Part shown: one piece after another, positions 1 through 32,000 of the stretch
Layout: each line of letters opens with the position of its first letter
How positions within the stretch are numbered: position 1 is the stretch's first letter
Origin: Candidatus Saccharimonadota bacterium
GTDB taxonomy: Bacteria; Patescibacteriota; Saccharimonadia; Saccharimonadales; Saccharimonadaceae
Direction of reading: 5' to 3'
Length of the DNA: 32,000 nt
Assembly: GCA_001897305.1 (NCBI GenBank)
Contig: MKSO01000001.1
Span: 420,001 to 452,000, forward strand
The notes under the pieces: generated by a model
What the model saw: only the letters and a program-made list of their open reading frames with translations
What the model was told of the DNA's origin: nothing
The model's database searches: none
Made by a program: the position numbers and the translations under genes

Positions 1-57
1 AATCACGTGTAGCCATGACAATACCCTTAGTATAGCACGAGCAAGAAGCAAAAAGTG

Positions 58-1404
58 CTACTCGTGCTTGCGATCGAGTGACATGAAGCGGAGGCGTTCT
101 GGGTGGAAATAGAGCTCAACTTTACCAACAGGCCCGTTACGGTGTTTGGCGATGATGAGGTCAGTGATGTTTTCTCTTTCTGTTTCGGGGTTGTAGTAGG
201 CCTCACGATAAATAAACATTACAATGTCGGCGTCTTGCTCGATCGAACCAGATTCACGCAAGTCGGCCAGCTGTGGTATCTGAGGTGAGCGGCTTTCAAC
301 CGAACGAGACAACTGACTCAGGGCAATAACGGGTACATTGAGTTCACGGGCAATAAGTTTAAGCCCACGCGAGATTTCACTCACCTCCTGTACACGGTTA
401 CCATTATCTCGACCACTCCCCTGCATCAGCTGGAGGTAGTCGATGATAATAAGGCCTAGTGGCTGGTCGTGGGCGGCGCGACGTGCTTTGGTGCGCATTT
501 CTAGTACGCTCAGACCAGGAGTGTCATCAATATAAATAGGCGCTTCAGCCATTTCTCCCATGGCATCAGACAGCTTACTGAAGTCGTCGTCGGAAAGATT
601 TCCCGTGCGAATATTCCAGCTATCAACACCCGAGGCGTCAGCCAGCATACGGTCGACTAGCTGCTCTTTACTCATCTCGAGGCTAAAGAACAGTACTGGT
701 TGTTTAGCGATGGTTGCGACGTTGTAGGCAAGGTTTGTCACTAAAGTAGTTTTACCCATGGCTGGACGGGCCGCTAGGATAATGAGGTCGCTACGTTGCA
801 AACCGGCAGTCATATTATCAAGATCACGATAGCCGGTTCGGACACCACGTAGGCTTCCTTTGTTGCGGTGAAGCTCCTCGAGACGGTCGAAGCTATCGGT
901 AAGGATACTTTCCAGACTAATAAGGTCTTGCTTGAGCGATTGATCACTGACTGAAAACAGCTCTGCTTCGGCTTGTTGTAGTAGCTCCTGGGTAGTGGTA
1001 TTTTCATCGTAGCCCAGCTCGGAAATTTCACCACTAGCCTTAATAAGGCGACGTCGGACGGCTTTTTGGGCGACGATTTCGGCGTAGCTTTCAGCGTGGG
1101 CGGCGGTTGGTACATAGTTGGTTAATTCGGTTAAATAGGCAGAACCACCAATCTCGTCAATTTCATTTTTGCGCTTTAATTCGTCGGTTAAGGTAAGGAG
1201 GTCGACCGGTTTATTCTTTTCGTAGAGGCGCATAATTGCATCGAAAATAATAGCGTGTCGCTTGTCGTAAAAGTCTTTTGGCTTTACATGTTCAGTGATA
1301 TCGGCAAGCGTTTCTTCGTCAATAAGAATAGCCCCAAGAAGACTCATCTCGGCATCTAGGTTTTGTGGTGGTACTTTCCCGGCTGGGACTGATTTATCGG
1401 CCAT
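58..1404 (-). CDS. dnaB: replicative DNA helicase DnaB
   Basis: 448-aa ORF. It has a DnaB N-terminal domain (PQNLDAEMSLLGAIL), Walker A (ARPAMGKTT), a Walker B-like LIIIDYLQLM and a RecA-type C-terminus. SD AAGGGGAG lies just upstream of the ATG at 1404. Confidence 0.95.
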   Translation of the reverse strand: MADKSVPAGKVPPQNLDAEMSLLGAILIDEETLADITEHVKPKDFYDKRHAIIFDAIMRLYEKNKPVDLLTLTDELKRKNEIDEIGGSAYLTELTNYVPTAAHAESYAEIVAQKAVRRRLIKASGEISELGYDENTTTQELLQQAEAELFSVSDQSLKQDLISLESILTDSFDRLEELHRNKGSLRGVRTGYRDLDNMTAGLQRSDLIILAARPAMGKTTLVTNLAYNVATIAKQPVLFFSLEMSKEQLVDRMLADASGVDSWNIRTGNLSDDDFSKLSDAMGEMAEAPIYIDDTPGLSVLEMRTKARRAAHDQPLGLIIIDYLQLMQGSGRDNGNRVQEVSEISRGLKLIARELNVPVIALSQLSRSVESRSPQIPQLADLRESGSIEQDADIVMFIYREAYYNPETERENITDLIIAKHRNGPVGKVELYFHPERLRFMSLDRKHE

Positions 1405-1448
1405 AGCTCCCCTTTATGTCTATGAAGCAGAGCATGCTGTGGATGCTT

Positions 1449-2903
1449 TTATGCGGCTTCCAACGACACCTCTATTCCTCCGCCCATAATATCAGCAATT
1501 GCGGCAGCTTGCGAGTTCTTCATAGGGGCCCTTGTGGGTACGGTGTGGATGACAGGTTGAAAACCAGCAACAGTAGAAATTGATTCGTAGAGGTGCGTTA
1601 GGTATTTTTGATCATCGAGTTTCTTCTTATAAAATGCGTTTACCGCAAAGATGGTGAGGTCTTCGCCTTCGAGTGTGTAGTCGCATTTAGATAACACACT
1701 ATAGAGAGCAACGTAGTGTTCGCGAGTGTGTTCGATGAGCTTGGCCCAATCAAATGGACCATCGTCGACTTGGGTTGTCTTTGGAGCTGCCTTTTTAGCA
1801 GGCACTTGCACTTCCTTCTCTATCTGTACTGGACTAGGTGTGGGGTTGACGGCCTTTTCCTCGGGGAGTGGCTCAACGGCTTGTTTTGTAAGCTCCTCAA
1901 TAGTTGCTGAAACTTCTAGCACTGGTGTGGCCAAAGCTACATGCTTGGGCTTGGATTGCAAGGAGGCGTTACCTAGCACGCTTAAAAGTTTAATGGCCGG
2001 CTGGGTAGATTTCGGTACGTCAAGAAGCGCATCAAGCAATGGGAGGAGTTCAGGTTTCTCGGCGACGGATTGTCGGAGTGTCTGGGTGAGCTGCTGAGCG
2101 AGCACTATTGGGCTAATACCATCCGCCTCGGTTTTTGTGAGTTGGCTGGCAATGCCAGAGATGTCGTGAGACGTGACCGCTTGTAGAAGCGTATCGATGA
2201 TAGCTGCCGGGGCAAGCCCGAGAGATTCTTCAATGAGGCTGGCAGTAATACCTTCCTTATCGTCGGACAGGCCAGTCAGCTGATCGAGCAGACTAATGCT
2301 GTCTCGGAAACTACCGTCGCCCCGCTCGGCTATAAGCGCAAGAGCATCATCACTTATAGTAATGTTTTCTTGTGTCGCAATATGCCGTAAATGCTCGACG
2401 GCGTCGCTAGGTTTAATAGCCCTAAAGCCATAGCGCTGGGTTCGGCTGATAATTGTAGCCGGTAGTTTATCGACGTCGGTGGTAGCAAGAATAAATACGA
2501 CGTGCTCTGGTGGTTCTTCAAGCGTTTTTAGAAGCGCATTAAAGGCTGCTTTTGAAAGCATATGAACTTCGTCAATGATGTAGATTTTTTTAGAGGCTGA
2601 AACAGGAGCGATCTGAACTTTTTCACGTAAATCGCGAACGTCATCAACACCGTTGTTGCTGGCTGCGTCAATTTCGATAATATCAAGATGCTGAGATTCT
2701 TCGTCGTACGGCAGCTGATTAATTTCATGCGCCAAAATACGTGCCACTGAGGTTTTGCCTACGCCGCGGGGCCCAGTAAAAAGATAGGCGTGGGCAACCC
2801 GCCCTGCTTTTAGTGCGCGTGTCAAAATGGTAGTAATGTGGTCTTGACCGACAACATCAGCTAACGACTTGCTACGATATTTACGATAGAGCGCCCGAGA
2901 CAC
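1449..2903 (-). CDS. dnaX: DNA polymerase III subunit gamma/tau
   Basis: 484-aa ORF. It has an AAA+ clamp-loader N-terminus (GPRGVGKTS Walker A, IIDEVHMLS Walker B, SRTQRY sensor). GTG start is preceded by SD GGGGAGAGG. Confidence 0.93.
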   Translation of the reverse strand: MSRALYRKYRSKSLADVVGQDHITTILTRALKAGRVAHAYLFTGPRGVGKTSVARILAHEINQLPYDEESQHLDIIEIDAASNNGVDDVRDLREKVQIAPVSASKKIYIIDEVHMLSKAAFNALLKTLEEPPEHVVFILATTDVDKLPATIISRTQRYGFRAIKPSDAVEHLRHIATQENITISDDALALIAERGDGSFRDSISLLDQLTGLSDDKEGITASLIEESLGLAPAAIIDTLLQAVTSHDISGIASQLTKTEADGISPIVLAQQLTQTLRQSVAEKPELLPLLDALLDVPKSTQPAIKLLSVLGNASLQSKPKHVALATPVLEVSATIEELTKQAVEPLPEEKAVNPTPSPVQIEKEVQVPAKKAAPKTTQVDDGPFDWAKLIEHTREHYVALYSVLSKCDYTLEGEDLTIFAVNAFYKKKLDDQKYLTHLYESISTVAGFQPVIHTVPTRAPMKNSQAAAIADIMGGGIEVSLEAA

Positions 2904-2935
2904 TGCACCTCTCCCCTTTTGGTTTACCTGCGTTC

Positions 2936-2941
2936 ATTATA
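2936..2941 (-). promoter_or_regulatory. candidate -10 box (TATAAT) for dnaX-dnaB
   Basis: A perfect TATAAT on the minus strand sits 32 nt upstream of the dnaX GTG. The SD lies in between. No convincing -35. Confidence 0.4.
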
Positions 2942-3039
2942 GCGAGCTTTACTCGAAATGAATGCCGTACTTTTTACACTTTATGTTTATTTACTCTCGC
3001 AATACGGTTAGTATACCGTAAGCACGAGCATGATTGCAA

Positions 3040-4041
3040 CTAACGTTCTTTTTTAAGACGCTGTGTCAGCTGCTTTTGTTCGCGCTGGAGGTCGCGGTAC
3101 TGTTTTAAGAGGCTCATTAACTCATTGTATCGACGATTATCTAAGTCAAATATGCGAAGCAAAACTGCATCAATTTCCGCAGCGGCACGTTGGATATCTT
3201 GAAGGCCGTGGATGCCAGCAACGGATTCGAGATGGCTAGCGCGGAGGTCGGCCGTTTCTTTCTCGTAAAGCGACAACTGCTTAGAAGGACTCTTGCGCGC
3301 TGTTTCAGAAAGTTTCTTCAATGCTTTCTCGTAAGACTGATAAGCTGAACGTATAGCCACAAGATCAATTCGTAGCGCGAACAAAGACGCGATCAGTCCG
3401 TCGTTCTGCTGCTCGATAGTGCTCATTAGACGATTATTGTGGCGAAGCTGGCGTTTTGTACGACGTATCAACGTCCGCTCCTGATTAAAGGCTCGCACTG
3501 CTTGAACGAGACGCTTCATAAACAAGGCGTGGCGGTCGTAGATGGTCATACGCTCTTCGCGTGCAACTAACTTGTATAATCCGTATTCAACATAGTGCTC
3601 GATGTTGGCTAGGTTTTGCTCTAGACGTCGAGTAATAAAACGCCTGGCATACTTACGAGCTTTGCGTTCATTCGGCTTGTATAGTTCAGTGATGAGCTGC
3701 TCGGTTAAGTCGGCAGTTCGTTGGCGTACAAGCTGGGCTATGCGTTCTGTTGCTTCCGCATCATTTAAAAGAAGGCGTTGAGCTATCTCTTTATGGAGCG
3801 GCTTGCTATTAACGGCTGATTCTATGGTCTCTAGTTGTGGGAGGAGCGTATGTTCCCAGGCTTGATAAAAGCTAAGGGTATCGGCAGAGTCGGTACTGAG
3901 GCGGGCGCTTTCAGTGCGGTCGCGGCGGCTATAGTTTTCAAAGGCAATTTGGGCATTTCGACGAAATACTAACGGATGTGTCTGGGCTTCATGCACCAGC
4001 CCCCTGTAACGGCTTGCATACAAGTTTACGAGTTTGCTCAT
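3040..4041 (-). CDS. hypothetical protein, Arg/Glu-rich and predicted all-helical/coiled-coil
   Basis: 333-aa ORF. Its ATG overlaps the upstream gene's TGA in an ATGA junction (4038-4041), implying translational coupling. I recognise no motif. Confidence 0.7.
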   Translation of the reverse strand: MSKLVNLYASRYRGLVHEAQTHPLVFRRNAQIAFENYSRRDRTESARLSTDSADTLSFYQAWEHTLLPQLETIESAVNSKPLHKEIAQRLLLNDAEATERIAQLVRQRTADLTEQLITELYKPNERKARKYARRFITRRLEQNLANIEHYVEYGLYKLVAREERMTIYDRHALFMKRLVQAVRAFNQERTLIRRTKRQLRHNNRLMSTIEQQNDGLIASLFALRIDLVAIRSAYQSYEKALKKLSETARKSPSKQLSLYEKETADLRASHLESVAGIHGLQDIQRAAAEIDAVLLRIFDLDNRRYNELMSLLKQYRDLQREQKQLTQRLKKER

Positions 4042-4535
4042 GAGATAACCGGAATCTTTCTAAAGCTATACTCAAAAGCCGTCTGCCACTCGTTGCGATG
4101 AACGTTAAACCGGCGGATACTTCCATTAATCGCACTGATGCGTATTAGTGCGGGGCTATACGAAGCAAGTGATTGATAAAAGCGGATATCGTCTTTATTC
4201 CACTGTTTGCGGGCTGGATATGCTTTCTGAAAATGCTTTACGCCCTCATGGTAAAAATACAGTGGGTCGGCTTCGGGTGGAAAAAAACGCTGCACTTTCA
4301 CGCCCATACCTTTCGCTATACGCTGGACGTCACCAAGGGTTTGTTCGTGGCCTGGTGCGGCCATAAGAAGCGCATACGTATCACGACCACTTTCAAACAG
4401 GACTGCATACGAATGAGGACCCGTTTCAATGTCTTCACCGAGAAAACGTGTAACGGGAAGATATACATGGAAGAGACGTGGTATAAGTTCATTACACTCG
4501 CGTTGGCGCATTAAGTTATATTCCGACACCTTCAT
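4038..4535 (-). CDS. hypothetical protein
   Basis: 165-aa ORF. A consensus promoter lies immediately upstream and there is no SD. No recognisable motif. Confidence 0.7.
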   Translation of the reverse strand: MKVSEYNLMRQRECNELIPRLFHVYLPVTRFLGEDIETGPHSYAVLFESGRDTYALLMAAPGHEQTLGDVQRIAKGMGVKVQRFFPPEADPLYFYHEGVKHFQKAYPARKQWNKDDIRFYQSLASYSPALIRISAINGSIRRFNVHRNEWQTAFEYSFRKIPVIS

Positions 4536-4545
4536 ACTAGTGTGG

Positions 4546-4574
4546 ATTATACTATATTAGTGACAAAAAGTCAA
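4546..4574 (-). promoter_or_regulatory. near-consensus sigma70-type promoter TTGACT-17 nt-TATAAT
   Basis: On the minus strand, -35 TTGACT is at 4574..4569, the spacer is 17 nt, and -10 TATAAT is at 4551..4546. Only 10 nt separate the -10 box from the ATG at 4535, so the leader is very short or absent. Confidence 0.7.
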
Positions 4575-4604
4575 TAATAGACCTCTTGTAGCTTTAGCTA
4601 TGAA

Positions 4605-5123
4605 CTAGAGAGCGGCTTCGACTGCCGCCCAGGTGGCTTCTTGGTTGTCGGTCGGTACAATAATGGTAACTTGGTCACCGATATTAATACGGAAATAAGT
4701 AACGCTGGCAAGAAGGATACGGTATTCACGGCCGTTTGCTTCAACGTAGTAAGCGCCATCGTGCTGTGTGAGGGTTCCAATGACCTGGGTTCGCTCGACT
4801 GGGCCAATTTGCTTGTAGATGAAGCTGCCGTCGTCGGCGATAGTAAGCTTGAGGATGTCCCCTTCTACAAGTTTTGATTTACTAGCGTAATTTGCGGGTA
4901 CTGGGTATTCTTTGCCGTCAGGGCCAGCCATTTTTTGGCCGTCAAAAACGCCTTCAATAACTTTACCGCCAACCTCTTCAAGGGGGCTTCCTTTAGGGGT
5001 GATAATGGCACCATCGTCACCAATAATGCTAATAAGCAGCTCTTTAGCGGCCGCTAGGTTTGTCTCTGCTTCTTGAATGAGAGCATGGAGGCGCTTTGCT
5101 TGTTTCTCCGGTAGTTCAGACAT
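4605..5123 (-). CDS. hypothetical protein (N-terminal helix plus beta-rich C-terminal part)
   Basis: 172-aa ORF with its own promoter and an AAGGAA SD-like element upstream of the ATG at 5123. No recognisable motif. Confidence 0.7.
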   Translation of the reverse strand: MSELPEKQAKRLHALIQEAETNLAAAKELLISIIGDDGAIITPKGSPLEEVGGKVIEGVFDGQKMAGPDGKEYPVPANYASKSKLVEGDILKLTIADDGSFIYKQIGPVERTQVIGTLTQHDGAYYVEANGREYRILLASVTYFRINIGDQVTIIVPTDNQEATWAAVEAAL

Positions 5124-5175
5124 GGTCTCGCAGTTTCCTTATCTGTATGTGTTTTCAAAAATAATACTAACTTTA

Positions 5176-5204
5176 CTTATAGCAATCGTACTAAGGAAAG
5201 TCAA
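5176..5204 (-). promoter_or_regulatory. promoter TTGACT-17 nt-TATAAG for ORF 4605..5123
   Basis: On the minus strand, TTGACT is at 5204..5199, the spacer is 17 nt, and TATAAG is at 5181..5176. Confidence 0.55.
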
Positions 5205-5345
5205 CTAGTATAGGCTATTTCTTCAGGTTGAAAGTATTTTTATTTATCCACATCATTAACAGATACGAAGAACTAAACGTTGTTAAAAATGTATATTGCT
5301 ATGTTGCTAGCGCTTATTCTTAAGATTAGGTACTATAGTAGTACT

Positions 5346-7604
5346 GTGAGTAACCTTTTGCGCTATAGGTATTATGAAAGAGCTTTTGCACTCCCTACTG
5401 TTTTGATTGCCTCAACAGTCATGCTTCTTATTCTTGCTACTACCCTTGTGTCTGTGACCTCGGGCGTGGCGGTTACATTGGCAAATCGACACTACAATAC
5501 CTATGCGAAGTCTGCTTCCGAAAGCGGCCTGGCCATGGCTCAGGCTTGCCTTAAGGCTAATGACTATACTCCGCAATGGTCTGACGCGTCGCCATTGCGG
5601 CCAAATACGAACTGTAGTGGTGTCGTTCAGGCGACGGTCTCGCCGTATGTATACGATGACGGAACAATACAAACATCATTTACAATAGGTAGCCCTACGG
5701 ACCTTGCGAACGGTGTGCAGCGGGTTGTTGTTCAAGGTCGAGCAAACCTAATCCGCACCAGCACTGCACAAGTATGGCAAACATACAATAATTCAACTTA
5801 TGCGACTATCTCGGGTCTTACATCGTATGATGGTGTAACGTTTGGATACGTGGGTAACCAGGGTGCATTTTTTGGCACCGTTGATCCACGGGGTACGGTG
5901 GCTGCATTAGGGTTTAATGGTCAGGGCCAGCTAGGGAATGGCACTACTACGAGCGCCACAACACCACGACCTTTTATCTTGCCCGATGGAAAATATGCCG
6001 CTTCTTTATTTACAAGCTTCCTATCGGTCGGGTACAACATGTTTGCAATTACGACGACAGGAGAGCTGTATGGCACTGGAAGTAACGACTGGGGTGAGAT
6101 TGGCAACGGTACTACTACTACACCCATAACAACGCCGGTGAAATACAATTTACCAGCAGGAGTTCAGGCAAAATATGTCGCTATCTTGGACAGTGCTTCA
6201 TTTGTTATTGGAAGTGATAATAACGTGTACGCAAGTGGTAATTGCCAAAGGGGTCAGCTGGGTACAAATTACACTATCGCTGGATGTGTTAATCGCTCGA
6301 CGCCAACCCGCGTTGCTTTACCAACCCCAACTTCTGACTTAAATACACAACCAGTTCCATCAAGTGATTGGCTGCAGTCAACCAACATGGCCGCCGACCG
6401 CTATAATGTTATTTTGCGCATGCAGGGAGGCCGTGTGTATGGATGGGGCGCAAATGAATTTGGGCAGTTAGGCAACAACTCTAACACAGACTCTTCAGTT
6501 CCCGTCCAGATTGGTCAATTCGGAAATGCCGGCCAACCGAAAGCTATCCAAGTGGCGTACGATGGCGAAGCAACATGGATTCTTGACTCTAATGGTGAGG
6601 TATGGGCTGCGGGACAAGATAATTACGGTCAGCTGGCGGTTAATACTACCCTTCGAACCCCTGACCCATGGAAATGCATAGACAATTACAGCAACTCGGT
6701 ATCGAACGGTAATGCAATCGTAATTCATACCTGCAATGGAACCGCTGCCCAAGATATTTACTTTGAATCAGATAACACTATTCGCTTTCAGATCAATGCT
6801 ACGACGGTAAAATGTTTAGATAATTCCGCTGGCGGCAGTGCAAACGGGAATAAGATACAACTGTGGGACTGCGATTCTTCCAACCCAAACCAAAAGTGGG
6901 TCATGAGGGATGATCAAAATATCGTTAACCCTGCTACGGGTAAATGTTTGGACAATCCTTCCGACGGAAGGACCGACGGCACAGCACTTCAGCTATACGA
7001 CTGTAATAGCGGAAACGCTCAAAATTGGAATATCATTCATGTCAGTAATCTTAAAAAGGTGCACTTACCGTCTGGGCAAGGTAAAGTAACGCGCATCACA
7101 ACTGACCAGTACACTACATTTTACCTGATGGAAAACGGAACTATTTGGGGTGCAGGAAGAAACGAACTTGGCCAGCTCGGTATTGGTACGAGTAGTATAT
7201 ATAACCCTTATTTACGCAAAATGAATCTGCCCGCAGGAAGAACCGCTAAAGAATTCTACACGACTTCTACGGGTGCACCGTGGGCGTCATGGTACTCTGC
7301 TAATACCTACGCTGTTCTTGATGACGGCTCCGTATGGGGTGTGGGGTCTAACAACTATGGGCAGCTTGGTAACGGGACGACGACAGCTTACGAATCTTCT
7401 CCGAAGAAAATGAATATGCCGGCTGGCGTCAAAGCAAAAAGTGTACAAAGTGGTTTAGGTACGACAGTTATTCTAAGTGACGACGGTAAAATCTATACAG
7501 TGGGAAATAATACAAATGGCCAGCTTGGTGACGGCACAACTACAAACAGCTCTACGCCGCTTGCGCGAAAATACGTAAATGTTCGCCCGTTAATTCTTTA
7601 CTGA
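5346..7604 (+). CDS. PilX-like N-terminal pilin anchor fused to an RCC1-repeat beta-propeller with an inserted ricin-type (QxW)3 lectin domain; putative pilus-associated adhesin
   Basis: - **Extent:** the ORF is open from 5280 (TTG). The GTG at 5346 is favoured because it aligns with the paralog's GTG at 7656. ATG 5289 is an alternative.
- **N-terminus:** FALPTVLIASTVMLLILATTLVSV...AKSASESGLAMAQACL resembles the PilX N-terminal (minor pilin) domain.
- **Propeller:** eight RCC1-type signatures, such as GQGQLGNGTTT, NEFGQLGNNSN, NNYGQLGNGTT and TNGQLGDGTT.
- **Lectin:** a beta-trefoil with three Cys/QxW subrepeats (AQDIYF, NQKWVM, AQNWNI) at about 6668..7040. Confidence 0.85.
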   Translation: MSNLLRYRYYERAFALPTVLIASTVMLLILATTLVSVTSGVAVTLANRHYNTYAKSASESGLAMAQACLKANDYTPQWSDASPLRPNTNCSGVVQATVSPYVYDDGTIQTSFTIGSPTDLANGVQRVVVQGRANLIRTSTAQVWQTYNNSTYATISGLTSYDGVTFGYVGNQGAFFGTVDPRGTVAALGFNGQGQLGNGTTTSATTPRPFILPDGKYAASLFTSFLSVGYNMFAITTTGELYGTGSNDWGEIGNGTTTTPITTPVKYNLPAGVQAKYVAILDSASFVIGSDNNVYASGNCQRGQLGTNYTIAGCVNRSTPTRVALPTPTSDLNTQPVPSSDWLQSTNMAADRYNVILRMQGGRVYGWGANEFGQLGNNSNTDSSVPVQIGQFGNAGQPKAIQVAYDGEATWILDSNGEVWAAGQDNYGQLAVNTTLRTPDPWKCIDNYSNSVSNGNAIVIHTCNGTAAQDIYFESDNTIRFQINATTVKCLDNSAGGSANGNKIQLWDCDSSNPNQKWVMRDDQNIVNPATGKCLDNPSDGRTDGTALQLYDCNSGNAQNWNIIHVSNLKKVHLPSGQGKVTRITTDQYTTFYLMENGTIWGAGRNELGQLGIGTSSIYNPYLRKMNLPAGRTAKEFYTTSTGAPWASWYSANTYAVLDDGSVWGVGSNNYGQLGNGTTTAYESSPKKMNMPAGVKAKSVQSGLGTTVILSDDGKIYTVGNNTNGQLGDGTTTNSSTPLARKYVNVRPLILY

Positions 7605-7655
7605 TTCCCGGTCGCGCCTCGTCATTATTGAAGAAATTCGGTATTATAGAAGCAC

Positions 7656-9911
7656 GTGAAATTACTATCGAACAGTTTTTCAAAATCTGGTGGAGGTTTT
7701 GCACTCCCTACTGTTTTGATTGCCTCTACGGTTATGCTTCTTATACTCGCGACAACCCTCGTTTCTGTTACGTCGGGTGTTGCAGTTACTCTATCAAACC
7801 GACATTATAACTCGTATGCCAAAGAAGCTTCGGCTAGCGGATTGGCAATGGCGCAGGCCTGTCTGAAAGCCAATAACTATACGCCCCAATGGTCTGATGC
7901 CTCTCCTTTGCGTCCTAATACTAATTGTAGTGGCATCGTGCAGCCTTTGGTTTCTCCTTACGTGTACGACGACGGCACTCTTCAGACATCTTTTACTATT
8001 AACGAACCTACAAATCTTGCAAATGGTGTCCAGTGAGTCGTTGTTCAGTCAAAGGCTAATCTAATTCGTACAAGCACGGCTCAGGTATGGCAAACGTATA
8101 ATGATGCTGCCTATGCTACGATCTCGGGTGCGGTTTCATTTGATAGTATTACGTTTGGGTATGTAGGTGGCGGGAGTGCCTTCTTCGGTATCATCGACCC
8201 GCAAGGAAGCGTATCGGCTCTTGGCTATAATGCACAGGGTCAATTAGGTAACGGTACTACGACAAGCGCAACATCACCCCGTAATTTTGTATTACCGGTA
8301 GGCCTTAGGGTAAGTAGTTTGTACAGTAACTTCTTGTCAGTCGGTAAAATGATGTATGCGATCACTACTGATGGTTCGATGTACGGGGCTGGCGCAAACG
8401 ATAGCGGACAACTTGGTAACGGGACATTCTCCACCACACAGTCGACACCCGTTAAATTTAACTTGCCCGCTGGTGTAAGTGCGAAGTATGTAAGTAATCT
8501 GGCAGACGCAACCTATGTTATTGCTAGTAACAATAATATTTATGCAGCCGGAAACTGCGCTTACGGCCAATTGGGAAGTAACTACACCATTTCAGGATGC
8601 AGCAACCAGGCTAACCCTGTGCGCGTTGCGCTTCCAACACCTACTGCATCGGACCCAAACACCTTACCTGTTGCAACCAACGATTGGCTGCAGTCCACGA
8701 ACTTGGCAACCGACCGTTCAAACGTGTATGTACGTATGCAAGGTGGCCGCGTCTATGGCTGGGGTGATAATTCCGTAGGCGAACTTGCCAACGGTACGCT
8801 TAATTCGTCGTCAGTACCGGTAAAAATAGGTACTTACGGTGATGCAGGGCAGCCAAAAGCCAAGCAAATTGCATTCGATGGCGATGTTATTTACATTCTT
8901 GGCGACGATGGAAAAGTGAATGCCGCAGGTATGAACATATTTGGGCAGCTTGGAGGAGCTGCTGCTCCGGTGGGAAGCAGTACTGGCTATTGTATCGACA
9001 ACGCTAACAACTCCCCATCCACTGGTACTCGTGTGCGTATTTGGGGGTGCAATAATTCAACCGCTCAGAAGCTTGAATGGAACTACGATGGTTCAATTAG
9101 GTTTAGCCCTGATGGCGTTAATGATCTGTGTATCGACAATGCAAATAGTGGCTCCGCAAACGGCAACCCTATTATTACGTATACTTGCAATGGAACAGGA
9201 GCGCAGAAATGGGAAATGCGCGATGACGGTAGTATCTACAATGCTCAGGTGAATAAATGTCTAGATAACCCGGGCAATTCACCTACTCAAGGCACAGAAT
9301 TACAGCTACATGATTGTAATGGCACGCCGGCACAAGTCTGGTCACTAAAACCTGCTATTACTCTCTCGACCGTTCCGATTCCGGCAAGCTCTGGCAGTGT
9401 CACGCGCATCACGGCCGACCAATGGGCAACATTGTATCTTACGCAAGACGGAAAGGTTTGGGGCGCAGGGGTTAATTATGCTGGTCAGCTGGGTAACGGG
9501 ACGCATAAAATATATAACCCAGCTTTAACACAGTTCCAGATTCCAGCCGGTAGAAAAGCTATTGATTTCTACACAACCAAGACGGGCGTGTATAGTACGC
9601 TTGAGGCTAATACGTACATAGTGCTGGATGACGGAAGTGTGATTGGCGCGGGAGGAAATTCATATGGACAGCTCGGTAACGGCACAACAACGAGTTACGA
9701 GGCATCACCTAAGAAAATGAATTTACCCGTTGGTGTTAAAGCGAAAAGTGTGCAGACCGGTTTCGGCACGACCGTTATACTCACGGAGGATGGAAAAATC
9801 TATACTGTAGGAAATAATAACTATGGCCAGTTAGGTGACGGCACGACTAACAACAGCTCAACACCCCTAGCTCGTCAATATATCAATACACGACCCCTCA
9901 TTCTTTATTAG
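7656..9911 (+). pseudogene. paralog of the PilX_N-RCC1-ricin gene, interrupted by one in-frame TGA (fragments 7656..8036 and 8037/8319..9911)
   Basis: Both ORF-track pieces are in the same frame (8319-7656 = 663). The stretch 8037..8318 is open and homologous to the paralog (VVVQSKANLIRTSTAQVWQTYN... versus VVVQGRANLIRTSTAQVWQTYN...). The TGA at 8034..8036 aligns with CGG (Arg) in gene 1. It is otherwise intact, with RCC1 motifs and a ricin domain (AQKLEW, AQKWEM, AQVWSL) at about 8984..9350. Confidence 0.8.
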
Positions 9912-9914
9912 CAT

Positions 9915-10355
9915 ATGCGGTATAATCACTATAAGAATATGAAAAATATACCAAGACGATCAGTCTCTCATGCAACGGGTTTTACGGCCGTCGAGCTTCT
10001 TATTACCTTATTCGTCGCGGCTATCTTTCTTTCTGCGGGATATATTTTATATAACGTAGTTGTGACGAGGAGCTCGGAAGCAAGGCATCAAATTGAAGCC
10101 GACTCCATCGCGACCGATTATCTGCAGCGCTACCGCTCGCTGGTGAGTACGGCTTGTGTCGAATCAACGCCACTAATAAACTCCCCTGTCAGTGGTACTG
10201 ATGCAGCGAGTTTGGCTTCACCTAAAGTGTCTGTTACTATTTCCTGCCCAATACCAGCTCTCTCGAGCATTTCTAAGATTTCAGTAAAAGTAGATTACAA
10301 AGAAGGTGGTACAAATGAATCGGTACAACACGAGGCCTATGCGTCACGACCGTAG
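9915..10355 (+). CDS. type IV pilin-like protein (prepilin-type N-terminal cleavage/methylation motif)
   Basis: It carries the motif ..HATG|FTAVELLITLFVAAIFL, with Glu at +5 after the predicted cleavage site. An alternative start is ATG 9939, giving the leader MKNIPRRSVSHATG; it lies 12 nt downstream of a TATAAT at 9921..9926. Confidence 0.85.
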   Translation: MRYNHYKNMKNIPRRSVSHATGFTAVELLITLFVAAIFLSAGYILYNVVVTRSSEARHQIEADSIATDYLQRYRSLVSTACVESTPLINSPVSGTDAASLASPKVSVTISCPIPALSSISKISVKVDYKEGGTNESVQHEAYASRP

Positions 10356-11151
10356 TGGGTTTACTCTGGTTGAAATGTTAGTCATTTCTCCGCTTGTTAT
10401 CTTACTGATAGGTTCATTTATTTATGCCATAGTCGCCTTTACGGGTCAGGGTATGGCCGAGCGCGGCAAGGCGCTTCTTCTTAATGATGTACACGCCGCG
10501 CTTGATGAGATTGAGGATGACGTTGTGCTCAGTGGAGCCTTCCTCGCTACGAATAATCAAACCGTTAGCTCACCGCAGGGTGTGAATGATAATACGCAGG
10601 CTTTTGTGAGTAATACAACTGCCAATGCAACACTTATTCTTAACTCGTTCGCTACTACTGAGAGCCCGTCATCATCAACAAGAAGCTTAGTATACCTAAA
10701 CATTGCTTCTATCCCAAATGCCTGTGCTAATAAAACCCAGGCTATGACAATGAATGTGGTGTACTTTATTAAAAACAATTCACTTTGGCGCCGCACAATG
10801 ATGGTAGCTAATTATGCCTCTAAAGATTGTCCAAGCCAGACCATTTTTCAGCGGCCAAGCTGCTCACCCGGTGTGACGGGTACATTGTGCGAGACGCAAG
10901 ATGAGCAGCTCCTCGATGGAGTGCCTGATGGAGGCTTCTCAATCACCTACTATCCATCGGCATCCTCTGCTACACCTGTGACTGGTACGACCAGCAGCGA
11001 TAGTGCGGCTCGACAGGGGGCCCTAGACGCGGCCAACTCCATAAAAGTAACGTTAACTGCCAACGGTACTGCGGCGGGGCGTGATTTCACGCAGTCTGCA
11101 AGTGGCCGTTACACTAGGGCCGGCACGCTTATAAAGACAGCCACTCCTTAA
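10315..11151 (+). CDS. type IV (minor) pilin-like protein
   Basis: It carries the motif ..DRSG|FTLVEMLVISPLVILLIG, with Glu at +5. ATG 10315 is preceded by SD GAAGGTGG. It overlaps the upstream pilin gene by 41 nt. The large C-terminal domain is Ser/Thr-rich with 6 Cys. Confidence 0.85.
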   Translation: MNRYNTRPMRHDRSGFTLVEMLVISPLVILLIGSFIYAIVAFTGQGMAERGKALLLNDVHAALDEIEDDVVLSGAFLATNNQTVSSPQGVNDNTQAFVSNTTANATLILNSFATTESPSSSTRSLVYLNIASIPNACANKTQAMTMNVVYFIKNNSLWRRTMMVANYASKDCPSQTIFQRPSCSPGVTGTLCETQDEQLLDGVPDGGFSITYYPSASSATPVTGTTSSDSAARQGALDAANSIKVTLTANGTAAGRDFTQSASGRYTRAGTLIKTATP

Positions 11152-11159
11152 TGAGTGCA

Positions 11160-11192
11160 AAATAAAATACCCCTTAAGCGGGGTATTTTATA
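11160..11192. terminator. bidirectional rho-independent terminator between the pilin operon and rplL
   Basis: The stem is ATACCCC/GGGGTAT (7 bp) with a 6-nt loop. An A-run lies on one side and a T-run on the other. Confidence 0.75.
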
Positions 11193-11220
11193 ACGTATAA
11201 CAACTGGTCGAATAAATGAA

Positions 11221-11595
11221 TTACTGAAGTTCGACGCTAGCGCCAGCTTCTTCGAGGGTCTTCTTTGCAGCTTCAGCTTCTTCAGCTGGAACTTTTTCCT
11301 TAACGGTTGCAGGTGCACCGTCAACGATTGCTTTAGCTTCACCAAGACCAAGACCAGTAATGTCTTTAACAGCCTTAATAACAGCTACTTTCTGAGCACC
11401 AGCGTCCTTAAGAACGATAGTGTAGTCAGACTTTGCTTCTTCTGCAGGTGCAGCTTCAGCAGCAGGACCAGCAACAGCAACTGCAGCAGCAGCTGGCTCG
11501 ATGCCGTATTCGTCCTTGAGGATTGTCTTGAGTTCGTTTACTTCAAGAACAGTAAGACCTACAAGGGTCTCAGCGAGTTTCTTTAAATCAGCCAT
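11221..11595 (-). CDS. rplL: 50S ribosomal protein L7/L12
   Basis: [23 protein letters not shown]..., an Ala/Glu/Pro hinge, and C-terminus ...[15 protein letters not shown]...[19 protein letters not shown] precedes the ATG at 11595, so the ORF-track extension to 11610 lies inside the SD region and is rejected. Confidence 0.95.
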
Positions 11596-11664
11596 GATAG
11601 CCTCCTTCAAAATATATTAATGTGATGCCGAAGCATCGGGTGTAACACTACAAGAGTGTTGGAA

Positions 11665-12189
11665 TTAACTGGTTGCTTTTGCTTCGACACCGTCGAGGAG
11701 CGCGTGCAAGTTGCCCGAAAGCGCGTTGGTAACGTCGTGAACCGGTGAAAGCAGTTGAGCAATAACTTCTGCAATGAGCTGTGACTTGCTTGGAAGTGCA
11801 GCCAGGGCTTTTACATCGTCGGCAGACAAAAGTCCGGCTTCGAGTGAAAGGCCACCAGCAATAACCAAAGCATCGTTGGTCTTTGCAAATTCGCTAAGTA
11901 CTTTAGCTGGCGCAACTTCGTCGTCGGTACCAATTGCGTAAAGCAATTGACCATTGAGCGAAGTAGTGTCAACATCCTTGTATTCGCTGATACCACCGAG
12001 GACAACGCGAACCAAACGGTTCTTGACGACCTTGATGATAACACCGTTCTCGCGAGCTTGTGCACGGAGGACTTGGAGTTGAGCAACGCTTAAGCCTTGG
12101 TAAGTAGCAAACGCAGTTGTTTTTGCGTTAGTTAGAAGCTCAGTAAATTCAGCAACCAATTCGTTCTTTTTATCGCGACTAATTGCCAT
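11665..12189 (-). CDS. rplJ: 50S ribosomal protein L10
   Basis: 174-aa ORF with a typical L10 N-terminus (KKNELVAEFTELL...YQGLSVAQLQVLR). SD AAGGAG lies upstream of the ATG at 12189. It sits directly upstream of rplL. Confidence 0.93.
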   Translation of the reverse strand: MAISRDKKNELVAEFTELLTNAKTTAFATYQGLSVAQLQVLRAQARENGVIIKVVKNRLVRVVLGGISEYKDVDTTSLNGQLLYAIGTDDEVAPAKVLSEFAKTNDALVIAGGLSLEAGLLSADDVKALAALPSKSQLIAEVIAQLLSPVHDVTNALSGNLHALLDGVEAKATS

Positions 12190-12400
12190 AAAAATCTCCT
12201 TGGTTTTTAACTATTCGACCAGATTGTTAATGGACAGACATTGGCAGTTGTAGCTTGGCTAGAAACTTTAGAAATAAAAAGAGTCTTTGGACCTCGCACT
12301 GCCAAAGACTACAGAAAATGTATGTTTTACATGTTCCTCGGTAGCGGATTAAGTGACGGCCTTGAGCATACTCTTGGCCATAACAGCTACTGTCTTTGGT
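12190..12400 (-). promoter_or_regulatory. rplJ 5' leader with alternative terminator/antiterminator pairings (L10-leader-like attenuator)
   Basis: On the minus strand, CCAAAGAC (12399..12392) can pair with GTCTTTGG (12309..12302). That GTCTTTGG can alternatively pair with a second CCAAAGAC (12290..12283) to form a terminator. The region is noncoding and lies directly 5' of rplJ. Confidence 0.6.
12272..12310 (-). terminator. leader (attenuator) terminator upstream of rplJ
   Basis: On the minus strand: AGTCTTTGG, an 11-nt loop, CCAAAGACT (9-bp perfect stem), followed by CTTTTTATTT. Confidence 0.6.
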
Positions 12401-12510
12401 ATGTCTAGGAGCAATTTTAACAGATGAGGCTCTAAAAAGCAAGGCTTTAACCAGTACTTATTCCATTAACTACCCTACTCTATACACTCTGGTATTTTTA
12501 AGGATTTAGT

Positions 12511-12518
12511 TGTATAAT
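12511..12518 (+). promoter_or_regulatory. extended -10 promoter (TGTATAAT) for the high-GC two-gene cassette
   Basis: TGnTATAAT sits in AT-rich DNA about 50 nt upstream of the ATG at 12571. SD GAGAGGAAG is at 12557..12565. Confidence 0.5.
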
Positions 12519-12570
12519 AAGTATTTGTTGCAAGTGAAATTCGTTTGCAATGAACCGAGAGGAAGTACCG

Positions 12571-12714
12571 ATGGATCAGAACACCACCACCGACGGCAGC
12601 AAAGTGGTCAAGCGTCTCAACGACCGTGCGCGTGAGCAAGCGCTACGGGATGCGGAAGACCCCTATGTTCCGCTGAGCGACCGCCTCGTCGACGACGGAA
12701 AGCCGGGTGTGTGA
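12571..12714 (+). CDS. small hypothetical protein (47 aa), high-GC cassette gene 1
   Basis: It is not on the ORF track because it is under 60 aa. The translation is MDQNTTTDGSKVVKRLNDRAREQALRDAEDPYVPLSDRLVDDGKPGV. It has an SD upstream and strong G/C bias at third codon positions. Its TGA shares one base with the next ATG (TGATG). Confidence 0.5.
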   Translation: MDQNTTTDGSKVVKRLNDRAREQALRDAEDPYVPLSDRLVDDGKPGV

Positions 12715-12953
12715 TGGCGTCCTGTCCGACTCAGACGTTGGAGGAGGCAGTCGATCGAGTGGTCGAAATCGCCGCCCGTGGTATGGACGCCGCTGAAGTC
12801 AAGCTGGCACTCAACAAGGTCGCCCAAGACCATGACATGGTGCCCACCGAGATCATGAAGGTCATTCGTCATCGTGATGAACGGGACGAATACGGCCCGC
12901 TGATCATCGCGAGCATGGGCTCAGCCAACCGTGCCATCCTGGGGATGATGTGA
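12714..12953 (+). CDS. small hypothetical protein (79 aa), high-GC cassette gene 2
   Basis: MASCPTQTLEEAVDRVVEIAARGMD.... Third codon positions are mostly G/C. The ATG overlaps the upstream stop codon. A GC-rich hairpin and a terminator follow. No recognisable motif. Confidence 0.6.
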   Translation: MASCPTQTLEEAVDRVVEIAARGMDAAEVKLALNKVAQDHDMVPTEIMKVIRHRDERDEYGPLIIASMGSANRAILGMM

Positions 12954-13025
12954 CTACATGGGTGGCGGGACGCACAGTGCTCGTCACCCATGTCACCCCC
13001 CGATACGTGGAACCCTCTCAACTAC

Positions 13026-13061
13026 GCCCTTCTCTGAAATGAGGAGGGCTTTCGCTTTATT
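13026..13061 (+). terminator. rho-independent terminator closing the high-GC cassette
   Basis: The stem is GCCCTTCTC/GAGGAGGGC (9 bp, one G-U pair) with loop TGAAAT, followed by the T-rich TTTCGCTTTATT. Confidence 0.6.
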
Positions 13062-13090
13062 AATATTTATGTTATAATTAAATTATTATT

Positions 13091-13996
13091 ATGTCTCTGC
13101 TTGAAACCGACTCAAATTACACCTACTCTGAAGACGATTTCGATGGGCATCACGCAGCCCCACTTCTTCTGATTGGCGAAGAGGAGAATGAGGAAGTTAA
13201 AAGTACACAAGATCGGTTTATTGACTCGATAAGCGCGTTGACTGAGTCTGAGATTTCCAAATATGCAAGTAGTCGTGTTGTTGGTTTTTCTGTTATGGCG
13301 ATAACGGCTCGTATTCATCAACGAGAGGCTCTTAATGCGAACAGCTACATACGGCGTCCATACAGGACGCCTTGTTATGACGAATTCCCAGATATGTCAT
13401 CGAGTGATATCGACGTTATTTGTGAAAAAGTTCGATATGGCCACGGTACTGCTATCGAAAATGAGATAGCAAGAGTAGCGCTTGGTATGGAATCGGTAGA
13501 GTATGGAAACCTTACTATTATTGGAGAGAAGCGAAAACAACTTGAAGAGTCGCTTTGGGGTGAAGTAAGTGAACTTGTTGGTAGAGATGCCAGCCCAAAC
13601 CCTGATGGAGTATATCGAATGAGTGTCCTCGGGTTTGATCGTGACATACGGTTGCCCGGGAACGTTAACTACGGTGCTATGCGTATCGGTCTCAAGCGTC
13701 ATGTGGGTACAACCCCTTATGGCGCTACTGTAAAAAACCGTACAACCGCAATTATTAATACCAGCACAGAAACTGGTATTGACCGTTCGTTACGCGAACT
13801 TTTTAGGGAAACCGCTATTAAAGCCACTGCTCGAGACGAAGAGACGGGAGAGCCAAAAAATGAAATTGAGGGGCTCAATGCAATTACGCACTTACCAGAA
13901 TTTCAAAGGTGCGTGTATTGGCTTATGACAACCGACATTTCTGAAGGAATCGTTTTGGCGCGCAACGAAACAGTATATGGTATTCGAGCAAAATGA
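13091..13996 (+). CDS. hypothetical protein (acidic N-terminus, no recognised domain)
   Basis: 301-aa ORF at native (low) G+C. TATAAT at 13073..13078 lies 12 nt upstream of the ATG. No SD. Confidence 0.7.
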   Translation: MSLLETDSNYTYSEDDFDGHHAAPLLLIGEEENEEVKSTQDRFIDSISALTESEISKYASSRVVGFSVMAITARIHQREALNANSYIRRPYRTPCYDEFPDMSSSDIDVICEKVRYGHGTAIENEIARVALGMESVEYGNLTIIGEKRKQLEESLWGEVSELVGRDASPNPDGVYRMSVLGFDRDIRLPGNVNYGAMRIGLKRHVGTTPYGATVKNRTTAIINTSTETGIDRSLRELFRETAIKATARDEETGEPKNEIEGLNAITHLPEFQRCVYWLMTTDISEGIVLARNETVYGIRAK

Positions 13997-14036
13997 TACG
14001 CTAGACGCGCCTAGTGCTGTGTATTAGACTAAACCT

Positions 14037-14528
14037 ATGCTATCGGCTATCGTCGCAGTCTCGAATAATGGCGTTATTGGAAATTCCGGTGACCTTCCTT
14101 GGTATTTGCCGGCTGATTTGCGTCATTTTAAACAAATAACTACCGGCCACACGGTTATTATGGGCCGTAAAACCTACGATTCAATCGTAGCGCGCCTTGG
14201 TAATGGCCTTCCGGATCGACAAAATATTGTGATTACTCGGTCGAGTGACGCGACGTATTCGGATGCTTTCGTAGCAACTACTATTAATGAGGCACTCGAA
14301 GTCAGTACCACCGATGACCCAATTATCATCGGTGGTGCGCAAATATACGAACTTGCCGCACCGCTTATCGACCGTTGGTATATTACCGAAGTCGACACGT
14401 TTATTGAAGGTGATGTTGCCCTAAAGGGCTTTAATAGAGACGATTTTGAAGAAGTCGATCGAGAGAGCCACCTGGCCGACGCGAGGAATCCCTATAATTA
14501 CAGCTTTGTGATTTACGAAAGGAGCTAA
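14037..14528 (+). CDS. folA: dihydrofolate reductase
   Basis: 163 aa. IVAVSNNGVIGNSGDLPWYLPADLRHFKQITTGHTVIMGRKTYDSI and ...IIGGAQIYE are classic DHFR motifs. Confidence 0.92.
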   Translation: MLSAIVAVSNNGVIGNSGDLPWYLPADLRHFKQITTGHTVIMGRKTYDSIVARLGNGLPDRQNIVITRSSDATYSDAFVATTINEALEVSTTDDPIIIGGAQIYELAAPLIDRWYITEVDTFIEGDVALKGFNRDDFEEVDRESHLADARNPYNYSFVIYERS

Positions 14529-15482
14529 ATGTACGAGCGTTTTGTACCAGCGGCTCTAGGCTATTTTGGTGTTCCCTATGACGATATTCTTCCTGTACAA
14601 AAAGGCTATCGCAACGAAATTTATCCTATTGTTCAATCTGGCAAAACCCAACTGCAACTTACCTTTTATAAATCTGAAGAAGGTATAAAAGAACGGATTG
14701 AGCGTGCCGATACAGTTGCAAACTGGGCGGCCACCAAAGGCCTGCCAGCCCGCACTGGGGCTGATGAACGAACACTCGTCTTAACATCTCCCAATCGCAC
14801 TGTCTATGTAGGGTTGTACCATTACTTGCCCGGAGCAACTATTCCGTGGGAGGCCTATACCAAGGAGCATATCAAGCAGCTCGGTAAGTACATGAGCGAC
14901 CTACATGCGGCGCTTGCTTCTTTTGATACCACAGGACACCCTTCGGTAATCGATGAATCTATAGACCTACTTGAACGCATGGTACGGTACTTTGATAGTC
15001 ATGATGTACAGGAAGCAATGCGCCAAAAGCTTAACGTATCGGTTACTATTGATACAAAAATTTTCTTAGCGACATTTCGAAAACTGCGTCAACTGCCAGC
15101 TCAGCAACTCCACATGGACTTCGTACGGGGTAATGTTTTGTTTGAGGGCACCGAAGTTACCGGCATCTTAGATTTTGAGAAAACCGCCCAAGGCCCAGTC
15201 TTCTTTGACGTTGCCAGAACCCTCGCCTTTCTATTGGTTGACTGTAAGTACAAAACGCCCAGTCAAGTACGTAAGTACTTCTTAGTATCTGGGTATGAAA
15301 AGCGTGGTGCCGCCCAGCTGCCTTCCTATTCAGCAACTCTGGAAATACTGGTGCAGTTTTTCTTGCTCCATGACTTTTATAAATTTCTTCGGCATACACC
15401 TTACGAAAGTTTGAAGCAGAACGAACATTTTCAGCGTACACTCTCTATACTGCTCGAGGAGCATGTGCTACACTACACGTAG
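14529..15482 (+). CDS. APH/choline-kinase-fold phosphotransferase (small-molecule kinase, substrate unknown)
   Basis: 317 aa. It has the Brenner motif HMDFVRGN and the metal-binding GILDFE. The ATG abuts the folA stop codon (TAAATG). Confidence 0.75.
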   Translation: MYERFVPAALGYFGVPYDDILPVQKGYRNEIYPIVQSGKTQLQLTFYKSEEGIKERIERADTVANWAATKGLPARTGADERTLVLTSPNRTVYVGLYHYLPGATIPWEAYTKEHIKQLGKYMSDLHAALASFDTTGHPSVIDESIDLLERMVRYFDSHDVQEAMRQKLNVSVTIDTKIFLATFRKLRQLPAQQLHMDFVRGNVLFEGTEVTGILDFEKTAQGPVFFDVARTLAFLLVDCKYKTPSQVRKYFLVSGYEKRGAAQLPSYSATLEILVQFFLLHDFYKFLRHTPYESLKQNEHFQRTLSILLEEHVLHYT

Positions 15483-15504
15483 TTGTTATAAGGGGAAGTG
15501 AACA

Positions 15505-16059
15505 ATGGCAGACTGGAAGAAGCGCCTCGTTTCGCAAAGCGATTTGATGTCGCTTGGCGAACAGATCAAAGCAAAAGGGAAGAAAATTGTGTTTACGGCC
15601 GGCTCGTGGGATCTTATCCACGCTGGCCAGTGCCGTTATATTGAAAAAGCTAAGGCTGAAGGTGACGTGTTAGTGGTAGGTGTGAGTAGCAACGCAGCCA
15701 TTAAGCAAGTCAAAGGCCCCAATAAGCCTATTTTAGATGAAAAGATTCGCGCTGAAATGCTCACCTATCTACGGGCTGTTGATTTTGTAACCATTTTGCC
15801 AGAGCCTAGCTGCGCACCGTCACTCGGGCTGCTACGCCCCGATATCTTCATTACTGTGAAAGAAGACTGGACAGATAACTACAAGCAGTCACGTGAATAT
15901 AAAACAGTCACCAGTTATGGCGGTGAGGTTCAAGTAGTTGATCGTCAGTCTACTTCCCTGTCTACTACTAAAATTGTCCAGCGTGCTATTGGCGGCCACC
16001 TTGGTGAGGTCTTTAAAGACTTCATGGATCTTCGCAAAGAACCTCTAAAAGAAAAATAG
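15505..16059 (+). CDS. cytidylyltransferase-family nucleotidyltransferase (TagD/RfaE-domain-II-like)
   Basis: 184 aa. FTAGSWDLIHAGQCRYIEKAK matches the GxFDxxHxGH signature, but the second His is replaced by Gln. SD AAGGGGAAG lies upstream. Confidence 0.7.
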   Translation: MADWKKRLVSQSDLMSLGEQIKAKGKKIVFTAGSWDLIHAGQCRYIEKAKAEGDVLVVGVSSNAAIKQVKGPNKPILDEKIRAEMLTYLRAVDFVTILPEPSCAPSLGLLRPDIFITVKEDWTDNYKQSREYKTVTSYGGEVQVVDRQSTSLSTTKIVQRAIGGHLGEVFKDFMDLRKEPLKEK

Positions 16060-16063
16060 TCGT

Positions 16064-16585
16064 ATGGATGAAGCCACCCGCAAAAAGCAAATAGCCTACC
16101 GTGATGCCCGGGTGACGGGTAATTACGAGGGTATTTGGCAGTCGGTTGGTAAGTGTGTTTTTTGTGACTTAAAAGACGACTATATTTTATTCGAGGAAAA
16201 CGGCGTTGTGCTTACAATTGTGCTGTTCGCTTACATTGATGGCCATATGATGATCATTCCTCGTCGCCATGTAAAGTCTGTTAAGGAACTTACTCCTTTA
16301 GAATGGGAGACGATGCGCAAGTTTATGTACATTGCCAAAAAGCTGATTCGTGAAGTACATGGTATTAAGGGTATGCAAATTCTTCAAAAAGACGGTGCCG
16401 ATGCCCAAAGTACCGTCGAGCACCTCCATTTTCATACTATTCCATTCGACGCGCCAGACCTTACCACTTGGAATTACCGCCAGTTAAAAAACACCCCGCT
16501 CGAGAACGCTGATTTATACAAAGCTAAGCATGCTGAAATGGTGTCTCTGGCTAAACGGTTTGATAAGAAGTACAGCGATGACTGA
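16064..16585 (+). CDS. HIT-family nucleotide hydrolase/transferase
   Basis: 173 aa. It has the histidine triad HLHFHTIP, plus CVFCDL and GHMMIIPRRHV, which are typical of HIT proteins. Confidence 0.85.
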   Translation: MDEATRKKQIAYRDARVTGNYEGIWQSVGKCVFCDLKDDYILFEENGVVLTIVLFAYIDGHMMIIPRRHVKSVKELTPLEWETMRKFMYIAKKLIREVHGIKGMQILQKDGADAQSTVEHLHFHTIPFDAPDLTTWNYRQLKNTPLENADLYKAKHAEMVSLAKRFDKKYSDD

Positions 16586-17540
16586 GTTTAACTACGATTG
16601 GGCAAAGTTGGCCTTTAGCAGCAAGCGTCCGCTCACTAACCTGAAGGCGACGTTTATTATTGCGCCGCGTGAAATAAGTGAAAAACGCTTTACGCAACTA
16701 CTAAAAGAATACCTTCCAAAGGGAGATATTCTACTGGGTATTTCCAAAGAGGACTACGTCGAAGGCCTGGAAGGTCAGCCACAATTTGCTATGTTGCAAC
16801 AAAAAACATTGCAAAAGCTAATAGACAAAGTGAATGATGCCTCGGCCCATAAGGTGTATACACTGCGTTATTTTCAGCGCGAGTTACCGGCTATAATTGA
16901 AAAACTTACTCCACCACGCGTTGTCGGTATCCATGGTTCGTGGCATCACAGTTTTCATACATTGCCAATTTATTACCTTTTAAGTGAAAAACGGATTCCG
17001 TATCAGCTGGTTGCGGCTTTTAGTGATGAAGATGAAGCCCGTGCCTATGAAGTAGCTACTGACAAGAAGATAGTACGGCCTACTTTGGAAGGTAGTTTCG
17101 ATGATACAACAGTGCTGCAACTTACCGATGAGGTTGCGAAGTCATCTTACGACTATGGTTTTCAGACGGGCGCTATTTTAGCCGAAAAAGTTAATGGTGT
17201 ATACCAACCGGTTGCGGCGGGATTTAATAAGGTTGTACCGTACCAAACCTACGCTTTACTTAATGGCGCCTCCCGCGAAACCAACTTCTCGCCTGCTAAC
17301 GATATGAACCATTACGATACGATTCATGCTGAGATGCAGATTTTGGTCGAGGCTGCCAAGCAAGGTATTTCACTAAAAGATAAGACCTTATTTGTGAACC
17401 TCATGCCGTGCCCTAGCTGTGCCCGAACGCTTTCGCAGACAGAACTTTCCGAAATAGTCTATCGCATTGATCATTCTGGCGGTTATGCAGTCGATTTATT
17501 AACAAAAGTCGGTAAAGACATAAGAAGAATAGTATACTAA
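16578..17540 (+). CDS. dCMP (CMP/dCMP-type) deaminase with a ~185-aa N-terminal domain of unknown function
   Basis: The C-terminal zinc motifs HAEMQIL and PCPSCARTL identify the deaminase. ATG 16578 overlaps the HIT gene's end by 8 nt, and the track's start at 16530 lies inside the HIT gene. I do not recognise the N-terminal half. Confidence 0.8.
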   Translation: MTEFNYDWAKLAFSSKRPLTNLKATFIIAPREISEKRFTQLLKEYLPKGDILLGISKEDYVEGLEGQPQFAMLQQKTLQKLIDKVNDASAHKVYTLRYFQRELPAIIEKLTPPRVVGIHGSWHHSFHTLPIYYLLSEKRIPYQLVAAFSDEDEARAYEVATDKKIVRPTLEGSFDDTTVLQLTDEVAKSSYDYGFQTGAILAEKVNGVYQPVAAGFNKVVPYQTYALLNGASRETNFSPANDMNHYDTIHAEMQILVEAAKQGISLKDKTLFVNLMPCPSCARTLSQTELSEIVYRIDHSGGYAVDLLTKVGKDIRRIVY

Positions 17541-17544
17541 GTAT

Positions 17545-18357
17545 ATGAGTCACCATCCTGAATACGAATATCTGAAGTTGATGGCCGAAATCCTAAAAAA
17601 CGGCAAGTCTAAGCCTACCCGTGGCGTAACTGGTATTAAGTCTATCTTTGGCTACCAAATGCACTTTGATCTTCGTCACGGATTCCCAATGCTTACGACC
17701 AAAAAGATGCCATTTAACATTTTGATGCACGAACTTTTGTGGTTTGTATCAGGTAGTTCGAATATTAAATACTTGCAGGATCATAAGATTCACTACTGGG
17801 ATGAATTTGCCGATAAAGACCTTAACCTAGGGCCTGTCTATGGTGTGCAGTGGCGCCACTGGAAAGGGCCGGACGGTAAAGAGTTCGACCAACTAGCGTG
17901 GGCGATTGATCAAATTAAAAATAACCCGCACTCGAAGGGTATTATCGTTAGCGCCTGGAATGTGGCTGATTTAAAAGAAATGCGCCTTCCCCCTTGCCAT
18001 ACTATGTTCCAGTTTGATGTTACTAAGGGCAAACTTCGCATGCAGCTGTATCAACGTTCATCCGATGTATTCCTTGGATTACCGTTTAATATTGCGCAAT
18101 ATGCGTTGCTATTACAAATGGTTGCCCATGTGACCGGCTTAGAGGCGCGTGAGTTGGTTGTTTCAATCGGTAATGCCCACTTGTATAACAATCACCTCGA
18201 ACAAGCCAAAGAGCAAATTCAACGTACACCGTATGCTTTTCCAAAGCTTAAAATTGTCGGTGATGTGAAGTCGATTGATGACTTTACGCCAGAGAACTTT
18301 GTTATTGAAGACTACGAGGCGCATCCACACATTAAGGCGCCGTTGGTTATTTTGTAG
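17545..18357 (+). CDS. thyA: thymidylate synthase (ThyA type)
   Basis: 270 aa. Motifs include LGPVYGVQWRHW, the catalytic LPPCHTMFQF, QRSSDVFLGLPFNIAQYALL and GNAHLYNNH. Confidence 0.93.
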   Translation: MSHHPEYEYLKLMAEILKNGKSKPTRGVTGIKSIFGYQMHFDLRHGFPMLTTKKMPFNILMHELLWFVSGSSNIKYLQDHKIHYWDEFADKDLNLGPVYGVQWRHWKGPDGKEFDQLAWAIDQIKNNPHSKGIIVSAWNVADLKEMRLPPCHTMFQFDVTKGKLRMQLYQRSSDVFLGLPFNIAQYALLLQMVAHVTGLEARELVVSIGNAHLYNNHLEQAKEQIQRTPYAFPKLKIVGDVKSIDDFTPENFVIEDYEAHPHIKAPLVIL

Positions 18358-19543
18358 CCAACTTGTAGTACGCAGCGGCGTGTTCGCGGCACATGCGCTC
18401 GATGGTAAAACGTTTTTCAAAGTCTTCGCGACACTCTTTCCGTGAAATTCTGTCTATGCTATCAATAGATTCAGCTAGTCCCTGGATTGTTAGACTATCA
18501 TTATCGGACTTATGTACTAATACCCCATTTTTTTCAGTAATAATTTCAGGTATAGCACCGGCATCAAGCCCGATAAGCGGCGTACCACTTGCAAGGGCTT
18601 CAATGAGTACCATACCAAATGGCTCATCAAATAATGAAGGTACCATCAAGGCTTTAGCATTGGCTAAAAATGCATTCTTTTTGTGCATGTCTTTTATGAA
18701 TCCGACATACTCAACAGGGCCACCAATTTCAGGTTCAATATAGGTTTGCCAATAATCATCGTTGCTGACGTCGGCATAGTGCTTGCCGGCAATTTTTAGC
18801 TTCAGAGGCTGAGAAGCTGTTTTGTTATAGTGTTTTACCGCCTTGATAGCAAGATGCAGGCCTTTGGGTTGAACAATGCGCCCTAGGAATGCAATGTAGT
18901 CATTTGCCGGTTGTTCGGCGTGGGTATATTCTCTTTGGCTAAGACCATGGTAGATATTAGCCACCCAGTTAGTATCCTCGGGCATTGTTTGCCGCTGAGC
19001 ATACGACATTGATATCCAATTAAGGTCGGTATACTTTGGAAAGTTATTTTTATATTTTACAAGAAAATTAAAGGGGTCATGATGCGTGAAGACTACTGGC
19101 TTAGTACATAGGCGCGAAAATGGTAGCGCCAGATCTTCTTCATTTGTATATACATGCACGACATCGTATTCGTCGTCGTTGGCGGCTTTAAAAGCCTTAG
19201 CAAGAATTTCAGATTGCACTTGTCGAGCGAGGCCTACAAAGGTGGCTGGGTGCTTCTTTAATAAATCAAGATATGTATCGCCACGTCGTCCAAGCTCAGC
19301 TTCGAAATACGATAAATCAGCGGTTATTACTGGCACGGTTGTATGCACCGGCCCGGGTGTAAATAAGGTGACATCAATCCCCTCTTTTACAAGCCCTTCT
19401 GCAAGCTCAATCGCAAGCTGGCCAGGCGAAAAAATAACCTGGGGCAAGATGTCGCGGTGAATAAATAAATGCGGGACAACTAAAGCAAGTCGTAGCTTAT
19501 TCTTTGGTGTCTTCGTCGAGAAAGCTGAGGTCGAATTCTTCAT
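18347..19543 (-). CDS. GT-B fold glycosyltransferase (family 4-like)
   Basis: 398 aa. It has the C-terminal EX7E region EPFGMVLIEALASGTPLIG. Its 3' end overlaps thyA's by 11 nt, convergently. The ATG at 19543 has no SD. Confidence 0.85.
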   Translation of the reverse strand: MKNSTSAFSTKTPKNKLRLALVVPHLFIHRDILPQVIFSPGQLAIELAEGLVKEGIDVTLFTPGPVHTTVPVITADLSYFEAELGRRGDTYLDLLKKHPATFVGLARQVQSEILAKAFKAANDDEYDVVHVYTNEEDLALPFSRLCTKPVVFTHHDPFNFLVKYKNNFPKYTDLNWISMSYAQRQTMPEDTNWVANIYHGLSQREYTHAEQPANDYIAFLGRIVQPKGLHLAIKAVKHYNKTASQPLKLKIAGKHYADVSNDDYWQTYIEPEIGGPVEYVGFIKDMHKKNAFLANAKALMVPSLFDEPFGMVLIEALASGTPLIGLDAGAIPEIITEKNGVLVHKSDNDSLTIQGLAESIDSIDRISRKECREDFEKRFTIERMCREHAAAYYKLATK

Positions 19544-19589
19544 GTGAAGCGTCTTCGCCGTAGTACCCGTCTGCCTGTGTATCAGTCAT
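19497..19589 (-). CDS. candidate 30-codon acidic upstream ORF overlapping the glycosyltransferase start
   Basis: The translation is MTDTQADGYYGEDASHEEFDLSFLDEDTKE. It is preceded by the only strong SD in the 5' UTR (AAGGGAGA, 5 nt from the ATG). It is out of frame with the GT gene and overlaps its first 47 nt. Confidence 0.3.
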   Translation of the reverse strand: MTDTQADGYYGEDASHEEFDLSFLDEDTKE

Positions 19590-19615
19590 TAGTATCTCCC
19601 TTTTGTATTGCATAC

Positions 19616-19644
19616 AGTATGACAGCGGAGGCAAAGTTTGTCAA
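19616..19644 (-). promoter_or_regulatory. promoter TTGACA-17 nt-CATACT for the uORF/glycosyltransferase transcript
   Basis: On the minus strand, a perfect -35 TTGACA is at 19644..19639, the spacer is 17 nt, and the -10 CATACT is at 19621..19616. Confidence 0.5.
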
Positions 19645-19761
19645 AATAGAAGAAAATAAGCTTGTGCTTTTTGCTACCTCCATGATATACTTACCGCGAG
19701 AACGCGCATAACACCAACACGGTCTTAACAATAAAAACCCTGGTAATGGAGCATCAAAGGC

Positions 19762-20505
19762 ATGATGACGAAACGACAACTTGCACCTCAACAACTAACT
19801 GTTGAACAGGAAGCACCGTCCCCGTCGAAACCAATTACCAATCCTGAAATTGTCCCAAGTGTTAATGAAGCTAAGTCTGTTGAGGGCTCCGGCCCGATTC
19901 CACTACCAGAAACATATCTAGAAGATGGCGTAAACAGAGAAATAAATTCCCTAGAAAACTGGCTGCGTATCAAGGTAAAAGATAATTTAATTGGACAAAT
20001 TATTCGCGGTGAATTCACTTCTGGAGTGGTGAATTTGAAGCAGGTATACGACACAGTGCATGGGCAGCTCGAGTTTGATTCAGCGCGTCATTTTCAAGAG
20101 GCTCAAAGTTTAGAACTCGATCAAATACCTAGGCATCTCTTGAAAAAACCAAAAGAGACAGACAGTGATAACTATGCCTTTTGGCAGCAGCATACCGATA
20201 ACCTATATGCACATGCCGAAATCCATCAAGAAGTGCAGAAGCACATTGATAGGATTAAGGACACCGGCGAAGATAGTCTATATGATTTAGCAGAGCATTT
20301 TGTTGGCGAAATGTTTGAAGCAGCAAAAGATGAGGCGATTGCTATTTTGCGAAAACGACAGAAAGATCTTGAAGACCACCGTGCCAATGACGCGAAAGAA
20401 ATTGCCGCCTTGAAAGAAGTTATACAAGAGATCTCCTTTGTACGTCATGACCAAGAAATGGAAGAATACCTGACAGCTACAAAAGAAATGCCAGTAGCCG
20501 TATAA
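19762..20505 (+). CDS. hypothetical protein (acidic, helical C-terminal half)
   Basis: 247-aa ORF followed by a terminator. No recognisable motif. Confidence 0.65.
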   Translation: MMTKRQLAPQQLTVEQEAPSPSKPITNPEIVPSVNEAKSVEGSGPIPLPETYLEDGVNREINSLENWLRIKVKDNLIGQIIRGEFTSGVVNLKQVYDTVHGQLEFDSARHFQEAQSLELDQIPRHLLKKPKETDSDNYAFWQQHTDNLYAHAEIHQEVQKHIDRIKDTGEDSLYDLAEHFVGEMFEAAKDEAIAILRKRQKDLEDHRANDAKEIAALKEVIQEISFVRHDQEMEEYLTATKEMPVAV

Positions 20506-20520
20506 TCAAGAAACTGAAAT

Positions 20521-20557
20521 AAAATAACCCGCCTATATAAAAGCGGGCTATTTTTTG
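20521..20557. terminator. bidirectional terminator between ORF 19762..20505 and rplA
   Basis: The stem is CCCGC/GCGGG with an AT-rich 10-nt loop. An A-run and a T-run flank it. Confidence 0.6.
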
Positions 20558-20569
20558 CGTAGTTATAAA

Positions 20570-21595
20570 CTAACTTACGAAGTTTTCTACCTTAACGCCA
20601 GGGCCCATAGTAGTGCTGACGGTAATAGTCTTTACGTAGCCACCCTTAAGGCTTGATGGTTTTTGACCCTGGAGGCTTTCGAAGAATGCCTTAGCGTTTT
20701 CAACGAGCTTAGCGTCGCCGAAGCTTACCTTACCAACAGCAAGGTGAACGATGGCCTGCTTATCAACACGGTATTCAACTTTACCGGCTTTAGCTTCAGT
20801 AACAGCCTTGGCAACGTCAGTCGCAACTGTACCGCTCTTAGGGTTAGGCATGAGGCCACGTGGACCAAGCAGACGAGCGTACTTACCAAGCTTAGGCATG
20901 TATTGAGGGGTTGCAACAAGAATGTCGAAGTCGAGGACTTCTTTGTCGAGTTGTGCAAGGAAAGTTTCGTCACCAACAACATCAGCACCAGCATCTTTAG
21001 CTGACTTGTGGTCTGCTTCAGGGGCAAACACAGCAACACGGATTGTTTTACCAGTACCATGAGGCAGGCTCACGGTTGCACGGATGTTTTGGTCGGCTTG
21101 GCGAGGGTCAACGTTCAAACGAACGTGGAGTTCAACGCTGGCATCAAACTTAGAAGGGTTTGTCTCGGCAGCGAGTTTGATAGCATCTTCAAGTGAGTAC
21201 AGTTTTGCAGTATCTACTTTTTCGGCTACCTTGCGGTAGTTTTTGCCACGGCGTTCAAGAATAGGGCGAGTCACTGGCTTTGGACCCTTTTTAACGACTT
21301 CTTCAGAACCGTCTTGTGGGGTGGTGTCACCAGCTTCCTTGCGAAGTTCTTTTTCAACCTTTGCTTCAGCTTCGGCTACTGCTTTAGCAGAACGCTTACC
21401 AGCTTTTGCAAAAGTTTCTTCTTTTTCAGCTACTGCAACTTCAGCTTCGGCGTCAACGACTGCTTCTTCGGTTGTTGGTGCGCTAGCTTCGGCGGCGTTA
21501 GCGATCGCAGCTTCAATCTCTGCAATAGTGTTTTTTTCGCTCACTTCAAGACCAAGCTTTGAAGCTTCTGCGAGTAAATCGGCTTTCTTTGCCAT
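20570..21595 (-). CDS. rplA: 50S ribosomal protein L1 with a ~125-aa N-terminal extension
   Basis: The canonical L1 core starts at [25 protein letters not shown]...LPHGTGK...[13 protein letters not shown]. In-frame upstream sequence from the ATG at 21595 ([31 protein letters not shown] plus an Ala/Glu-rich linker) precedes it. The track's start at 21685 runs into the promoter and leader and is rejected. Confidence 0.88.
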
Positions 21596-21673
21596 GTAGG
21601 TATAAACCCTTTCTGTGGTACGAGCGGCTTCGTATTGTACGATAGCCTCCCAACATTGATTTGGTATACCCTT

Positions 21674-21682
21674 ATTATAGCA
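21674..21682 (-). promoter_or_regulatory. extended -10 promoter TGCTATAAT for rplA
   Basis: TGCTATAAT on the minus strand lies about 78 nt upstream of the ATG at 21595. The same 9-mer occurs upstream of rplK. Confidence 0.5.
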
Positions 21683-21757
21683 CAAATTTTATAGAAATAC
21701 CAGTGGATACCCGTTGTGCTTGTGTTAGGTGTAGATAAGCGTATTATTGAGTGAACT

Positions 21758-22720
21758 ATGTCAACGTCTGAATCAATGACTGCTAAAAACACCTTTGATA
21801 TTGTTCGCCCGTTTGCTCAGCAAATATCTGAGCGTCTAGACGTACAAATATTGGGCGGCGTAGGCACTGCTGCCTTAGAAGATCCGCGCTCAGAAATAGA
21901 CTTTTACAGGGGTGAGGTATATACCCCTACTGACATATATCAATCGTCTTTACGTGATGATGGCACACTTCGTGATATTGATGTTCTTTTACTTTCAAGT
22001 GACCCAAATAAGGTTGCCGAACTCGAAGCGGACCTAGAGCAAACTGTAGGCGATGATCTACAAAGAGAGGTCTTTCCGGTACGTCCCTATACTATAATCA
22101 GCGAACAGATGGCCCGACCATTTGGTGGAAGGGTGCTTCGAACGTTTGTATCAGACCGCTATGATAGTGCACCCGGTTCTGACGAAGCGTATATAAAGGC
22201 CCTCTTTCCTTTTGCCGTCCCAATTGATCCCACTTCTTTAATACCCTGGACTGTCATTACTGCCGATGGTACCCGCATTCCTATTCCGAACCCGGGTACA
22301 ACTATTACAAACTACACCAATCGATCTATCAGCGGACTACGGTATAAAGACACCGATAAGATGACCCGTATCGCCCACAGTATGCTTGAAATAGCCCCCG
22401 AGATGCGTGAGTGGATTATGGATGGGCCAGGTGCATCTCAGCTAGAGCTGAGTCGGCTTATCGCTTCACTCCATACCCCTGGACAGGCTAACTATCCGCT
22501 AGTTGATGGTATTACCGTGAACACCTTGACTCATAAACAATTACGGGATAGTGAGCATTTTATGGTACCAGCTATGCCTGGGTTATTGCGCTATGAAGCA
22601 GTTGCTATGGCTGCTTTTAAATCGCGTCGCTTGCGATGGTTTGAAAAGCATGATTGGATTGTCACTAAGTGGCATCAGTACGGTGAGACTCGTGCCGCCG
22701 CAATAGTGAAAAACAGTTAG
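21758..22720 (+). CDS. hypothetical protein; weak resemblance to Pol-beta-superfamily nucleotidyltransferases
   Basis: 320 aa. ILGGVGTAAL ... GTLRDIDVLLL is reminiscent of the hG[GS]...DxD NTase signature, but the spacing is long. TATTAT at 21742..21747 lies 10 nt upstream of the ATG. No SD. Confidence 0.65.
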   Translation: MSTSESMTAKNTFDIVRPFAQQISERLDVQILGGVGTAALEDPRSEIDFYRGEVYTPTDIYQSSLRDDGTLRDIDVLLLSSDPNKVAELEADLEQTVGDDLQREVFPVRPYTIISEQMARPFGGRVLRTFVSDRYDSAPGSDEAYIKALFPFAVPIDPTSLIPWTVITADGTRIPIPNPGTTITNYTNRSISGLRYKDTDKMTRIAHSMLEIAPEMREWIMDGPGASQLELSRLIASLHTPGQANYPLVDGITVNTLTHKQLRDSEHFMVPAMPGLLRYEAVAMAAFKSRRLRWFEKHDWIVTKWHQYGETRAAAIVKNS

Positions 22721-23424
22721 TAATCTTCGGGGTTATATTTGTAGGTCTGTTCTTTGATAACATAGCTGTCGGCTTGTATCATATCAATGGTCTCTTGCAC
22801 CGAGCCAAATTGCTTGTCTTTTGCGTTAAACGCTTCAATAGTGAGCCATTCATTATGTTGACCTTCGGTGTCAATAAGTACGCCCTGCGGGTTAGCCCCC
22901 TGAATTAGGCAGAAATACTTATCCTCTAACAGTTCGTTACTGCGCGCATCATAGTCTAATTTATGATAGAACCCGACCACTCTTAAATCGGCGGTTAAGC
23001 CCGTTTCCTCTTTCAGCTCGCGGGCGCCGGCTTCGAGCATGGTCTCACCCCAACGTATCTTTCCTGTCATATGCCCCCAATAGCCGTAATAGGGCTGTTT
23101 GAGCCGTTGCTGCTGCAAATATTGGCCCTTCCTATTCTTCAATACAATGACGACCGATAGTTTAGGCTGCTTTTCAATAACCTGCTCGTCCGTATCCATG
23201 CGGTTAGCGTATTCTTTACCTTTTCGGGTAAGGGTGTAATCGCCGAGTGTTTTAGGAAGGTGCTGGATATAGCCCGATTTCACCAGTTGTTTTATGTGAA
23301 ACGTCGTACTGTCGCTTGTAAGACCACTTGTCTTTTGCAGTTCTGAAAACGAGGCTTTTGGGGCAAGGAGCAGCTTTTTTAATATATTCATTTGCGCTGT
23401 ATGCGCTTCGGCCTCATAGCTCAT
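22717..23424 (-). CDS. winged-helix DNA-binding domain fused to a Nudix hydrolase
   Basis: 235 aa. The N-terminal region is wHTH-like (MNILKKLLLAPKASFSELQKTSGLTSDSTTFHIKQLVKSGYI). It has a complete Nudix box, GKIRWGETMLEAGARELKEETGL. The start overlaps the NADAR gene's end by 11 nt, with SD GAGGAA. Confidence 0.85.
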   Translation of the reverse strand: MSYEAEAHTAQMNILKKLLLAPKASFSELQKTSGLTSDSTTFHIKQLVKSGYIQHLPKTLGDYTLTRKGKEYANRMDTDEQVIEKQPKLSVVIVLKNRKGQYLQQQRLKQPYYGYWGHMTGKIRWGETMLEAGARELKEETGLTADLRVVGFYHKLDYDARSNELLEDKYFCLIQGANPQGVLIDTEGQHNEWLTIEAFNAKDKQFGSVQETIDMIQADSYVIKEQTYKYNPEDY

Positions 23425-23905
23425 TATTGCGTAGTTCCTCTCGTAGCTTCATCCATACTTTACCAAGCTCATTGCGGCCTTGTCTATCAGCTCCCCACCC
23501 CCAGAAGCTATCAACGGGCGAATCTTCAACTAAGTACTCTTCGTTGGTTTGCAATAATTTACGGCGAACGTAGGGGTTTTGTTGTACTTTATGTCGGCAT
23601 ATTTCAAGCATTACATCCGCTTTTATATCTGGCCAATTTTTTCGCTGCTGTACTTTATTGCTCTGGGCGGTCTCAAAAGCTTCATGGGCTGAACGGGCGC
23701 CAGCAATGCGCTCTACCAGTTCTGGTGCTGTATCAAAAAAGCGTGCAGCCTGATAGGCATGCTCCGAGGTTGGCCAGCACCTTCCCTTCCAGTCAACCTG
23801 AAAGCTGGAAAAATTAGAGAACACGTAAAACTCGCGCTCGTAGAACCCCACAATAGATCCATCAGTCATAAGTTGAGGGTCACGAAATTGTGTAATAGTA
23901 CTCAT
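23414..23905 (-). CDS. NADAR (YbiA/DUF1768) family protein
   Basis: 163 aa. FSNFSSFQVDWKGRCWPTSEHAYQAARF and DSFWGWGADRQGRNELGKVWMKLR are characteristic NADAR motifs. SD AAAGGAG lies upstream. Confidence 0.85.
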   Translation of the reverse strand: MSTITQFRDPQLMTDGSIVGFYEREFYVFSNFSSFQVDWKGRCWPTSEHAYQAARFFDTAPELVERIAGARSAHEAFETAQSNKVQQRKNWPDIKADVMLEICRHKVQQNPYVRRKLLQTNEEYLVEDSPVDSFWGWGADRQGRNELGKVWMKLREELRNNEL

Positions 23906-24026
23906 AGAACTCCTTTGTTACAGTCCGTCTTAGCATAGGGTGTAAGAAAGTTTGTATCTAGTGAAGTGTACTTCTGTAACGAAAAAGCTTGCGCTCCCCC
24001 GTTAATGAGCTTATGATTAAACCAGT

Positions 24027-25691
24027 ATGAAAGAGTTGAAAGAAAAATTACAGAGTATTGAGTTTAGTGGTGAGATAAAAGATAGCGATGAAGACCGTGA
24101 GTTTTACTCGCACGACGCTTCGATGTTTGAAATTAAACCAGAAGTTATTGCCGTACCAAAGTCGGCTGAAGATGTCGCTAAGCTTGTGAAGTTTGTGGCA
24201 GATAATAAAAAAGATAATCCAGAGTTATCATTAACAGCCCGTAGTGCTGGTACCGACATGTCCGGGGCGGCCATTAACGATTCTATTATTGTTGATTTCC
24301 AAACACATCTTAACCAGCTTATTGATATCGATAGCGCTCGAGCGGTTGTGCAGCCGGGTATGTTCTTCCGTGATTTTGATGCCGAAACGTTAAAGTTTGA
24401 TGCGCTTCTACCATCATACCCAGCCAGTCGCGACCTTTGTACGGTTGGCGGCATGGTAAATAACAACTCTGGCGGTGAAAAATCTTTGCAGTACGGCAAG
24501 ACCGATGACTACGTAACCGAGCTACAGTTTGTATTTGCCGATGGTGTAGAACGGACAGTAAAGCCACTCAACAAAGTTGAACTTGACGCCAAAATGGCCC
24601 AAGATGATTTCGAGGGTCGCGTGTACCGTGAACTGTATGAACTTATCGAAGCTAACTACGACACCATACAAGCCGCTAAGCCTCACGTAAGCAAGGATTC
24701 AACCGGCTACCACCTATGGAACGTCTGGAACCGTGAAACGGGCGTATTTGACCTTGCTAAGGCTATAGTTGGTGCGCAAGGGACACTCGGCTTCGTTACG
24801 CAGGCTCAGCTACGGCTGGTTAAACGTGAAAAACACTCCGGTTTACTAGTGATCTTCTTGCGAGACATCGATACACTTGGCGACCTGATCAAAACGGTCG
24901 TTAGCCACAACCCTGCTACCTTCGAGGGCTTTGATGACGCTACGATGCTGCTCGGCATGAAGTTTCTTCCAAGTTTCCTCACTTTCTTAGGGCCAGTGAA
25001 ATTTATTCACTTTCTTTTCTCGCTGATTCCTGAAGGCTTCCAGCTTCTCAAGGGCATCCCTAAACTCATTCTTATGGTTGAATTTACTGGTGATACCGAA
25101 GAGGAAGTTCGTGATAAAGTAAAAGCTCTACACCGCGACCTAGCTCCACACCGGGTACGCTACGAAATTAACGGTTTTGAAGAAGACCCTACCGAAGGTT
25201 CAAGTGAAAAGTTCTGGATTCTCCGTCGCCGCAGCTTCCAATTGCTTCGTAGCAAAGTTAAGGACAAGCACACAGCACCATTTATCGATGACTTTGTTGT
25301 TAACCCGGAACATCTTCCCGAATTCTTCCCTAAGATTCGCCAAATTATTAAAAAGTACAAATTGTTTGCGACGATTGCCGGCCACATGGGTGATGGAAAC
25401 TTCCATATTATCCCATTAATGAAGCTTGAGGACCCTAATGACCGCGCTAAGCTTGAGCCAGCTATGAAAGAAGTGAACAACCTCGTTCTGCAATACAAAG
25501 GTTCATTAAGCGGTGAGCACAACGACGGGTTAGTTCGTGGCCCATGGCTACAGCAAATGTACGGCGATGAAGTACTCGACTTATTCAAGAAGACAAAGGA
25601 TATCTTCGACCCAGAGCACATCTTTAACCCTCACAAAAAAGCTAACGCAACATGGGAATACAGCTTCTCGCATATTAGGGATCATTTCTAG
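24027..25691 (+). CDS. FAD-linked oxidase (GlcD/D-lactate dehydrogenase family)
   Basis: 554 aa. The FAD-binding PCMH-type region includes RSAGTDMSGAA and GGMVNNNSGGEKSLQYGKTDDYV. The C-terminal region has GSLSGEHNDGLVRG. Confidence 0.85.
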   Translation: MKELKEKLQSIEFSGEIKDSDEDREFYSHDASMFEIKPEVIAVPKSAEDVAKLVKFVADNKKDNPELSLTARSAGTDMSGAAINDSIIVDFQTHLNQLIDIDSARAVVQPGMFFRDFDAETLKFDALLPSYPASRDLCTVGGMVNNNSGGEKSLQYGKTDDYVTELQFVFADGVERTVKPLNKVELDAKMAQDDFEGRVYRELYELIEANYDTIQAAKPHVSKDSTGYHLWNVWNRETGVFDLAKAIVGAQGTLGFVTQAQLRLVKREKHSGLLVIFLRDIDTLGDLIKTVVSHNPATFEGFDDATMLLGMKFLPSFLTFLGPVKFIHFLFSLIPEGFQLLKGIPKLILMVEFTGDTEEEVRDKVKALHRDLAPHRVRYEINGFEEDPTEGSSEKFWILRRRSFQLLRSKVKDKHTAPFIDDFVVNPEHLPEFFPKIRQIIKKYKLFATIAGHMGDGNFHIIPLMKLEDPNDRAKLEPAMKEVNNLVLQYKGSLSGEHNDGLVRGPWLQQMYGDEVLDLFKKTKDIFDPEHIFNPHKKANATWEYSFSHIRDHF

Positions 25692-25699
25692 GAGGTACT

Positions 25700-26560
25700 A
25701 TGGACACTACCAAACCTGAGGCGCCAAAAAAGGATAAATTACAAAATGACGCATCGACAGAGCTAGACTCGGCAAACGCGCAGTCTCACCCGGCGACGAT
25801 ACGTAAATGGTTTTTCTATATTCTTATAGTTGGGCTTATTGTATCAGCGGTAATATCGATTATTGCTGTCTTGATAGGTGAAATTAACGATGTAGTAACG
25901 CGTGCCCTATGGACGACCTTTATAATGGTGCTCCACTCCTTGATAGCGGTTGGCTTACTCTCTATTTCGACAAATAAAAGAAACCCTAATGCGGACGAAG
26001 TGGCGCTCAATATACTCGTTGGGCTCACGATTGCCAGTTTCGTAAGCTCCGCTCTCGGTACTTGGGGAGTACTCTCGGGGGCCGTAGTGAGTGACCTTTA
26101 TAAACTCATCTTTTACGCACTATTCGCCGACTTATTGATTTTTATACTACTTCATTCACGCATGACGGACCGTGCAATTGCTCGTAGTGCTATGGCTTCA
26201 ATAGGCATAACGGTTGCTTTCTTTATCTACCTAATACCAAATGTCTTTACGAATAGCCTTAATTACACCCTGCCTGATATTTACAACCGGGGTGTTGCTG
26301 CCTTTTCGATTTTACTTTCGACTGCCGTAGTAATTACAATCGTTTTTCACTGGATATACAGAATAAAGCACGCTGATGAGCTTGAAAGTCAAGCCAACGC
26401 AGGCCAAGCCGATACTCAACTTTCAGAAGGATCAACACCAAAACAGACTATGCCATTATGGGCAAAGGTTGTACTTATTGTTGTTGGTATCGTATTCGGA
26501 CTTCCTATTGTTATTGGAGTACTTGGAGGCTTGTTGGCGTTATTAACGCGCACCTTGTAA
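25700..26560 (+). CDS. polytopic membrane protein, unknown function
   Basis: 286 aa with about 7-8 hydrophobic helices. SD AGGAGG overlaps the oxidase's stop codon. Confidence 0.75.
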   Translation: MDTTKPEAPKKDKLQNDASTELDSANAQSHPATIRKWFFYILIVGLIVSAVISIIAVLIGEINDVVTRALWTTFIMVLHSLIAVGLLSISTNKRNPNADEVALNILVGLTIASFVSSALGTWGVLSGAVVSDLYKLIFYALFADLLIFILLHSRMTDRAIARSAMASIGITVAFFIYLIPNVFTNSLNYTLPDIYNRGVAAFSILLSTAVVITIVFHWIYRIKHADELESQANAGQADTQLSEGSTPKQTMPLWAKVVLIVVGIVFGLPIVIGVLGGLLALLTRTL

Positions 26561-26573
26561 TATGTATTGACAC

Positions 26574-26608
26574 TAAAATAACCTCCCATAGCGGGAGGTT
26601 ATTTTTTA
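26574..26608. terminator. bidirectional rho-independent terminator
   Basis: The stem is AACCTCCC/GGGAGGTT (8 bp perfect) with a 5-nt loop. It is preceded by AAAATA and followed by ATTTTTT. Confidence 0.8.
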
Positions 26609-26620
26609 CTCAGTATCAAC

Positions 26621-27046
26621 TTATTCGGTAACTTCAACGCCCATTGAGCGAGCAGTACCAGCGATGACTTTGATTGCACCCTCAAGATCAATAGCGTTAA
26701 GCTGATCCTTCTTGAGTTCGGCAATTTCTTGGAGTTGTGCTTTGGTAATTTTACCTACCTTGTCGCTGTGAGGCTTAGCGCTTCCTTTTTGGATGCCTAC
26801 CTTTTCACGAATCAGGTCGTCAACTGGCTGACCAAGTGACTTCCAGGCGAAGGTACGGTCTTCGAACACTTGAATGTGGACGATAACGTCTTTACCGTTT
26901 AGTTCTTTGGTTGCGTCGTTGAAGGGGTTAATGAAGTCCATCATGTTAAGACCCCACTGACCAAGTGTTGAACCTACTGGAGGACCAGCGGTTGCACGAC
27001 CGGCAGGGATGCGGAGCTTCAAGTTACCAATAACTTGCTTTGCCAT
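26621..27046 (-). CDS. rplK: 50S ribosomal protein L11
   Basis: 141 aa. MAKQVIGNLKLRIPAGRATAGPPVGSTLGQWGLNMMDF is a classic L11 N-terminus. Confidence 0.95.
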   Translation of the reverse strand: MAKQVIGNLKLRIPAGRATAGPPVGSTLGQWGLNMMDFINPFNDATKELNGKDVIVHIQVFEDRTFAWKSLGQPVDDLIREKVGIQKGSAKPHSDKVGKITKAQLQEIAELKKDQLNAIDLEGAIKVIAGTARSMGVEVTE

Positions 27047-27172
27047 AATTATGTAAATTCTTTCCTTACGCGCAGTATGCGCTTGTACTAAATATCTTTA
27101 TTGAAGCACGGCGGTGTGTAGATTTGCTTGTTCAGGGCACATCTTCGCCAGATATTAGTGCGTAACCCCGTT

Positions 27173-27181
27173 ATTATAGCA
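27173..27181 (-). promoter_or_regulatory. extended -10 promoter TGCTATAAT for rplK
   Basis: TGCTATAAT on the minus strand lies about 125 nt upstream of the rplK ATG, leaving a long 5' UTR. Confidence 0.5.
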
Positions 27182-27191
27182 AATTCTAAGC

Positions 27192-27719
27192 TTACTGTCT
27201 ATGCTGGACGTGTTCCGAGCTCCGTATAAGCCTAATTGCTTCACCAATAAACTGTGCATCAATGGTATCAAGCGTAGTGGACCCTGGGTTCGCCACCTCA
27301 GCTGCGGCATGAGCTTCGAGCTCTAGTGGATCATAGGGACGAAAAGCGAAATTACGAAAATCGTACGGCTCGGCTGTTTGTACGGCGACTCCCGTAACCG
27401 TGTGGGATGTAGCATCTGTATCGGTCACAAGTACCGAACCAAGAAGACCTACCATCTTCAAAGCAGGTATTCCGGCGTGTACAAATCGACTACCTCGAAA
27501 TAATCGTATTGCACGATCTTCATGCGCTATACCAACAAATCCTGCCTCGTTGAGCGGTTTCACATGTTGAAATAAAGCTGGTGACGAATGCGAGCTTAAA
27601 AGTTGCGGCAAAGTAAAAGAGCCATCGAGGGCTCTTTTGGAAAGGCTAAATACGGCAATACGTAGCTCGTGTTTTTCTTGAGATGCTATCTCGTCGCTGC
27701 TGAAATACTGTTCGGACAT
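27192..27719 (-). CDS. hypothetical protein inserted between nusG and rplK
   Basis: The ORF is open from the TTG at 27728. The first ATG, at 27719, lies 8 nt downstream of TATAGT (27733..27728). No SD and no recognisable motif. Confidence 0.6.
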   Translation of the reverse strand: MSEQYFSSDEIASQEKHELRIAVFSLSKRALDGSFTLPQLLSSHSSPALFQHVKPLNEAGFVGIAHEDRAIRLFRGSRFVHAGIPALKMVGLLGSVLVTDTDATSHTVTGVAVQTAEPYDFRNFAFRPYDPLELEAHAAAEVANPGSTTLDTIDAQFIGEAIRLIRSSEHVQHRQ

Positions 27720-27729
27720 TTCGATCAAC

Positions 27730-27763
27730 TATAAAAGAAGGCTCTACAAATGTAAAGCCTTCT
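27730..27763 (-). terminator. rho-independent terminator after nusG
   Basis: On the minus strand: AGAAGGCT, a 12-nt loop, AGCCTTCT (8-bp perfect stem), followed by TTTAT. Confidence 0.65.
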
Positions 27764-27780
27764 TGCTCATTACGGGTGTA

Positions 27781-28329
27781 TTACGATACTTTCTTTACTT
27801 GTAGAGCATCGAGTTCAACTGAAGTATCACGGCCGAACATACTCACCATAACCTTCACCTTACCCTTTTGGGTGTCAATTTCAGAAATGGCGCCGTCAAA
27901 GCCCTTGAATGGGCCGTCGGTAATACTTACAACTTCGCCCTCACTAAAGTCAATGTGGTGCTTAGGGTCTTCAACGCCCATACGCTTCTTAATCTTCGAG
28001 ATTTCTTGGTCGGACACAGGCGTAGGTTGAGTACTTGTACCTACGAAACCAGTTACACCTGGAGTATTACGAACGATGTACCATGTTTCGTCGGTGAGTT
28101 TCATCTCTACTAGCGCGTAGCCTTGGAAAATCTTCTTCTCTACAACCTTACGCTTACCGTTTTTGATTTCGATTTGTTTTTCTTTAGGTACCATAACGTC
28201 GAAAATCTTGTCAGCCATATCGACAGCATTAATACGCTGGCGAATGCTTTCAGCAACTTTCTCTTCGTAGCCACTATACGTGTGGATGGCGTACCATTGT
28301 CGTGATGAATCGTAGCGGTTTTTCGTCAT
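27781..28329 (-). CDS. nusG: transcription termination/antitermination factor NusG
   Basis: 182 aa. It has an NGN domain (WYAIHTYSGYEEKV) and a KOW motif (GEVVSITDGPFKGFDGAISEID). SD GGAG lies upstream. Confidence 0.95.
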   Translation of the reverse strand: MTKNRYDSSRQWYAIHTYSGYEEKVAESIRQRINAVDMADKIFDVMVPKEKQIEIKNGKRKVVEKKIFQGYALVEMKLTDETWYIVRNTPGVTGFVGTSTQPTPVSDQEISKIKKRMGVEDPKHHIDFSEGEVVSITDGPFKGFDGAISEIDTQKGKVKVMVSMFGRDTSVELDALQVKKVS

Positions 28330-28342
28330 ATTGAATTACTCC

Positions 28343-28609
28343 TTAGGCAATAATCAGTTCAAACAAATATTTAAATAGTGTGTCAAGCAAACTAATAAGT
28401 ACGCCAAAGAAAACACTAAAGAGGATAACTGCCAGTGTTAAGGCCCATGTTGCGCGGCGGTTTGGCCACCGAACTTGACGAAGCTCGACCCAAGCGCCCT
28501 TAAAGTAACGACCAATACCACCAAGAAATGATTTCTTGTGTTCTTTTGGTTTTTTCTCAACACGCTTTGATTTTGCACTAATGCGTGTAACCTTGGTTGT
28601 TTTTGCCAC
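28343..28609 (-). CDS. secE: preprotein translocase subunit SecE
   Basis: 88 aa. It has a basic N-terminus, ELRQVRWPNRRATW, and a single C-terminal TM helix. The GTG start has SD GGAGGA. It lies immediately upstream of nusG. Confidence 0.9.
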   Translation of the reverse strand: MAKTTKVTRISAKSKRVEKKPKEHKKSFLGGIGRYFKGAWVELRQVRWPNRRATWALTLAVILFSVFFGVLISLLDTLFKYLFELIIA

Positions 28610-28623
28610 GGAGTTCCTCCCAA

Positions 28624-28652
28624 ATAAAATAGTCTGCTTAGCAGACTGTCAA
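28624..28652 (-). promoter_or_regulatory. secE-nusG promoter TTGACA-17 nt-TTTTAT with a perfect palindrome filling the spacer
   Basis: On the minus strand, TTGACA is at 28652..28647 and the -10 TTTTAT is at 28629..28624. The 17-nt spacer is AGTCTGCTTAGCAGACT minus one base: 7-bp arms with a 3-nt centre, at 28631..28647. Confidence 0.45.
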
Positions 28653-28726
28653 GTTGATTGTACCGTATAGGGGTCGTATCGTCAATAGTTCGGCATTGCG
28701 TCTGTGCTTAGTGTATTATAAAGAAG

Positions 28727-29869
28727 ATGTTAGAAAGTGTTGTAACTTCCGTATCGGGGCTTGGTGCCCTATTAGGACTACTGTCTCTTTTAAAAGTTCG
28801 TCGTGTGCTTAAAGAACACGCCGCGCCTAACTACTCAACAGAGCTCGAACGAGAGGCTGATATAGACCTTCCAAGCGTTAGTATTTGTATTCCCGCCCGC
28901 AACGAGAGGCGCGCACTAGTAGCCTGCCTCGATGCTGTACTCGCCTCAACCTACGAGCGACAAGAAGTTATTGTACTAGATGATGTCTCTGGTGATGACA
29001 CGTCGGCTCTTATTAAGTCATATGCTAGTGAAGGCGTACGTTTCGTAAAGGGAGCTCCGTTAAAACAAGGGTGGCTTGGCAAAAACCACGCCCTTCAAGG
29101 CCTCCTCGACGAGGCGAGTGGTACTTATATTTTATATATTGACGTTGATACGCGTTTAAAGCCGCATTCTGTCGAGCATTTGGTACGGTATGCGCTTTCA
29201 CATCGTCTTGATATGCTTTCGGTGCTTCCGCGGCGTGAAGACGGCTGGAGAGGAAGCGTTATATGGTCTCCCCTGCGCTATTTTTGGTCGGTACTGTTTT
29301 ACAGTAACAAACATGCCGCAACGTCTAGCAGCGCGTGGATTATACGTCGTGACGTGCTCAAAGAGCAATTTGGTGGCTTTATGGAAACTGCTACGCTCGT
29401 ACAGCCAGAGCAACGTTTCGCTGACTCTTTACAAGCCAAAAATCGTTATCGCTATCTTATTGGTACTGCCAACTTTGGGGTTGGCTACGAGAAAAAATGG
29501 CGTTCACAACTCCTAACAAGTGTTCGTACCATAGTGCCAAGCTTTCAAGGTAGTTTGCTAATGGCACTGCTAGGTATTGTCGGGCTATGTGTCTTGATTC
29601 TTCCAAGCGCAATAATTACCTATTACCTATTGGGTACACATTTTAGCACCACGGATATTATTATTGCTGGTATTAGCATGGCTCTTTGGTGGGCCACTTA
29701 TGCTACGTATGCTCATTTTGTATGGCGTCGTGGCTGGTGGGCGGGCACGATAGTGTGGCCACTACTGTTAATTCAGCAGATCGCCTTAATCTTTGCGAGT
29801 ATCTATGCGTACAGTTTCAACCGATTAGAATGGAAGGGGCGACCTATTCGCCCTCAAGCTGAAAACTAA
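28727..29869 (+). CDS. membrane-anchored family 2 glycosyltransferase
   Basis: 380 aa. It has an N-terminal TM helix, the GT-A motifs SICIPARNE, VIVLDDVSGDDT and YIDVDT (DxD), and several C-terminal TM helices. Confidence 0.85.
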   Translation: MLESVVTSVSGLGALLGLLSLLKVRRVLKEHAAPNYSTELEREADIDLPSVSICIPARNERRALVACLDAVLASTYERQEVIVLDDVSGDDTSALIKSYASEGVRFVKGAPLKQGWLGKNHALQGLLDEASGTYILYIDVDTRLKPHSVEHLVRYALSHRLDMLSVLPRREDGWRGSVIWSPLRYFWSVLFYSNKHAATSSSAWIIRRDVLKEQFGGFMETATLVQPEQRFADSLQAKNRYRYLIGTANFGVGYEKKWRSQLLTSVRTIVPSFQGSLLMALLGIVGLCVLILPSAIITYYLLGTHFSTTDIIIAGISMALWWATYATYAHFVWRRGWWAGTIVWPLLLIQQIALIFASIYAYSFNRLEWKGRPIRPQAEN

Positions 29870-31472
29870 AGCTTGACCCGTGGTTGAGACGGCTTTTAAG
29901 TTCAATTCGCGTATGAAGCTTGTGGGCTAATTTAGTAGACACGTAAAGGCCCAAACCAGTACCGTTAGTCTCGCGAATACGATAATCCTCACTTCTATAG
30001 AATTTATTAAATACTTTATTCTGATCAGTTCGGCTTATCCCTATACCCGTATCTTTTACGGTAAAGGTGACGATATTTTTCGAGCGACGACCGATAATAG
30101 TAACGCTTCCTTCATTAGTGTACTTAATCGCATTAGTAATAAAGTTTTGGAGTAGTTCTTCAAGGTATAGGCGGCTAGTCATGACCGATCCAAGACTATG
30201 TCCAAGATCAAGATTAAGCTCCAGCTTACGGTCGCGAGCCGATTTCTCGTACTGCTGGTGTAAGCTTTGAAGCAAATCAGAGACATTGATTGACTCTGGT
30301 GTATCGGCAACGCCTCGCTCAGCACGCGACAAAGTACTGAGGTCGTTAACCATTTTGGCGAGATAGAGCACTTGATCATGCGCCGTCGAGACGGTGTCGG
30401 CTAGTACCTCATGCGGTGGTGGTGTCGGACGTTTGATTAATACGTCCAAATTAGATAGGCTCCCCTCGACAATGGTAATTGGCGTACGAAGTTCATGACT
30501 AACCACGCTAATAAATTCATCCCGCTCTTCTTCAAGACTCTTTTGCTTTGTGACATCACGCATGATAAGGATATACCCACCCTGCTCAGACGCCTTCTTG
30601 CGAGTACTGTAACTACTTTTGATGGGTGACAACGTTATTTCTAATCGAATAGACTCACCGTCTTTATAGGTATGGTTCAGGTCGTCACGACGAATAGTAC
30701 GCGTTGCTTCGTTTAGAAGGTTTGTAAGTTGAACCGGCTGACCATCTTTATCGGTCAGATTAAAAAGTTCGCCTATAGAACGGCCTTTAAGCGTATCGTT
30801 TGTGTCAAGCAAGTCCAGGCAGGCTGCGTTATACATAAGAATACTACCCTTGTCGTCAGTGCTAAAGGCAGCGTCTGTAAGATTATTCATAATGGTAGTC
30901 ATACGGTCATACTGCCAACGTTCCCTGTTTTGACTGTGCTGCAGGGCGCGTCGGCGGGTTTCTTGACTACTACTAATAGCGGTTACGATTGTACTGAGCA
31001 AAATAACACTAATTGCTACTAGTACATTTTGAAGGAGTAGCTGATTCTGAGCGTTTCCGTGGATAGCAGTATCTAGAGCCAAAGCCCCAAGGAGAGCAGC
31101 TATACTTGCCCCATAGCCCAGTCGCCCATAATAGAAATAACTGCTAATAACAAGAACTATGTAAAACGGCATAAATGGCTGTACAAAGCCGATTACCAAG
31201 ATACAGATAGCCAAAGCGAAGAAGTGTAGCAAGATAAGCCGCAGTCCATGATCGGTGTGCTCGCTGGCGGGTTTTATATAGTAATACAGGCTTATAAGAA
31301 CCCAGAAAAATAACAAACTAAACGCAACAGGCGTGCTAATGACACGGTCAGTAGGTATTAGGCCCATAATGACGAGTAACGCGTATATAGCAGTAAGCGG
31401 TGCTACGGCCACACGAATAAGGCGAACGATCGCAATTGTTTCGTCACTGTACTGCATACCACCCGCTTTCAT
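29844..31472 (-). CDS. membrane sensor histidine kinase with a PAS domain
   Basis: 542 aa. It has about 6 N-terminal TM helices, a PAS-like region (IMNNLTDAAFSTDDKGSILMYNAA), an H-box (SHELRTPIT), and N/G boxes (NAIKYT, DTGIGI, GTGLGLYV). ATG 31457 is an alternative start. Confidence 0.9.
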   Translation of the reverse strand: MKAGGMQYSDETIAIVRLIRVAVAPLTAIYALLVIMGLIPTDRVISTPVAFSLLFFWVLISLYYYIKPASEHTDHGLRLILLHFFALAICILVIGFVQPFMPFYIVLVISSYFYYGRLGYGASIAALLGALALDTAIHGNAQNQLLLQNVLVAISVILLSTIVTAISSSQETRRRALQHSQNRERWQYDRMTTIMNNLTDAAFSTDDKGSILMYNAACLDLLDTNDTLKGRSIGELFNLTDKDGQPVQLTNLLNEATRTIRRDDLNHTYKDGESIRLEITLSPIKSSYSTRKKASEQGGYILIMRDVTKQKSLEEERDEFISVVSHELRTPITIVEGSLSNLDVLIKRPTPPPHEVLADTVSTAHDQVLYLAKMVNDLSTLSRAERGVADTPESINVSDLLQSLHQQYEKSARDRKLELNLDLGHSLGSVMTSRLYLEELLQNFITNAIKYTNEGSVTIIGRRSKNIVTFTVKDTGIGISRTDQNKVFNKFYRSEDYRIRETNGTGLGLYVSTKLAHKLHTRIELKSRLNHGSSFSFQLEGE

Positions 31473-31517
31473 ATGTGCTTATGATTATAGCGTAAGTTAG
31501 GTATGCTGACTATATAT

Positions 31518-32000
31518 CTAAATTGATGGCGTTTCTGTCTTTAAGCGCTTACGATGTACTTTATACTGTGCATCGCCTTGCTCTACGAGTTCCCAGAAGT
31601 GAGTACTATGGTTCATTTCAACAGTATGCGCTAACTCGTGTATTAAGACGTAGTCAATAAGCTCAAAAGGCAGTTTCATCAAAGCAATATTAAGGCTGAT
31701 GGTACCTTCACTGCTACAACTTCCCCATCGGCTGCTCGCATGAGAAAACCGCACCTTAGCATAGGTGAAGCCAAGTGTTTGCGCTAAATACCCTAAGCGC
31801 CTAGGGAGATAGCTTTTGGCTTCCTTTCGCAAGGCTTTAATCGAAGCATCTCTTAAGAGCCGTACAACATCGGCATCGGCCAGCTGTTTTGCCTCGGGCA
31901 GTGTAAGTACAATCCGCTGACCTTCAATGGCCGTACCTACGCGATCACCTTTTTTAACTAAGATAGTGTGACTCTTGCCAATTTGTTGGCCATCATAATA
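31518..32000 (-). CDS. YgjP/DUF45-type zinc metallohydrolase (5' end outside the window)
   Basis: It has the HEXXH motif in LIHELAHTVEMNHSTHFWELV. The frame stays open upstream of the track's TTG (31832) to the window edge (YYDGQQIGKSHTILVKKGDRVGTAIEGQRIVLTLPEAKQLADADVVRLLRDASIKAL...), so the CDS is truncated by the window. Confidence 0.8.
   Translation of the reverse strand, partial: YYDGQQIGKSHTILVKKGDRVGTAIEGQRIVLTLPEAKQLADADVVRLLRDASIKALRKEAKSYLPRRLGYLAQTLGFTYAKVRFSHASSRWGSCSSEGTISLNIALMKLPFELIDYVLIHELAHTVEMNHSTHFWELVEQGDAQYKVHRKRLKTETPSI

Follow-up and report, generated by a model that had tools for sequence, protein, structure and literature searches.

The GC-rich block found in the 32-kb stretch of Saccharibacteria DNA analyzed here (the window) is, judged from its sequence, a genuine bicistronic operon: two small genes that would be translationally coupled within a self-contained transcription unit, written in atypical synonymous codons. 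It appears to occupy a conserved expression slot, flanked by the divergent rplJ promoter with its L10 leader on one side and by a hypervariable gene of ~300 aa on the other, to be restricted to one Saccharibacteria clade, and to hold a coding insert that was already in place before at least three species-level carrier lineages diverged. That this is a real coding operon and no artefact is almost certain, and the cassette is very probably an old resident of its slot, not a recent acquisition. The anatomy and conservation of the unit are observed, and we have moderate confidence in its structural and evolutionary description as a whole, its role excepted.

Maximum-likelihood segmentation placed the GC-rich block at positions 12555-13055, with 60.1% G+C against 37.5% in the surrounding kilobase. 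The block is the strongest GC peak of the 32 kb. In a scan with 440-bp intervals (mean 0.459, sd 0.029), the top interval starts at 12590 and has a G+C of 0.611, and the next peak outside the region reaches 0.539. The G+C counts made by hand in the original prediction (36/60 at 12601-12660, 39/60 at 12661-12720 and 20/60 at 13081-13140) were all exact on recount, and the abrupt compositional shift it described on both sides was recovered by segmentation as sharp GC boundaries. It had also called the native DNA AT-rich, which was not borne out: the whole window has 46% G+C, and only the intergenic promoter stretches flanking the block are AT-rich. The bias toward G or C at third codon positions is present in both ORFs, with a GC3 of 0.72 in ORF1 and ORF2 compared with 0.32-0.52 in all 33 other scored ORFs. 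When synonymous codons were redrawn from native usage, GC3 was 0.45 +/- 0.04 and the observed value was reached in 0 of 5000 draws.

Table 1. Features of the GC-rich block and its surroundings, in window coordinates
Feature	Position	Strand	Description
rplJ	11665-12189	-	Pfam L10; downstream of the L10 leader
L10 leader	12268-12417	-	Rfam RF00557, 49.6 bits against a gathering threshold of 44
-35 element	12490-12495	+	TGGTAT, weak; read from sequence
Extended -10 promoter	12511-12518	+	TGTATAAT; predicted, read from sequence
5'UTR inverted repeat	12528-12550	+	TTGCAAgtGAAaTTCgtTTGCAA; repeat search
Shine-Dalgarno	12557-12565	+	GAGAGGAAG; 5 nt before the ORF1 ATG; read from sequence
ORF1	12571-12714	+	47 aa, acidic orphan small protein; open in all intact alleles
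ORF2	12714-12953	+	79 aa, orphan, predicted all-helical
3' hairpin	12950-12996	+	~18 pairs, variable loop
C/U-rich block	13007-13025	+	GTGGAACCCTCTCAACTAC; highly conserved, between hairpin and terminator
Intrinsic terminator	13026-13059	+	9-pair stem GCCCTTCTC/GAGGAGGGC, then TTTCGCTTTA; terminator scan
Neighbour gene	13070-13996	+	ORF 13091-13996, 301 aa, fast-evolving, near-leaderless start

The unit contains the two small ORFs originally proposed, joined by a TGATG at 12712-12716 in which the ORF1 stop overlaps the ORF2 start (Table 1). An alternative ORF1 start at the ATG at 12550, also used by gene callers, would give a protein of 54 aa. The extended -10 box expected upstream of the ORFs was located as well. 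It was not scored by a simple -35/-10 scan because its -35 element is weak. The promoter sequence is invariant in the divergent alleles of L004, L001 and L091, and it is found at the equivalent position in the sister modules of L011, L012, L073 and L101. The Shine-Dalgarno sequence is invariant in all alleles, and sister modules carry GAGGAG at equal spacing.

The inverted repeat between the promoter and the Shine-Dalgarno sequence is read as a putative 5'-terminal stem-loop of the mRNA. As RNA, it is folded by RNAfold into a 14-pair hairpin of -12.2 kcal/mol, with a z of only -1.6. The sole change in this stem within the carrier clade is from G.U to A-U. The stem persists in all six module types compared, with both sides changed in 4 of 7 pairs and a covariation score above that of 500/500 shuffles. 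Covariation of an inverted repeat fits a protein operator equally, and the palindrome could be such an operator instead of an RNA hairpin. At the other end of the unit, the GC-rich 9-bp inverted repeat of the original prediction (ACATGGGTG/CACCCATGT, 12956-12993) is present, but it is the inner part of a longer hairpin whose outer helix GUGAC/GUCAC takes in the ORF2 stop codon. The 115-nt 3' region folds with a z of -4.0. Three pairs of the 3' hairpin show compensatory double changes and two show changes from G-C to G.U, a pairing possible only in the + strand RNA, and its covariation score is again above that of 500/500 shuffles. The terminator thought to close the unit was found by the terminator scan, and its stem (13026-13049, followed by the T-tract) is invariant in six sequences. 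Identity between alleles is 89-94% in the promoter and 5'UTR and 86-92% in the terminator block including the C/U-rich block, compared with 65-84% in the ORFs. No target complementary to the C/U-rich block was found anywhere in the window, and the idea that this block is an sRNA with an in-window target was dropped.

Both proteins are under purifying selection yet evolve fast. Between alleles, dN/dS is 0.10-0.34 for ORF2 and 0.27-0.61 for ORF1, which is the faster-evolving of the two. Pairs of ORF2 alleles differ by 38-43 substitutions, of which 23-27 are at third codon positions, and for all the many synonymous changes the N-terminal motif CPTQTLEEAVDRV does not vary. Over 383 nt of ORFs, the intact alleles of the four allele groups described below contain no indel, and indels begin directly past the stop codon. 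Were the ORFs spurious, the block would have to represent either a structured non-coding RNA or an artefact of assembly. Stop codons are rare at high GC, so long frames can arise by chance, as the antisense frame of 85-96 open codons illustrates, and the UTRs are better conserved than the ORFs. However, the codon periodicity of the substitutions in the annotated frames, dN/dS values well below 1 and the freedom from indels all speak for coding. Coding-region RNA is no more structured than shuffles (fold z -0.4), and an Rfam search of the cassette gave no match even at E <= 1; with so clear a coding signature, a structured RNA in place of coding was rejected for the ORFs. The antisense ORF was rejected as the true gene, its codon periodicity being wrong for coding. 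Independent assemblies from at least six samples carry the cassette at the identical site, and this agreement excludes an assembly chimera. A block of spurious ORFs is therefore extremely unlikely.

The block had been assigned to the rplA-rplJ interval, and this holds: rplJ, rplL (Pfam L10 and L12) and the L10 leader lie immediately to its left, with rplJ and its leader transcribed divergently from the cassette, and rplA is 8.4 kb off at 20570-21685. As had been supposed, the organism is a Saccharibacterium, and its L10 has its best match in 'Ca. Microsaccharimonas sp.' (93%). To the right, the neighbour gene has its own extended -10 box (TGTTATAAT, 13070-13078), a promoter conserved in relatives. 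Its family has 38 members and no Pfam match, its AlphaFold2 model (pLDDT 92.6) gave no fold match in a Foldseek search against PDB, and an IMG/VR scan with its profile found nothing. In L004 and L001 this gene is replaced by unrelated alleles of 358 aa and 347 aa, and the homology of the window with both genomes stops directly past the terminator. Between the window and L004, dS is 0.01-0.14 in the flanks and 0.71 in ORF2, and the neighbour genes are unrelated; L088 is a mosaic within ORF2. The cassette thus appears to act as a left-hand homology arm through which the hypervariable gene beside it is swapped by recombination. No integrase, transposase or other recombinase domain was found within the 32-kb window, neither a tRNA nor flanking direct repeats were found, and a target-site duplication at the cassette was considered and is not present.

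Four diverged allele groups of the cassette were distinguished (the window with L087 and L088; L004; L001; and L091), and the carriers represent at least three species-level lineages. The G+C of the cassette is 0.57-0.65 across the four groups and GC3 is 0.59-0.72 despite dS up to about 1.5, and outside rplJ the flanking genes of the host genomes differ by dS of about 1-3.8. In L091, the flanking genes have dS above 1.8 and DHFR only 66% nucleotide identity, and the cassette is present at 60% GC. Because site and GC are the same at flank dS of 1 to above 1.8, the cassette is judged not to be recent, contrary to the original prediction. That prediction had also reasoned that conservation with the same composition across the lineage would speak against a foreign origin, and such conservation is largely what we found. 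All the carrier-clade members recovered have the cassette, among them the lineages with flank dS above 1.8, and it is absent only from more distant species, namely from all 80 related-species loci among the matches listed in a contig scan of genomes. A metagenome scan returned one identical locus.

In sister Saccharibacteria, the same site holds unrelated GC-enriched small ORFs (in L073, L011/L012/L099/L101, L095/L096, L015 and L017) that are framed alike by promoter, 5' stem-loop, hairpin and terminator. L008 and L010 have an empty slot, and that of L013 contains the hairpin alone. All occupied slots in relatives are GC-enriched, by +0.04 to +0.19, though their ORFs are unrelated, and, counting the cassette insert, at least six unrelated ORF contents, all of them GC-enriched, occur in this slot. 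Therefore, high GC is a property of the slot and not of this insert alone.

Both proteins, which had not been recognized originally, are orphans in sequence searches, and ORF2 is an orphan in fold searches too. Neither matched anything in Pfam, PHROGs, NCBIfam or PADLOC, and Pfam searches with an ORF1-ORF2 fusion and with the antisense ORFs gave no match. Profile searches of 1.84 billion representative proteins returned their own cluster alone, and a word-indexed search of 5.8 billion clusters returned close relatives alone and no donor. There was no cassette match in INPHARED (phage; blastn and tblastn) or PLSDB (plasmid), and IMG/VR scans with the ORF1 and ORF2 profiles found nothing. All homologues found are close relatives at the same locus. 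In PDB profile searches the best hit of ORF2 was the antitoxin FitA (E = 1.1, not significant), and other ORF1/ORF2 hits were above 0.3. The AlphaFold2 model of ORF2, which has five helices and a pLDDT of 82 and was built on a four-sequence alignment, had no fold relative in PDB or BFVD by Foldseek (E >= 0.9). An actinobacterial donor, earlier the obvious suspect, found no support in the protein and cluster searches, and a phage-derived module found none in PHROGs, INPHARED, IMG/VR or BFVD folds. A literature search on Saccharibacteria HGT and GC content gave nothing specific to the rplJ-side locus.

Recent horizontal transfer of the cassette out of a high-GC donor, such as an actinobacterial host or its phage, would account for the raised GC (60% vs 46%) and GC3 (0.72 vs 0.45 expected), the abrupt boundaries and the absence from the 80 related-species loci among the matches listed. 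High-GC genes do occur here, since thyX of the sister genome L008, with 65% GC, lies in the same rplA-rplJ island, and GC-to-AT substitutions outnumber AT-to-GC substitutions in the cassette. Such an event is nevertheless very unlikely. It is contradicted by the four allele groups with the same site and GC in diverged genomes, by the lack of any homologue in the protein, cluster and phage, plasmid and viral collections, by the lack of an integrase, transposase, tRNA or direct repeat, and by a promoter, UTR and terminator that are native in type and common to sister modules. We give nearly an even chance to a different route, in which GC-richer foreign DNA was captured into the pre-existing slot and then slowly ameliorated. 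Outgroup-polarised substitutions number 23 from GC to AT against 12 from AT to GC, where the native regime predicts about 1.76:1; the bias is not significant against 1:1 (p = 0.09), and the lean is a hint of amelioration. However, no donor, insertion scars or mobility genes were found for such a capture, and if captures were independent, their landing always between the same UTR and hairpin lacks explanation.

A slot-specific compositional force is a somewhat doubtful source of the high GC, and other origins take up the remainder. As an equally doubtful version of local upkeep, the high GC may be native and kept in place, either because a recombination hotspot undergoes GC-biased gene conversion or because the transcript is under selection, the slot being a locus of small proteins with rapid turnover. 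The GC enrichment of every occupied slot despite unrelated ORFs, the maintained GC3 of the four alleles and the demonstrated recombination inside the cassette argue for such maintenance. On the other hand, neither the equally recombining neighbour gene nor DHFR is GC-rich (0.41-0.46), the coding RNA is not unusually structured, the GC-to-AT lean fits decay and not upkeep, and the GC boundaries are sharp.

In the proposed working of the operon, transcription would start at the extended -10 promoter and give an mRNA that opens with the short 5' stem-loop and ends with the large hairpin and the terminator. Hairpins bracketing both ends of an mRNA are typical of stable, insulated transcripts. The arrangement resembles stem-loop-bracketed mRNAs, such as those with ompA and aprE leaders or REP-like 3' hairpins, in having a hairpin few nucleotides from the predicted 5' end and a large conserved post-stop hairpin followed by a terminator, and the stems of the cassette show covariation. 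It differs in that its stabilising role would follow from position alone and its 5' hairpin is energetically modest. The strong Shine-Dalgarno sequence would drive translation of ORF1, and ORF2 would be translated via termination-reinitiation at UGAUG, so that both products would be made together. They probably act as a complex. That this two-protein complex takes part in conflict or host interaction together with the variable neighbour is a tentative proposal, to which we give less than even odds.

Much of this layout is shared with type II toxin-antitoxin operons such as RelBE, FitAB and HicAB, to which the block had been likened. The two genes are small, overlapping, adjacent and co-oriented under one promoter and one terminator of their own, a dyad lies near the transcription start, the distribution is patchy (80 loci among the matches listed), and the variable-region location comprises a hypervariable neighbour and recombination mosaics. 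In such an addiction-like unit, autoregulated via the 12528-12550 palindrome, ORF1 would supply a labile antitoxin and ORF2 the toxin, or the reverse; the faster evolution of ORF1 fits this, and the non-significant FitA hit of ORF2 points the same way. However, no toxin or antitoxin family was matched in Pfam, NCBIfam or PADLOC, neither product matched a known toxin superfamily (RelE/ParE, MazF, VapC, HicA, Doc, HipA, Zeta, GNAT or others), no antitoxin DNA-binding domain (RHH, HTH, AbrB or Phd/YefM) was found by Pfam, and the ORF2 model matched no toxin fold in PDB or BFVD. With 47 and 79 aa, both products fall short of the size usual in known type II pairs. In addition, the covariation in the dyad is like that of an RNA stem, with G.U pairs tolerated, and a frameshifted cassette variant, L089, comes from a natural sample. 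A toxin-antitoxin role is therefore improbable.

Other known systems resemble the cassette in part. Compositionally atypical ORFan islets are the usual signature of horizontally acquired genes, and the cassette shares their deviant GC and GC3, sharp boundaries, orphan proteins and restricted phyletic range. Unlike them, it shows no donor, mobility gene, att site, duplication or tRNA, it is old and syntenic in several species, and its slot is GC-rich in relatives with unrelated ORFs. A fixed upstream promoter, exchangeable atypical ORF content and an imperfect post-ORF hairpin are reminiscent of integron-like gene cassettes, but the 32 kb contain no integrase, the hairpin has by eye no attC R-box consensus, there is one unit per genome and none is common to genomes in different contexts. 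An integron-like attC site was rejected on the first two of these grounds, and an IS200/IS605-like or PATE element was rejected for want of a transposase and of similarity between the end hairpins.

The genome, roughly 1 Mb in size, has lost most of its non-essential DNA, and an orphan small-protein operon with such strong signals is unlikely to be junk there; this one has long been retained beside ribosomal protein genes. The wider slot pattern is more interesting than the single cassette: unrelated GC-enriched ORFs occur in an RNA framing that is better conserved than the coding sequence, and the slot adjoins a gene of confident but unmatched predicted fold whose alleles are swapped within a species. 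A bolder and distinctly improbable reading is that the site between rplJ and the hypervariable gene is, in this Saccharibacteria clade, a dedicated, hot-swappable expression slot whose small-protein genes form with the neighbour a conflict or host-interaction locus not described before in episymbiotic CPR bacteria. Its constant framing (promoter, 5' stem-loop, post-ORF hairpin and terminator) would time and again receive unrelated GC-rich small-protein genes, which might come from DNA taken up from high-GC hosts, or such genes might instead originate de novo. If host-DNA capture or an arms-race locus were true, it would bear on innovation in episymbiotic Saccharibacteria and on host/phage interaction; if not, the cassette is an ordinary lineage-specific ORFan operon and a caution against taking every GC anomaly as recent HGT.

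Among the sister slot proteins, a Pfam search gave no match, and BLASTP gave no alignment of ORF1/ORF2 with the L073 pair. A by-eye AEDPYVP/SEDFVP match between ORF1 and the 'ETSED...GHW' proteins was unsupported by HMM search or hhalign (probability 0.06). The L011/L012/L099/L101 modules, which encode these 'ETSED...G[HN]W' proteins of 55-65 aa, have one ORF where the cassette has two and no detectable protein homology to it, but they share its position, promoter type, 5' stem-loop, Shine-Dalgarno sequence, post-stop G-rich hairpin, terminator and GC enrichment.

The cassette, a GC-rich block of two genes (ORF1 and ORF2) beside rplJ, is by itself an ordinary ORFan operon; what is worth following is the slot it occupies between rplJ and a hypervariable ~300-aa neighbour gene, a recurrent GC-rich site whose framing RNA elements outdo its genes in conservation. 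The window comes from a Saccharibacterium, as guessed in the original prediction, and is unremarkable chromosomal DNA; the best L10 match is 'Ca. Microsaccharimonas sp.' (93%). The classical nusG-rplK-rplA-rplJ-rplL cluster is broken at two places in the window, and the rplA-rplJ gap of 8.4 kb holds genes for a glycosyltransferase, thyA, a dCMP deaminase, a HIT protein, a cytidylyltransferase, an APH-like kinase and DHFR; the unknown 301-aa gene also lies there, as does the cassette. Searches of the window for tRNA genes, integrases and transposases were negative, and the GC-rich block has no direct repeats at its flanks.

Segmentation set the limits of the block at 12555-13055, with 60.1% G+C against 37.5% in the kilobase around it. 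The 440-bp stretch starting at 12590 has the highest G+C in the 32 kb (61.1%, ~5 sd over the window mean of 45.9%), and the next-highest peak outside the cassette region reaches 53.9%. The predicted composition anomaly is thus real, and its three G+C hand counts were exact on recount. The surroundings had been called AT-rich native DNA; native DNA here is 46% G+C, with AT-rich composition confined to intergenic stretches that bear promoters. Both ORFs have a GC3 of 0.72, and all other genes fall within 0.32-0.52. When synonymous codons were redrawn from native usage, the expected GC3 was 0.45 +/- 0.04 and the observed value was reached in 0/5000 trials, indicating that the anomaly lies at silent sites and not in amino-acid content alone. 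The predicted two-gene unit, including its extended -10 box, inverted repeat and terminator, was found in the sequence.

Coordinates of the cassette, its flanking features and the neighbour-gene relatives
Feature	Position	Strand	Remark
Extended -10 promoter	12511-18		TGTATAAT
ORF1	12571-12714		47 aa
ORF2	12714-12953		79 aa; start overlaps ORF1 end in TGATG
Post-stop hairpin	12950-96		~18 pairs
Inverted repeat	12956-93		
Terminator	13026-49		followed by T-tract
L10 leader	12268-12417	-	Rfam; ~95 nt from cassette promoter
Neighbour gene	13091-13996	+	
Neighbour-gene relative	L004:1609-2685		
Neighbour-gene relative	L001:10417-11460		
Neighbour-gene relative	L008:4602-5696	-	
Neighbour-gene relative	L073:3422-4522	-	

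The evidence favours a coding role for the ORF region. Each pair of ORF2 alleles differs by 38-43 substitutions, 23-27 of them at codon position 3; dN/dS values are 0.10-0.34 (ORF2) and 0.27-0.61 (ORF1). No indels occur over 383 nt in four allele groups and they begin directly past the stop, and the peptide CPTQTLEEAVDRV is unchanged despite many synonymous changes. A structured RNA in place of coding was not borne out for the ORFs, since dinucleotide shuffles fold as well as the coding RNA does (z -0.4, either strand); the cassette also has no Rfam match, even at E <= 1. A long open frame on the antisense strand was rejected, as its wobble position corresponds to ORF2 position 1, where changes are not enriched.

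Across alleles, identity is 89-94% in the promoter and 5'UTR and 86-92% in the 3' block and terminator, against 65-84% in the ORFs. In the post-stop hairpin, double changes at three pairs are compensatory, the G.U pairs are functional in plus-strand RNA only, and the covariation score lies above 500/500 shuffles. These patterns indicate that the untranslated ends are structured and unusually conserved. Just 5' of the terminator, the C/U-rich block GUGGAACCCUCUCAACUAC (13007-13025) is near-invariant where the ORFs differ by 16-35% and has an anti-Shine-Dalgarno-like sequence; no target complementary to it was found within the window.

Independent Logan, ENA and JGI assemblies (L001-L006, L087-L094) have the same cassette, again with rplJ on one side and the ~300-aa gene on the other, which excludes an assembly chimera; its copies sort into four allele groups. 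We compared three divergent alleles with the window, leaving rplJ (dS only 0.17-0.34) out of the flanking-gene figures. In L004 the flanking genes show 96-99.8% nucleotide identity and dS 0.01-0.14, against 93.8% nucleotide identity in ORF1 and 84.2% in ORF2 (dS 0.71). In L001 the flanks have dS 0.9-1.6 and the cassette ~0.5, and in L091 the flanks exceed dS 1.8 (DHFR 66% nucleotide identity) and the cassette has 1.0-1.5. Four allele groups with flanks up to dS >1.8 indicate that the cassette predates the divergence of at least three species-level lineages; the predicted recent acquisition does not agree with this shared site, the diverged flanks or a GC of 0.57-0.65 in all alleles.

How far apart two cassette alleles are does not follow the distance between their genomes, and the L088 copy is a mosaic, L004-like at 12705-12790 and window-like in the remainder. 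The neighbour gene of L004 encodes a wholly unrelated 358-aa protein, against 301 aa in the window, and allele homology stops exactly past the terminator. The simplest reading is that the neighbour gene would have been swapped by homologous recombination with the cassette and DHFR as arms, and the L004-window difference appears as a within-species allelic replacement by recombination. Divergence between window 12700-14036 and L004:1186-2721 climbs through the cassette toward the neighbour gene. In another copy, L089, a G-run at the equivalent of window 12705 carries a 1-nt deletion that turns ORF1 into an 81-aa frameshifted product and cuts ORF2 to 56 aa; the deletion reflects either a sequencing error or a naturally occurring knockout variant, and the same JGI sample yielded an intact copy (L006).

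ORF1 and ORF2 are absent from 80/80 related-species loci among the matches listed, and many of these have other content at the equivalent place: an overlapping 67-aa and 98-aa pair (L073), a 55-65-aa 'ETSED...G[HN]W' protein (L011, L012, L099, L101), or an ORF of 94 aa (L095, L096), 97 aa (L015) or 112 aa (L017). The slot is empty in L008 and L010 and holds only a hairpin and terminator in L013. No homology among the slot ORFs was detected by BLASTP, HMM or hhalign. Each exceeds the GC of the locus in which it lies, by +0.04 to +0.19, therefore high GC is a recurrent property of the slot and not peculiar to the window's insert. Most modules share a frame that starts with an extended -10 promoter, a 5'UTR inverted repeat ~11 nt downstream and a GAGG Shine-Dalgarno, and ends with a G-rich post-stop hairpin (GGGTGG.../...CCACCC type) and an intrinsic terminator, past which lie the neighbour gene's own extended -10 promoter and near-leaderless ATG. 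The 5' stem is retained across six module types with 4/7 pairs changed on both sides, and its covariation score exceeds 500/500 shuffles.

Two explanations of the high GC remain. GC-richer DNA may have been captured and then slowly ameliorated: this island has a precedent for high-GC genes in the 65%-GC thyX of L008, and outgroup-polarised substitutions run 23 GC-to-AT against 12 AT-to-GC, where native-ward decay predicts ~1.76:1 (against 1:1, p = 0.09, not significant). However, neither donor nor insertion scar was found, repeated landing in exactly the same frame needs explanation, and the searches gave no link to the proposed actinobacterial donor, returning only same-locus close relatives. 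Alternatively, a force specific to the slot, for example GC-biased gene conversion, would fit the universal GC enrichment and the demonstrated recombination, but the neighbour gene and DHFR recombine equally and have normal GC.

Both proteins are orphans. They have no family match in Pfam, PHROGs, NCBIfam or PADLOC, word-indexed searches found close relatives at the same locus only, and an ORF2 profile against 1.84 billion representative proteins recovered its own cluster only. A phage origin or phage-regulator link gained no support from PHROGs or from phage, plasmid and viral-contig collections. ORF2 is modelled as five helices (pLDDT 82, from an alignment of only four sequences), for which PDB and BFVD gave no significant structural match. 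A classical toxin-antitoxin function, suggested originally for the pair, is improbable, as tests for toxin or antitoxin family (Pfam, NCBIfam, PADLOC) and fold were negative. Fast evolution and tight linkage to a gene that is hypervariable within species tentatively point to a function in conflict or host interaction, linked to the variable neighbour. The anatomy of the unit alone is established; the cassette would act as an insulated bicistronic operon with strong signals, whose mRNA would be flanked by 5' and 3' stem-loops and whose two small cytoplasmic proteins would be co-produced via UGAUG coupling and probably form a working complex.

The family of the neighbour gene evolves fast and is confined to Saccharibacteria; its 38 members share 38-99% identity and have no Pfam match, and many relatives carry one next to rplJ, at the position seen here. 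The AlphaFold2 model of the neighbour-gene product is very confident (pLDDT 92.6, pTM 0.89) and matches no fold in PDB (best E 0.2, TM <0.2); it may represent a new fold. An extended -10 (TGnTATAAT) lies only 7-17 nt upstream of the gene's ATG in the window (13070-13093), L004, L001, L073, L011-L013 and L095, so its mRNA would be leaderless or nearly so.

Several other features were observed. In the L10 leader, 22 nt (12357-12378, - strand) present in the window and L001 are missing from L004 and L091, which shortens one helix and leaves the remaining leader conserved. The thyX (Pfam Thy1) of L008, a sister species with 87% L10 identity, lies at L008:1952-3043 (+) in a ~50%-GC locus, between rplA and dCTP deaminase/thymidylate kinase, replacing the window's thyA-DHFR set. 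The rplK-rplA junction (20570-27046) is likewise split, by ~5 kb with an unannotated 320-aa ORF, wHTH-NUDIX, NADAR, an FAD-linked oxidase and an unannotated 286-aa ORF, and rplA has a ~170-aa N-terminal extension ahead of its L1 domain. A 171-aa ORF at 4605-5123 (-) has a sub-threshold MazE/AbrB-type (SpoVT-AbrB) match (E 3.5e-4, under the Pfam cutoff). At 5280-11151 (+), two large RCC1-repeat/ricin-lectin proteins (774 and 530 aa) precede two prepilin-type (N_methyl) proteins; by appearance these are candidate pilus-associated adhesins, and the run is also variable among relatives.
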